From: a virus
Taxonomy: Duplodnaviria > Caudoviricetes
Reading direction: 5' to 3' (one strand)
Length of the DNA stretch: 49,458 bases
Virus record (IMG/VR): IMGVR_UViG_3300020045_001121
Coordinates: 1 to 49,458 of that record
How positions within the stretch are numbered: the first letter of the stretch is position 1; the number at the start of each line of letters is the position of its first letter. Positions 1-49,458 of this stretch are shown here, one piece after another. Under the pieces are notes generated by a model. The model searched no databases and was not told the DNA's origin. It saw only the letters and a program-made list of their open reading frames with translations. The position numbers and the translations under genes are program-made.

Positions 1-121
1 GAGAACTAGCAAATCAAAGCCAAAGATTAAGAAGGTAAAAAAATACTTAGGCCGCTTACCACCAAGCAGGACATGGGCGAAGATTGGTGAACTTGATGAC
101 GGCAAGACAATCATTAAGTGG
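1..121. repeat. Terminal direct repeat, copy 1 (circular assembly overlap)
   Basis: Bases 1-121 are identical to 49338-49458. Confidence 0.95.
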
Positions 122-355
122 TTTTTGTACTTGGCTGAACCATTGCCAGACAAATACCTTGAATGGTCAAACTATCGATTAATTGCAACAAGGCCAATTG
201 AAGGTAAGGCTAATTTTTCTCTGTCATGGAATTCTGAGACAAAGCGCATTTATGGCTCTGACTACGAAATCATTTCAACTCATCATTTGTGTTTATTTGA
301 TCAGTTTTTAGAAATTACTGGATTGACTCCAAATTTAGATAGCTTTACAGTGTAA
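2..355 (+). CDS. Hypothetical protein (118 aa) spanning the circular junction; true start ATG at 49336
   Basis: ATG at 49336 preceded by AGAAGG; the frame is open through the repeat (MRTSKSKPKIKK...) into track ORF 125..355. Confidence 0.7.
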   Translation, partial: RTSKSKPKIKKVKKYLGRLPPSRTWAKIGELDDGKTIIKWFLYLAEPLPDKYLEWSNYRLIATRPIEGKANFSLSWNSETKRIYGSDYEIISTHHLCLFDQFLEITGLTPNLDSFTV

Positions 356-469
356 AATAAACACAACCGTTGAAGCGGTTATCCTACCGCGTTGAGGGTC
401 AGCGCCGGGCCTGGCCTATATCAGCGGACGCCCGGCAAACTTTTTTATCAACACATTAAAGGTCAAGAC

Positions 470-970
470 ATGAAGATTACGGCACAACAATTGCTTAACA
501 AAGCTCAAACACATATGCAAGCCCGTGCAGCGACTTACGACAAGCCCGAAGGGGAGCGCAGCATGGCAGCTACTGTAGAGGCTTATAACGCCATTACAGG
601 GCATTCACTGACCGAGGCTAATGGCTGGCTGCTTATGGCGGTATTGAAGATGGTGCGGGATAACCAATGCAAAGAAGCTCACGTCGATTCAGTGGAAGAC
701 TTTGTGGCTTACTCCTCGCTTTATGGTGAGGCTCGTTTGAATGAGGTTGCTAAGCCTTTGGTGGATGGTTGGGCGGTGAAGCCAAATGCTGATGGGTGGA
801 TTAGTTGGGGTGGTGGGGATTGCCCAGTTAAAAATGAATCAAGAGTTGAAGTAAAGTTTAGAGATTCTGATAGTGAAGAATACTCTGCTGGCCAATTTCG
901 ATGGCACTACGCAAAAGATAAATCAGATCATCCAAAATATGACATCATCGCCTACCGCGTAGTAAAATAA
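470..970 (+). CDS. DUF6378-like phage protein with a C-terminal W-I-x-W-x-GG-x-CPV module
   Basis: RAATYD..E.SM...GWLLMAVLK..R...H.DS.EDFVAY pattern; AAAGG RBS before ATG 470. Confidence 0.6.
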   Translation: MKITAQQLLNKAQTHMQARAATYDKPEGERSMAATVEAYNAITGHSLTEANGWLLMAVLKMVRDNQCKEAHVDSVEDFVAYSSLYGEARLNEVAKPLVDGWAVKPNADGWISWGGGDCPVKNESRVEVKFRDSDSEEYSAGQFRWHYAKDKSDHPKYDIIAYRVVK

Positions 971-975
971 AGCCT

Positions 976-1473
976 ATGGCAACATCAAAGAAAACTCAGT
1001 CAGTAGGTCGGCCTACTCTTTACAAAAAAGAGTATGTCGAGCTTGGTTATAAATTCTGCCTTTTGGGTGCGGATGATAATCGACTGGCTGAAATGCTTGA
1101 AGTTGATGTTGCCACAATCAACCGATGGAAGATTTCTCATCCTGAATTTTGCGAGTCCCTAAAGGCTGGCAAGGATGTTGCTGATTCAAAGGTGGCTCAG
1201 GCGCTCTATAACCGCGCTCTAGGCTACAGCCACCCTGATTCTGATGTGAAGGTAATAGACGGGCAAATTGTCATTACAGAGCTTGTAAAGCATTACCCGC
1301 CTGATACCGGGGCTGCTATGGCATGGCTTAAGAATCGTCAGCCTAAGACATGGCGTGACAAGCAAGACATAGACCACACATCAAGCGACAATTCAATGAG
1401 CCCGAAGCCAGCCGTCGAACTGGACGCGAAGATGGTAAAAAGCATCCTAGAGAAAATAAGTGCTGACATCTGA
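976..1473 (+). CDS. terS: Terminase small subunit
   Basis: GRPTLY, HTH-like segment, HYPPDTGAAMAWLKNRQP..WRDK; directly upstream of TerL. Confidence 0.9.
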   Translation: MATSKKTQSVGRPTLYKKEYVELGYKFCLLGADDNRLAEMLEVDVATINRWKISHPEFCESLKAGKDVADSKVAQALYNRALGYSHPDSDVKVIDGQIVITELVKHYPPDTGAAMAWLKNRQPKTWRDKQDIDHTSSDNSMSPKPAVELDAKMVKSILEKISADI

Positions 1474-2899
1474 GGAAAAGATGGCTGTTAAAGCGGCCAT
1501 GCAGGTTGATCATTTATTCTTTGCGCGTTACTTCTTCAGAATCCGAGAAGGTGTCAAATTTCGCATAAATTTGCACCACAAGGCTATTGCTGACGCTTTG
1601 CAGTTGGTCATGGATGGCAAGACTAAGCGCCTGATTATCAACGTTCCGCCGGGAAGCTCCAAGACTGAACTTGCCGTTATCAACTTTATGGCGCGTGGAT
1701 TAGCATTTAATCCACGGGCGCGATTCTTGCATCTTAGCTATAGCTCGGAACTGGCTGAGTTGAATTCAGCTAAGGCCAAAGAACTAATCACATCGGCTGA
1801 ATTTCAAGAGCTATTCCCGCTACCGATTAAGTCAGACTCTAACGCCCGTGGTCGCTGGAATGTTGTCGATAGCGACGGGATCTCAATTGGTGGATGCTAT
1901 GCCACGTCAACGCTCGGGCAGGTTACTGGATTTCGTGCTGGTCATATGGCCAAAGGGTTTCAAGGGGCAATCATCATCGATGACCCTTTGAAGCCCGCTG
2001 ACAGCCTTTCTAAGACAAAGCGCGATGCGGTTAACAATGCTTATATCAACACGGTGCAAAGCCGTAAAGCGTCACCTGACACGCCAGTTATTGTCATCAT
2101 GCAGCGCCTTGCCGACGAAGACCTTACCGGGTTTTTGCTTAATGGTGGGGATGGATATGAGTGGACGCACGTAAAAATTCCAGCGATTAACGATGATGGC
2201 GATAGCTACTGGCCTGAAAAAGAACCATTGGAAAGCCTTTTGCAGCTTAAGGAAAAAGGCAACTTCACGTTTGAAGGCCAGTATCAGCAAGAGCCGTATA
2301 TTCTTGGAGGTGAGTTAATCAAGGGTGAATGGTTTAAACGGTACACAGAGCTTCCAGGATGGCGTGAATTCAGCCGCCGCGCAGTGTTCGCTGACACGGC
2401 CATGAAGACGGGCGAGAATAACGATTACACGGTGTTTATTGATGCCGTGTTGCTTCGCACTGGGCAGGTGTATATCCTGAACTTATGGCGTAAAAAGGTT
2501 GACGCCGTGGGGTTGTTGATTATGGCCAAGGACATTTGGGCCAGTGTATCGGTTAACAACGGGCGTGAAGCATTGCCACCTGCGAGCGGGTTCTACATCG
2601 AGGATAAAGCTTCAGGAACTGGCCTAATTCAGCAGTTGAAGCATGAGCAAGGCTTTATTCCTGTAATGCCAGTACAACGCACAAAAGACAAGCTAACCCG
2701 CGTGATGGAGATTCAGCCACGTATTGAGTCAGGCGGTGTTTATATTCCTGAATCCGCTCCGTGGGTTGTTGACTTTTTGAGTGAGTGCGAGGCGTTTACA
2801 GCCACAGATACTCACAAAAATGATGATCAAATTGATCCTTTGGTGGATGCGATTAACACTTTTATGAGCAATCAGTTTGATTTATCGGCGTTGCTTTAA
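1460..2899 (+). CDS. terL: Terminase large subunit
   Basis: Walker A-like NVPPGSSKT, Walker B IIIDDP, C-terminal RNase H-like nuclease (FADTA...NDDQID). Confidence 0.95.
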   Translation: MLTSEEKMAVKAAMQVDHLFFARYFFRIREGVKFRINLHHKAIADALQLVMDGKTKRLIINVPPGSSKTELAVINFMARGLAFNPRARFLHLSYSSELAELNSAKAKELITSAEFQELFPLPIKSDSNARGRWNVVDSDGISIGGCYATSTLGQVTGFRAGHMAKGFQGAIIIDDPLKPADSLSKTKRDAVNNAYINTVQSRKASPDTPVIVIMQRLADEDLTGFLLNGGDGYEWTHVKIPAINDDGDSYWPEKEPLESLLQLKEKGNFTFEGQYQQEPYILGGELIKGEWFKRYTELPGWREFSRRAVFADTAMKTGENNDYTVFIDAVLLRTGQVYILNLWRKKVDAVGLLIMAKDIWASVSVNNGREALPPASGFYIEDKASGTGLIQQLKHEQGFIPVMPVQRTKDKLTRVMEIQPRIESGGVYIPESAPWVVDFLSECEAFTATDTHKNDDQIDPLVDAINTFMSNQFDLSALL

Positions 2900-2914
2900 G
2901 CCCCGTAGGGCTTA
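2897..2914. terminator. Hairpin between convergent genes (probable terminator)
   Basis: TAAGCCC-CGTA-GGGCTTA; the same GCCCCGTAGGGC core recurs near 13913. Confidence 0.55.
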
Positions 2915-2917
2915 ATT

Positions 2918-3163
2918 TTAGAAATCCATTGTTGCCAGTTCGTCGCGTACCATGATTTTTTCGTAAGCGTCAAAGTTGCGTTCGACAACGTTGGAAAAGT
3001 TGATTTTGTTCTTTTTCGCTGGTGTGAGTTCAATTTCCATCGCTTCGTTATCCAACAATGCGAGCAGTGCGCGTGCAGCTTCTTTGTTTCCTTTTTTGAA
3101 CTCGGCAGCGGCTGCGATGTTGATCTGTTCTGCGATTGCGAGGATTGATTCGTTGTGTGTCAT
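2918..3163 (-). CDS. Hypothetical protein, antisense insert between terL and portal
   Basis: 81-aa ORF with AAGG RBS and its own TGCGCTACAAT promoter motif at 3193-3203. Confidence 0.75.
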   Translation of the reverse strand: MTHNESILAIAEQINIAAAAEFKKGNKEAARALLALLDNEAMEIELTPAKKNKINFSNVVERNFDAYEKIMVRDELATMDF

Positions 3164-3269
3164 TTTGTTTTACCTTGTTTGTTGATGCCTCTATTGTAGC
3201 GCAAAACAAGCAATGCAACCATTTATTTGCATTTAATCCTATAATTCACGCAATTAATAGGGTTTATTC

Positions 3270-4604
3270 ATGGAAAATCAAAAGCGAAGCCGGGGCCGAC
3301 CACGTAAAGACGTTGCACTGCGTAACGACGGGCCGTATATGAACACATTTATTTCGGTCGGAAATAGCAAAGACCGTAGCTCATACACCACGGCAGGCAC
3401 ACCGCGTATCCTTGAGCTTCAAGAGCTTGAGAACTTGTACCAAGGAAACGGCTTCGCCCGTCGCATCATCGACCTGCCAGCGTCTGATATGGTGCGTGCA
3501 TCATTCGAGATTGAAGGCGTCGAGGACTGTGAGCCTATCCTGGCTGAGCTAGAGGGCATTAATATGATGCCTAAGCTGTGCGATGCTATAAAGTGGTCTA
3601 GCTTGTACGGCGGGGCCTTGGTTGTCATGCTAGTGAATGATGGTGGCATGATGGAAGATGCGCTAGTCCCTGAGCGGGCTAAGTCTTTGGAGCAATTGCG
3701 CGTCTATGACCGTCATCAAGTAACCCGGTATAAGAAGTACACAGACCCCAGTGATATGCGCTTTGGCGGCACTGAGCTTTACATGATATCGCCAATTGAA
3801 GGGTCTCCATACGTGGTGCATGAGTCGCGCTGTTTGGTGTTTGATGGCGTATCAGTGCCCGACCGCACCCGCGCTATTAATGACGGCTGGGGGGCTAGTG
3901 TGTTGCAACAATGCGCCGATCAGCTTACCCGCTTTGGTATGTCTCACATTTGGGCTAACTCGCTGGTAGAGCGTGCACAACAGGCGGTTCACGGGATCCC
4001 TGAGCTAACCAATGTCCTGCGTAGTCCCGGTGGTGAGGCTTTGATTCGCCAGCGTCTTGACTTGGTTGACATGGCCCGTTCGATTAATAATACAGTCGCC
4101 ATTGATGCGGCTGAGTCATACGAACTGAAGTCAACGTCACTCGCTGGCGTACCTGACCTCATAGACCGCTTTGCGCTGGCTTTGTCGGCTGTCACGGGAA
4201 TCCCTGAATCGTTACTGTTTGGCAAGGCTACGGGGGGGTTAACGGCTTCGGGTGGTAACGACTTGGAGAACTGGTATTCCAAAGTAAGCCAGTTGCAAGA
4301 GACTATTCTTTTACCGGCTGTTGATAAATTGTGCGCAATTCAAATGCACGTCATGGGCCGGTATGTCGAGAATTACAAAATCGAGTTTGAATCTCTGTTT
4401 ATGCCTTCTGAGAAAGAAGAGGCTGAGATTGAAAAGCTAGAGGCAGAGGCTAAGAAAATAAAAGCTGATACCCATAATATTTATGTTACTGCCGGGGCAC
4501 TTGACCCTTCGGAGCTGCGCAAAATGCTCGCAGAAGATGAAGATTACATGATTGACAATGTAGACCTTATGCCTGAATTGCCTGATGCTGCTGAAATTGT
4601 TTAA
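3270..4604 (+). CDS. Portal protein (DUF1073-type)
   Basis: LY..NGFARRIIDLPA.DM, LYGGA, AVTGIP...LFG...GGL.ASG..DLENWY; position after TerL. Confidence 0.9.
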   Translation: MENQKRSRGRPRKDVALRNDGPYMNTFISVGNSKDRSSYTTAGTPRILELQELENLYQGNGFARRIIDLPASDMVRASFEIEGVEDCEPILAELEGINMMPKLCDAIKWSSLYGGALVVMLVNDGGMMEDALVPERAKSLEQLRVYDRHQVTRYKKYTDPSDMRFGGTELYMISPIEGSPYVVHESRCLVFDGVSVPDRTRAINDGWGASVLQQCADQLTRFGMSHIWANSLVERAQQAVHGIPELTNVLRSPGGEALIRQRLDLVDMARSINNTVAIDAAESYELKSTSLAGVPDLIDRFALALSAVTGIPESLLFGKATGGLTASGGNDLENWYSKVSQLQETILLPAVDKLCAIQMHVMGRYVENYKIEFESLFMPSEKEEAEIEKLEAEAKKIKADTHNIYVTAGALDPSELRKMLAEDEDYMIDNVDLMPELPDAAEIV

Positions 4605-4629
4605 AATATATCTAATTTAAAGGTAAAAA

Positions 4630-4890
4630 ATGCTTGACTCATTCGGACAAATTGGTGATTCCCCTGAATTTTCAGCCCGTAACTTATTCGCCATAACTCC
4701 TGGCGCGTCTGATTTAGATCGAGTTACAAAAGCGGTTTACATCGGTACTGGTGGCAATATCGAATTGCAAGCTATTGGAGATACCGCATCAGTGATTATG
4801 AAAGTATCTGACGGCCAGATTATCCCTGTGCGTGCGCGCAAGGTAATCGCAACTGGTACGACTGCAACAGGCATCGTGGGTATGGCATGA
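4630..4890 (+). CDS. Head spike base protein (RcGTA Rcc01079-like)
   Basis: FAITP...DL...TKAVYIGTGGNI...G.IIPVRA.KV.ATGTTATGIVG resembles the family as recalled. Confidence 0.7.
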   Translation: MLDSFGQIGDSPEFSARNLFAITPGASDLDRVTKAVYIGTGGNIELQAIGDTASVIMKVSDGQIIPVRARKVIATGTTATGIVGMA

Positions 4891-6020
4891 TTGGTCTAGG
4901 GCTTGGCATTACGCAACTTTCGTGCCGTGGATTTACAGCCGCTCAAAGGGTTGTAAACGACGCCCTGCGCGTCTTCCGCACCTTCGGTTCCGACTCCCAT
5001 ATCTGGCTACCCGGCGTAGGCCAAGTAAACGGCCTGACAGCAGGCAACTGGATAGATTCAGCGGGCACAGTTCCTGCTGTTATTGATAATCCAGTTGGCA
5101 AAGTTACAGACAGTTTAGGTGGCATCCACGCCACTCAGAGCACGACTGGGAGCAAGCCGATATTGCGAAGGGGGATTTTGAATATACTGCTACAAAGCGC
5201 CACTCCAGCACTACAGTCTGTCACGCTTACAGCGGCACCTTACACGCTAGCAATGTACGGCACTGGCTCAGTGGTAGTGGCTGGCGGGTATGTTGGAACA
5301 CTTAACGGGACTGGTGCAAGTAATCTTGTTGTGCTTAACTTCACGTCACTTGCATTGATCACATCATTCACGCCAGTAGGGTCTGTTACATCGTTTGGAC
5401 TTTTCGCCGGAACCCTCACAGCCCAACAAATCCAAGCAGCCGGTGGAATTCCCATCACCACCACAGCACCAGCAAGCTCATCGCAAGGGCTAAGTTACTG
5501 GCAATTCGACGGTAATGATTCGCTGGCTTTGAGTGGGCCGGTGTTTCAGATGGCGGATGATCATTGTGTTATAGCAGCGGCGAGTGTCGGGGCTGCTGCT
5601 GGCATGAATAATAACGTCATTATTTGCCCATCTGGCGACTCGGTCGTAGCTTCAGTAAAGCGACTCGGTCAAATATCGTATGATGCTGTTGCTGGGTTAA
5701 TATCAGCATCATGGTTCGACGGGGTAAACTACGATAACCTTGTGTATAGCTACCCAAGAGACACCAAGTTCATTGCCACCGCTCGCAAGACGGGGTCGAC
5801 ATTAGAACTCTGGGTTAACGGGGTCTTTAGAGCCACAAAGCAAGCAACGGCCTCCTTTACGGCAAACACCGGGTCGATAGGTGCCTACCCAACTAGCTTA
5901 GCACTTGGTAATTTCACTGGCGCAATTTATTACGCAAATGCAGTGAAGGCCACAGTCTCTGATGTGGATCGCGTAATTGGCGAGAAATACGCAGCCCTAG
6001 CAGCCGGAGTAACACTATGA
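4887..6020 (+). CDS. Head fibre/spike with LamG/concanavalin-like domain
   Basis: N-terminal MIGLGLGI, HATQST...KP, WQFDGNDSL, LWVNG; coupled to the spike-base gene. Confidence 0.6.
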   Translation: MIGLGLGITQLSCRGFTAAQRVVNDALRVFRTFGSDSHIWLPGVGQVNGLTAGNWIDSAGTVPAVIDNPVGKVTDSLGGIHATQSTTGSKPILRRGILNILLQSATPALQSVTLTAAPYTLAMYGTGSVVVAGGYVGTLNGTGASNLVVLNFTSLALITSFTPVGSVTSFGLFAGTLTAQQIQAAGGIPITTTAPASSSQGLSYWQFDGNDSLALSGPVFQMADDHCVIAAASVGAAAGMNNNVIICPSGDSVVASVKRLGQISYDAVAGLISASWFDGVNYDNLVYSYPRDTKFIATARKTGSTLELWVNGVFRATKQATASFTANTGSIGAYPTSLALGNFTGAIYYANAVKATVSDVDRVIGEKYAALAAGVTL

Positions 6021-6394
6021 GCGACTACAGCGCAACCATCACCATCACAGTGCCAATCGCACAGCGCGAGACAGGCAAGCGCATCAGCCGTGCCTTGGAT
6101 CAAGATGTCGGTGGATATGAAGCCTTCGCTAATGGTCTTGACGCTGACATGCAGCCTTGCTCGATTGAGGATGCTGTTTATGTGACTTACTCCAGCCCGT
6201 GTTCGCGGGAACTGGCGGGGTCGATGAGCTATCTGCTGGCTAATCCTGAAGTGTTGCATGGGATGGTGGCTGCTGACTATGCCTTGCGGTGGGGTGGGTT
6301 TGAGGTGCCAACGGTAGCTGAAATCAGTTCATTCTGCAATGCTGTTTTATCTATAATTGGAAATGACAAAGAAAACCACATTCAACAACCCTGA
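6017..6394 (+). CDS. Hypothetical protein (possible head-fibre partner)
   Basis: 125-aa ORF with ATGA overlap and GGAG RBS. Confidence 0.6.
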   Translation: MSDYSATITITVPIAQRETGKRISRALDQDVGGYEAFANGLDADMQPCSIEDAVYVTYSSPCSRELAGSMSYLLANPEVLHGMVAADYALRWGGFEVPTVAEISSFCNAVLSIIGNDKENHIQQP

Positions 6395-7175
6395 CACTGT
6401 AGAGCGTGAATACACGCGGGAGCTAGTCAGGTATTCAAAGAATCTACAAAGCGACGTAAACGCACTTGTATTGCCTGCAATTGGCATTATGAAACGACAG
6501 TTAGAGAGTGAGCTAAAGACTGACGGATGGATAGATGAGTTAGCGGCATTGATGCTTGAATTGGCTAACTTAGCATTAGGCCATAGCTCTATTGTGGTGC
6601 GTAAACTTCCCGGCTACTTTGAGGCTGTTAGTAAATTTAACGAGGGCCAGTTTAAGATGGTAGTCAAGTCTAATACCGGCCTAGACTTGCCACACGTTAT
6701 GCAAGGTGCGCCATCGTCGTCTATTCTGGGTGTTAACGTGTTTCGCAGTGAGCCATATCTCAAGCCACTGGCAGAAGCGTGGGTAAGCGAAAATACGGCG
6801 CTGATTAAGTCACTGCCAACAAAATTACACCCTGAGATTGAAGGTATTATTCGGCGTGGCGTGATGGCGGGCACGTCTGTAAAAGACATTCAGAACCAGA
6901 TCAAAGAGCGTTACGGCGTGACGGATTACCGTGCTAAGTTGATAGCGCAAGATCAGACACTCAAGATGAATGCTGACCTTACTAGATACAGGCTCCAATC
7001 AGTTGGCGTAAAGGAATATACATGGCGCACTGTCCAAGACAGCCGCGTGCGTCCTGACCATGTAGAGCGCAATGGAAAGCTGTTTACATGGGATAAACCG
7101 CCGCCAGATGGGCATCCAGGACAACCTGTGCGGTGTCGATGTAGGGCGGAGGCGGTTTGGGATGAAGAGCTTTAG
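6363..7175 (+). CDS. Minor head morphogenesis protein (MuF/SPP1 gp7)
   Basis: RAKLIAQDQT...Y.WRT..D.RVRPDH...NGK.F.W...HPGQPVRCRC. Confidence 0.9.
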   Translation: MTKKTTFNNPDTVEREYTRELVRYSKNLQSDVNALVLPAIGIMKRQLESELKTDGWIDELAALMLELANLALGHSSIVVRKLPGYFEAVSKFNEGQFKMVVKSNTGLDLPHVMQGAPSSSILGVNVFRSEPYLKPLAEAWVSENTALIKSLPTKLHPEIEGIIRRGVMAGTSVKDIQNQIKERYGVTDYRAKLIAQDQTLKMNADLTRYRLQSVGVKEYTWRTVQDSRVRPDHVERNGKLFTWDKPPPDGHPGQPVRCRCRAEAVWDEEL

Positions 7176-7474
7176 TTTCCTGTTGCTTTGTGGATTGCTT
7201 TCTTTGCTCTTTTCAAGTCTTCTTTTGAGTCGCTTGAAACTCCAGCGATTACGCAAAGAAGATCACGTACAGAGTCAAGCAAGTCAGGGGCCGCTGAAAT
7301 CAAGTGAGCATCCATTGAGTTTGCATCAATAATGCTTGTTTGCGTACCGGATGCAGAGCCATCATCAATAATGATTTCTCCATCTTCATTCATTAGGCTA
7401 TAGAAGTTTGATGATACAAACGGTCCTTGATGTTTATGCCAATTCCATTTGCCTTTTGTTTGCTTTGTCGTCAT
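7172..7474 (-). CDS. Hypothetical phage protein (A.LI.AAPDLL family), antisense insert
   Basis: TKGKW...DAHLISAAPDLLD; AAGG RBS; promoter motif at 7501-7511. Confidence 0.7.
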   Translation of the reverse strand: MTTKQTKGKWNWHKHQGPFVSSNFYSLMNEDGEIIIDDGSASGTQTSIIDANSMDAHLISAAPDLLDSVRDLLCVIAGVSSDSKEDLKRAKKAIHKATGN

Positions 7475-7577
7475 GTTTATCCTTGGTTGATTGAGCCGCA
7501 AGTGTAGCTCAAAGACACAACAAACCCAGCTAAAAAAATAAAAAGTTTGCATGAAATTTCACAGTGTTTTTGTGTTA

Positions 7578-7606
7578 TTGCAATGCAATTTTTTTATAGT
7601 TATAAT
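7578..7606 (+). promoter_or_regulatory. Sigma70-type promoter for head genes
   Basis: TTGCAA-17 nt-TATAAT, ending 8 nt before ATG 7615. Confidence 0.75.
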
Positions 7607-7614
7607 CCGAGTAT

Positions 7615-8703
7615 ATGCAAGCAAACCGTTATGACCGTGTTGACGTTAAGGCAAGAATCACCGAGGATGGTTTCCTCGTTGATATGCCTATCGTCGGGCG
7701 CATTGGAATTCAAACATATATGAATTCTGATGGATCAACTCGCAAAGAATACAGGCCAGCCGATGAGGTTTTTAAGCTTGATTCCCTGAAATCATTCAGC
7801 GGGAAAATCATCACTGACTCGCACCCGTCCGAAGTTGTCACCGCTAAAAACGCTAAGAAATTAAGCGTTGGAACCATTCAAAGCGACGGAATCCAAGACG
7901 GTGATAACGTCATAGCAAAAATCATCATCCACGACTCTGAAATGATTGACAAAATCATGAAGGGCGGGAAAAAAGAGCTTTCCCTAGGCTACAAAGTAGA
8001 TTTAGAAGAGACATCGGGCGAATGGAACGGTGAAAAGTATGATGCTATTCAGCGCAACATTCGCGTAAACCATTTGGCATTGGTGCCAAAAGGTCGCGCA
8101 GGTAATGCGCGGCTTAATCTTGACCGCAATGATGCGGTTTCCATTTACCCTGAAAAGGAAGCAACTATGAGCGAATTAAGCTCGGTAAAACTTGACTCGG
8201 GCTTGTCGTATCAAGCTGCACCCGAAGTCGTCATCGCATTGGAAAAGATGCGCGACGATAAGGCCCTACAACAAACCAACATTGACGAGTTGCACAAGCA
8301 ACTCGATACAGTGGCCGCTGAGCGTGATGCTCTCAAGCATGACGCTGCCAATCTGGCGACCGTCAAGGCTGACGCGCTGGAAACTGCTCGCAAGGAAGTT
8401 AAAGCACGCGCTGAGCTTGAAGTTCAAGCCGCTAGCTTTAAAGTCGATTGCAAAGACAAGACTGACCGCGAAGTGCGTGAAGCTGTCATCAAGTCTGTCC
8501 GTGCTGACGTTGATCTGACCGGAAAGTCAGAAGACTACGTGTTTGCATCGTTCGACTTCGCAGTGGCTCAAAAGGCTGATAGCGCGATGGCTGAGCAACG
8601 TAAGGCTGGCGTCAAACTGGATGGTTCTGATAAGCAATCCGCTACTTCGTCTAAGGACAAGTACAAAGAACACATGGCTAATATTTCAAAAGGAGCTAAA
8701 TAA
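7615..8703 (+). CDS. DUF2213 prohead protease/scaffold
   Basis: ELSLGY...YDAIQRNIRVNHLALV..GRAG..ARL.LD followed by a coiled-coil C-terminus. Confidence 0.9.
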   Translation: MQANRYDRVDVKARITEDGFLVDMPIVGRIGIQTYMNSDGSTRKEYRPADEVFKLDSLKSFSGKIITDSHPSEVVTAKNAKKLSVGTIQSDGIQDGDNVIAKIIIHDSEMIDKIMKGGKKELSLGYKVDLEETSGEWNGEKYDAIQRNIRVNHLALVPKGRAGNARLNLDRNDAVSIYPEKEATMSELSSVKLDSGLSYQAAPEVVIALEKMRDDKALQQTNIDELHKQLDTVAAERDALKHDAANLATVKADALETARKEVKARAELEVQAASFKVDCKDKTDREVREAVIKSVRADVDLTGKSEDYVFASFDFAVAQKADSAMAEQRKAGVKLDGSDKQSATSSKDKYKEHMANISKGAK

Positions 8704-9158
8704 TGTCTCAGACTACCGTTACACAATATGGCGCGGCGTCCTTCGCCGGTATGCTTGACGGCATTGGCGCTCACCAAGTTCGCAGCTATTCGGCTGAAGA
8801 GATTATCCCAATCGCTTACCCCGTTAAGCTTGGTACAGACAAGTCCAAGCAAGTGCTTAAAACCACTACCGGCGCGCTGGCTGTTGGCTTTGCATTGCAT
8901 GACCATGCTCGCGAGCAATCGTCTGCTGGCGTGGTTCAATATGCTGCCAAAGAAACCGTGTCTGTTATTACTCAGGGTCGATTCTGGGTTCCTACAACTG
9001 ACGCAGTGGTTGCTGGTGCTGTTGCTAACGTGACTGTTGCCACTGGCGCGCTGACTGACGAAGCTGTTGCCGCTGGTATCGAGGCTTTCACCCAGTTCTC
9101 GGCTCGCTTTATCACCGCTACGACTGGCGCTGGTTTGGCATTGGTTGAAATCAAATAA
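8703..9158 (+). CDS. Capsid decoration/cement protein
   Basis: Ala/Thr/Val-rich 151 aa between protease and major capsid gene. Confidence 0.75.
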   Translation: MSQTTVTQYGAASFAGMLDGIGAHQVRSYSAEEIIPIAYPVKLGTDKSKQVLKTTTGALAVGFALHDHAREQSSAGVVQYAAKETVSVITQGRFWVPTTDAVVAGAVANVTVATGALTDEAVAAGIEAFTQFSARFITATTGAGLALVEIK

Positions 9159-9164
9159 AGGTAA

Positions 9165-10127
9165 ATGATCATGACTGAAAAACTGAACTACGACGCGCAA
9201 GACCTGCGCGCAATTGAAAACACCGGACGATTCGACGCGAATGAATCGCTGTTTTTCGCTCGCCAGCTTGAGTCGATCAAGGCGCAAGCCTATGACGTTA
9301 AGCGCGCACCGTTGAATGCCTTGGCAATCATCCCGGTTAGCACTTCGACACCCGAGGGTGCCACCACCATCACATATCGCCAGTTCGATAGCGTTGGCAT
9401 GGCGAAGGTAATTGCAAATTACGCCAACGACATTCCTCGCGCTGATGTGACTGGTAAAGAGTTTACAAGCCCCATTCGCGGCATTGGTGTGGCTTACGGC
9501 TACAACGTGCAAGAGATTCGCAGCGCTCAATTTGCTGGAGTGCCTTTGTCTGCCAAAAAGATGATGGCTGCACAACGAGCCCACGCTGAATTGATTAACA
9601 AATTGGCATGGGCTGGTGACACTGAGCATGGTTTGCCTGGCTTCCTGAGCAACGCGAATATCCCCGCCTATGTTGTGGCTGCTGATGGTACTGGTTCAAG
9701 CAAATTGTGGTCTACAAAGACTGCTGATTTGATTATCCGCGATATCAATGGTATTTTGAACCAAGTGGTAACTCAGTCTAAAGGCATTCACCGCCCTAAC
9801 ATGCTGTTGATGCCTTTGGAGCAGTACACATTCATTAGTTCGACTCCACGCAGCGCCACCACCGACACGACCATCCTGCAATTTGTTATCGCCAATAACC
9901 CTGGCGTTACATTCAAGCCGGTTATCGAGTTGGATGGCTACGGCGGCACTGATCGTATGGTTGCTGGTGAGTTTGACATCATGAATCTGCAACTTGAGAT
10001 TTGCATGAGTTTCAAACAACACTCTCCACAGCAAAATGGTTTGGAATTCGTGGTTCCATGCGAGTCGAGATTCGGAGGATGCATCATTGAATACCCTCTC
10101 GCTTTCGCGCTTGGAGATTCTATCTGA
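9165..10127 (+). CDS. Major capsid protein (DUF2184/encapsulin-like HK97 fold)
   Basis: FARQLE.I, G.AK.IA..A.DIPRAD, AWAGD..HGL.GFL, C..RFGG..I.YP. Confidence 0.92.
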   Translation: MIMTEKLNYDAQDLRAIENTGRFDANESLFFARQLESIKAQAYDVKRAPLNALAIIPVSTSTPEGATTITYRQFDSVGMAKVIANYANDIPRADVTGKEFTSPIRGIGVAYGYNVQEIRSAQFAGVPLSAKKMMAAQRAHAELINKLAWAGDTEHGLPGFLSNANIPAYVVAADGTGSSKLWSTKTADLIIRDINGILNQVVTQSKGIHRPNMLLMPLEQYTFISSTPRSATTDTTILQFVIANNPGVTFKPVIELDGYGGTDRMVAGEFDIMNLQLEICMSFKQHSPQQNGLEFVVPCESRFGGCIIEYPLAFALGDSI

Positions 10128-10150
10128 GGTAAAACTTAGATAATAAATAA

Positions 10151-10171
10151 GGGGCTTAGGCCCCTTTTTTT
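10151..10171 (+). terminator. Rho-independent terminator after major capsid gene
   Basis: GGGGC-TTAG-GCCCC followed by a T7 run. Confidence 0.85.
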
Positions 10172-10230
10172 GTGTTATGACGTTTTGAAAATAAATGTTA
10201 AAATCCAAAAAAACCACTAAAGGACTAAAC

Positions 10231-10437
10231 ATGAAATTGAAAAACGTATCCGCACGGCCTTATGGTATCGCTGGAAAGCTTTACGCACCGCTTCAAGAAT
10301 TTGAATTGACTGATGAAGTGCAAATTGCAAGCATTCAAAGCTTTATCGAAAGTGGCGACTTTAAGTTGCTTGATAAGGTAGTTGAAGCAGAACCCGCAAA
10401 ACGTGGCCGCCCATCCAAAGCTGTCGAGGCTGAGTAA
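10231..10437 (+). CDS. Small virion-associated hypothetical protein
   Basis: AAGGA RBS; ends with KRGRPSK. Confidence 0.65.
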   Translation: MKLKNVSARPYGIAGKLYAPLQEFELTDEVQIASIQSFIESGDFKLLDKVVEAEPAKRGRPSKAVEAE

Positions 10438-10793
10438 TGACTGCGCTGGAATATTTCCGGCTTGTCGCCCCTGAGTTTGCCAGCGTCAGCGATGCAACGG
10501 TAGGCCAGTGGCTTACTATTTCCGCACGCTTGGCTGACGTGTCACGCCTTGATTCTGAGCGTGGTAACATGGCTATGGCCTTGTATGCGGCTCACATTCT
10601 CAAGCTGTCCACCACGTCATCCAGTGGCGCTAGTGGCTCGGTGAAGATGGAAAAAGAAGGCGACTTACAGCGCAGCTACAGCACTGTTAAAGGCTCTGAT
10701 ACATTGCTAGGATCTACCTCATACGGTATGCAATACTTGGACGTTACACGTGCTGCTTATGGCCTTGGAATCATGACTCGGGTTGAAATTTAA
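10437..10793 (+). CDS. Head-tail adaptor (DUF4054-like)
   Basis: FR...PEF, ALYAAH.L, EKEGDL..SY, T.YG.QY. Confidence 0.8.
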   Translation: MTALEYFRLVAPEFASVSDATVGQWLTISARLADVSRLDSERGNMAMALYAAHILKLSTTSSSGASGSVKMEKEGDLQRSYSTVKGSDTLLGSTSYGMQYLDVTRAAYGLGIMTRVEI

Positions 10794-11251
10794 TGGCGCG
10801 AGTTATCGACCGTGATCTGGGCTGGAAAGCTATTAAGCGTGAAATGCTTAAGGCTAAAACGCTTGAGGTCGCGGTTGGTATCTTGGAAGGTGCAAAGAAT
10901 GGAGAAGGCGCGTCTATAGCTGAATATGCCACGCACAATGAATTCGGAACAGATAAGATACCTGAACGTCCGTTTATGCGTACTGCGTTCGACGAATCTA
11001 AGGAGAAGATAAGCCAAGACATGAATCGTCAAGGCGAGCGCATGGCTATGGGTCAATCTACGGCGCGTGATGCTCTAAAGACCATTGGCCAGCGTCACGC
11101 CTCACGTATTCAGAATGTAATCACTGGCCGTAACTTCTTGCCAAGACTATCGCCACAAACAGTTAAGGCTAAAAAAGGTAGTGAAAAAACTTTGGTAGAC
11201 ACTTCCGCGATGGTTAACGCAGTTCAAATTTCAGTAAGGGCTAGAACGTGA
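10793..11251 (+). CDS. Neck/tail completion protein
   Basis: A..NEFGT..IPERPFMR, KGS.K.LVDT. Confidence 0.75.
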   Translation: MARVIDRDLGWKAIKREMLKAKTLEVAVGILEGAKNGEGASIAEYATHNEFGTDKIPERPFMRTAFDESKEKISQDMNRQGERMAMGQSTARDALKTIGQRHASRIQNVITGRNFLPRLSPQTVKAKKGSEKTLVDTSAMVNAVQISVRART

Positions 11252-11496
11252 AAATTGCATTAGATAAACAGGCGCATTTTTTGAGTGGTGCGGTTATTGC
11301 TTTCGCACTTTATTGCGCCGGATTAGGGCCGCTGGTTTGCATTTTTGCGTACATATTGGCTGGCGTTCTTAAGGAAATTTATAACTATAAGCACAAAAAC
11401 AACCATACGCCTGATATATGGGATGCTTTAGCAACTATTCTTGGTGGCGTATTTGCTAACGCTTGGATTCTGCTTTCTGTGATGTTTTTCAAATGA
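11248..11496 (+). CDS. Small membrane protein
   Basis: DKQAHF...KE.Y......D.WDALAT.LGG with hydrophobic helices. Confidence 0.65.
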   Translation: MKIALDKQAHFLSGAVIAFALYCAGLGPLVCIFAYILAGVLKEIYNYKHKNNHTPDIWDALATILGGVFANAWILLSVMFFK

Positions 11497-11879
11497 GCTT
11501 TAGACAAACATTTGACGTACTTCACGAAGCCGCTGGCTCATATGTGTCTGGCGTCTTTGTGCCGGGCGTTAAGTCAGCCACCACGATACAGGCCAGCGTC
11601 CAGCCAGTGACTGAGCAAGACTTAATCACAGCGCCAGAAGGTCGCCGTATCAGTGACATGGTGAAGATTTATACCGACACTGATTTACAGGTTGTAAATG
11701 ATGGCACTGGCCTACAGCCTGACTTGATCGTATGGCGTGGTTACGCTTACGAGATTAGCTCTGTCTCTGTTCGTCAAATGGGCGTCATCAGCCACTACAA
11801 GATTTTTGCAATTCGACGCATGGCAGCGCCAGCGGGTTACGCGGCTGCATGGGTCGCGGGTACTCTTACACGAGGTTAA
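11493..11879 (+). CDS. Head closure/stopper protein
   Basis: IQASVQP...PEG.R....KIYT...D.IVW.G..YE. Confidence 0.75.
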   Translation: MSFRQTFDVLHEAAGSYVSGVFVPGVKSATTIQASVQPVTEQDLITAPEGRRISDMVKIYTDTDLQVVNDGTGLQPDLIVWRGYAYEISSVSVRQMGVISHYKIFAIRRMAAPAGYAAAWVAGTLTRG

Positions 11880-11882
11880 TAA

Positions 11883-12506
11883 ATGGCATCTAATATCAAT
11901 GTAGCTATCCCACCACTGGGTAATCCAACTACTGCGGGTGTTCGCGGTAATTTCTCAGTGGCTAAAACTGAGATTGAGGAATTACAAGCGGCTCACGTTT
12001 TGCGGCTAGCCTATCGTAACGAAACTATTGAGGGTTTTCAGCAGTGCATGACAACCGATACAGCTCAGGTCATCACGTTCAATACAGAGGTGTTTAATCA
12101 CCCTTCTGGCGCGTTTACTTGGGACTCGGTGAATAGTGAGATTGTGATTATCGATCCGGGTTGGTATATGTGGCATATTGATATGCACCTGACTCGCAAG
12201 GTCGCAACGTCTAACGTGAACTGGGCTATTTGGAGCCAAGTTAAAGAACCTCCAGCATCTGTGTTTACCAATTACATTGGCTCTGGCCGTAGCATGACGT
12301 TGACCGCTGATTCAACCAATAATAAGCACTTTTTCAGCTTTGGTTTTAACGTGCATACGCCAGTGGCAAACACTCGCATTCGATTCGTGCAAGCCACAAG
12401 TGACGCATCAAAGCAAGTTGGCATTATCAGCTACCCAGCTACCGGCGTTTATCCATCGATGGCTGGTGTTCAGCTTAACATTCACAAGATTGCAATCGAA
12501 GAATGA
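11883..12506 (+). CDS. Putative neck appendage with C1q/TNF-like jelly-roll C-terminus
   Basis: Short N-terminal helix then ITFNTEVFN...F.W.......I..PGWY; GAGG RBS; located in the neck module. Confidence 0.5.
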   Translation: MASNINVAIPPLGNPTTAGVRGNFSVAKTEIEELQAAHVLRLAYRNETIEGFQQCMTTDTAQVITFNTEVFNHPSGAFTWDSVNSEIVIIDPGWYMWHIDMHLTRKVATSNVNWAIWSQVKEPPASVFTNYIGSGRSMTLTADSTNNKHFFSFGFNVHTPVANTRIRFVQATSDASKQVGIISYPATGVYPSMAGVQLNIHKIAIEE

Positions 12507-13039
12507 ACATAGCAACGCTTAAAACACGGATTTACGCGCTGTTACAGCCGATCATAGGCGGTACTGTCATCTGGGCAGATCAGAGCGTTACGCGCCCTGC
12601 ATTGCCTTTTAGCACGCTGCGCCTTGGGGTTATCAATCCCATTGGTGAACCGCACTACAGCGATGTTGACGCAGGCGGGATTCAAACCGTCTTAGCCGTG
12701 CGTGAGTCAATCCTGACTGTGCAGCGTTTTGGTGTTGACTCGGTTGCCGCGCTTGAGAATGCTTCGGACTCACTGGCCAAGAATTCAAACCTTGATAAAT
12801 TCAGCGTGCAAAGCATTTCAGCTTTCGATGTGTCTAGCGTGACCGATGTTGCCGCATTGCTCAATGGTATTTCAATCGAGCCGCGTGCTATGTTTGAATT
12901 GTCTTTGCGTTGGATGGCAGACTTGACTGATAACGTCGGCATCATTGAAACCGTTGTTAGTGTTGGTGAGATTGCAGCCGTTAATACGGCCTTAAATGAG
13001 ACTTACGTGCTAAGTTCTACTGTAGATACTACACCATAA
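12503..13039 (+). CDS. Tail terminator/neck protein
   Basis: VIWADQ...RP.LPF..L, EPRA.FEL, VG.IETV; last gene before the sheath module. Confidence 0.7.
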   Translation: MNIATLKTRIYALLQPIIGGTVIWADQSVTRPALPFSTLRLGVINPIGEPHYSDVDAGGIQTVLAVRESILTVQRFGVDSVAALENASDSLAKNSNLDKFSVQSISAFDVSSVTDVAALLNGISIEPRAMFELSLRWMADLTDNVGIIETVVSVGEIAAVNTALNETYVLSSTVDTTP

Positions 13040-13040
13040 G

Positions 13041-13063
13041 AAAAGCCCCGAAATGGGGCTTTG
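13041..13063. terminator. Bidirectional terminator
   Basis: AAAAGCCCC-GAAAT-GGGGCTTT between convergent genes. Confidence 0.8.
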
Positions 13064-13064
13064 T

Positions 13065-13358
13065 TTATTGGCCTGTTGCTTTGGATTTTGCTGCACGCAG
13101 CAGTTTGCTTGCGTTTGCATAATGAAGCATTGCCGAAATATCATCACCTGAACTCATTGCATCCTCATATGCAATAAATGCCATTGCGCCTTCATGGTAA
13201 TCTGGCGCTGCTGCGATTAGGCGGGCGTTTGATTCTTCTTCCGAGCCAAGCCCGCTATTTGTTTCTGCAATAAAAAATTTACCTGCTTTTATTTCAAAGT
13301 TACCGGCATCGCCTGAAAATTCAAATGCAGTCCAAGGCCCCGGCGTATGCTTACTCAT
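13065..13358 (-). CDS. Hypothetical phage protein (HTPGPW...NARLIAAAPD family)
   Basis: Motifs MSKHTPGPW and NARLIAAAPD. Confidence 0.75.
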   Translation of the reverse strand: MSKHTPGPWTAFEFSGDAGNFEIKAGKFFIAETNSGLGSEEESNARLIAAAPDYHEGAMAFIAYEDAMSSGDDISAMLHYANASKLLRAAKSKATGQ

Positions 13359-13600
13359 TGGTTAACCCACTCAATCGAATCAGTAGTAACCCAGCCCTTT
13401 TCGACTAGATCAATCGCTAGCATCTTATTGGCCGTGAACATGAAGTAAAACCCAGCCAGTCCAAAGGTCAGAAAGCAAATAATAGCGGGTACTGGCTGAT
13501 TACGAATAAGCAAAGCAATCCAGCCAAAGAAAAACACCGTCCAGCTAAAGCCGTTTTTGACTTCTTTTTTAATACCGTTTTTTGTGAATGTTGTGTGCAT
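13355..13600 (-). CDS. Membrane protein (DUF2628-like)
   Basis: VKNGFSWTVFFFGWI.LL.R, two hydrophobic segments, L..KGW. Confidence 0.6.
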   Translation of the reverse strand: MHTTFTKNGIKKEVKNGFSWTVFFFGWIALLIRNQPVPAIICFLTFGLAGFYFMFTANKMLAIDLVEKGWVTTDSIEWVNQ

Positions 13601-13608
13601 GATGTTGA

Positions 13609-13716
13609 TTACCAAATTTTAATGATGAAGTGAATGGATGTGTAAGCGGTGAAAATTAAACCGCATAAAACAATCAAGAGAATGATTTCAATTGTGGTGA
13701 TTCCTTTTTGTTTCAT
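13609..13716 (-). CDS. 35-aa prepilin-like (class III signal) peptide
   Basis: Manual translation MKQKGITTIEIILLIVLCGLIFTAYTSIHFIIKIW; ATGA-coupled to the upstream ORF. Confidence 0.65.
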   Translation of the reverse strand: MKQKGITTIEIILLIVLCGLIFTAYTSIHFIIKIW

Positions 13717-13895
13717 GGTGTTTTGTGCATTTTTAACAATGAGTTATAAATTACATTTGATAGATCAACCCATGACGTATGGTTTTGAATAGCCTTAATC
13801 TCAATATGTGACCCTCCTTCATCAAACATATCAATCACGGCCAGTAGCTCTGTGCCGTCGTAAATCTCGTATTTAACTGGGGTTGCAATGATCAT
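13713..13895 (-). CDS. Hypothetical protein
   Basis: AAGGA RBS before ATG 13895; 60 aa. Confidence 0.65.
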   Translation of the reverse strand: MIIATPVKYEIYDGTELLAVIDMFDEGGSHIEIKAIQNHTSWVDLSNVIYNSLLKMHKTP

Positions 13896-13931
13896 TGGGT
13901 TCCTTTTTAAAGCCCCGTAGGGCAATTGATT

Positions 13932-14087
13932 TTACTGACCGACTCCAATTGATGAATCAATGATTGCCATTTCAGCAAGTGCGAAGGATGCTTCAGCAAA
14001 GCTATCAAAGTTACCGTATGCGCAACCGCTTGCAATGCGCTGAATTCCAAATTTACCGTTTTCTTTTGTGATGATTTTGTGTGTCAT
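13932..14087 (-). CDS. Hypothetical protein (51 aa)
   Basis: Manual translation MTHKIITKENGKFGIQR...; AAGGA RBS; promoter motif at 14118-14128. Confidence 0.6.
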   Translation of the reverse strand: MTHKIITKENGKFGIQRIASGCAYGNFDSFAEASFALAEMAIIDSSIGVGQ

Positions 14088-14139
14088 TTAGTTTTCCTTA
14101 GTTCGTTTGATGTCTCAAGTGTAGCACATAATTACGGTG

Positions 14140-14469
14140 TTACGGGATTTGCTTGCCAATTTCAGCTGCAGCACGGACTATTGCGCGGCGAGTTGACGCG
14201 TACGGATTAACCCAATAGTCTTCGTCAGAATCTTCTGCAATATTCTTACTGCTTGCGCTTATGCAGCAACTTGCGCCGGTGAAGTTTCTAATATCGATAC
14301 GCAACTTCACAACCAGACGAAGCGCATCTCCATCGTCTTCAAGTGGGTTCCAGTTACTTCTTGGATTTGGCGAAAGCAACTGCAATCCAGATTCTCCAGC
14401 GAATTCTATATCGCTATATTTGTACTCTACAGCCTTAGCCGCCAACTCAAGTAATTCACGATCATTCAT
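14140..14469 (-). CDS. Hypothetical phage protein, paralog of 30511..30846
   Basis: DRELLELAAKA...WNPL.DDGDALRL.VKL...ASTRRAIV.AAAEIGKQ. Confidence 0.75.
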   Translation of the reverse strand: MNDRELLELAAKAVEYKYSDIEFAGESGLQLLSPNPRSNWNPLEDDGDALRLVVKLRIDIRNFTGASCCISASSKNIAEDSDEDYWVNPYASTRRAIVRAAAEIGKQIP

Positions 14470-14557
14470 TTTGTAACCTATTTTGTTGTTGATTGAGCAA
14501 TCAGTGTAGCACAGCAAAACAAGACAATCACAATCTTTTTTCAACTATTTTCACATT

Positions 14558-14586
14558 TTGACATTGCCTACACCGGGCTTTATAAT
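14558..14586 (+). promoter_or_regulatory. Perfect-consensus sigma70 promoter for the tail operon
   Basis: TTGACA-17 nt-TATAAT. Confidence 0.85.
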
Positions 14587-14637
14587 CCGTCAAGCCATTT
14601 GGCTACTTTTTGCAAAGAGTTTTTAAAAGGAGCCTAG

Positions 14638-15969
14638 ATGGCAAACTTATCAGATATCGTAAATGTGAGCATTTCGCTCAATACAACCGGCGTTGAGCGG
14701 GCGGATTTCGGGACACCCATGATTGTCGGCCCGACTATGGCATTCGCCGCCCGCGTACAGTCCTATACGCGCTATGACGACGCCGTGGCGGCTGGCCTGC
14801 CTACACCTATGCTGCTCGCAGTACAGGCGGCATTTAGCCAAACGCCTCACCCGCGACAAGTCAAAGTTGGTCGCCGCAAGGTGGACACGGCTATCGTCAA
14901 TATTGTGGCTAAAAACTTGACGGTTTACACAATCACGGTCGCAGGTACTTCGCCCGAGGTTTACACGTTCACTTCTGACGCAAGCGCATTAGCTTCTGAA
15001 ATCGCTATCGGTTTGGCCGCTGCCATCACATCGGACACTAACGAAACTTTGACTGCAACTGCCATCGGCGATACCGTGTCGCTGGCATGGGTTAGTCAAT
15101 CTAACTTGCAATCCGTAACTCTGGGCTCCAATCTGTCTTGGGGTGCTATCACCACGACCGATACCGTGGCGGTTGATATGGCGGCTATCGTGCTTGAGGA
15201 TAACGCTTGGTATGGCTTGATTAGCTCTGACCGTACGAAGCAAGTGCAGCTTGATTTTGCAGCTTGGACTGAGACGCAAGAGAAGTTGTTCGGCTTTGCA
15301 TCCGATGAAGCTGCCATTCTTACCGCTGGAGTCTCGACTGACGTGATCAGTGTTGCTAAAGATACCCGCTACTACCGAACCTATGCGGCCTATAGTGCTA
15401 ACGCTTCAACCCAGTACCCTGATGCGGCTTGGATGAGCGCGGTGTTCCCGTTGCAGCCAGGTTCTGAAACATGGGCGCTTAAGAAGCTCGGTGGCGTTAC
15501 TCCTGATAAGCTGCCAGCTACTGACCGAAACACCATTCTCGGTAAGGGTGGCAATACGTTTGAATACTATCAAACCCAGATAGCGCTGACCAATCCCGGT
15601 AAAGTGGCGGCAGGGGAGTGGATTGACGTTATCCGTGGACGTGACTGGTTGAAGGATTTGATTCAGACTAATATGGTCATGATGATGATTAATCGCGCTA
15701 AGGTGCCTTACACCGATGCTGGCATTCAACTTTGCGTCACCAATCTGCGCAAGTCTTTGCAGCAAGGCGTCACCGTTGGCTATATCGCTCCCGATGAGAT
15801 TGATGCTGACGGTAATACCATCCCAGGCTTCACTATCACCGCGCCGATCTCGGCAAGTATTGACCCACTGGTCAAAGCATCCCGCGTGTTGACACTTGGA
15901 TTCTCGGCCCGTCTGGCTGGGGCAATCCATGTGACCAATATCTCAGGAAACGTCAATTACGGCGAATAA
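14638..15969 (+). CDS. Tail sheath protein (DUF3383)
   Basis: IVNV.ISL, FSQ.PHP...KVGR, PGSETWA.K.L.GV, GEWIDVIRG.DWL, KVPYTD.GI, AGAIH. Confidence 0.92.
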   Translation: MANLSDIVNVSISLNTTGVERADFGTPMIVGPTMAFAARVQSYTRYDDAVAAGLPTPMLLAVQAAFSQTPHPRQVKVGRRKVDTAIVNIVAKNLTVYTITVAGTSPEVYTFTSDASALASEIAIGLAAAITSDTNETLTATAIGDTVSLAWVSQSNLQSVTLGSNLSWGAITTTDTVAVDMAAIVLEDNAWYGLISSDRTKQVQLDFAAWTETQEKLFGFASDEAAILTAGVSTDVISVAKDTRYYRTYAAYSANASTQYPDAAWMSAVFPLQPGSETWALKKLGGVTPDKLPATDRNTILGKGGNTFEYYQTQIALTNPGKVAAGEWIDVIRGRDWLKDLIQTNMVMMMINRAKVPYTDAGIQLCVTNLRKSLQQGVTVGYIAPDEIDADGNTIPGFTITAPISASIDPLVKASRVLTLGFSARLAGAIHVTNISGNVNYGE

Positions 15970-15979
15970 GGAATAAAAA

Positions 15980-16408
15980 ATGGCAACTACTTACGACCCA
16001 ACTAAACTCACCGTCATCGTCGGTGGCGTTATCGTCTCTGGCTTTATTGATGGCGACTTTATCACTGCAAAACGTGACGAAGACCTCTACATGAAGCGCG
16101 TGGGCGCTGATGGCCATGTCGCCCGCGCTCGCAATGGCAATAAGTCTGGCTCTATCGAGATTAAGCTTCTCCAAAGCTCGCCAGCGGTCAATGAACTATC
16201 TGCACTGGTGGCGCTTGATAACTTCCTGTTCGATGGTGATATATTGATTCCAATCCAGATCGTATCGCCGGGTGACGGCGCTGAACTTGTGGTATCCACT
16301 CAGTCGTGGCTCAAAACCCCTCCTGAAATTGTCTTTGGCAAAGAAGTCGGAGAGCGTTCTTTCTTGTTCGATTGTGCTGACCTGAAACTGTCACTCGGAG
16401 GCAACTAA
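15980..16408 (+). CDS. Tail tube protein (DUF3277-like)
   Basis: TYDP, VGADG.VAR, G.IEI.LLQSS..; follows the sheath gene. Confidence 0.88.
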   Translation: MATTYDPTKLTVIVGGVIVSGFIDGDFITAKRDEDLYMKRVGADGHVARARNGNKSGSIEIKLLQSSPAVNELSALVALDNFLFDGDILIPIQIVSPGDGAELVVSTQSWLKTPPEIVFGKEVGERSFLFDCADLKLSLGGN

Positions 16409-16426
16409 TCTCTGGGGTGTGCGTTG

Positions 16427-16459
16427 GCCCGTCATGATTCGCTCTGACGGGCTTTTTTT
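16427..16459 (+). terminator. Rho-independent terminator
   Basis: GCCCGTCA...TGACGGGC followed by a T7 run. Confidence 0.85.
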
Positions 16460-16494
16460 CGTATAATTAGAGCGCACACAACTTAGGATTAAAA

Positions 16495-16860
16495 ATGACT
16501 GATACATCAATTGAAAATGAAATCGTAGCCAAGGGCTTGACTGCACCACGGGTGACGCCTGCGGATATTGAGGCTGCAATTACCAGCGAGCACTATTTCA
16601 CAGCTGCGGATGGCTTCATGGCGTCCAAAGTTACTATTGGTGCAACGTGGACGCGTGGAATTTGCGATGGACCTCTATCTCTCTTGACCTTCTGCGTCCT
16701 GGTGCTGCGCAACGGCTTCACCGTCACCGGCGAGTCAGCCTGCGCCAGCCCCGAGAACTTCAACGCCGAAATTGGCCGCAAGATTGCACGCGAGAATGCC
16801 GTGCAAAAGATTTGGCCTTTGATGGGCTATGAGTTGCGCTCTAAATTGGCAGGTAAATAA
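16495..16860 (+). CDS. N4 Gp49/Sf6 Gp66 family protein (Acb4-like nucleotide sponge candidate)
   Basis: APRVTP.DIE, LTFCVLVLRNGFTVTGESACASPENF.AEIGRKIARENAV.KIWPLMGY.L. Confidence 0.85.
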   Translation: MTDTSIENEIVAKGLTAPRVTPADIEAAITSEHYFTAADGFMASKVTIGATWTRGICDGPLSLLTFCVLVLRNGFTVTGESACASPENFNAEIGRKIARENAVQKIWPLMGYELRSKLAGK

Positions 16861-16962
16861 TATGGGATCAGATGGAAGTATTTCAAATGAAGGTTCTGGA
16901 TATGCCATCGAAGGTGATGGTTACGCGATTGATCTGAATCCTATTTCTATTTAAGGAAAACC

Positions 16963-17421
16963 ATGCACCCAGAAACAATTATTATCGGCCAGTCTGAATA
17001 TACGGCTATGAAAATGAATGCGTTTGACGCTAACAAAATTCTGTTGCGTTTGAACAAGGTTATTTTGCCTGTCATTGGTGGACTTACCAAGGGCAAAGGC
17101 TCTGTAAACCTGCTAGATGCTGATTTAAGTGAGGTTACTAATATCCTTGCTGAAAATCTCACAGAAGAGGTCATGGATTCGATTGTGTTCCCTATGTTTG
17201 CAAACTCGCGTGTTTACTTTATTGAAAAGAAGATTTTCATCAAAGACGCGATGGGTGTAAACCAAGCTTTCACGGCTGATAACCTGTTTGACTTCTATGA
17301 GCTAATCTGGGAGGTTCTTAAATTGAACTTTGCAGTTTTTTTCAAAAAAGCGGCGGGGAACTTTGGGAGCCTAACCGCCGGGGCTCAAACTCAAGTGTCG
17401 AAAAGTCTCCCGGCAAATTAA
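16963..17421 (+). CDS. Tail assembly chaperone
   Basis: Between tube and tape-measure genes; ends with a slippery site. Confidence 0.8.
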   Translation: MHPETIIIGQSEYTAMKMNAFDANKILLRLNKVILPVIGGLTKGKGSVNLLDADLSEVTNILAENLTEEVMDSIVFPMFANSRVYFIEKKIFIKDAMGVNQAFTADNLFDFYELIWEVLKLNFAVFFKKAAGNFGSLTAGAQTQVSKSLPAN

Positions 17422-17591
17422 GAGCTGACCTAGAGTCTGAATTATGGATATGGCGTCCGATACTGGCAAAGAAAACCACTATCACCGAGGTGAAGGATGG
17501 GACGACTAGCGTTGAAGACTTAATGAAACTAAACGCTTTAATGGATATGTCGGATGCTTATCAAGATCAGGCGATGAACAAGAAAGATTGA
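17337..17591 (+). CDS. -1 frameshift extension of the tail assembly chaperone
   Basis: T_TTT_TTC at 17337-17343; the -1 frame is open to TGA 17589-17591 (ELWIWRPILAKK...EDLMKLNALMDM). Confidence 0.75.
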   Translation, partial: FFQKSGGELWEPNRRGSNSSVEKSPGKLRADLESELWIWRPILAKKTTITEVKDGTTSVEDLMKLNALMDMSDAYQDQAMNKKD

Positions 17592-17595
17592 ATAT

Positions 17596-19071
17596 ATGGC
17601 AACGGTGCGTGAATTAGTGACAAAAATTTCCTTTGGTCTTGACCAAGGGAGTCTTAACCGTGCCGAAAGTTCAATCAGTAAATTGTCCGGCATGCTGTCA
17701 GGCATTGCCGCGTTTGCTTCTTTGCGTGCTTTGGCTGGAGTGGCCGATTCGATGCAGTCATTGGAATCTCGTATCGGGATGCTTCCTCAGACTATTGGTT
17801 CAGTTGGAGACGCCTTTAACGAAGTGTCAAAACATGCGAGTGATAACCGCCAATCTCTTGATGCTTACGGTACGCTTTATAACCGCATTGGCAATGCAGC
17901 CAAGGACTATGTAAAAACTCAGGGTGATTTGCTTAAAGTAACTGACACAATCAGTCAGGCGCTTGTCGTTGGTGGCGCTACGGCTCAAGAGGCATCGTCT
18001 GTAATGACTCAGTTTAGCCAAGCATTAGGCGCTGGCACATTGCAGGGTGAAGAGTTTCGCGCTATGGCTGAAGCTGCACCACAATACATGGATGAGTTGG
18101 CTATCGCTCTTAAAATACCTCGAAGCGAAATGAAAAAGCTCGCAAGCGAAGGAAAGATAACCTCAAAACAGGTTATTGAAGCAACCATGAAAATGTCAAG
18201 CATTTTCGAGGATAAATTCCGCAAAATGCCAATGACTATTGGTGCTGCAACTTCCATTATCGGAAACAAGTTTAAGACGATGGTTCAAAACATGAACCGT
18301 GAATCTCACGTTGTAACCAATGTGGCAAATTTCTTTTTGAGTGCTTTTGACCGCATTGAATCTGGTTTTAAATCATTCGTTGAATTCGTCGGAGGAGGCA
18401 CTAACGCGCTTAAACTGTTTGGCATTGCATTGCTTGCACTGTTTGGGCCAATGGCTTTAGGAGGGTTGTTGAGCATCCTTGGCGCTATCCTGTCTCCCGC
18501 TGGACTTGTCGTAGCTTCGCTTGTCTTGCTTGGCCTTGCCATTGACGATATTTACACCTACATGCAAGGTGGGCAGTCGCTGTTTGGAGACTTCCTGAAA
18601 GACCTTAAAAGTGGAGATGTTCTGACAGTTGGATTGACTGCTGCATTAGTAGGATTGACGGCTCAATTTGCTTATGTGGCAATCGCTTACGCGGCAATGT
18701 GGGCCAAAATGCGTATTACAGCCATGATTGAAGGCGCTAAGGTACTTGCCATCCAATTGGCGGCAATGGGTCCTACAGGCTGGGCTATAGCGGCTGGTGC
18801 TGGCATCGCTTTGGGTGCAGCTTACTTGCTTAATAAATCCAATGACGTTGGGTTGCCAAAGGTTGGCCCAGGCAGCGTTACGCCAGCCACCATGTTGCCT
18901 AATCTTGCGCCAGCTACACCGACTAGCAATACGGTACACCAAACAAATAACTTCACCATGCCACCGGGTACTCCGCAGTCTCACATTAATTTGCTTGAAA
19001 CTGGGGTTGTCAATATCCTGGGTCAAGGTAATGACAAGCTGGCGCGTGACATGAATGCACAGGGTAACTAA
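17596..19071 (+). CDS. Tape measure protein
   Basis: QFSQALGAGTLQGEEFRAMAEAAP tape-measure domain; hydrophobic C-terminal half. Confidence 0.92.
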   Translation: MATVRELVTKISFGLDQGSLNRAESSISKLSGMLSGIAAFASLRALAGVADSMQSLESRIGMLPQTIGSVGDAFNEVSKHASDNRQSLDAYGTLYNRIGNAAKDYVKTQGDLLKVTDTISQALVVGGATAQEASSVMTQFSQALGAGTLQGEEFRAMAEAAPQYMDELAIALKIPRSEMKKLASEGKITSKQVIEATMKMSSIFEDKFRKMPMTIGAATSIIGNKFKTMVQNMNRESHVVTNVANFFLSAFDRIESGFKSFVEFVGGGTNALKLFGIALLALFGPMALGGLLSILGAILSPAGLVVASLVLLGLAIDDIYTYMQGGQSLFGDFLKDLKSGDVLTVGLTAALVGLTAQFAYVAIAYAAMWAKMRITAMIEGAKVLAIQLAAMGPTGWAIAAGAGIALGAAYLLNKSNDVGLPKVGPGSVTPATMLPNLAPATPTSNTVHQTNNFTMPPGTPQSHINLLETGVVNILGQGNDKLARDMNAQGN

Positions 19072-19704
19072 ATGATAGGTTTTTATTACGGTGGGCCAAG
19101 TTCAGGAACTAAGGTTTTTGGAGGTATAGCGTCGATTGACTTTGATGCGACTCTAGACGAACTGCATGACTGGCGCAATGAGATTACACAAAACCCAGTT
19201 GAAACTGGTTCGCCAGTCACTGACCATGTGATCGAACGATCTGACAAGCTAAAGCTAACAGGAACGATCACAAACAGCCCTCTACGAGGCGAGTTTGCGG
19301 GTCAATACTTTGGTGGAGACAATGAATCACCACGCATTCAGACGGCATTTGATGCCATTCGTGAGCTGTTTAAATCTCGTGATGTTGTGGTGGTTTATAC
19401 CAAGCACGCTATTTACACCGATATGGTGATTGAATCAGTTTCAATCCCACGGAATTCTCAGATAGGCGAAGAGGTCCAATTCACGATGGAACTGGTTAAC
19501 GTCCGTTTTGTCGATACCCAGCTTGTAAAGTTGCCACCGGGTATTAGTGCTAAGAAGGATAAGAAGGCGGGCAACTTAGGAAAGAAAGCAGAGCCACAAA
19601 AAACAGCTGGTAATAAGATGCTAGATGAAAATTACAAGACTCGCGCACAGTCTTCTGGTCTTGCTAAAACAATTTCAGAAAACATCAAAAAGGCTTTGCA
19701 ATGA
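19072..19704 (+). CDS. Baseplate/tail-tube initiator (Dit-like)
   Basis: DATL.E.H.....IT.NPVETGS.VTDH, Y.DMVI.S. Confidence 0.8.
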   Translation: MIGFYYGGPSSGTKVFGGIASIDFDATLDELHDWRNEITQNPVETGSPVTDHVIERSDKLKLTGTITNSPLRGEFAGQYFGGDNESPRIQTAFDAIRELFKSRDVVVVYTKHAIYTDMVIESVSIPRNSQIGEEVQFTMELVNVRFVDTQLVKLPPGISAKKDKKAGNLGKKAEPQKTAGNKMLDENYKTRAQSSGLAKTISENIKKALQ

Positions 19705-20135
19705 TTATCGCTGAAATCCCACTGTTAGCAGATACGACTGATCAACTGGTTGACGTTGTTTTAAGTGATAACCCGTACACATTGCGCATTCTTTGGAATG
19801 AGAAGTACGGTTATTTTTCATTGTCAATTTACGCTCGGGATGGCGCTGTCATTCTTGAGAATATCAAGATGGTGAAAAACTACCCGCTAATTGGCCGGTT
19901 TAAAAATACGCTTCTGCCAATTGGTGATTTGTATTTCATTGACAACAAAAACAAACACTCACGCGCACTTTACGAATCAGTCGGAACGGGTGATTATTCA
20001 CTTGTTTATTATGTGCCTGATGCTGTTGTGTCTGAGGTGGTGGTTATCACGCCAGTAGAGGCTTTTAGCGGGTCGATCTGGGACAGTGGCCTGTCTGTAT
20101 GGGATAGCGGTTCGTCTGCGTGGGATGGTGCCTAA
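19701..20135 (+). CDS. Baseplate protein with C-terminal WD-x-G repeats
   Basis: EIPL....Q...V.L....Y.L...WN; tail IWDSGLSVWDSGSSAWDG. Confidence 0.7.
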   Translation: MIIAEIPLLADTTDQLVDVVLSDNPYTLRILWNEKYGYFSLSIYARDGAVILENIKMVKNYPLIGRFKNTLLPIGDLYFIDNKNKHSRALYESVGTGDYSLVYYVPDAVVSEVVVITPVEAFSGSIWDSGLSVWDSGSSAWDGA

Positions 20136-21058
20136 TGGCTTTATTTGACCGTGTAGCCTCGCTGATTGTTGGAAAGCCTGACGGTAAAGCCGTCGAGATT
20201 CGTGATCTACGGTTTTCATTCGCCATTGAGAAGGGTTCGATTGACACTCCAAATTCGTGTACTTGTCGAATCTACAATTTAAACAAAGACTCACGCGCTT
20301 TAGTCGAGACCGTCAACAACATTCTGATTTTGAAGGCGGGTTACAAACGCGACGTTGGCGAGATAACCATTTTCACCGGTACGGTTACTCGGGCTTTAAC
20401 TCGCATTGAAGGCGCTGATTCTGTCACCGAGTTGGAAATGTCAGACGGTGGTGCAGAATACAAAGACACAAAAACATCATTCAGCTTCGCGCCCGGCGTA
20501 TCGGCTCAGCAGGTTTTAAGCAACATTGCAGCCACGTTTAAGCTGCCTATACGGCCATTGCCAAGCGAGATAGCCACCAAGACATATCCAGATGGTTTCG
20601 CATTCATTGGCCGCTCACGCGAAGCGATGAAAAAGGCTTGTGATTTTCTAGGGCTTGAGTGGTCAATCCAGAATCGAGAGTTGCAAATGCTGAAACAAGG
20701 TAAAGCCGTTGATATGCAAGCCTTTGTTCTATCACCTGATACCGGGTTGATTGAGTCGCCAGAATCAGAGCATAAGATTTACTCTGAAAAGACAGCCGCT
20801 AAAAAAGGATTCACCGAAAAGCAAAAGGGCGTGCGCATGACCTATGGCGAAACCGAAGGCGGTAAGAACGAAAAGAAACTAGAGGTCCAAGGCTACCGCG
20901 TGAAAAGCCTTTTACAGCCAGCATTGCAGCCTGGTGGATATGTGCGATTGGATACCCGAGGGATTGATAAAGAGTACTTTAGAGTCGAAAACATCAACCA
21001 CGTCGGTGATTCTCACGGCGCTGACTGGTTTTCGCAGTTGGTTTTGCGGTATGTGTAA
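20135..21058 (+). CDS. Baseplate hub protein
   Basis: LR..F.I.K......N....IYNL, L.AGY, WSIQN..LQ, LSPDTGLI.SP, SLLQP.LQPG, H.GD.HG..W. Confidence 0.85.
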   Translation: MALFDRVASLIVGKPDGKAVEIRDLRFSFAIEKGSIDTPNSCTCRIYNLNKDSRALVETVNNILILKAGYKRDVGEITIFTGTVTRALTRIEGADSVTELEMSDGGAEYKDTKTSFSFAPGVSAQQVLSNIAATFKLPIRPLPSEIATKTYPDGFAFIGRSREAMKKACDFLGLEWSIQNRELQMLKQGKAVDMQAFVLSPDTGLIESPESEHKIYSEKTAAKKGFTEKQKGVRMTYGETEGGKNEKKLEVQGYRVKSLLQPALQPGGYVRLDTRGIDKEYFRVENINHVGDSHGADWFSQLVLRYV

Positions 21059-21103
21059 TGGTTCAAGCTTTCCACCTGATTGTCTCGCTACCTCCGAGAT
21101 AGG

Positions 21104-22004
21104 AGCTTATCTAGAATAAGCTGGTTAGGGTGGGGTGGCCGGTACTGATTTCCGGCATGGCTTCTTTCTGTTGCCAAAGACAACATGGTCTTACCTGACT
21201 AGCGCATCAGCCTGCGCATTCACCCCGTAAATTTTGATGGTGCAAGTGGGCTTCATACACTTGACGCTTTTATCTAGTTCACCATCAATCATGAACCCTG
21301 ACTTTACCCATACCGATTGCTAACTATGGCAAGGCTCATGATTGATAGCCGCATGGATTCCACATGCGCCCACTTCGTTTTAAGTCTTCGTGTCCGACTT
21401 TGATGGTTGCCGATTACGCCGTTAAGCGTTCTTGCGTCCGTTTGTTTACCCGTGTACTTTGGCAAACGTGCACTATCTATACCAAACCATCAAGTAAGCG
21501 GGCTGGGCTTGATTCCAGCTTCGCGGCGCGGGCACTATGTCCCGCGTTTACCCTTGGCTGGCCGGCTTACAACGTCCGGTGCCTGCGATAGCGCTCTTGC
21601 TGCGCTGCGTGTCCATCCACGCCGCCGCTTACTTGATAGTCCACGTCTTTCCGTGGGGTCACATAAATCTGAATCCTACTGAAAGTGAATTTATGAAGCA
21701 CTCACCAGCGTTTAACCGTCGCTGGCTTAACCGCCTTTCGGCTACGTTCCGCTATAACGGATATGGTTGATGGTGGAGGGACTCGAACCCTCTCGCGCTT
21801 CTGTGCCTCCAGGACTGCATAACGCTGCCATTCACCATCAAGTAAGCACAGGACGCAGCACGCTGGATTTAGACACCTTCGTACTCGGCACCAGCACAGT
21901 CAGAAATCACTCTGAACTTGTCTATTCCACCTGCTTGATAAATACAGGATCGTAGAGGTACGCTATCGCTGGCCTATGCTTACTTGATGACACTATTTCT
22001 AGTG
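21104..22004 (-). ncRNA. Array of structured, partly tRNA-like RNA domains
   Basis: Closing helices at 21132/21226, 21234/21288, 21284/21346, 21400/21493, 21489/21637, 21767/21841 and 21836/21989; G-U pairs favour the - strand; no credible ORF. Confidence 0.75.
21764..21840 (-). ncRNA. 77-nt tRNA-like RNA with CCA end, no assignable anticodon
   Basis: UGAUGGUG/CACCAUCA acceptor, GAGGG-UUCGAGU-CCCUC T arm, A-CCA 3' end. Confidence 0.7.
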
Positions 22005-22014
22005 CTTGGACTGA

Positions 22015-22044
22015 AGTTTAACGCCATTTCACTCAAAAATTCAA
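22015..22044 (-). promoter_or_regulatory. Putative promoter for the RNA array
   Basis: - strand TTGAAT-18 nt-TAAACT just upstream of the first hairpin. Confidence 0.5.
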
Positions 22045-22081
22045 TTTTGTTAAAAAATATTTATGGGCTAAAATGTGATAT

Positions 22082-22738
22082 ATGGCAGAAAATAACGACT
22101 TTATCAGCGCATTAAAAAGCATGGTAGACGGTCGCCTGCATGAAATCAATACAAGCCTGCCTGGTGTTATCACTGGTTACGCCAATGGCCGCGCTAGTGT
22201 TCAACCTACGCCTAAACGGCGCTTTGTTGATGGCGACGTTTTGACGTTCCCAATTCTGCAAAACGTGCGGGTTTGCTGGCCTAGCTTTAGTGGCGGGTCG
22301 GCGGGTGTCAAGGGGCCAATTAAAGCCGGTGATAAGTGCCTGCTAGTGTTCGCTCAGCAAGCTGTAGATGGCACGGATGATGCTCGCCGTTTTGATATTT
22401 CTGACTCTTATTGCATCCCTTGTGATCTCGGTAGTGCTGGCGCTGGTGATAGTGGCAATAACGACGCTATGACAGTGTTTTACGGGGCTGCATCAATGAG
22501 GCTTACCGCTGGCGGTGCTTTGGTCATTACAGCGCCTGGAGGGGTCGCTATTGAGGCTCCAAGCGTATCAAATAGCGGGTCACTTTCAAACGCTGGTGCC
22601 GTATCTATGGACTCAACCTTGATTGCGTCAGGTCAGGCCACTTTCACCACTGGCGCAAACATTGGCGGGATTGAATTCTCAGATCACGTCCACAGTGGCG
22701 TATCTACTGGGTTATCAAATACAGGGACTCCAGTTTGA
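22082..22738 (+). CDS. Baseplate central spike (Gp138/GpV-like)
   Basis: TSLPG.I, P...GD.CLL.FA, R.FD.SD, C-terminal H.HSGV metal-binding tip. Confidence 0.88.
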   Translation: MAENNDFISALKSMVDGRLHEINTSLPGVITGYANGRASVQPTPKRRFVDGDVLTFPILQNVRVCWPSFSGGSAGVKGPIKAGDKCLLVFAQQAVDGTDDARRFDISDSYCIPCDLGSAGAGDSGNNDAMTVFYGAASMRLTAGGALVITAPGGVAIEAPSVSNSGSLSNAGAVSMDSTLIASGQATFTTGANIGGIEFSDHVHSGVSTGLSNTGTPV

Positions 22739-23202
22739 TTGATATTGCATTAGACAAATTAACTCACGATCTTGTCTTGATTGACAATGATCTAGTTATG
22801 CTGGATGGCGCTGAACGCGTGCGTCAACACTTGGACATAAAGCTAAAATTATGGGCTGGCGAATGGTTTATGGATACCGAGTTTGGCACGCCGTATCTGT
22901 CTAACATCTTGGGCAAGCAAGTTAGCTTGGCGGGTTCTGTTGCGGCTTTGAAAAAGTCTATTTCAGATGTTGACGGAGTGCAGTCAATCACGCGCTTTGA
23001 GTTTGATTTTAACCGCTCATCAAGAAACTTAGATGTTAACTTTGATGTTCAAACGCCATACGGTAATTTGAATATTATTAAAGTTAAGCCAAAATATACA
23101 TCAATGGAGTTGGTTGCAATTTCTCAGTCTAAAAACTTTTCACTGAATGAAGATTACTTCAATACGTTGATTAATACAACAATACCATCACACGGATATT
23201 AA
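22735..23202 (+). CDS. Baseplate wedge/sheath initiator (gp25-like)
   Basis: V.Q.L...L....GEWF.DT.FG.PY, V.GV..I, V.TPYG; plus a C-terminal extension. Confidence 0.8.
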   Translation: MIDIALDKLTHDLVLIDNDLVMLDGAERVRQHLDIKLKLWAGEWFMDTEFGTPYLSNILGKQVSLAGSVAALKKSISDVDGVQSITRFEFDFNRSSRNLDVNFDVQTPYGNLNIIKVKPKYTSMELVAISQSKNFSLNEDYFNTLINTTIPSHGY

Positions 23203-23203
23203 A

Positions 23204-25006
23204 ATGGCACAACTACCTTTAGATCAAGCTATAAAAAGACTTCAAACAAATGACGAACGGCTTGAAAAGTTTGCCAATGGTGGAGTTGGTGAAAGTTACA
23301 CGTCATCCGCTGGCGCAGTTGTTCCGTCTATTCAAAAATTCTTAGCAACAAAAAACACAGAGATTAATGTCGGAGCTGAAAGCGCTTTGGCTGGAGCTGT
23401 AGCTGCAATGGAAGCCGCTGAATTAAGTGCGACTGATGCCGCTGATTCTGCCGCGTCTTTGATTGGCTCTGGTACTGCTGCATTGATTGGTACGGTGCCA
23501 GCCGGTAATTTGACGGCGGTTAATGTTCAGGGTGCGTTAGACGAACTTGATTACGAAAAAGTTTCTATTAATCAATTGGCTTCCACAGATGGCGCATCAC
23601 TGATTGGCTACATTACTGATGGCGTTGGCGCTGTTGATACTACGGTGCATGGAAGGCTACGTGAGATAGATTACATAGTAGATGGGTTGGATTCTTTCAA
23701 ATACTTGGAAAGCACGTTAAACGGAGTGTCATCATTCCTCGAAAACGAAATCAGCGACTACCGTGGCGACAACTTGCCTACCTATCTACGTCGAGTTGTT
23801 GAGTATCGTCGCTTGGTTGGAAGCACAGAAATATATGAGGCAGTCGCTGAGAAGTCTATCAACACGACAGCAGTTGCATATTGTTTGCGCTACTACGCAA
23901 CCATTTCGAAAAACTACCCGACACAAGCTGGTCAAACCAGACACCACATTGCCGTATTGGCAGATGCGCTGGTAGCACTACAGCACAAAGACGCGCGCAA
24001 AGCCAGATTTGGCGGAATTGCACTCGCCCCCAAGGATGGATCAGCAAGTGCTTTTGGGTCGGCTTACGCTGGACTTGGTTTGCTTGCAGCATACCGAGTC
24101 ACAAATAACCCAGCGTATCTTCAGGCATGCCGAAATATCGCAACTTTTCTATCCGTACTCAACAGCCCTAACGCCAAATACACTGCGATATACGGTGTAG
24201 CACCCATCCCTGCTGTAGCACAGAATGCTACGTGGAATGGGTTCTGTGATCAGATCAGTGCATCTGACACGATCACGACAACGCACACTACATGGAACCT
24301 TGTCGGATGTATGTTCCTGAAAGAACTCTACGAAGAGACGGGCACTACGGCTTATCAAACGCTTTACGTTGCGGTGCGCGACTGGGGCGCAACCGGCCTG
24401 ACGAGTTTCTATGACTTTCACGCTGTCTACCATGCTGGGGCATTGCCTGCGCATGTGAGCAACAATTGGTTCGCCGCTGGCATCACAAAGCAAGACGGTG
24501 CATGGCATCGGCGCGGCGAAGATGTACTGTCGGGCGGGCTGGCCGTCAACACCATCGGTAGTGATCAAATGGAGTACGCCATTGAGGCGCTCTATGCCAC
24601 GGGCTACACATTGGCGACGATAAAAACCGCCTACGACACGATCCAGTCGTGGCCGAATGCAGACGGTGGTGCTTTTGGCGCAGCCTATGACGGGCGCATC
24701 TGCTGGCCCGGTTATTTCCGCATCAACGCGCCTGTTTATGGCGGCGAGTCAAAAGCGTATGGCAGCCACTACGACACCCAGGGCATCGGTCCATTGCTTA
24801 AATTCAAGCATGATCAGTATCCATCGCACTATGCGGTATCTGAGCCCAAAGCGTTGCTTGCACCGACTATTGGTACGCTGGTAGATAAGGACTTCGCCAC
24901 GATCTGGAGCGCCGATTATTCAGGTGTTTTTGAATATACGACAGTCGGAACAGGAACTGTAAAAGGCGTAATTGCCATTGGACTCATGGAGGCATTAAAT
25001 GCGTAG
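23204..25006 (+). CDS. Tailspike-like protein with a putative alpha-helical toroid enzymatic domain
   Basis: N-terminal virion-anchor motifs (NVQGALDEL, GASLIGY...GAV..TV...LRE); C-terminal repeats LL.AY.VT....YL and L.ELYE.TG...Y. Confidence 0.6.
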   Translation: MAQLPLDQAIKRLQTNDERLEKFANGGVGESYTSSAGAVVPSIQKFLATKNTEINVGAESALAGAVAAMEAAELSATDAADSAASLIGSGTAALIGTVPAGNLTAVNVQGALDELDYEKVSINQLASTDGASLIGYITDGVGAVDTTVHGRLREIDYIVDGLDSFKYLESTLNGVSSFLENEISDYRGDNLPTYLRRVVEYRRLVGSTEIYEAVAEKSINTTAVAYCLRYYATISKNYPTQAGQTRHHIAVLADALVALQHKDARKARFGGIALAPKDGSASAFGSAYAGLGLLAAYRVTNNPAYLQACRNIATFLSVLNSPNAKYTAIYGVAPIPAVAQNATWNGFCDQISASDTITTTHTTWNLVGCMFLKELYEETGTTAYQTLYVAVRDWGATGLTSFYDFHAVYHAGALPAHVSNNWFAAGITKQDGAWHRRGEDVLSGGLAVNTIGSDQMEYAIEALYATGYTLATIKTAYDTIQSWPNADGGAFGAAYDGRICWPGYFRINAPVYGGESKAYGSHYDTQGIGPLLKFKHDQYPSHYAVSEPKALLAPTIGTLVDKDFATIWSADYSGVFEYTTVGTGTVKGVIAIGLMEALNA

Positions 25007-25928
25007 TATTTACAAAAACATTGCTCACAATCCCCGCTTTCAGCTTTGGCCTTTTGGCTCAAGTGGGATTGTGGCGACAGGCCCAACTGCTGCTCGTTGG
25101 AAGCTAGAGCTAACAAACGCTAATGATGTGGTCGCAGTATCAAAAGGCACCAATGCCAGCACGACAAAATACGATAAGTGGATGCGCAGCGAAGCCAATA
25201 TGACAATCGCGGTCACAGGGCTGGATGCGGCAAGCACACTGCGCATCCGTCAATTCCAAGAGTGGGCAGAGGATTTCGGACAGAATTGCGTTGTCATGAC
25301 GGTGATTGCGTCAGGGCCAGCAGGGTCTAGTTTTTATTTCGGCATTGGCGATAACTACGATACGCTCACCACACTCGGAAATGATGCAGGTGGGGACCCT
25401 ATCATGGTAGCAAAGACATCTACTTTTGCTTTTGATGATCCCGTGTATGAATACATGCGCGTAACTCCTTTTGAGTCGCCTTCTGCTGTTGGTACTTATC
25501 GATTGCACTATGTAAACGCTGAGGTCATGGCAAATCCAAATGAGCGCAGCGAGTTCGAGCTTCGCCCAGAATGGGAAGAGTGGGACATCATTAAACGCTA
25601 CATTACACCCATTAAAACTGGGATGTTTGCCACTGGGGCTGGGGTGACGGGTATTCGTATACCAGTAGTAGCACCACCCGGCGGCTGGAGAATTGCGCCA
25701 TCCATTGCACCTGGCGGGAGGGCAACGTCAGTAAAAATCAATTTGAATAGTGGTGGCACTGAGATTACAAACAACGCTCCCGTATTTACTTTGGCTACAA
25801 CACCACCCCCAAATGTGCACGGATGTGTGATTTTATTCACCGGGTTTACTACCACGGCGGCGGCAAGCCAGTACGTCATTGGTGACAACCCTGACCCTAT
25901 CTTTTACCTAAACGCTGACTATTTCTAA
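24999..25928 (+). CDS. Hypothetical structural/receptor-binding protein
   Basis: 309-aa beta-rich ORF with GGAGG RBS, ending L.ADY. Confidence 0.6.
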   Translation: MRSIYKNIAHNPRFQLWPFGSSGIVATGPTAARWKLELTNANDVVAVSKGTNASTTKYDKWMRSEANMTIAVTGLDAASTLRIRQFQEWAEDFGQNCVVMTVIASGPAGSSFYFGIGDNYDTLTTLGNDAGGDPIMVAKTSTFAFDDPVYEYMRVTPFESPSAVGTYRLHYVNAEVMANPNERSEFELRPEWEEWDIIKRYITPIKTGMFATGAGVTGIRIPVVAPPGGWRIAPSIAPGGRATSVKINLNSGGTEITNNAPVFTLATTPPPNVHGCVILFTGFTTTAAASQYVIGDNPDPIFYLNADYF

Positions 25929-25987
25929 TCTGCGTATGCAAATTACGAAGCTTACAATCTATTATGTATTTGATTAAAAGGAATTAA

Positions 25988-27409
25988 ATGCCACTTAATA
26001 CAACAGGGTTTGAGCGACCGCGCTTAACCGAGATTAAAGCTGATTACGACCAACGGTTTACTGACGCTTTAGGCCCGGTTAATACGTCACCTGATGCTGT
26101 CATTGGTCAGATCATTGGCATCTTTTCTGCGGCTTTGGATGATGCGTATGAGACGTTGCAGGACAACTATGACAGCATGTATCCATACAGTGCAGAGGGA
26201 ACCAGCTTAGATGGTGCGGTTTCTTTCGTTGGCTTGGAGCGTTTAGGCTCTACGGCCACAACGGTGACGGCTTGCGTTTATGGTGCTGAATCAACCTTAT
26301 TGCCTACGGGAATTATGACTCGCGCTGGGTCTGTGCAATATGCCACGACTGCCGACACTGTTATCAGCCGGGCTAATGCGCTTGACGTTGAAATTGAGGT
26401 AGGTACAGTCGTCAACTCGGTGGCTTACCAGATCATCGCTGGCGGTGTTTTGGCGCAATATATTAGCGATGCTAGCGCAACGACTGACGAGATCATTAAC
26501 GGCCTTGCAGCGGCTTTTAATCCTGCTAATTTCACAGCTACTGTCACCGGGTCAACTTTGCGTTTGCATAGCTTTGACAAGGTTTCTGATTTCCCGTTGA
26601 CTCTGGATGCAAACCTTACCATCACGAAGCTAGGTTCGCCGGCTGTTTTCACGGCTATTGAGCTTGGTGCTAGTGCTTTGCCTGCTGGTGCGTTGACGTC
26701 CATTGATAGCCCAATTCTAGGTTGGGATTCGGTATCTAATTTGGTGGCCGGAACGACTGGACGCTATGTTGAGTCTGACGCTGATTTACGTACTCGACAT
26801 TCGACAAGCATTCGCTCCACGGGTAGCGCAACGGTAAAATCCATTAGATCCCGGTTGTTGTCTGATGTGCCTGAGATTACGGCGGTGCAGATCTATGAAA
26901 ATCGCACATCAAATGCGGTTGACTCAATGCCATCACATAGTTTTGAAGCCTTAGTTAGTGGCGGCACTACTCAGGATATTATTGATAAGATTTGGGATTT
27001 AAAACCTGCTGGAATTGAAACTTACGGTACCACATCAGGCCAGATCATTGATGAAAACGGCGACGCTCAAACGATCAAGTTCTCACGCCCGGTTACTCAA
27101 TACGCTTGGATTCGTGTTTCAGTTGATGCTCTATACACCGAGGAGCCATTGATTGGGTCTGTGCAGGCGTCAATAATGGATGCTGTGCTTACTTATGGCG
27201 CAAGTCTAAGCGTTGGCACTGACATCATCCCGCAGCGCTTTTTTGGCCCTATTTACGCATCTACTACGGGTCTAGGGCAGATCACAGTTGAGGCTGCCAT
27301 TACCGCTCTTCCTAGTGATACTCCTACTTATTCGACTAACAATATTTCCATTGGTAGAGCCGGAATATCGGAGTTTGCCACCAATCGTGTGATTGTGGTT
27401 GGTGTATGA
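25988..27409 (+). CDS. Baseplate J-like protein
   Basis: GF.RPRL, A.G.SLD, G...ESDA.LR.R, YEN.T, PSHSFEA.V.GG, KPAGIET.G. Confidence 0.9.
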   Translation: MPLNTTGFERPRLTEIKADYDQRFTDALGPVNTSPDAVIGQIIGIFSAALDDAYETLQDNYDSMYPYSAEGTSLDGAVSFVGLERLGSTATTVTACVYGAESTLLPTGIMTRAGSVQYATTADTVISRANALDVEIEVGTVVNSVAYQIIAGGVLAQYISDASATTDEIINGLAAAFNPANFTATVTGSTLRLHSFDKVSDFPLTLDANLTITKLGSPAVFTAIELGASALPAGALTSIDSPILGWDSVSNLVAGTTGRYVESDADLRTRHSTSIRSTGSATVKSIRSRLLSDVPEITAVQIYENRTSNAVDSMPSHSFEALVSGGTTQDIIDKIWDLKPAGIETYGTTSGQIIDENGDAQTIKFSRPVTQYAWIRVSVDALYTEEPLIGSVQASIMDAVLTYGASLSVGTDIIPQRFFGPIYASTTGLGQITVEAAITALPSDTPTYSTNNISIGRAGISEFATNRVIVVGV

Positions 27410-28131
27410 GTTATGTAAGCGACGCGCTATCGCGTATCACTAGCCAGTTTGAGCAGTCGCCTAATGTACTTGCATTGCTAACTGCCATCATTGGCCCTAT
27501 TGACTCATTGCAAGCCACTTCTGACATCGTTAAAACCGAGCGGTGGATTGATACTGCAATTGGCAAACAGCTTGATGGTTGCGGTTATATCGTTGGAGAG
27601 ACTCGCCAAGGCCGCGATGATGACACTTACCGTGAAGCCATTAGGTTTCGCGTATTTGTAAATATCTCAGAAGGCACTCCAAGTGCCGTGATTAAGGGGC
27701 TTAATTACCTTATTGGCTCTGACGATAAACAGTATCTAGAAGCATATCCGGCTACTGTTCTGTTATTTGGCGACGGTCCAAATGTACCCGCTGGAATTCA
27801 AGAGCAGATTCAAGACTTAGCACCGGCTGCAATTTCAGACGTGCCTGTTATGGTTAGTTACACTGAAAAGCCTTTCAGGTTTAGCAAGTCTGCAAATTTA
27901 CCAACTTTCAAGACTGCAACTGGTAATTTTTTCAAGCTGAATGGTAAAAAATTCAGAGTTAATTCATCATCTGTTGCTAGTGACGGGCCTACACTTTCAG
28001 GCATAGCGCACGGTGTATTTGCAGCTAACAGTTTGCGGTTTAAAATCAATGGTAAGCGAATCAGAATTCACTCTAGAAATAACGATGTAATTCTTGATTC
28101 TGGCTATCATTTAACAGGTGTTTTCCAATGA
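27406..28131 (+). CDS. Baseplate wedge protein (DUF2612-like)
   Basis: IDTAIG.QLD..G.IVG..R.GR.DD.YR. Confidence 0.82.
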   Translation: MSYVSDALSRITSQFEQSPNVLALLTAIIGPIDSLQATSDIVKTERWIDTAIGKQLDGCGYIVGETRQGRDDDTYREAIRFRVFVNISEGTPSAVIKGLNYLIGSDDKQYLEAYPATVLLFGDGPNVPAGIQEQIQDLAPAAISDVPVMVSYTEKPFRFSKSANLPTFKTATGNFFKLNGKKFRVNSSSVASDGPTLSGIAHGVFAANSLRFKINGKRIRIHSRNNDVILDSGYHLTGVFQ

Positions 28132-28568
28132 CAAGTTTCTCAGATACTTATCTGGCCTATTCGGATGGCCAGCAAAATAGCAATCAGCCTCCTGACGCCA
28201 TTATGGCTACTGGGTTCATTCCATCCACTTCCGGAAATCGCGGCCAGCCTCTGCCTGCGTCGTGGATTAATTGGCTTTTTAACCGTATTTTCAAGCACAT
28301 TAACCGCGATGTAGTAACTGACAATCTAGGTGTTGGCCTATTCAAAACCGAAGGCGCAATGATTCGCTTAGAGGCATTTGATTTGTCAGACTCAAATAAA
28401 TACTTGGTTGCCATTGGTTATAAGACGGCTGGAGTAGCGCCACAATTGAAGGTTATTTCAAGTGCTACATTAACATTGGGAACGGGTACAATTGACGGTA
28501 ATCAACCCATCTTGGGCGGCACTAATGTAAAAATAGTCGGGTATTCTCGACAAGTTGGAGAGTTATAA
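28128..28568 (+). CDS. Tail fibre proximal/adaptor protein
   Basis: GF.P......QPLPA.W.NWLFN; follows the wedge gene. Confidence 0.6.
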   Translation: MTSFSDTYLAYSDGQQNSNQPPDAIMATGFIPSTSGNRGQPLPASWINWLFNRIFKHINRDVVTDNLGVGLFKTEGAMIRLEAFDLSDSNKYLVAIGYKTAGVAPQLKVISSATLTLGTGTIDGNQPILGGTNVKIVGYSRQVGEL

Positions 28569-29165
28569 ATGGCTTTGACCACGACTGAAGAGGCGCAATT
28601 ACGCGCTTTACTTGTAAAACAAACCGAGCTGCTTTCACTGGCTGCTAGTGAGCCTGCAATTATTAGTGAGTTGGGAGCTGGAGATACTACTTTCCCAGAA
28701 TTGATATCAGCTACGGTTATAAATGATGCAGACTTGCTTTTGGTTCGCCAAGGAACTGAAGAAAAAAGTTCTTTAAGTAGTGTTTTTGCGCAATATGTTT
28801 TGGCTGAAAATGCTGTAACTCAAGCTACAAACGACAGCACTACAAAAGTAGCTACTACTGCCTTTTCAAACCCTGGATCATCGCTTGCTTCAAGTGGATG
28901 GCACAAACTTCCGAGCGGGTTGATTATCCAGTGGGGATTAACAACCTCGGTAACAATAACAAGCAGTCAAGCTGCTGTTTCAGCCACACTTCCCATAGCT
29001 TTTCCAAATAATTTTTTTAAAGTTATTTGTAGCGCAGAAGCTAGTCAGGCTGGAATTTATGCAAGCATCGTAAAGAATGGTCTAACCGCTGTAAATGGGG
29101 TTATAAATAACTCAAGTGCATCACCATACACTGGAAGTGCAGCTTACATCGCAATAGGTAATTAA
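28569..29165 (+). CDS. Tail fibre protein (gp53-like C-terminal domain)
   Basis: STTKVATTAF, SGWHKLPSGLIIQWG, LPIAFPN, YIAIGN. Confidence 0.82.
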   Translation: MALTTTEEAQLRALLVKQTELLSLAASEPAIISELGAGDTTFPELISATVINDADLLLVRQGTEEKSSLSSVFAQYVLAENAVTQATNDSTTKVATTAFSNPGSSLASSGWHKLPSGLIIQWGLTTSVTITSSQAAVSATLPIAFPNNFFKVICSAEASQAGIYASIVKNGLTAVNGVINNSSASPYTGSAAYIAIGN

Positions 29166-29206
29166 TCAATGTTTTACTAAAAATCAAGATAGAAGCCATA
29201 TTTAAA

Positions 29207-29518
29207 ATGAGTGAAGCACGAATTATTGCTTTAGAGCACCACGCAAAATCAACCGACTCAACTATGGGACGTGTTGAAACCAAACTTGACACAATTGTCG
29301 AGACTTTAAATAGCCTGGTGCGAATTGAGGAGCGTCAGAGTGTGATTAATATCAGGCTAAATGAAGGCGCTCAGACTATGCAAGGCCACGAGACACGCAT
29401 CCAATCAATCGAGGTGAAAATGCCTGGACTGATTGAAAAGGCGGGTTGGCTTGTAACTGGAATGCTTGGCGTTATTGGTGTTGTAGGTGCTGCTTTATTA
29501 CATGGAGTTATCAAATGA
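29207..29518 (+). CDS. Lysis-module membrane protein (coiled coil plus C-terminal TM; holin/antiholin-like)
   Basis: Single C-terminal hydrophobic helix; upstream of the endolysin. Confidence 0.55.
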   Translation: MSEARIIALEHHAKSTDSTMGRVETKLDTIVETLNSLVRIEERQSVINIRLNEGAQTMQGHETRIQSIEVKMPGLIEKAGWLVTGMLGVIGVVGAALLHGVIK

Positions 29519-29569
29519 TGTGCTGGATTGTGATGTTGCATTGGATGCAAAACGAGTGGGAAAACATTT

Positions 29570-29977
29570 ATGATAAACAGTCGAAGTCTTGATGATCTAA
29601 CGCAAGATACAAAAGAAAAAGCAAAGGCGTTAATCGCAGGTTGCTTGCTTGAAGGTATCGACTTGATTGTGACTAGCACGTATCGGGACTACGCTTCGCA
29701 GGGTGCTTTGTATGACCAAGGGCGTAAAACAATTGGCAAGATTGTGACTAATGCAAAGCCTGGTTACAGCTTTCACAATCACCGTGTAGCCTTTGATGTG
29801 GTTCCTGTAGTGGCTGGCAAAGCCATTTGGGATGACGCTCGCTTGTGGCAGAGTATCGGTGCTGTAGGTGCATTGGCTGGCCTTGAGTGGGGCGGCAATT
29901 GGAAGTTCAAAGATAAGCCTCATTTCCAAAATACAGGTGGTCATTCTATTGATGACTTTTTGCGGGAGCATGCGTAA
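29570..29977 (+). CDS. Endolysin, M15 family L-Ala-D-Glu peptidase
   Basis: TYR....Q..LY.QGR, VTNAKPG.S.HN...AFD, LEWGG.W...D.PHFQ. Confidence 0.9.
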   Translation: MINSRSLDDLTQDTKEKAKALIAGCLLEGIDLIVTSTYRDYASQGALYDQGRKTIGKIVTNAKPGYSFHNHRVAFDVVPVVAGKAIWDDARLWQSIGAVGALAGLEWGGNWKFKDKPHFQNTGGHSIDDFLREHA

Positions 29978-30483
29978 TGGATTGGCTTAAATCACTAGCT
30001 CCAACGGTTGCAACGGCTTTGCTAGGACCTTTGGGTGGCGTGGCTGTATCGGCATTGGGTGGCTTGCTTGGTGTGTCTGAAGCCACTCAGGACAAGATTA
30101 CGAGCGCCATTAAAGCCGGTAACTTGACGCCAGATCAGATTACAAAGTTAAAAGAACTTGAACTAGAGTATCGGAATAATGAAAAAGAACGTGGGTTTAA
30201 ATATTCTGAACTTGCATTCAAAGATCGTGATAGCGCCCGCACGGCCAACGTGTCAGGCGGAACACAAAAGATGCTTTTTTGGCTGTCGCTTGTTTTGCTT
30301 GTATGCACTTTAGGAACTGAGATTTCAGTCCTGTTTTTTGGCTATCCAGCACAGATACCTGAAATTGTAGTAGGTCGAGTGCTTGGATTAATGGATGCCG
30401 TAGCCATGATGGTTATGAGTTATTGGTATGGCACAACATCAGGCAGTGCAGATAAAAATAAGATGCTTTTAGAGGCAAAATAA
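29977..30483 (+). CDS. Holin (GTA 3TM-like)
   Basis: LAPTVATAL.GPLGG, DRDSAR, two C-terminal TMs, Y.YG.T.GS..K. Confidence 0.75.
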   Translation: MDWLKSLAPTVATALLGPLGGVAVSALGGLLGVSEATQDKITSAIKAGNLTPDQITKLKELELEYRNNEKERGFKYSELAFKDRDSARTANVSGGTQKMLFWLSLVLLVCTLGTEISVLFFGYPAQIPEIVVGRVLGLMDAVAMMVMSYWYGTTSGSADKNKMLLEAK

Positions 30484-30485
30484 AC

Positions 30486-30509
30486 AAACCCGCGTAATGC
30501 TGGTTTTTT
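30486..30509. terminator. Terminator at the convergence of the two genome arms
   Basis: AAACC-CGC-GTAAT-GCT-GGTTTTTT imperfect hairpin. Confidence 0.55.
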
Positions 30510-30510
30510 G

Positions 30511-30846
30511 TTATGGCATTTGCTTGCCGATTTCGGCGGCTGCACATACGATGGCACGTCTTGTGGAAGCTAATGGATTTCCATGATGAAAATCGCAAGA
30601 CTCAGATATTTTTGCTTCATCGTCTACAAGCACAGAATAATCTCCTTGCATAATATTTAACTTCAACTTCACCGACAACCGCAGCGCATCACCATCGTCT
30701 TTTAGTGGATTCCACTTTCCACCATCAAACGGAAGTTGCAGCCCTCCGCTAAAGTATTCGATAACTTCACCGTCATCAGTTCGTTGATACTCAATATTTG
30801 CAGCCTTCGCCGCCAGTTCAAGCAATTCTCGATCAGTCATCATCAT
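30511..30846 (-). CDS. Hypothetical phage protein, paralog of 14140..14469
   Basis: Shared motifs DRELLELAAKA, WNPL.DDGDALRL, ASTRRAIV.AAAEIGKQ. Confidence 0.75.
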   Translation of the reverse strand: MMMTDRELLELAAKAANIEYQRTDDGEVIEYFSGGLQLPFDGGKWNPLKDDGDALRLSVKLKLNIMQGDYSVLVDDEAKISESCDFHHGNPLASTRRAIVCAAAEIGKQMP

Positions 30847-31145
30847 TCCTTCACAAAACAACCATTAGGCATCAAAGTGCCTTTACGGTCTTTGATCTCT
30901 TGGTAAGCTGAATCCAAGCAAGAAACCAAATCTAGATTCTCCTTTTCAGCAACGATAATCAGCGTCACCAATACGTCACCAAAGCCATCAATAACGCCTT
31001 CACGGTCTCCTTTGATAAGTGCGTCTGCCAGTTCACCAAGCTCTGAAACTGTCTTCAAAAGCTGGGTTTGGCTTGTGGCGTTTGGGATAATCTTACGAGC
31101 CTTGGCCCATTCGATTACTTGTGTTTCTAGTGTTTCAAATTTCAT
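30843..31145 (-). CDS. MazG-like NTP pyrophosphohydrolase
   Basis: WA..R.I, Q.LK..SE.GELADA, D..GD.LVTLI, CL..AY.EIKDRKG. Confidence 0.88.
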   Translation of the reverse strand: MKFETLETQVIEWAKARKIIPNATSQTQLLKTVSELGELADALIKGDREGVIDGFGDVLVTLIIVAEKENLDLVSCLDSAYQEIKDRKGTLMPNGCFVKE

Positions 31146-31405
31146 TTTGTTGCTTTCATTACTACGTTAAGTTGGGCGCGTAGTTTTGCTTCAATAGAAG
31201 AAATAACTCTTTCGCGCATTGCTGGCAAGTCACTCAAAATTTCTTTGACCATGTTTTCAACTGCAATTTTCCATTCAATTTTTACCTGTTCTTTGACGTA
31301 TTCGCTAACATTCAATCCATGTGTTTGATCTGCAATTAGTTTGCGAACCTGACGCTCAATAGCCGCTTTAATCTCTTCTGGCTTTACTTCAACTTCAATT
31401 TTCAT
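31142..31405 (-). CDS. Hypothetical protein
   Basis: 87 aa; AAGGA RBS; ATGA coupling. Confidence 0.65.
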   Translation of the reverse strand: MKIEVEVKPEEIKAAIERQVRKLIADQTHGLNVSEYVKEQVKIEWKIAVENMVKEILSDLPAMRERVISSIEAKLRAQLNVVMKATK

Positions 31406-31561
31406 TTTGTTTCCTTAAATAAGTCTGGTTGATCGTTAATCACTGCCTGCGAGTTATGAGGCTTGTTTTTTAGCTCATCGTAGCAAGTTGGGCCAATGGC
31501 CTTGCCGTCTAGATAAAAGTGCTTGCCTCCTGATTTAAGAGGCTTTCCACACTTAAAGCAC

Positions 31562-32035
31562 TTAAGCATTTAAAAGTCCAAATTCCGACTTTTTGTTTTT
31601 CTGCCTGCTAATAGCGATGTCCAAATACTTTCCGTATTTGCTTCGTGGGATGCTTTTTCTCTGTGCGTCATGCCAATCCCAAAGCTCACGCAAGATGGTA
31701 ATCTCGCTTTCCCGTGCGTCAAACTTTCCCCACTTTTCAAACCGTCTAATCATGTTTGCAATAGCTGTCCTAGCTTGGTTACATACCGGAATGACTTCAA
31801 ACTTGCCGATGCCATTTTCAGCCATCACTACAGCCATTTGGTGAAGTGCAAGAATGTCATACAAGTCTTGCTCTGTAGCTGTGTGGTCTTGCATTGACTG
31901 AATGGCCGACAATTCACGGATTCGAACATCTTGCAGCAATTTATCGTCAATAGCGCACGCACCGTTTATGGCGTGAGCTACTGCGCTGAATCCTGGAGGT
32001 GTATTCCAGTGTTTGCGCTTGCATGACTTTCTCAT
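31562..32035 (-). CDS. Hypothetical phage protein
   Basis: 157 aa, MRKSCKRK start, coupled to neighbours. Confidence 0.7.
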   Translation of the reverse strand: MRKSCKRKHWNTPPGFSAVAHAINGACAIDDKLLQDVRIRELSAIQSMQDHTATEQDLYDILALHQMAVVMAENGIGKFEVIPVCNQARTAIANMIRRFEKWGKFDARESEITILRELWDWHDAQRKSIPRSKYGKYLDIAISRQKNKKSEFGLLNA

Positions 32036-32340
32036 GGCTTTGCTTTCTGAGAGTTGTAAAGTGCATTTAATGCGTCGGCCATCATCTGTCCGATTTCATC
32101 CTGCAACTCAGCGGCGTTCGGCATGTAGCCAATGCGTCCCCAGCCTCGTACTCTTGCGGCAACTGCGCCTTCAACAGAATTAGACCCGTCGATTTCGCCG
32201 TTGTCAGCCACCATGCGATTCTGCGAATCGTAGATGTAGCCGTACTGGAACTTGAACGGTGGCGCGTAGATCGCCATAGCCGCTGCGCGCTTACTTCCGA
32301 ATGGTGGCAATTTTTCAGTTGCTTCACTAATGGTTTTCAT
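32032..32340 (-). CDS. Hypothetical phage protein
   Basis: PPFKF..GYIYD....MVAD...RVRGWGRI.Y...A.ELQD. Confidence 0.7.
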   Translation of the reverse strand: MKTISEATEKLPPFGSKRAAAMAIYAPPFKFQYGYIYDSQNRMVADNGEIDGSNSVEGAVAARVRGWGRIGYMPNAAELQDEIGQMMADALNALYNSQKAKP

Positions 32341-32341
32341 A

Positions 32342-32551
32342 TCAAGCCTTAAAGTAATCGTAAGGTGTACGCGCATTGCTTGTCATGCTGACCATTGGCC
32401 GGTGAGCGATGCGCACGCCATTGACGATGCTTGGCTTATCGTATGCGTCCATCGAGTTTGGACGGCCATCCCAGCGTTTTAACTCTTTTCCATCGTACAA
32501 GCCGTCAAACTTATTTAGAGTTGTTGACGGTGTTTTCTTTTTGGTTGACAT
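32342..32551 (-). CDS. Hypothetical protein
   Basis: 69 aa; AAAGGA RBS. Confidence 0.65.
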   Translation of the reverse strand: MSTKKKTPSTTLNKFDGLYDGKELKRWDGRPNSMDAYDKPSIVNGVRIAHRPMVSMTSNARTPYDYFKA

Positions 32552-32680
32552 TTTTAGGTTCCTTTGTGTTGTTGATAAAGTCTTTTGCGATTGAAGGCCA
32601 TCCTAAGCGGTATGCCTTGTCGTACTGTTCTTGCGTAACTCGTACGCGCAATGTTGGGTATTTTTGGCTTGCGTCTTTGC

Positions 32681-32857
32681 TCACAAAAAGTACTCCAGTG
32701 CAGCGTAAGTTAAGACAATTCCGATTGAAACTGCCAGCATTACGTCAGCTAGTTTCTCGTATTGAATACGCTTGTATGACGTGATTGACGATGCGTAATT
32801 GACCGTTTTAGGAAATGCTTCATCAAGTGAGCGTGAGAATTTACGGGTTGTTTCCAT
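32681..32857 (-). CDS. Small membrane-anchored hypothetical protein (58 aa)
   Basis: Manual translation METTRKFSRSLDEAFP... with a C-terminal TM; AAGGTG RBS; promoter motif at 32888-32898. Confidence 0.6.
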   Translation of the reverse strand: METTRKFSRSLDEAFPKTVNYASSITSYKRIQYEKLADVMLAVSIGIVLTYAALEYFL

Positions 32858-32899
32858 TTTTACACCTTAGATAATTGTTGATAATTCATTGTAGCACAC

Positions 32900-33142
32900 C
32901 TATGGGAGATGACACCATGTTTCTCTGCTTAAAACTTTCTCAAGTGTCCTAGCGTGGATTCCATGCTTGGTACACAATGCCTCATTACTCAAGTTCTCTT
33001 TGATATATTTAAGCATGTTGTCCCTCTGGCGCTTTGCGCTACGAATGTCAATCACATCAATATCAAGTAGCTTGGCTTGTGGCAAGTCTTGACCTCGTGG
33101 TGCAAATTCAGTCCTGCGTGACTGATATTCTGTCCATGTCAT
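32900..33142 (-). CDS. Small HTH-like DNA-binding protein
   Basis: RGQ....AKL....V..IR ... LC.KHGI...TL.KV....TW.H, like C-terminal domains of phage HNH proteins. Confidence 0.5.
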   Translation of the reverse strand: MTWTEYQSRRTEFAPRGQDLPQAKLLDIDVIDIRSAKRQRDNMLKYIKENLSNEALCTKHGIHARTLEKVLSRETWCHLP

Positions 33143-33195
33143 CGAGCTGCGGCTTTTTGGGCCGCACATGCTTTTTGAATAGTTTGTTTGAGCCA

Positions 33196-33396
33196 TCAGA
33201 ACGGAACTAAGTAGTGAAACTGCTCGCACTCATTTGGTGAGTACAGGTAATCGTCAGGAACTGAGCCATTGAAAACGCATACATTGCCATTGATCTTGTC
33301 GAGATTGTCGCAATCGAAACAGCGGTTTTTGTTTAGAAAATCCTCTGCCTCAAGTCGCACGCGCAAGGCTTCCTCATATTGTTCTTTGTCAGTCAT
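33196..33396 (-). CDS. Small Cys-rich hypothetical protein
   Basis: CFDC...C..F...VP.......EC......VPF. Confidence 0.6.
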   Translation of the reverse strand: MTDKEQYEEALRVRLEAEDFLNKNRCFDCDNLDKINGNVCVFNGSVPDDYLYSPNECEQFHYLVPF

Positions 33397-33624
33397 TTAA
33401 TATTCCTCTTGCTGGTTAAGTGCTTCTAATTCAATCAACGAAACTACATCGCTAGAAAGCAATTCTGCAATATCAATGCCATTTAGCTTTGCGGTTTCAA
33501 GCGTGCAAGACTCTGGATAATCTGGCTCCATTTGCATTCCATTCTCACGACTTCCGCGCTCGGCTGGTTCGTATTCAAGTTCGCATTCAAGCTCGCCACC
33601 GTCAAAAATGTATGTATAGTTCAA
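33397..33624 (-). CDS. Hypothetical acidic phage protein
   Basis: C.LEYEP.E.G......EPDYPE. Confidence 0.65.
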   Translation of the reverse strand: MNYTYIFDGGELECELEYEPAERGSRENGMQMEPDYPESCTLETAKLNGIDIAELLSSDVVSLIELEALNQQEEY

Positions 33625-33830
33625 AGCATCATCTCCAGTTGGTTGGCCGCGTTGTTCAAGGCTGTAGCCATGTCGCGGGCTTGTTGTGGCGTCATTGAGT
33701 GTTGAAAACTCAATGAGCTAGAACGCTGCGTGATATTTACAATCTTTCCAATTGACGGCGATGAATGGATGTATGTTGACACATCTATAAAATCAGCTTG
33801 TGTAAAGTTTGGGATTTGCACTGGTTCCAT
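33621..33830 (-). CDS. Hypothetical protein
   Basis: 69 aa; promoter motif at 33860-33870. Confidence 0.6.
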   Translation of the reverse strand: MEPVQIPNFTQADFIDVSTYIHSSPSIGKIVNITQRSSSLSFQHSMTPQQARDMATALNNAANQLEMML

Positions 33831-33895
33831 TTTTAGTCTTTCATGTTGTTGATGCTGTTAGTGTAGATCAGTTTCAAGGCTTTGCGCTACATTGT

Positions 33896-34363
33896 TTAAT
33901 TATTTTCGTGACGTAACCAGTCAGCCATCAACAAAGCCTCTGCCCGTCCGTGGTGCTTAACAAGCTTTAAAGGCGCTGTAGGCCACTTTGAGCGGGCTAG
34001 TTCTAAGCTTGCTTTCTTGTCTGTACCAATTAGGCCGTGGTGCTTTTTCCACTTTTGAGGGGTGACAAATTCGTAAGGATAGAGCAATAGATCGACTACC
34101 GTTTCAATGCAGCCTGTCGCTCTCATGAACTTGCCAGTGCTGGACATTCCCTGTCCTGGACGAACGAAAACGCTTTCAATGGCAAATTCGGCATCATTGC
34201 CATTGTTTCGGATTATCTCTTGCAGGGCTATTTTTAGCATCCTAGGCCATACGCGCTCGCCATTGCTTTCAATGTCAAAACAGTGAATGTAATCGCCATT
34301 GTGGTCAATCGCACCTATCGCTCCGGTGTTTAGTCCGGGATCTGCGCCTATGTAAATAGTCAT
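33896..34363 (-). CDS. RuvC-like Holliday junction resolvase
   Basis: IGADPG..GAIG, IE.V..RPGQG.SS..KF, VTPQKWK, HGRAEALL. Confidence 0.88.
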   Translation of the reverse strand: MTIYIGADPGLNTGAIGAIDHNGDYIHCFDIESNGERVWPRMLKIALQEIIRNNGNDAEFAIESVFVRPGQGMSSTGKFMRATGCIETVVDLLLYPYEFVTPQKWKKHHGLIGTDKKASLELARSKWPTAPLKLVKHHGRAEALLMADWLRHENN

Positions 34364-35955
34364 TCTGTTTTACTCCAAACTCTATCAATCACGTTAAAAA
34401 ATTTACCGTTCTTTTTGTGGCTTATCATGCTTGGTGGTTGTCCAATGGTTAAGCAAATTGCACAATGATCTAGATCATCGCTTAATGTAACGTCAGCTCT
34501 TTTTGCTATGTCTGCAACTGTCTGACGGGCCTTTATTCCTGCGTAATTGGTGTGGTTGACTGCATGATATTCAACAATCGCAGGGTTTGACAGTCCACCA
34601 TAGTAGCGCACTTGGAGCATGTCTAGGCCACTGGTTCGGCTTGTGTGCTTTTTCCACGCCCAGCTTGTCACCTGCATTTCGGTTGGTTCGATGCCCATGA
34701 TGTCCTCTCCGCGCAGGTAAACCTCTTTTGGCTTTTCATCTGGTGGTGGGAACTGGTGGCCACACGCGTCGCATTGTCTGACGCTTGCGTGGCATAGCTC
34801 GTCACATTGTGGACATGTCTTTGTTGGTGCTATTCCTGAGCCTTTACCGCCGCGCTTTGGTGGTGTTATCTGAGTGATTGGGCCGTGGGTGGCTACGTTT
34901 CCTGCGAAGTCTAGGACCATGCAATCTGTTTTTCCTGGTGCAATGCGTAAGCCCCTCCCGCTCATCTGGTAGAAAAGTGCAGCAGAAAGTGTGGGTCGCA
35001 GCATAACAATGCAGTCAATATTTGGCGCATCAAAACCAGTAGTCAAAATCCCCATGTTGGTGACTGCCTGAATTTTCCCGGCTTTGAAGTCTTTCAGGAT
35101 GCTGTCACGTTCCGCGTTTGGTGTGTTGCCAGTCACTGATTCAGCGCTTATGCCATGTTCTCGCAGCATATCGCGCACGTCTTCGCTGTGCTGTACCCCG
35201 GCACAAAATACAATCCAGCTTTTGCGATCTTTGGCGCGTTCTATCGTCTCTAAAACAGCCTTGACGTTGTTGTCGCTGGTATTCATGGCGACCTCTAGCG
35301 ACCGTCCTATAAACTCACCTCCTGACTTTTTAACTCCATCGGTTGATAGCGTCATTGATGTGTGCTTGCTTCGCAATGGTGCAAGGTAGCCACTCTCGAT
35401 AAGCTCCAAAATTGAAACGGGTTCAATCAAGTCTGAGAAAATAACCTCGTCGCCTTCATGGATCATCCCGTGACCTAATCGGTACGGGCTTGCCGTCAAG
35501 CCAATGACCCGCATATCTGGGTTAATCTCTAACAGGTCAGCGATTAAACGGCGATAGGTGCCGTTTTCTGTTGGACTGATTGAATGGCATTCATCCACGA
35601 TTAGCAAGTCGATATGGCCTATTTGCTTGCCTCTTTTGGCTACGCTTTGCACTCCTGCAAAAACAATCGGCTCTGTAAGGCAATACCGTTTAAGGCTTGC
35701 AGAATAAATACCCATTGGCGCATTAGGCCAGTGCTGGCGCATTTTTTCTGCGTTCTGCGCGATAAGCTCCTTTGAGTGCGTCAACATCAAAACCCGCGTT
35801 CCGGGCCATGATTGGATAGCATCCTTAACCAGTGCGGCGATGATGTGGCTTTTTCCTGCGCCAGTTGGTAGGACTAAGCAAGGGTTCCCAGTGTTACCAG
35901 CTGAAAACCACTCGTAGAGCATGTCGATGCTCCGTTGCTGATATTCACGCAACAT
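34360..35955 (-). CDS. SF2 DExH helicase with zinc finger (RadD/YejH-like)
   Basis: LREYQ, PTGAGKS, DECH, TASP, LTTGFDAP, QMSGRGLR, CPQC...C..CGH. Confidence 0.92.
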   Translation of the reverse strand: MLREYQQRSIDMLYEWFSAGNTGNPCLVLPTGAGKSHIIAALVKDAIQSWPGTRVLMLTHSKELIAQNAEKMRQHWPNAPMGIYSASLKRYCLTEPIVFAGVQSVAKRGKQIGHIDLLIVDECHSISPTENGTYRRLIADLLEINPDMRVIGLTASPYRLGHGMIHEGDEVIFSDLIEPVSILELIESGYLAPLRSKHTSMTLSTDGVKKSGGEFIGRSLEVAMNTSDNNVKAVLETIERAKDRKSWIVFCAGVQHSEDVRDMLREHGISAESVTGNTPNAERDSILKDFKAGKIQAVTNMGILTTGFDAPNIDCIVMLRPTLSAALFYQMSGRGLRIAPGKTDCMVLDFAGNVATHGPITQITPPKRGGKGSGIAPTKTCPQCDELCHASVRQCDACGHQFPPPDEKPKEVYLRGEDIMGIEPTEMQVTSWAWKKHTSRTSGLDMLQVRYYGGLSNPAIVEYHAVNHTNYAGIKARQTVADIAKRADVTLSDDLDHCAICLTIGQPPSMISHKKNGKFFNVIDRVWSKTE

Positions 35956-36379
35956 CTAAATTCTCACTTTTTAATTGTTCATAAATCAAATTCAATAACA
36001 TTGGCTGAAGTTTTTCCATAATATTCATTGAAATTAAAAAAACATCGCCATCACTTAGCTTTACTTTTTTCACTATTTCAGATTTCCAAAATGGAGATTT
36101 CTCAGTTACTGAAGAAACCTTTTTGTTAGTTTCATGTTCATCAAGCATAATTTTTGCCTTAGACCTAGCATGATCTAGGGTCATTTTTTCATTTGATCTT
36201 ATTGCAGTCCTAACTGATTTTTTATCAATTCTGCATTGAAAAATAAAAGATACCTTACCTTTTTTTATTTTTCTAATTCCAAAGCCATTTACAAGCGAAT
36301 CCCATATAAACAATTGTGACTCGTTATCACTGTTTTGAAATTCGTCTAAAACTTCTTGAGTTATTAGAACTTTTCCCAT
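35945..36379 (-). CDS. Stand-alone integrase arm-type DNA-binding domain protein
   Basis: IWDS...GFGIR....G..SFIFQ.R.......I.....MTL..AR.KA; no catalytic domain; AT-rich. Confidence 0.6.
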   Translation of the reverse strand: MGKVLITQEVLDEFQNSDNESQLFIWDSLVNGFGIRKIKKGKVSFIFQCRIDKKSVRTAIRSNEKMTLDHARSKAKIMLDEHETNKKVSSVTEKSPFWKSEIVKKVKLSDGDVFLISMNIMEKLQPMLLNLIYEQLKSENLDVA

Positions 36380-36416
36380 GATTGTCCTTTGATGTTGATA
36401 TGCTAGTGTAGCACAG

Positions 36417-37409
36417 TTACCCTACTACCCTCGCATCAAACTCACTAAACTTCTCACGCACGCCACTAGCGCACGCCTTCCAGTTAGCCACAATCTCGCG
36501 GCTTAAATAACCCTCTGGTGCATTGTGTATCGTGCCTTCTTTAGTCAACCAGATAACTCCATTGTTAGTACCTTCCATTTCCCATACTGGAGTCATATCA
36601 GGGTGCAAAATATGGTTGTCGCAGCCTGCTAACTGAGCATTCAAGTCTGGAATTGTCATTTCCCAATGAGCGCACTCCCATGTTCCATCTTCCATAGCGG
36701 TGCTAAAACAACACGTTCTACAGTTCACTTCTTTGGTAAGTTTTTCACCAAAACAGAGATCCCGCGCCGCGCAAAACTTGCATTCAAACCACGAAGAATC
36801 CGTGCTTATTCCAGCGGGTGCGCGGTCAGCTTTAACGATGCGATGCCCGCGTTTAATGGCCTTTTCAGCCACATCAGCGTTAAATGGCACTTGCTCTATG
36901 TATAGCTCGTCCGAGTCCTTGCAGACCATAACAAACAAAGCATTATTGATCTGTTTGCCACTCATATAAAGTTGGCATTGCACAAAATATGTGAAGTTGG
37001 CTTTCTGCAAACCGTCTTTTTGCATTGTCTTAAACTTTTTCAGGCTGGCCGTCTTAATCTCTAAGATGTGTTTTTCTTTGGAGTTACCCGGTACGCCCGA
37101 CTCAATAATGCCGTCAATCGACCCTGATACATGGCATCCAAAATCTACACGGCTTTGATTCGTGCCAGTGCTGACAATTTTCATGCCAATATTTTGCAAA
37201 TCTGAAACTACCGTCCGCTCTTCTAGCTGGCCACGGCGAAAAAGGCGCAGGATTCGACCTGGAAATTTCTCAATCACGGCGAAGCGAAAAGAAAACCATA
37301 GGTATCGGTCACACGCATGTCCAAGTTGTGAGCATCCCATGTGGCCGCGTGGGCCTTCTTGGTTGGCTTCGTGGTGCGCGTCGATTAGCTCTTGAATGTC
37401 TTGTGACAT
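36417..37409 (-). CDS. PD-(D/E)XK Cas4-like exonuclease
   Basis: G.S.LG..C.R.LW..FR, GSIDG, LEIKT, Q.Q.YM, C.FC...C, NCRTC. Confidence 0.88.
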   Translation of the reverse strand: MSQDIQELIDAHHEANQEGPRGHMGCSQLGHACDRYLWFSFRFAVIEKFPGRILRLFRRGQLEERTVVSDLQNIGMKIVSTGTNQSRVDFGCHVSGSIDGIIESGVPGNSKEKHILEIKTASLKKFKTMQKDGLQKANFTYFVQCQLYMSGKQINNALFVMVCKDSDELYIEQVPFNADVAEKAIKRGHRIVKADRAPAGISTDSSWFECKFCAARDLCFGEKLTKEVNCRTCCFSTAMEDGTWECAHWEMTIPDLNAQLAGCDNHILHPDMTPVWEMEGTNNGVIWLTKEGTIHNAPEGYLSREIVANWKACASGVREKFSEFDARVVG

Positions 37410-37433
37410 TGTTTTTCCTTTTTGTTGATAAGA

Positions 37434-37456
37434 AAACCCGCTGATTAGGCGGGTTA
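37434..37456 (-). terminator. Terminator hairpin
   Basis: AAAACCCGC-TGATTAG-GCGGGTT (T run on the - strand). Confidence 0.65.
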
Positions 37457-37462
37457 GTCATG

Positions 37463-39958
37463 TTACTCTGTTTCTACGTCCAAAATATCAAAAAGTGAAG
37501 GCATAGAAAACTCTTTTTCTGCTGACTTTAGGTAATGAACTTGGTCAACAAAATAGGCCGCATTCAACTCGCTACCTCCACCTGTACGGCCTTTGAGAAT
37601 GGCGCGATAAGGCACAGTTCCAAGGCCGCAAAATGGGTCATAAACCTTATCTCCTTTGTTGCTGTAGCGTTCAATCAAACGATCAACAATGTCGAATTGC
37701 AAAGGGCAAATATGTTTTTCAGTGTTGCGCTTTGACTGATCTCCGTTAAGAGTCAACATCCTCAAAATGTCATGCCAAACGCCTTCATCGTTTGAACCAG
37801 GCGCAAGGCTCATAAAGGTAGATGGAAGTGATCCGCGTGCCTCCAGTTCTTCACCAATTTTTACGTGAAAATCATAATCATAGATTGTGTTCAAGCTATA
37901 TTTTGTGAACATGCTTGCCAACTTATCCGGGCCAAGTTGCGCCATTTCCTCACTGGTAATGCTGCGGTTTCCACTGGAGCGCCAGAATGCGTGAGCGTCA
38001 ACTTGCCAATGTGCCCGTGTGTAATCAGCTTTCGACTTCATCACTGGTAGGTCGGCATATCCACGGCTACGATCTGTTTGTGGCTTGCGAAACAAAACGA
38101 TGTACTCTGGTGAACCAACTCCCATTTTGGTGCCGTCCTTACACTGCTCTGACCATCCAAGACGGTAGGTTCCGTTGTTCTCGCGTACAACGTCAGTTAC
38201 CACTGTAATCATTCCAAGGTAGTCGAAACCGTGTTTAATTCCGTGCATGATGGTTTCGCAGTGAAACGGGCTTGAAGTTGGTACGCCGGTTCCGGTTGCA
38301 TTTCCAAACAAGATGCGATCTTTGACGTGGCAACAATACAATCGACCCGGCTGCAACATGCGTAACAGTTCAGGCGTCAGATAGTCCATCTGTTTCCAGA
38401 ATTGATCGTTGTCCTCAGTGTGGCCAAAGTCGTTATATGATGGGCTGTATTCGTAATGGTTCGCAAATGGGATGCTTGTAACCATCAGGCCGACGCTGTT
38501 ATCTGGTTGCAGCTTCGCTTCTTCTACGCAGTCATTATTTGCGACTTCGAACTTGTCGCCAGTTACTACAATTCGTTTTGAGCCAATTGAACGGGCCAAA
38601 ACGTCTTGCATTGCAAGTTGATTCAGGCCGTATTGCTTAATAATTTTTGTCATATTTTCAACCATAACTTCGTGGTTTGCCCACTTTGCTTGTAATGTGC
38701 GCAAAACTTCGCGCTCTGCTTCGCTGTAAATGATGTCAATTCGCACTTTGTTCGGCTGCTGGAATCGCTGGATTCGGTGGCAGGCTTGAATAAAGTCGTT
38801 AAACTTAAAACCGATACCCGCGAAAATAGCGCGGTGGCAGTGGCGTTGAAAGTTGCAACCTGACCCGGCAATGATTGGTTTTGTTGACAGGATGCGGTAT
38901 CCACCGTTTCCAAAGTCAACGATACGTTGCTCACGCAGGTCGAGGTCTTGACTGCCCCAAACGCTCACGGTTTCAGGTATTGCTTTTTGAATTGAATGGC
39001 GCTCTTGTTCTAGGTCGTGCCAAATTACAAAATGATCTTCTGGCGATAAATCGACAATCTCTTTTGCTTTAGCAACCCGTGAACCCATGCTGTCGCGCTT
39101 TTCGCTTGCAGCTTGAGACAATCCGAGTGCCGGATTCTGAAACATCAGATTTTGACCATCACGGTCAGCACCTGCCATTGTGTAGTCGGTCGGAACTTCG
39201 TGGTAAACAACCTCCATTTCAGGTAAGTCATAGCCTTCGTCTGAATAACCAAGATCACTTGGTTTTTGGATGAACACCGCCCAGCTTGATACCCATAACC
39301 AGAACTCTTGTTCTTTGTGCGGGTAAAGTGTAAGGTTATTGGCTTGCGTGCTGTCACGCTGGAAAAACCGCGTAAGAGCTTGGCCGGTGTCCATAATGCC
39401 TAAAAATCCGGCGTAGTGAATCAACTCTTTAAAGCGATTCGGCGAAGGTGTTGCTGTATTTACAAGCTTGAACTTTACCTTTGCGAAGATTGGTAAAAAC
39501 TCTTGATAGGTTTTGCTGCCATAGCTTCTCAAAACACTAGCTTCATCAAGACTTACGGCGGTAAAGTGTGACGGGTCAAGTTTGCCGTCACGCGCTGATT
39601 CGTAGTTTGTGATGTAAAAGTGGTGATCTGGTGTCATCTCTTCCATGCGACGGATAAAGCGAAGTTCTACGCCTACCATTGCAGCGTCACGAATAAGCTC
39701 TTGCCTAACACCAAGCGGGCAAATAATCAAGCCATCGCCACCTGCTGAATTGATAATCTGGCGAAGCCATTCACATTGCATTACAGACTTGCCAAGTCCA
39801 AACTTAGCGAAGATGGCTCGGTTTCCACCTTGTACAGCCCATTGGCAGATATCGCGCTGGTGCGGGTACAAAATTGGATGCAGGTTATTTGGTTCAATAG
39901 TGTACCCACTGAAATTCGCCATCTTTATCTTCTGGCGTAAGAAATCATCGTAACTCAT
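37463..39958 (-). CDS. SNF2-like helicase fused to N4/N6 DNA methyltransferase
   Basis: GLGKS, DEAS, TATP.PN, Q...RI.RF.Q; then TSIPF, HICPLQ, DPFCGLGT. Confidence 0.88.
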   Translation of the reverse strand: MSYDDFLRQKIKMANFSGYTIEPNNLHPILYPHQRDICQWAVQGGNRAIFAKFGLGKSVMQCEWLRQIINSAGGDGLIICPLGVRQELIRDAAMVGVELRFIRRMEEMTPDHHFYITNYESARDGKLDPSHFTAVSLDEASVLRSYGSKTYQEFLPIFAKVKFKLVNTATPSPNRFKELIHYAGFLGIMDTGQALTRFFQRDSTQANNLTLYPHKEQEFWLWVSSWAVFIQKPSDLGYSDEGYDLPEMEVVYHEVPTDYTMAGADRDGQNLMFQNPALGLSQAASEKRDSMGSRVAKAKEIVDLSPEDHFVIWHDLEQERHSIQKAIPETVSVWGSQDLDLREQRIVDFGNGGYRILSTKPIIAGSGCNFQRHCHRAIFAGIGFKFNDFIQACHRIQRFQQPNKVRIDIIYSEAEREVLRTLQAKWANHEVMVENMTKIIKQYGLNQLAMQDVLARSIGSKRIVVTGDKFEVANNDCVEEAKLQPDNSVGLMVTSIPFANHYEYSPSYNDFGHTEDNDQFWKQMDYLTPELLRMLQPGRLYCCHVKDRILFGNATGTGVPTSSPFHCETIMHGIKHGFDYLGMITVVTDVVRENNGTYRLGWSEQCKDGTKMGVGSPEYIVLFRKPQTDRSRGYADLPVMKSKADYTRAHWQVDAHAFWRSSGNRSITSEEMAQLGPDKLASMFTKYSLNTIYDYDFHVKIGEELEARGSLPSTFMSLAPGSNDEGVWHDILRMLTLNGDQSKRNTEKHICPLQFDIVDRLIERYSNKGDKVYDPFCGLGTVPYRAILKGRTGGGSELNAAYFVDQVHYLKSAEKEFSMPSLFDILDVETE

Positions 39959-39977
39959 AACAATCCTTTTGTGTTGA

Positions 39978-39997
39978 TAAACCCGCCGAAGCGGGTA
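39978..39997 (-). terminator. Terminator hairpin
   Basis: AAACCCGC-CGAA-GCGGGT (UUCG loop and T run on the - strand). Confidence 0.7.
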
Positions 39998-40007
39998 TTA
40001 TTTTTAC

Positions 40008-40550
40008 TTACTTACGAGCCCAAGGTGGCGACTTAGCCGCCGGTGCTGGCGTTGCCTGACGTTGTGGTGCTGGCGCTGCTTGACGTGGTGTAGGTGCTTG
40101 CGCTCCGCCTGCTAGTGGCTTGTAGGCTTTTACATCGTTTCCAGCTTTGTATTTTTCTACCTTGTTGCCGCGTTCATCAGTGACGTATACGGCGTCTTTG
40201 ACTGCCAACTTGACAATTATTTGTCCTGACAAAAGCTGATCGGTGTCCTCAAACGTAGCCGCCTGAATTCCGAGAATACGCAGAATGTCACCCAACTGAC
40301 CACGGCCAATAGCCTCTGATTTTTGACTTGGATTTTGAATGTTCAACATAGAAAACACAATGCGCCCCATGTGAGTCGGGCCGTCAACGATCATCTTCAA
40401 ATTGATATATGTGCCGTCTCCTGCCTTGGTTTGCTTCAGGTCTGCGCCGTCAATGGTGACGCTGTATTCCCCGGCTGGCAGTGGTGAAAAATCACCGTCT
40501 CCAGTTGATTGAAGGTCGTCTTCCGTGAAGCTAAATCCGATATGTGCCAT
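40008..40550 (-). CDS. DUF669 single-stranded DNA-binding protein
   Basis: F.PLPAGEY.V.I..A..K.TK.G.G.Y, N.VK.YK, Pro/Ala tail ending PPW. Confidence 0.85.
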   Translation of the reverse strand: MAHIGFSFTEDDLQSTGDGDFSPLPAGEYSVTIDGADLKQTKAGDGTYINLKMIVDGPTHMGRIVFSMLNIQNPSQKSEAIGRGQLGDILRILGIQAATFEDTDQLLSGQIIVKLAVKDAVYVTDERGNKVEKYKAGNDVKAYKPLAGGAQAPTPRQAAPAPQRQATPAPAAKSPPWARK

Positions 40551-40555
40551 TTGAT

Positions 40556-40945
40556 TTATTCCTTATTAACAGTAGTGATTGAAAATGATGGCCGTGAAGC
40601 CGTTGTGGTGATAGCTTTTGAGAGCTTGTTTCGCGCATTTTCAGATGCGTTTTTCCATGATGTAAGGTTGATTTCAGGTTTCCAGCGAAACAATGTACCA
40701 AGCTGGTCTTGTAATCCTTCTTCGCTTGCAATTTCCTGAACCAGATCAGCGTCAACCTTGCGATTTAAGCGGGTTGTAACTTTTACGGTAAAGTCATCTA
40801 GTTTAGTCGTTTGAACGGCGTCTAAGCGTTCGTCAACCTTCAAGGCTTCGCTTAGTTGGTCTTCGATAGATCGGCGTCGTTCTTGCGCTTCGTGTTCGTC
40901 AGACTTGGCTTTTAGCCATTGTTTTGAGAGTTCTGAGGTGTTCAT
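40556..40945 (-). CDS. Conserved recombination-module protein
   Basis: W..AK..E..A...RR.IED, FRWKPEI, AITT...RPSF. Confidence 0.7.
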   Translation of the reverse strand: MNTSELSKQWLKAKSDEHEAQERRRSIEDQLSEALKVDERLDAVQTTKLDDFTVKVTTRLNRKVDADLVQEIASEEGLQDQLGTLFRWKPEINLTSWKNASENARNKLSKAITTTASRPSFSITTVNKE

Positions 40946-41121
40946 TCTCCGCCTTTCAATAGTTCATTTGCTTTTTCAATGCACTCATTGCAAATGTTTC
41001 GTTCATCTTTTCCGGCTTGATTATTTGAAACAAGCCGCTCAACTTGGTGTTCAGTCTTGCCACAGAAAGAACATTTACGCTGCACTTTAGGTGGCTCTGT
41101 GAAGTTGATAATGTTGGTCAT
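40942..41121 (-). CDS. Stand-alone ClpX-type C4 zinc finger (59 aa)
   Basis: Manual translation ...CSFCGKTEHQVERLV...ICNECIEKANELL. Confidence 0.75.
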   Translation of the reverse strand: MTNIINFTEPPKVQRKCSFCGKTEHQVERLVSNNQAGKDERNICNECIEKANELLKGGE

Positions 41122-41291
41122 TTGAGTTCAACTTTGCGCAAATAGTATTCTGTACTTACTGTTCTTTTTGCATTGTGTTCATCACAAAACTTTTGCGCTT
41201 CTTTGCGATTTGAAAAAACAAATTTTGGAGTAGGAATAGCTATCGCAATTGGAGAGTAAAACGTACTCATGACAACATACATGCTACTCAT
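41118..41291 (-). CDS. Hypothetical protein (57 aa)
   Basis: ATGA overlaps at both ends. Confidence 0.55.
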   Translation of the reverse strand: MSSMYVVMSTFYSPIAIAIPTPKFVFSNRKEAQKFCDEHNAKRTVSTEYYLRKVELK

Positions 41292-41575
41292 TTTCGAGCC
41301 TCTAGCATGGCGTCGGCAAAGATATATGAACTATCCGCAACATCTTTTGCAAAATCCTCATAAGTTTCATCATCGCTTTTTTGAGTTGTATTATCAGAAC
41401 AGATTCCTTGCATCGCCTTCGCTGCAAAGTAATCGCGAAGTGTTGCTCCGGCAAATTGTTGTGACGCACCAGGAGAAAGGTCATCAGTTCCAAAAAATCC
41501 AGGTTGATAAGACGATGTTTGGTTGCGGTACTCAAACGGAAACACTGGACCTCCGTTATCAATTTCTTTTTTCAT
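41288..41575 (-). CDS. Hypothetical phage protein (GGP.FP...TLRDYFAAKAMQG family)
   Basis: Motifs GGPVFP, TLRDYFAAKAMQG, Y..ADAML.AR. Confidence 0.75.
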   Translation of the reverse strand: MKKEIDNGGPVFPFEYRNQTSSYQPGFFGTDDLSPGASQQFAGATLRDYFAAKAMQGICSDNTTQKSDDETYEDFAKDVADSSYIFADAMLEARK

Positions 41576-42312
41576 ACAACCGCCTTAATCATTGCATCAT
41601 TAAAAGAATTCCAATTCAGAGAAAAGCTATCGGTCAAGCTGTAGCGATTTTTAGCCAAGTAAGCGGGCTTCTCTTGAGTGAAGATCATGCGTTCACCATT
41701 GCTAATAGCACGTCCGCGCTCCTTATTGAAGCCTAAGTCTTCTTTCTTGACGACCGTCTTGTAATTTGCAAAGAAAACACAGTCTGCCCATTCTTGGATG
41801 ATGGCGCTTGAACGGGTTTGTAGCTTTGGCTGATAACGGTCATAGCTGTCCACCTCGGGGCTATCGAAACGCTTAATCTCACTATGTCCAATTAGGATGA
41901 CGTTCATGCCTTTGTCATTTCGCAGGGCGTTAAACCCGTCGAGAATGTCGCGCCACTTGTTAGCCAGATACATTGAAGCCCGGCCATAAGCTAGTTCTTT
42001 GGCGTCATGTTCTGCTTCAATCTCGCTATTAAGCAAGTTCTCTAGCCAGTCAACTGTGTCAAGTGCAACCGTCTGGTATTCGTGTTCCTCGGTGTAAAGC
42101 GTCTGGATCATTTCCATAACGTCAGCGCTACTGGTGGCAATTGGAAAATGTGCCACGTCCAAGGCGTCTAGGCCGTCTTCAGCGCAAATGAAGATCGGGT
42201 TTGGTGCTTGGCTGGCAAAGGTTGATTTACCAATGCCATGCGTTGAGTACAAGAAAATGCGAGGGGGACGAAGGTTTTTACCCTTCTTGATGGAGCTAAG
42301 GTCGATTGCCAT
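41572..42312 (-). CDS. Sak4-like AAA ATPase recombinase
   Basis: GIGKSTFA, EDG, DTVDWLE, YG, GHS, EWADCVFFA, AKNRY; next to exonuclease and SSB. Confidence 0.88.
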   Translation of the reverse strand: MAIDLSSIKKGKNLRPPRIFLYSTHGIGKSTFASQAPNPIFICAEDGLDALDVAHFPIATSSADVMEMIQTLYTEEHEYQTVALDTVDWLENLLNSEIEAEHDAKELAYGRASMYLANKWRDILDGFNALRNDKGMNVILIGHSEIKRFDSPEVDSYDRYQPKLQTRSSAIIQEWADCVFFANYKTVVKKEDLGFNKERGRAISNGERMIFTQEKPAYLAKNRYSLTDSFSLNWNSFNDAMIKAVV

Positions 42313-42386
42313 TTGTGAATCCTATCTGTTGAATTAGCCACCGTCTGACGGTCAGTTAGTGGCATGGTCTAAGTGTAGCGCAATTA

Positions 42387-42647
42387 TTAGGTGTTTTTCC
42401 AAACGCTTGCAATATTTTTTGAAGAATGTGAAATTTTCATCTCTTGTTCTTTTCTTGCTTCACGCTGCACTTTTTCTGCTGCGTAGTCTCGTTTTCGCTT
42501 ACTTTTTGGCATTGCACCATCAAAAATTGTCTCGATTGTGACGTACTTTTGAAAGCAGCAATTGCACAGTCTTAGCCTGTAGACCTCCGTTGTGCTTTCG
42601 CGCCTGGTTTCAAGCACGCATGACTGGGCGTTGTGTTGGCAGGTCAT
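42387..42647 (-). CDS. NrdR-like zinc-ribbon protein
   Basis: C.H...S.VLETR......YR.R.C..C......T.E. Confidence 0.55.
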   Translation of the reverse strand: MTCQHNAQSCVLETRRESTTEVYRLRLCNCCFQKYVTIETIFDGAMPKSKRKRDYAAEKVQREARKEQEMKISHSSKNIASVWKNT

Positions 42648-43291
42648 TTCATCACCGGAAAGAATGCGTTAATCGTCACTGGTGCTACTTTGCGAAGTTC
42701 ATCTAAAACCTGTTGTGCAATTGCGCGGTGTTCTTTTTGCGTTGACGGGTCAAGTCGTGATTGCAGGTAATGCAGCCAACTGCGAAGCGTGCCACTCATA
42801 TACATGCGGCTGGTTGTCAATCCTTCAGGTAGTATGGCGCGGGCCTGTTCTTTTGCTACGCCATTTTTAAGCGCCCAGTCATAGGCGTCTTGCGCCTCTA
42901 GCATGATCTTGTTTTGCAAATGAGCCCATGAATTTGACAGCCATTGATTATCCTCTCCAGCCTCAATTGAGTTCTGTCGGTTAACCGAGTCTTGTAATCG
43001 GCATTCACGCAATGGTGCGTCTGGTAGGTCGTTCGTGTTGGCATAACGTTGACTAAACTCTTGAAATGAAAAGCTACGATGGCGCAAAATCTGACGGCCA
43101 ATGTCTCTTGTCGTCGTGATCTCAATACACGCGCTCGCCATTTCAAACGGGCTTACATGGTTATGCGTCATCATGTATTTCAACAAACCAGTAATTGATT
43201 CATTATCCTGATTGGCTGGGTTTGATACCCGAGCAATGTAGGCGATAAGTTTGTCAGCTTCGGGCGTTGCCCAGATTAGTTTTGTGTTCAT
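42644..43291 (-). CDS. thyX: FAD-dependent thymidylate synthase
   Basis: ARVS, H.SPFE, QILRHRSFSFQEFSQRY, EQARAILP, Q.EHR. Confidence 0.95.
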   Translation of the reverse strand: MNTKLIWATPEADKLIAYIARVSNPANQDNESITGLLKYMMTHNHVSPFEMASACIEITTTRDIGRQILRHRSFSFQEFSQRYANTNDLPDAPLRECRLQDSVNRQNSIEAGEDNQWLSNSWAHLQNKIMLEAQDAYDWALKNGVAKEQARAILPEGLTTSRMYMSGTLRSWLHYLQSRLDPSTQKEHRAIAQQVLDELRKVAPVTINAFFPVMK

Positions 43292-43530
43292 TTCATTCTC
43301 ACTTTAAATTCATCAAAAGATTCTTTTTTTGTTTGCTCGGATGAAACCCAGTCATATTCTGACAGCATCCACCTATGTAATTTTGCCGCATCTTCAAGCG
43401 CCTGTTTACGGGACAGACTGCCATGCTCAATAACCTCATCTATCAAGGCTTCTTTGAATGGTGATTTAGGCAGGCAAGCTATCAGTGCATTGAGCGTTTT
43501 GCAAAATTCTTCTATTGATTCATTACTCAT
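43288..43530 (-). CDS. Hypothetical protein
   Basis: 80 aa, ATGA-coupled. Confidence 0.6.
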   Translation of the reverse strand: MSNESIEEFCKTLNALIACLPKSPFKEALIDEVIEHGSLSRKQALEDAAKLHRWMLSEYDWVSSEQTKKESFDEFKVRMK

Positions 43531-43961
43531 TTTGATTCTCCAATAATCTCAAATTCAATCCCGCATTCATCAAACAGGCGCTTAGATCGTGCATAACTAT
43601 CAGCCCATCTAGTAATAAATGCAGCGTCAGGATTAGCCGCTATAACCCGCACAATCCCAGCCTGAACGATGGCCCTTGCACAGTCAATGCACGGCGGGTG
43701 AGTTACTACCAAAGTAGTTCCATTGGTTGAAAACCCAGCCTTTGCCGCTGCGTAAATGGCATTGCGTTCTGCATGCTCAAACCAGAAATACTTCTCTGGA
43801 CGTTCTTTGCGCTCGTCTTCGTCAGCATTGCACTTTCGTGGTGCGCCGTTATATCCCCATGGGCCACCGCTTCCGTCTTTGCCAATAATCACGGCGCCTA
43901 CTTTTGTAGTATCTTTACTTAGTTGTGCGACTGCTTTGGCTATTTTTAGGTATTTGCTCAT
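43527..43961 (-). CDS. dCMP deaminase
   Basis: SKD..KVGAVI, GYNG, HAERNAI, PCIDCARAIVQAGI. Confidence 0.92.
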   Translation of the reverse strand: MSKYLKIAKAVAQLSKDTTKVGAVIIGKDGSGGPWGYNGAPRKCNADEDERKERPEKYFWFEHAERNAIYAAAKAGFSTNGTTLVVTHPPCIDCARAIVQAGIVRVIAANPDAAFITRWADSYARSKRLFDECGIEFEIIGESK

Positions 43962-44347
43962 GGTTTCCACCTCTGCGCGGCCAGAACAGCGCGTGCAAAT
44001 AGACGCACTTGATCCTGCATATCATCCCCGTGTTCTCGTCTAATCCACAGCTCGAATATCTCGTCATCAGTCAGCTCGGCGACTGGCTGCTGTGGTGCTG
44101 CGTGCAGATAAAGCGGCGACCAAGCGCCTGACTGGCTGCGCACACTCTCTATTCGGGCATTGTGTATCGGGCCTTCATACATGCCGTCAGAGCAAATTCG
44201 CACCCAGAACATTGGCTCCTGCTCCGACGCATCAATAGCAGCACGTAGATGCTTCTTCAATAAATCAAGCTCATCCCAGTCCCTTGGGGTTGGTGCGCTG
44301 AATGCCTTTTGACTCATTGCAAGCGCCTCGCGTAAAAGTTGTTTCAT
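43958..44347 (-). CDS. Hypothetical protein
   Basis: PLY...P, LTDDEI, FARAV motifs typical of small phage early proteins. Confidence 0.65.
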   Translation of the reverse strand: MKQLLREALAMSQKAFSAPTPRDWDELDLLKKHLRAAIDASEQEPMFWVRICSDGMYEGPIHNARIESVRSQSGAWSPLYLHAAPQQPVAELTDDEIFELWIRREHGDDMQDQVRLFARAVLAAQRWKP

Positions 44348-44835
44348 GGCTTCACCTCGCAAATTCCGTGATGGGCTTCAATGGCAGCAGTTATCTCGTA
44401 AACATTTCCAAGAAAGCACCCGTCTTCTGCGAGATCATCAACCTGATCACGCGTCATCGGAACCCGTGGGGCAGCTTGTGGTGGCTGCGCATCAGCAGCC
44501 AGCATGTCGTAAGCATCACCTGCCCATTCGCCAAGGCCTCGGACATCGTCGTCCGTATAGTTGGCATTGTTGAGTTCGATGTACCGCGAAATCAGCGCCT
44601 CACGCTCAGCCGGCAGGGGCTGCTTGGCTAGTGCGTGGTTGGAAAATGGATGCAAGCACCCGACACAGCGTTTATCTGCATCAACTTCCCCGCAACAACC
44701 ACAGGGTTCCACCTCCACGCTCTGCGCTTCTTCGCGGTCAATAGCGTCGTTAAGGTCTTTTTGCGCGGCCTCACCACAGTAATTTAGCTCAAGAACTTCA
44801 AGCGCCTGCTTCATCGCTTCGATAGTTGTTTTCAT
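44344..44835 (-). CDS. Hypothetical protein
   Basis: EAMKQALE.LE start, AIEAHHGI end. Confidence 0.65.
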   Translation of the reverse strand: MKTTIEAMKQALEVLELNYCGEAAQKDLNDAIDREEAQSVEVEPCGCCGEVDADKRCVGCLHPFSNHALAKQPLPAEREALISRYIELNNANYTDDDVRGLGEWAGDAYDMLAADAQPPQAAPRVPMTRDQVDDLAEDGCFLGNVYEITAAIEAHHGICEVKP

Positions 44836-44979
44836 TTCAAAATCTCATGAGTAAGTGCATCCACCGATTTCTGAATATCTCCGAGCAAGTAATCCGGCAA
44901 GCGATGCTTTTCGGCAAAGCTCCAAGACTCCAGTGCTGATAGCAGCTTGATGATGTCAAGCAGTTGTTGTTTTGTCATT

Positions 44980-45219
44980 TCACCCACCTCCAAGCATCTG
45001 AGCCGCAAAGGCTTCACGTACCAACAAGATGCCTTTTTTAGTTGGTTTTTCTGTTTTACCGATTAACCCAAGCTCTTTCATAATCTCTGTAATCGTGTAG
45101 CCGCAGTGGTAGCCAACCAGCTTTTTCAGTACGCTCGTATTGACTAATTCCCTGAAGTCGGAGCGTCCGAAATTTGTCCCTTCAAACGCTTTTGTAATTT
45201 CTTCATCAGTGACTATCAT
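44980..45219 (-). CDS. Hypothetical protein
   Basis: 79 aa in a coupled gene run. Confidence 0.6.
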   Translation of the reverse strand: MIVTDEEITKAFEGTNFGRSDFRELVNTSVLKKLVGYHCGYTITEIMKELGLIGKTEKPTKKGILLVREAFAAQMLGGG

Positions 45220-45677
45220 TTGATGCCTGCTTTCTTGAGTGCTTCGATTGCATCTACATGCAATTCAGCATCCCGCTTGTAACTATCGACTCGCGCTGTT
45301 CTTGTTGGATACCCAGAATACAAATCTGCGTACTCAAGGTATTGGTTTTGCACCAGATCAACTGATTCCGTGAGGGCGCCCAAAGCCAACTTCCCAGCAG
45401 CTTCAAGTTCCGCAACCCGAACCAATGCAGTCATTCTCAGGTTTAAATCTTCGTTGAGCGATTCTTCAAGCTCCGCAACCCGTTGCGTTGCTACCACATA
45501 GGCAAGTTGATATTCCTGACGCGATGCGGTGGACAAGCTACAGTCGGCTTCAAGCTCTTGCACTCGGGTGCGGAGTTCGTCAATTTCTTTCTGCATGTAC
45601 TCAGTTGGCTCCATGCGTGTATTCCACTCTCGGTCATCAATGTCACGGAGTTCTCGCCAAGTATTTATTTCGGTCAT
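45216..45677 (-). CDS. Coiled-coil hypothetical protein (RV.ELE repeats)
   Basis: Three RV(Q/A)ELE repeats; AAGGA RBS before ATG 45677. Confidence 0.6.
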   Translation of the reverse strand: MTEINTWRELRDIDDREWNTRMEPTEYMQKEIDELRTRVQELEADCSLSTASRQEYQLAYVVATQRVAELEESLNEDLNLRMTALVRVAELEAAGKLALGALTESVDLVQNQYLEYADLYSGYPTRTARVDSYKRDAELHVDAIEALKKAGIK

Positions 45678-45964
45678 GATGGTTCCTTCATTGCTGCGTC
45701 GATAGCTGATCTGGGGGTAACGTGTTCTGTTGCACCAACCCATGTTGATCCGTCAGGGCGAGCGTATTGCAGCCAGTACCCATCACAACATGAGGCATCG
45801 CTAACGACATAGGCGCGGGCCTTAATCATGAAGTCAAGCCGCTCAGCGTCTGCCTTGAGCGCATCCCGTTCTCCAATAAGTCGCTCAACCGTCAAGCTAT
45901 ACGAATTCATAGTCGCCATTACGCGCGGGTGAACCATCGCGTCTGTTGCTGTTATAACTTTCAT
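45674..45964 (-). CDS. Hypothetical protein
   Basis: DAERLDF...PRSAIDAAMKE. Confidence 0.65.
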   Translation of the reverse strand: MKVITATDAMVHPRVMATMNSYSLTVERLIGERDALKADAERLDFMIKARAYVVSDASCCDGYWLQYARPDGSTWVGATEHVTPRSAIDAAMKEPS

Positions 45965-46205
45965 AATTGATACCCAATAAAGTAAGCCACTACTCCAGTA
46001 ATAACACCAGCGCCAGCTACTGCCAGTAGCAAGTCAATCAAAACCTCTTTGACAAGGCTGCGCTCTTTTTCACAATGTTTTTCACGGGCAGGACAGTTAT
46101 ATCCTTGAGTGCATTTTCCATAGTCATCACAGCAGTTCATTTTTTATCCTTAGTTGTTGATTGTTGAGTCTTTATTGTAGCGCAGGTTTAGTGCGCTACG
46201 TTGTT

Positions 46206-46361
46206 TTACAAGCCTTGTTTTGCGCGAAGTGCATCATAAACATCGCCAGCGAGTTTTATATAAGCACCTTCACCGATAACAAAATCAAAGGCTGATTTCA
46301 AGTCCATTCCGTTAGCCATTGCTGCAAGAATCTTTGCGCTGATGATTTGGTCTTTGTTCAT
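46206..46361 (-). CDS. Hypothetical protein (51 aa), first gene of the left-pointing arm
   Basis: Manual translation MNKDQIISAKILAAMANGMDLKSAFDFVIGEGAY...; AGGA RBS. Confidence 0.6.
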   Translation of the reverse strand: MNKDQIISAKILAAMANGMDLKSAFDFVIGEGAYIKLAGDVYDALRAKQGL

Positions 46362-46494
46362 TTCGTTCGTCCTATTGGTTGTTGATGTGATCTATTGTGC
46401 CACACAATACCGCTAAAAAGAAACAGTTTTAAATTTATTTTCACCATGCTTTCACGCCTAAAATTGACGTTTTCAACAAACTTACAAGGCAACC

Positions 46495-46794
46495 ATGACA
46501 CACTACGAAACAAGTAAAGCCCTCGCCATCTCCATCGGATGGTCCCCATTCCACATTCATGACTACATTGACAAGTCAGGTGAGCACAATATTAACTGCT
46601 TAGTCGATGGCGAATGGGTGCCGTTTGACTACCGTGACCCGCTGGTGATATGGCCTATTGCTAAGCGTTTTAACTGCTTTCCTTGGCGCGATTCAATGGG
46701 CTACTGGTGGGCCAACGTAGGCGACAAGGCAGAAGAGCATTCACATTCGGCTGAGTTGGCTGTGGCTTTGGCGGTGATTGGGGGTGTGAAGTGA
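46495..46794 (+). CDS. Hypothetical phage protein (DUF2591/ABA-sandwich-like)
   Basis: LA..IGW, FDYRDP..IWPIA, A.LAVALAVI. Confidence 0.55.
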   Translation: MTHYETSKALAISIGWSPFHIHDYIDKSGEHNINCLVDGEWVPFDYRDPLVIWPIAKRFNCFPWRDSMGYWWANVGDKAEEHSHSAELAVALAVIGGVK

Positions 46795-46942
46795 AAACAA
46801 AAAACGATGCTAAAGAGCTTGCAAACGAGCTTAGCAGTAACTACGCATGGATTAAATCCAAGTCTTTGATGAAAAAAGCATCAAAGATGATTAAGAGGCT
46901 TGACATTGATAATCGCAAACTAGCAAGGGCATTAGCTAAAAA

Positions 46943-48973
46943 ATGAGTAGTCTAAAAAGCATCTTCCCCAATGGTTTCCCCGTCCAAATAGATACGCCAG
47001 TCTTACCGCCAGAGCATCAGCTTCGGGTGCATATGTCTGAAAACTGCATCCAAGCGCCTGACGACATTATTTGCGACGGAAAGCTACACCGCTTCGCCAC
47101 GGGGTCTAAAAAGGGTGATTTAAGCGGCTGGTATGTCTTGCATGATGGCAAAGTACCTGCGGGGGTTTACGGGGATTGGAAGACTGGTGAAGAGTACCAA
47201 TTCAGGGCAAACATCGGGCGTGAACTTACTTTTCAGGAAAACATCGCACACGTCAAACAGATTAATGAGCTAAAGGCAAAGCGGGAAAAGGAGCTTTCAG
47301 ACTCGCGGGAGTATGCGGCGTACACGGCCACGAAGATATGGGATGCTGCACAGTTAGCCAGTGACGATCACCCATACATCAAGCGCAAGGGGATTAGTAA
47401 TCCTGGTTGGCGCATTGCACCTGACGGGCGATTGATAGCTCCAATGTTGATTGATGGTGATATTCGTAGCCTTCAATACATTGACAATGACGGCGTGAAA
47501 ATGAATATGAAGGGTGGTCAGGCTGGCGGTGCTTACTGGTCAATCGGGCCTGCCACTGATTCAGCCGGCGAGGGACGTATCTATATATGCGAGGGCATTG
47601 CCACTGGGGCAAGCGTTTTCGAGATTACGGGTAAGTCAGTTGTAATTAGCTTTTCAGCGGGCAACATGGCGGCGACTGCACAGGCTTTGCGCCATAAGGT
47701 CGGGCCACTGCGTGAGATTGTTATCGTGGCTGATAACGATGAGTCAGGGACGGGTAAGCGTGAAGCTGACAAGGCGGCTGGGCTGGTTGGTGCCACTGTA
47801 ATCATGCCACCAATGTTAGGGGATGCAAACGACTATGCTCAGGCTGGGCATGATCTGGGTGAGTTGTTGGAGCCTACGGAATCAATGACAGCGGCAACTG
47901 AGCGTCTTAATGTTGTCTTTGCGGATAACTTGGGAAACGAGTTTATTGCACCTGATGAGCTTGTCGAGGGGGTTATAACGGTAGGGGCATCGTCGGTGGT
48001 GTATGGTGACTCTAACTCAGGTAAGACGTTTTTTGTCTTGGATATGGGTTGCGCTATCGCCCGTGGCGTTGAGTGGATGGGCCGAAAGACTGAGCCAGGA
48101 TTGGTTATCTATCTTGCAACAGAGGCACCGGCGTCGATTAAAACGCGCTTGCAGGCTTACCAAAAATACCATTATTGCACTGTGCCGAACTTCGCAATTG
48201 TTCAAACACCGGTAAATTTCCACCGTGATATGCAGGACGCCAAAGATATCGTAACCATGATAGAGGACGTTGAAAAGGCACTAGGGAAAAAGGCGCGGCT
48301 GATTGTTGGTGATACTTTGGCGCGTATTAGCTCAGGGGCTAATGAGAACAGCGGTGACGATATGGGGCCGATTATGGAGCGTTTTGACTACCTTGCACGC
48401 AAGACTGGTGCCCATGTATTAATCATTCACCACAATGGTAAAGACGCGGCAAAGGGCGCGCGTGGGTGGTCAGGTATCAGGGCTCATATTGATACTGAGA
48501 TCGAATTGGTGGACGATAAAGGCGTGCGCAGTGCAACCATAACGAAGCAGCGGGAGTTGGGCGGGAAGGGTGACGTGATAGGTTTTAAGCTTGATATCGT
48601 TGACATGGGGCTTACCAAATGGGGCAAGACAGCGACTTCGTGCGTGGTTGTTGAGGATACTGAGGCAACATCCAAGGCAGAGGAAAAAGAATCAAAATCT
48701 ACTTCAGAAGCTCGCTCAAGCTTTGGAGGGGCGATGATTAAGTATGGTTATATTGATAGCTGCCACGACCTTTACATCACTACTGACAATTGGGTTCAGT
48801 ATGAAAAGGAAACAAAACGCCACATTAAAGACACCACAGCAGCCCAAAACGTAACCAAAACCACACGTTATCCCGAGTATTTGAAGGACTCAATTGAGCC
48901 AAAAAACGGTGGTTATAGGGTCACAAATGAGTCAAAATTTCACGGAATAAGGCTGATTTTGAAAAGCAGATAA
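46943..48973 (+). CDS. Primase-helicase (TOPRIM plus RecA-type AAA_25)
   Basis: HPY..RKGI, SLQYI, CEG.ATG, ADND..G.G, DAND; GDSNSGKTF, DTLAR, IHHNGKD..KGARG.S. Confidence 0.92.
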   Translation: MSSLKSIFPNGFPVQIDTPVLPPEHQLRVHMSENCIQAPDDIICDGKLHRFATGSKKGDLSGWYVLHDGKVPAGVYGDWKTGEEYQFRANIGRELTFQENIAHVKQINELKAKREKELSDSREYAAYTATKIWDAAQLASDDHPYIKRKGISNPGWRIAPDGRLIAPMLIDGDIRSLQYIDNDGVKMNMKGGQAGGAYWSIGPATDSAGEGRIYICEGIATGASVFEITGKSVVISFSAGNMAATAQALRHKVGPLREIVIVADNDESGTGKREADKAAGLVGATVIMPPMLGDANDYAQAGHDLGELLEPTESMTAATERLNVVFADNLGNEFIAPDELVEGVITVGASSVVYGDSNSGKTFFVLDMGCAIARGVEWMGRKTEPGLVIYLATEAPASIKTRLQAYQKYHYCTVPNFAIVQTPVNFHRDMQDAKDIVTMIEDVEKALGKKARLIVGDTLARISSGANENSGDDMGPIMERFDYLARKTGAHVLIIHHNGKDAAKGARGWSGIRAHIDTEIELVDDKGVRSATITKQRELGGKGDVIGFKLDIVDMGLTKWGKTATSCVVVEDTEATSKAEEKESKSTSEARSSFGGAMIKYGYIDSCHDLYITTDNWVQYEKETKRHIKDTTAAQNVTKTTRYPEYLKDSIEPKNGGYRVTNESKFHGIRLILKSR

Positions 48974-48982
48974 AAACACCAC

Positions 48983-49108
48983 CGGGGCAGATCATCGGGG
49001 CAGTTATTATTTTTGTAAGTTGTTGATTTATAAGGCTTTTTTAACAATCGGGGCAGTAGGTTTATAGGGTCAATAATAAACTGCCCCAGTCAAGGGCAGT
49101 CGGGGCAG
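48983..49108. repeat. Iteron-like (C)GGGGCAG repeats, putative replication origin
   Basis: Copies at 48983, 48996, 49049 and 49101, an inverted copy at 49081 and a partial at about 49094; AT-rich spacers. Confidence 0.65.
49016..49028 (-). promoter_or_regulatory. IHF consensus site
   Basis: - strand AATCAACAACTTA matches WATCAANNNNTTR. Confidence 0.6.
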
Positions 49109-49228
49109 CACACTATAGTGCTGCCACGACAGACAGACGAAAAAAAATTGTAGCTCAGAAATAATCGAATTTAAGGTACAATGATGCTTGATTCAAAAGG
49201 CCGTGAATGGCCTAAAAGCAGGGTCGGG

Positions 49229-49335
49229 AAATAACCTTCTAGTGAGGGTCTATCCCGAGCCGTCACCCATCCAGCAATGGACTACCGATCCTCCGGCAAC
49301 ATTCACCGGGGTCGGCTCTCACTAGAAGGTTATTT
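49229..49335 (+). other. Long inverted-repeat leader structure occluding an RBS
   Basis: AAATAACCTTCTAGTGAG (49229-49246) is the exact reverse complement of 49318-49335; ATG at 49336. Confidence 0.75.
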
Positions 49336-49337
49336 AT

Positions 49338-49458
49338 GAGAACTAGCAAATCAAAGCCAAAGATTAAGAAGGTAAAAAAATACTTAGGCCGCTTACCACC
49401 AAGCAGGACATGGGCGAAGATTGGTGAACTTGATGACGGCAAGACAATCATTAAGTGG
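49338..49458. repeat. Terminal direct repeat, copy 2 (circular assembly overlap)
   Basis: Identical to 1-121; an ORF reads through the junction. Confidence 0.95.

Follow-up and report, generated by a model that had tools for sequence, protein, structure and literature searches.

A probable minus-strand array of overlapping RNA cassettes, with predicted RNase III processing, between the baseplate hub and spike genes of a contractile-tailed phage

What does a phage encode in a gap of 1023 nt between its baseplate hub and spike genes when the interval holds no credible protein gene? Direct terminal repeats mark the 49-kb virus record that makes up the window examined here, meaning the whole stretch of 49,458 nucleotides that was analysed, and a PHROGs scan indicates that this phage carries a contractile-tail gene set. 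Its terminase is closest to those of Burkholderia phages, at 50%, and Betaproteobacterial RNA families give sub-threshold matches beside related elements in other loci; together these matches suggest a Betaproteobacterial host. The sole open reading frame of at least 80 aa in the gap is a 91-aa frame with a TTG start, and relatives rearrange the gap module by module, in agreement with the first-pass annotation of this DNA, which saw no credible ORF there. Our reading is that the gap probably holds a minus-strand array of overlapping RNAs which would be cut by RNase III, would often be tRNA-shaped and would carry swappable cargo acting on the host. The flanking genes and the elements of the array, the latter in the order in which the minus strand would be transcribed, are as follows.

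20120..21058, plus strand: baseplate hub gene, left flank (phrog_196, E 6.5e-70)
22082..22738, plus strand: baseplate spike gene, right flank (~39% identity to annotated spikes)
22047..22074, plus strand: promoter-like site facing the spike gene (sole scanner call, at chance level for the region)
22015..22044, minus strand: putative sigma-70-type promoter of the array, from sequence and -10 conservation (-35 at 22044-22039, -10 at 22020-22015)
21983..22005, minus strand: leader 1, comprising a short hairpin, an RCYATCA-like core heptamer and the 2 nt that precede the predicted cut
21841..21982, minus strand: A1, predicted product of RNase III, 142 nt (scores best in register 0, with a full score of -23.1)
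21764..21840, minus strand: B1, predicted 77-nt tRNA-like RNA (from its fold; homologue in L271)
21632..21762, minus strand: hairpin-rich spacer ending in leader 2 (from its folds)
21493..21631, minus strand: A2, predicted 139-nt product (from its fold; register 0 best, full score -29.1)
21400..21492, minus strand: B2, predicted 93-nt helix-closed RNA (from its fold)
21341..21399, minus strand: spacer of two hairpins ending in core 3, at 21349-21343 (from its folds)
21288..21340, minus strand: A3, predicted 53-nt hairpin product (z -3.8 on the minus strand versus -1.2 on the plus strand)
21234..21287, minus strand: B3, predicted 54-nt mini cassette of a closing stem and one stacked hairpin
21129..21226, minus strand: C, stand-alone tRNA-like scaffold with a 45-nt cargo (complementary D-like and T-like loops)
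21060..21127, minus strand: three terminal hairpins, replaced by tRNA(CAU) in several relatives

The window thus contains three A+B units, followed by the stand-alone tRNA-like element C and then by three hairpins. Each unit is laid out as leader hairpin, RCYATCA, cassette A, TGATRGY, cassette B and RCCATCA; every long A helix lends its 3' arm to the next B helix, where it acts as the 5' arm, and the middle heptamer TGATRGY is able to pair with either heptamer copy. The first-pass annotation had described long closing helices that tile the gap almost end to end, and all of them are present where it placed them (14 of the 14 named arms start or end there), but they overlap and are not simple tiles. 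A strict A-helix detector recovered three stems in the entire 49-kb window and no others; the helices measure 19, 16 and 19 bp, with an outer part of 7 bp.

The cassettes differ in their interiors. The structured core of A1 is common to unrelated phages, with homologues in L178, L190 and L328 and as B cargo in L009. B1 has an 8-bp acceptor-like stem, a canonical T arm and an A-CCA end, without a normal anticodon arm, and scores 22.1 bits as an Rfam tRNA, for which the threshold is 29 bits. Leader 2 is a hairpin with a GGAAAGAC loop at 21660-21641, its core lying at 21640-21634, and the A2 cassette behind it combines a 7-bp acceptor-like stem, a D-like arm, an 87-nt cargo, a T-like arm and a 2-nt overhang; a homologue search returned no match elsewhere for this cargo. 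B2 is without canonical T loop or CCA, and B3 is without canonical T loop. A3 belongs to the most frequent A type in the family, and the scaffold of C is used as a B cassette elsewhere and occurs in cultured phages.

Folding supports the antisense reading of the locus, as the interval 21060-22012 has a z score of -7.5 on the minus strand versus -3.9 on the plus strand (20 shuffles each). The A stems of the family contain 36 G-U versus 7 A-C pairs on the minus strand, which bears out the earlier remark that stem mismatches become G-U pairs on that strand, and of the 16 relatives that were scanned, 6 have a true tRNA(CAU) gene at the array end, also in the minus orientation. The TTGAAT-18-TAAACT site that had been suggested as a promoter is present at 22044 / 22020, and its -10 pattern T-A-n-n-n-T is kept in the window and in all 15 relatives listed, but the promoter scanner did not call the site, which has 8 of 12 consensus bases against a threshold of 9. 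The promoter-like site on the plus strand at 22047..22074 would restart the structural operon after the array.

Other parts of the window hold features of separate interest. Minus-strand inserts occur at 7172-7552, 13065-13358, 14140-14544 and 30511-30861; three sit in the structural operon, two paralogue pairs are found among them (phrog_1273 x2 and phrog_5086 x2), and a GC-TACAAT/TACACT motif lies upstream of several minus-strand starts of the window. Frames of 600, 309 and 377 aa in the structural region (23204-25928 and 4887-6020, plus strand) have no PHROG match, and 37463-39958 on the minus strand encodes an 831-aa protein in which a helicase-like region is fused to a DNA methyltransferase domain. 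ARAGORN reports a 91-nt tRNA-Lys at 34617-34707 (plus strand), inside a helicase frame on the opposite strand; this is probably a false call because it has no Rfam match and a poor acceptor stem. A short repeat containing CTGCCCC is present in several copies at 48950-49250, directly after the primase gene, and this region is possibly an origin.

Within the A helix, the inner pairs show preferences that depend on their position. G-C stands at pair 6 and A-U or U-A at pair 5 in 64 of 78 stems each, A-U at pair 4 in 47 of 78, and U-A and U-G at pairs 12 and 11, preferences that agree with the proximal and distal box rules given in the accessible part of PMC1540722. To score them, we applied the matrix of Table S4 of PMC6212723, which was derived for E. 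coli RNase III and may not be that of the host, to 78 distinct A stems in 15 registers; the set included one false window A (103 nt) that is absent from later A/B counts. Register 0 was best in 63 of the 78 stems (49 of 78 with the inner pairs alone), although the stems share ancestry and the counts are not independent; the median full score was -24.8, and none of 2000 permutations reached the observed mean. After thinning, register 0 was best in 30 of 40 stems, and among A stems without a T arm it was best in 38 of 45, with a distal-box U-A in 28 and U-G in 20. The other 15 of the 78 score best in another register. The window has both kinds, A1 and A2 favouring register 0 and the A3 copy favouring register +2 (5.8 versus 3.9 at register 0).

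At register 0 the predicted cuts directly precede TGATRGY and follow RCYATCA by 2 nt. Independently of this scoring, 42 of 92 A cassettes have a 5-bp hairpin whose end lies exactly 9 nt ahead of the predicted cut (every other distance occurs in 2-9 cassettes), a spacing equal to a 7-bp acceptor-like stem plus a 2-nt overhang. The first letter behind B is A in 45 of 58 copies and the second is C in 46, the full A-CCA being found in 8 of 58. An RNase III substrate helix is ~22 bp long, and with window helices of 19, 16 and 19 bp, and an outer part of 7 bp, stacking of the leader hairpin would be needed. When the predicted products were cofolded as after the cut, B closed on itself in unit 1, and the leader stayed bound by 1-2 kcal/mol in units 2 and 3 (standard state). 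We consider release of the A and B cassettes by RNase III a very likely route of biogenesis.

For a fair test of this grammar, the query was the leader hairpin plus the first heptamer alone. This query retrieved 61 viral loci, 55 of them distinct, and 40 metagenome loci. A downstream A helix closing on TGATRGY was present in 41 of the 55 distinct loci versus 1 of 550 shuffles, and closure of A plus B in 37 of 55 versus 0 of 550. Some of the misses are variants in which the centre and the B 3' end are altered together; in L235, L238 and L261 the centre and B covary and the leader is left mismatched. Pattern scans place the layout in unrelated contigs of 39-66% G+C, adjoining terminase, portal or replication genes, and the interiors of the A stems covary freely. 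Other scans marked the limits of the pattern: a 14-base pattern scan of viral contigs gave mostly chance matches, with an A arm in 7 of 120 loci; the genome collection scan gave 3 matches, none with the layout; a sample of 401 genomes from one phylum yielded no leader pattern; no plasmid matched the window array; and the L009 array gave matches over scaffold-sized stretches or the flank alone. Near 114 loci there was no recurrent partner protein besides terminase, spike, hub and general phage genes.

Individual loci show variations on the theme. L264 carries a permuted tmRNA after the units (1211-1447, 79.5 bits), and a short frame resembling a tmRNA tag was seen by eye before the unit in two cultured phages (L332 ~970-1010, L333 ~980-1020). 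An HNH-like reading frame occupies the cargo slot of a C-type B cassette in L179 (~1000-1500, minus strand), and L190 has a B of 608 nt. L244 is an empty allele and L289 a filled one, with an identical upstream flank, the same downstream gene and A+B between two heptamer copies.

Closer relatives provide a view of cassette turnover. A search with the spike gave 37 loci, 17 of which also have a hub of at least 61% identity, and 14 of these 17 hub-spike loci contain cassette arrays of 486-1225 nt. In L020 the same slot (3902-4606), preceded by a similar promoter, holds short protein frames and no RNA cassettes; the gap is 42 nt in L021 and L022 and 3 nt in six loci with a hub of ~51% identity, and L021-L028 have no array. 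The 14 hub-spike arrays together with the window, L018 and L097 make up 17 family arrays, in which, with families defined at 75% identity, 36 A cassettes fall into 22 families and 32 B cassettes into 18. These are freely re-paired: the A3 type precedes 7 B families and the B2 type follows 5 A families. The A2 scaffold was found in 9 family copies with 8 different cargos, which together with the re-pairing supports the earlier suggestion of a constant scaffold with variable cargo. L003-L010 have hubs 94-97% identical to that of the window, yet they have only 285-622 of 1026 nt in common with it, so that the cargo turnover envisaged for the hub-spike interval is indeed seen. As most of the relative contigs share one IMG/VR dataset prefix, they are best regarded as one population and not as independent lineages.

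Many of the predicted products resemble part of a tRNA. T-like arms that carry a stacked acceptor-like stem are seen in 42 of the 92 A's and in 55 of the 80 B's, and in the window in B1, A2 and C, not in B2 or A3. T-loops number 17 versus 0.6 in shuffles, and GNRA loops 15 versus 4.4. Many of the predicted products can be described as tRNA top halves in which cargo replaces the anticodon arm. Among 41 scaffold-cargo rows of the C scaffold, the D-like and T-like loops are complementary over at least 4 bp in 20 of 21 distinct loop pairs, and compensatory versions occur, although the signal is modest (52 of 5000 shuffles). In the A1 core, compared across unrelated phages in five sequences, 18 of 48 pairs are doubly changed; as this core covaries across unrelated phages, we regard the cargo as being under selection. 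The stem covariation on which the earlier reading depended is found in the stem interiors. The A1 core (21860-21960, minus strand; L178, L190, L328 and L009) also has a 6-bp pairing that includes a compensatory change and a second covarying helix, which could form a pseudoknot.

Known RNA families do not account for these elements. Rfam 15 gave 0 matches in the window at the gathering threshold, the best sub-threshold scores being 22.9 bits for mascRNA and 22.1 bits for tRNA; in relatives, only tRNA and one permuted tmRNA pass the threshold. Neither ARAGORN nor Rfam called a canonical tRNA in the array interval, and cassettes in L003, L007, L237 and L257 score 32-48 bits as tRNA but have enlarged middles. 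No CRISPR direct-repeat family was among the Rfam matches and there was no regular repeat-spacer pattern, and comparison of the cargo with known defence RNAs and host targets gave no match. Near the B cassettes of L252, L270, L271 and L286 there are sub-threshold matches to anti-hemB, Betaproteobacteria toxic sRNA and Burkholderiales-2. With turnover, covarying stems and the lack of an Rfam family taken together, the sequence supports the proposed polycistronic small-RNA locus on the minus strand.

One function offered for it, that of decoys for host anticodon nucleases, is not supported. Anticodon-like loops are not enriched: 18 pass the filter, of which 11 are T-loop-like and 2 are scaffold loops, and there are none in 37 C cargos. 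The 7-nt loops are mostly T-loops and D-like loops, and the anticodon arm has been replaced by cargo.

Single units with the same geometry can be recognised in two well-studied systems. For the dicB operon of the Qin prophage in E. coli K-12, the accessible part of the PMC6212723 supplement lists RNase III cuts at 1649182/1649251 and 1649454/1649584. An 8-bp closing helix lying downstream begins exactly at the in vivo cut 1649251, and between the two cuts of the second pair lies a 130-nt cloverleaf whose start resembles that of the C scaffold. As in the array, one strand of the downstream closing helix is also used by the upstream repeat and the cut stem; these mapped cuts fit the layout, so RNase III acts on it in at least one living system. 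Qin differs in its core sequence and in having its units within a protein-coding leader, and what could be consulted of PMC6212723 lists them as processing sites and not as a source of tRNA-shaped cargo RNAs. The three-unit stand-alone array with swapped cargo is a feature of the window and not of Qin. Faubladier is said to have described, in 1990, RNase III sites around DicF in the same operon. A Qin-like cloverleaf with one mapped RNase III cut also lies before kilR in the Rac prophage (L338, 1418258-1418391).

In the lambda late leader, after the 6S RNA, a bulged stem and a downstream closing helix show the A-then-B overlap, and predicted cuts at 44796 and 44857 would give a 61-nt A. RNase III sites in the lambda late transcript were reportedly placed near +209 and +270 by Daniels in 1988. 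The array, Qin and lambda have in common that the 3' arm of a cut stem goes on to form the 5' strand of a closing helix further downstream, whereas the core is TGATRGY in the array and GTTGTG in the Qin and lambda units; use of the C scaffold as B links both, and both Klebsiella phage 6991 and swi2, a phage of E. coli, have a lambda-type A stem joined to the C scaffold of the window. Lambda differs from the array in having one unit with another core, co-transcribed with late genes. The accessible portion of a preprint (bioRxiv 10.1101/2024.10.31.621285) describes LPR2 as an Hfq-bound lytic RNA of ~63 nt from the lambda late operon near 6S RNA, and places PreS outside the late leader; from its size and region, we infer that LPR2 may be the lambda A product.

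More distant comparisons help to delimit what is new. RNase III stems of E. coli and T7, as presented in the available parts of PMC1540722 and PMC6212723, share the proximal and distal box preferences of the array; in the array, by contrast, the outer arm also provides the next RNA with its 5' strand, and the loop that would be cut out resembles a product. The rnaC (species 1) and rnaD genes within the T4 tRNA cluster encode small stable phage RNAs, like the array products, and rnaC combines a 3'-terminal canonical T arm with a middle part unlike that of a tRNA. They are, however, single fixed genes in which no overlap grammar was seen, and their comparison with the array showed no meaningful sequence similarity (best E 0.016-0.057); a 13-nt match between rnaC and the array was dismissed as being at chance level. 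The P1 c4 and P4 CI antisense RNAs are phage RNAs of cloverleaf shape that a host nuclease excises from a precursor, RNase P making their ends. This class gave no Rfam match in any scan, and the window has no complementary target for it. The literature searched, which did not extend to most subscription papers, contained no account of an overlap relay or of exchangeable-cargo arrays, and none such are described in the accessible parts of PMC12197685, PMC7547250 and PMC5371410. The first-pass annotation did not recognise the array as a described system; this holds in that there is no Rfam family and no published account of such an array, but is overstated in view of the single units of Qin and lambda. 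Already known are lambdoid leaders in which single stems are cut by RNase III, and phage RNAs that resemble tRNAs. New are the joined mechanism with its predicted ends, the link to mapped sites and the shuffling of cassettes within one phage population.

We propose the following series of events. During transcription, the TGATRGY heptamer would first close A in a helix of 16-20 bp, and the leader hairpin would stack on the 7-bp outer helix and so complete the RNase III binding site. Host RNase III would then cut just 5' of TGATRGY and 2 nt past RCYATCA, releasing A with a 2-nt 3' overhang and often with a 7-bp acceptor-like stem under a T-like arm. The 3' heptamer copy of B would displace the cut leader and close B flush at its new 5' end, with A-C-C lying behind the closed B in many copies. 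The tRNA elbow and acceptor stem would provide a stabilising frame for the cargo. Crossovers may also take place at the common heptamers, in agreement with the free re-pairing of the A and B cassettes.

The use to which such products are put is a separate matter. We tentatively favour protein-binding or decoy RNAs directed against host surveillance and defence, a choice that draws on turnover and position only and that could well prove wrong. An accessory host-conflict locus fits the fast exchange of structured cargo, the putative promoter of its own, the dispensability of the array and the protein genes found in the L020 slot. Base-pairing sRNAs or sponges, made by the same processing and comparable to LPR2 of lambda or to DicF beside the Qin units, are a less likely outcome. 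The agreement between the predicted 61-nt lambda A and LPR2, ~63 nt in the accessible part of the preprint and near 6S RNA, would suit them, as would the sub-threshold Betaproteobacterial sRNA families adjoining B in four loci; against this, unpaired anti-Shine-Dalgarno motifs show no excess (7 versus 8.3), the helix-closed products are without U-rich tails, and no stretch complementary to the array occurs elsewhere in the window. It is more improbable still that the stems are mere punctuation, maturing an adjacent tRNA or trimming or stopping the antisense transcript, with cargo that is mostly neutral filler and either drifts or hosts selfish genes. The tRNA(CAU) at the array end of some relatives, the loci L021-L028 without an array and the HNH-like frame in the L179 cargo slot could be explained in this way, but the three units of the window come without any tRNA that could be matured, compensatory pairs are kept in the A1 core of unrelated phages, and the scaffold loops covary.

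Different routes to the ends were also weighed. RNase P could make them, the overlap being a folding switch that frees the leader of A once B has formed; in T-arm A's the T loop also lies at a distance of 12 bp from the predicted 5' end, and 7 or 8 bp plus a T stem are present in 55 of 80 B copies. We hold this to be quite improbable, as the RNase III signature with its distal box persists in A's without a T arm, the leader-trailer pairing extends 7 bp past the cut, and the Qin counterpart is RNase III dependent in vivo. Because direct repeats flank A+B and both pair with one central strand, one might also imagine a self-splinted precursor whose heptamers are trimmed and whose nicked dumbbell is ligated into a circular A+B RNA. 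Such a circle has very little in its favour beyond this geometry, given the predicted cut between A and B, the covariation of centre and B beside a mismatched leader in L235, L238 and L261, and the lack of a common neighbour protein. Reverse transcriptase, RNA ligase and integrase were all missing from the 68 window frames scanned with PHROGs and the 43 scanned with Pfam, a weak Arm-DNA-binding match below the cut-off at 35945-36379 being noted among the frames of at least 80 aa scanned. That result bears equally on integron-like DNA cassettes, in which A would act as a recombination site made of folded single-stranded DNA, with B as its cassette. The resemblance to integrons is one of grammar alone, variable folded interiors being enclosed by inverted 7-bp cores, and free A-B re-pairing and the shared upstream flank of the L244 and L289 alleles would be expected of them; no integrase lies near the 114 other loci either, T loops, G-U bias and tRNAs indicate RNA, most final B cores have no subsequent A, and the L244 and L289 downstream junctions are not identical, so that we find this reading scarcely credible.

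The preferred reading, a relay of RNase III-released RNAs, would offer a compact route to several stable RNAs from one promoter. It provides exact predicted ends for a phage RNA class outside Rfam that is represented in ~100 unrelated viral and metagenome loci and is tied to two laboratory models, lambda and the Qin prophage. The exchange of cargo among near-identical phages makes the array a likely front of phage-host conflict. A broader proposition, which is conceivable but doubtful, is that Proteobacterial phages possess a general modular RNase III relay that delivers tRNA-framed, exchangeable anti-defence RNA effectors in the anticodon-arm slot. If this is true, the relay would be nature's own version of the tRNA-scaffold trick and would correspond, at the RNA level, to anti-defence gene islands, and the lambda late leader and the Qin dicB leader would be overlooked members with one unit each.

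Follow-up and report, generated by a model that had tools for sequence, protein, structure and literature searches.

The window, by which we mean the whole stretch of DNA analyzed (49,458 bases), is a virus record with direct terminal repeats. On the plus strand we found myovirus-type genes (terminase, portal, capsid, sheath, and baseplate); on the minus strand, a PHROGs search placed genes for helicases, thymidylate synthase, a Sak4-like annealing protein, and a Cas4/RecE-like exonuclease. The array described here fills a 1-kb noncoding gap between the baseplate hub gene and a PF18352 gene (22082-22738), which, judging from its position, is probably a baseplate spike. The features of the locus are as follows.

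22082..22738, plus strand: probable baseplate spike, flanking gene (Pfam PF18352, E 6e-17)
22015..22044, minus strand: likely sigma70-type promoter (-35 TTGAAT at 22044-22039, 18-nt spacer, -10 TAAACT at 22020-22015, a TAnnnT hexamer)
21991..22004, minus strand: hairpin H1 of unit 1, GAAA loop, predicted to stack on the stem's outer arm
21835..21990, minus strand: Y domain of unit 1, with a long closing stem; predicted RNase III cuts at 21983/21982 and 21841/21840
21764..21840, minus strand: X1, tRNA-like, 77 nt; stem UGAUGGUG/CACCAUCA, T arm GAGGG-UUCGAGU-CCCUC, encoded ACCA
21657..21763, minus strand: linker module with several hairpins, partly common to L001
21641..21656, minus strand: hairpin H2 of unit 2, GGAAAGAC type, GAAAGA loop, common before such units in other phages
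21486..21640, minus strand: Y domain of unit 2, a tRNA-like frame; predicted cuts at 21632/21631 and 21493/21492, giving 139 nt
21400..21492, minus strand: X2, multibranch, with UGAUGGUU/AACCAUCA as its closing pair; 5 Y families occur ahead of it
21350..21399, minus strand: linker with a pseudoknot-like element (AAGUC...GACUU-AAAA) and hairpin H3 (21368-21350, loop UGGAAUC)
21281..21349, minus strand: Y domain of unit 3, a long hairpin; predicted cuts at 21341/21340 and 21288/21287, giving 53 nt
21234..21287, minus strand: X3, by its fold a minimal acceptor-plus-T-arm RNA of 53 nt, also in L004
21130..21228, minus strand: terminal tRNA-like K module (our label), with a GGGGUG/CACCCC stem, a variable middle, and an ACC(A/C) end
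20120..21058, plus strand: baseplate hub, flanking gene (phrog_196, E 6.5e-70)

A TAnnnT hexamer stands directly before the array in 15/15 arrays. A promoter scanner made no call at 22044-22015 because the elements match the consensus at 8 of 12 positions. Judged from these elements, transcription probably starts near 22008. At the other end, the stretch 3' of K (21125-21058, minus strand) is further structured and is common to L004 and L005; other relatives have a tRNA-Met there. No terminator was called in this stretch. Four plus-strand ORFs of 62 to 91 aa overlie the array and match no Pfam family, and we rejected protein coding of the array on these grounds.

Other features of the window were noted in passing. 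A tRNA-Lys called by ARAGORN at 34617-34707 (plus strand) is antisense within a helicase ORF, has no Rfam support, and is probably false. The phrog_5086 family occurs twice on the minus strand (14143-14544 and 30514-30861), the first copy lying in a minus-strand insertion among the virion genes. Long plus-strand ORFs in the virion block (4887-6020, 23204-25006, and 24999-25928, of 377, 600, and 309 aa) matched no PHROG or Pfam family. A 144-aa minus-strand ORF (35948-36379) gave a weak Arm-DNA-bind_3 match (E 5e-5, below the cutoff), and a catalytic integrase domain was not found in it.

The first-pass annotation had described a grammar repeated three times, with a hairpin, AUCAA opening a domain Y, a central UUGAU, and a domain X closed by a constant sequence. 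We found all three units on the minus strand, at 22004-21764, 21656-21400, and 21368-21234. The full pattern occurred only in the array within the window and in 0/1,000 dinucleotide shuffles of the window, and we therefore rejected a chance origin. We numbered each unit from the G of the central GAUGG as +1 (21839, 21491, and 21286 in units 1 to 3). In the same order, AUCAA starts at 21988, 21637, and 21346, the central UUGAUGGU is at 21841, 21493, and 21288, and ACCAUCAA, at the end of X, is at 21774, 21407, and 21241. Extra AUCAA copies at 21939 and 21513 are internal to Y domains and do not mark junctions. The array exceeds the three units, as it includes the likely promoter, the linker modules, and a fourth tRNA-like module (21228-21130).

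The modules differ in structure. The predicted product Y1 (21982-21841) is 142 nt long; an unrelated phage (L039) carries a near-identical Y1, and related cargo in L007 occupies an X slot. X1 has a canonical T arm and lacks a standard anticodon arm. The Y2 frame has a D-like arm, GCGU-GGAUGGAC-ACGC, a variable middle, and a T-like arm, GCUGG-AAUCAAGC-CCAGC, and its predicted cuts would leave a 7-bp acceptor and a 2-nt overhang. In the K module the D-like and T-like loops are complementary (CUGA/UCAG), and this pair becomes GUGA/UCAC in 3/15 K modules (L004, L017, and L028).

We also recorded where some of these elements occur elsewhere. The linker at 21763-21657 (minus strand) is not closed by a standard junction. 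The pseudoknot-like element and T-like hairpin of 21399-21350 recur in L001, L005 to L008, and L028, and the pseudoknot-like element, with its stem changed, precedes a K module in Pseudomonas phage YA3 (L141). K has short matches in many isolated phages, lying between Q and a holin gene in CUS-3 and YA3. K modules are present in many X slots as well and, in a single case (L108), in a Y slot.

By their predicted folds, X1, X3, Y2, and K have an acceptor-like stem and a T-like arm, and ACCA is encoded only after X1. Rfam on the whole window gave nothing at an E of ≤1 and none at threshold; on the gap it gave only subthreshold tRNA and mascRNA matches. Against the Rfam tRNA model (RF00005), X1 scored 22.1 bits, below the gathering score of 29, with G21839 aligned as +1, and ARAGORN called no tRNA in the array. 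We accordingly rejected canonical tRNAs, with a cloverleaf and an anticodon arm at gathering score, as the class. We also rejected allo-tRNAs of the 8/4 or 9/3 type, since the X1 T stem has 5 bp rather than 4 or 3, and YrlA Y RNAs, since no Ro60/TROVE gene and no Rfam match were found. Some cargo elsewhere does pass the tRNA gathering score (X of L001 and L005, and Y of L047 and L069). Among 20 related loci, tRNA alone reached a gathering score; 20 other loci gave weak anti-hemB, isrK, tRNA-Sec, and SorX matches below gathering. The subthreshold isrK and anti-hemB matches lie just downstream of X modules (L085 721-809, minus strand; L046, L074, L087, and L099).

The central UUGAU had been proposed to be shared, so that neighboring domains compete for 5 to 6 bp. 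The competition was borne out, but the strand was not: the neighbors compete for UGAUGG(U), about 7 nt from -1 to +6, rather than for UUGAU, because the upstream arm, (R)CYAUCA, pairs on into GGU. The general form of a unit is hairpin-(R)CYAUCA-N, then Y, then N'-UGAUGG, then X, then CCAUCA. We examined 25 distinct units in a downstream-anchored set, in which downstream +1 to +7 is fixed by the search pattern and the Y register was set by the inner stem only. This set was prepared from 70 loci, minus 16 without a parsed K opening, 1 that was too short, and 2 duplicates, with 28/51 kept at a score of ≥9.5 (chance rate, 31/350). We found that -2, the first U of UUGAU, covaries with the upstream arm only. 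It pairs upstream in 24/25 units (4 Watson-Crick types) and downstream in 9/25, and -1 pairs upstream in 23/25 and downstream in 19/25. Upstream pairing of +1 to +6 is present in 22 to 25 of the 25 units and that of +7 in 5/25. In an upstream-anchored set, -2 pairs upstream in 16/16 distinct units, and X closes at ≥6.5 of 7 in 13/16.

In Iodobacter phage phiPLPE, Xanthomonas phage FoX2, L210, and L255, the three copies of the strand have changed in concert. The core is UGUUGG in phiPLPE and UGGAUU in FoX2, with both partners changed. Taken together with the pairing data, these changes indicate that the shared strand runs from -1 to +6, that its boundary lies between -2 and -1, and that pairing rather than the word is kept. 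A hairpin stands 0 to 1 nt before the upstream arm (CYAUC) in 22/28 homologous units versus 182/840 random segments. The third base after CCAUC is C in 46/65 tails, the commonest tail being AACC (13/65), and the X tail bases are thus consistent with CCA-type ends without proving them. Units are chained in two ways, either with a short duplication, ATCAA-CT-ATCAA (L003, L010, and L017), or with a single ATCAA serving both as the end of X and as the start of the following Y (arrays of L002, L007, L012, L013, and L015).

To compare related phages, we searched with the spike protein and obtained 37 loci, of which 14 were used as arrays. Nine have an empty slot of 3 to 42 nt, L018 has other sequence, and the remaining loci lack the hub or are distant. 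The 14 relatives carry an array in the same slot, and the hubs of 8 are 94 to 97% identical to the window hub. The 15 arrays contain 31 Y-X units and 62 modules in 38 families. As a slot table of these arrays makes clear, the same junctions enclose differing combinations of cargo. The Y3 family precedes 7 different X families, and X2 follows 5 Y families. The suggestion that cargo is swapped like cassettes was supported. Most of the close relatives are contigs from metagenomes whose ids have a single prefix, and assembly chimeras could underlie some of the mosaics. In 5/16 loci scanned, the array ends with true tRNA-Met genes.

Pattern scans extended the grammar to unrelated phages and prophages. 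We found it in unrelated viral contigs, in phiPLPE and FoX2, and in 8/10 named genomes, including those of Achromobacter, Acidovorax, Polynucleobacter, Parapusillimonas, and Xenophilus. The whole array was found in 0 records of isolated phages at 80% cover, and a junction pattern scan of genome_contigs gave no match. Phages commonly carry the D-type tRNA-like frame seen in Y2 (at least 120 loci, L142 to L261; about 250 estimated). These frames mostly stand alone, have unrelated middles, and belong to no Rfam family.

The first-pass annotation had offered, as one of two readings, a DNA recombination scaffold with TTGAT/ATCAA inverted ends. TTGAT and TCAA resemble cleavage words of IS200/IS605 elements, and a shufflon-, integron-, or IS200/IS605-like system, in which a recombinase or HUH transposase reads TTGAT/ATCAA, would have this likeness on its side, together with the alternating inverted sites, the mosaic cargo, the ATCAA-CT-ATCAA duplications, and the below-cutoff Arm-DNA-bind_3 match at 35948-36379. 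However, BLAST between arrays gave 319 same-strand matches versus 2 opposite-strand matches, both of the latter being self-complements of stems. Cargo is therefore exchanged and not inverted in the 15 arrays, and we rejected a shufflon or invertible cassettes on this ground. The core is not fixed (GAU, GUU, GAA, or GAG) while its pairing is kept, the flanking arms are not conserved, and the G.U pairs fit a minus-strand RNA. Finally, no recombinase or transposase family was found among the 56 ORFs scanned against PHROGs and the 49 scanned against Pfam. We regard a site-specific DNA system as largely refuted and exceedingly improbable. Ordinary recombination by the phage's own annealing protein at the 13- to 40-nt shared junctions would be the simpler reading.

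The other reading was that the junction is a processing signal or folding switch that orders release of the RNAs. We took pair rules for RNase III from the available parts of PMC1540722 and PMC6212723 (in vivo E. coli matrix, Table S4) and scored 116 units in 40 arm clusters with the in vivo matrix in 13 registers on the RNA strand. The matrix is that of E. coli, and the phage's host may differ. The register had been picked out by eye in the pair profile before matrix scoring. We found that a cut between -2 and -1 (U^UGAUGG, with the partner cut after AUCANN) was the best of the 13 registers in 27/40 clusters. With the variable inner stem alone, it was best in 20/40, and 0/2,000 permutations reached the inner score. 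Mean scores are modest, at about 3 bits, and 13/40 clusters prefer another register. In the window, units 1 and 2 agree with this register, and unit 3 prefers register -2 (5.2 versus 3.8).

The stems also follow the other RNase III rules in part. Regarding the helix of about 11 bp, -2 to -10 are paired in 28 to 40 of the 40 clusters, the units having been selected on pairing there, and -11 to -13 in 26 to 30. The proximal box shows G-C at -7 (29/40), A-U or U-A at -6 (28/40), and A-U at -5 (20/40). Distal-box pairs, by the rule U-A and then U.G, are less uniform (-13 U-A, 17/40; -12 U.G, 13/40, or C-G, 14/40) and are absent from window units 1 and 2. By the rules, a duplex of about 22 bp spans both catalytic sites; the outer arm here has 6 to 7 bp, and a hairpin abuts it in 22/28 units, so that a double cut would depend on the predicted hairpin stack. 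These sequence rules support a likeness between the array and the stems at which RNase III processes polycistronic phage RNAs.

In a second, independent set, for which the D-like arm was the anchor (120 loci, less 18 in which no T arm or acceptor was parsed, 1 short locus, and duplicates), the same register was best in 12/20 extended stems and in 8/16 when the UGAUGG core was left out. Downstream closure is present in 8/20 extended frames versus 7/78 other D-type frames (P = 0.002). A-U or U-A at -6 is no commoner in extended (10/20) than in stand-alone (44/78) D-type frames. A T-like hairpin occurs in 30/85 distinct Y domains; in 20/30, its end lies 9 nt ahead of -1, so that the predicted cut would leave a 7-bp acceptor and 2 nt.

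Most D-type frames (78/98) lack the extended stem, and RNase P alone could therefore give the same 5' end for a tRNA-like Y. This bears on tRNA punctuation without RNase III, in which RNase P cuts U^GAUGG once X closes, or in a permuted hairpin-arm structure, RNase Z or exonucleases make the 3' ends, and the long Y stems only stabilize the products. U at -1, G at +1, and A at 73 are usual RNase P features and would fit this alternative. The Rfam alignment also puts +1 of X1 at G21839, the third tail base after CCAUC is mostly C, and the stand-alone D-type frames have 7-bp acceptors. Judging from the available parts of PMC4201824, on YrlA in Mycobacterium smegmatis, RNase P can cut such a closed acceptor. 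Nevertheless, punctuation by RNase P alone does not account for the RNase III-type pairs in the inner stems, which vary in sequence, for Y1 and Y3, which have no tRNA shape, or for the folding predictions, in which upstream pairing dominates in the precursor. We had first considered a boundary at U^GAUGG and rejected it, as -1 is common to both arms and the RNase III register fits better. We consider this alternative unlikely as a full account. RNase P may act as a second step, trimming U-1 after an RNase III cut.

In the predicted fold of the precursor, the central strand pairs upstream at -1 to +3 in each of the window's three units. For units 2 and 3, the predicted upstream pairing reaches +6 and is favored by 5 to 8 kcal/mol; in unit 1, the conformers differ by <1 kcal/mol. 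Each X folded alone after the predicted cut closes an 8-bp stem on itself, and X bound to the upstream fragment gains 0 to 3 kcal/mol at standard state, which cellular dilution should outweigh. Upstream pairing in the precursor and self-closure of X afterward would thus imply an order in which the cut comes first and X then refolds. The reading as a processing signal or folding switch is therefore the one that stood, supported by the RNase III register and by models of the fold in which upstream pairing precedes closure of X. With 20 shuffles per strand, the folding z-score came to -5.2 for either strand and does not tell them apart.

If upstream pairing forms first and is favored, the shared strand could also be a folding chaperone only, the upstream arm holding the 5' strand of X in an array that stays one long uncut RNA. 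The whole-array z-score of about -5 fits this, and sRNA-17 of E. coli, discussed below, appears untrimmed in what is available of PMC7719688. A chaperone accounts poorly for the register-specific RNase III signature, the exact 7-plus-2 spacing, the free shuffling of modules, and the mature-type tRNA genes in the same arrays. We think it very unlikely that this is all the strand does.

We consider it probable that the locus is a cassette array in which a shared-strand switch, RNase III cutting, and annealing-mediated exchange act together. The array is likely transcribed as one precursor of swappable structured-RNA cassettes. In many phages the junction has pairing partners on either side, and exchange of cargo takes place at the junctions without inversion. 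Y would close during transcription, and the upstream hairpin would stack on the 6- to 7-bp outer arm. RNase III would then make a staggered double cut, at N^UGAUGG and after AUCANN. Y is predicted to leave with a 2-nt 3' overhang and, when it is tRNA-like, a 7-bp acceptor stem. X, its 5' U freed, is predicted to displace the short upstream fragment and close its 8-bp stem, behind which ACC(A) often stands. Final processing of the ends may fall to RNase P, exonucleases, and the CCA enzyme. The constant junctions would also offer short stretches of homology to the annealing (Sak4-like) and exonuclease proteins that the phage encodes, and we propose that any cargo recombined there in the right register would as a result be released correctly.

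What the RNAs do is a more tentative matter. Our best guess, held with limited confidence, is that they act as anti-defense decoys, the products titrating tRNA-cutting or RNA-binding defense proteins. Counterdefense seems to fit best because the locus turns over among near-identical phages and encodes tRNA mimics and some true tRNAs and because the array lies on the strand of the DNA metabolism genes, behind a host-type promoter. C4/CI-type phage RNAs are regulators of host or phage genes, and the frames might instead carry, in stable form, antisense or protein-binding inserts that control such genes. Constant frames with hypervariable middles would suit carriers, and so would the 48 host transcripts altered by deletion of sRNA-17 (PMC7719688, available parts). 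The inserts are predicted to be largely paired, however, and no Rfam C4 match was found; we think this function somewhat doubtful. Consistently with a decoy role, phage tRNAs have been reported to offset tRNA-cutting defenses (PMC11555353 and PMC10264068, in the parts available).

The broadest form of the proposal is speculative, and we do not expect all of it to hold: proteobacterial phages would share plug-and-play RNA cassettes, with the junction as both crossover point and RNase III-gated switch and the arrays as libraries of anti-defense decoys, tRNA mimics among them. If so, the arrays would be an RNA counterpart of anti-defense gene hot spots, and many phages would make structured RNAs of dozens of families not yet catalogued, using a junction that is shared and recombinable. 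The job of phage tRNA-like RNAs would become testable cassette by cassette. Cut predictions are given at base level, and the layout is present in isolated phages and named prophage hosts. It would also be a compact natural design for making several structured RNAs with protected ends from one transcript.

Searches of the literature and Rfam gave no description of this layout; subscription papers lay mostly outside them, and the 10,006 supplement candidates of PMC10690425 may include single modules. The available parts of PMC10690425 and PMC13397905 describe phage RNA candidates, among which we did not find the layout. We concluded that the parts are known and that the shared-strand junction with its large pool of swappable cargo is undescribed in the literature searched.

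The phage T4 tRNA cluster encodes tRNAs and the tRNA-like stable RNAs called species 1 and species 2, which host RNases, RNase III among them, bring to maturity. It resembles the array, at the level of description, as a phage transcript with tRNAs and tRNA-like RNAs. The T4 cluster is fixed, whereas in the array one standard junction recurs and the cargo belongs to dozens of families that can replace one another.

sRNA-17 of E. coli K1 RS218 (PMC7719688) is K-like as read from its primers, which contain the 5' part of the K frame. It is prophage encoded, was detected by Northern blotting, and was mapped at 193 nt with its leader and terminator attached, a mapping that does not show tRNA-like trimming. 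In Table S2 of that paper, the RACE primers and the Northern probe point to the strand opposite the labeled sRNA-17, which is the K strand; by our analysis, their direction implies that the K strand is the RNA, which is indirect evidence that K-type RNAs are expressed. sRNA-17 is solitary and has a terminator, in contrast to the arrayed K, and the available parts of the paper describe no tRNA-like fold, array, or processing.

Irregular tRNA polycistrons and allo-tRNAs (PMC5389517, available parts) are like the array in comprising noncanonical tRNA-like RNAs, some probably outside translation. They keep anticodon arms and are 8/4 or 9/3, whereas the array's modules are 7/5 or 8/5 with variable middles and interlocked stems. 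YrlA Y RNAs, as described in the available parts of PMC4201824, also occur in phages and have a tRNA-like domain, with a T arm followed by an insert-closed acceptor-like stem. Unlike them, the array has a linear tRNA order in X and in the D-type Y frame, with no Ro60/TROVE gene and no Rfam match.

A close mechanistic parallel is with the RNase III stems of E. coli and of T7 R1.1, so far as the available parts of PMC6212723 and PMC1540722 describe them. As in those stems, the array has proximal-box pair preferences, and less uniform distal-box ones, at the right spacing, and a staggered cut, here predicted, would free an enclosed RNA from a polycistronic transcript. Unlike those stems, whose cleavage it shares by prediction, the array encloses noncoding and swappable cargo, and its outer arm is short, is borrowed from the closing stem of the next RNA, and is predicted to be handed back.
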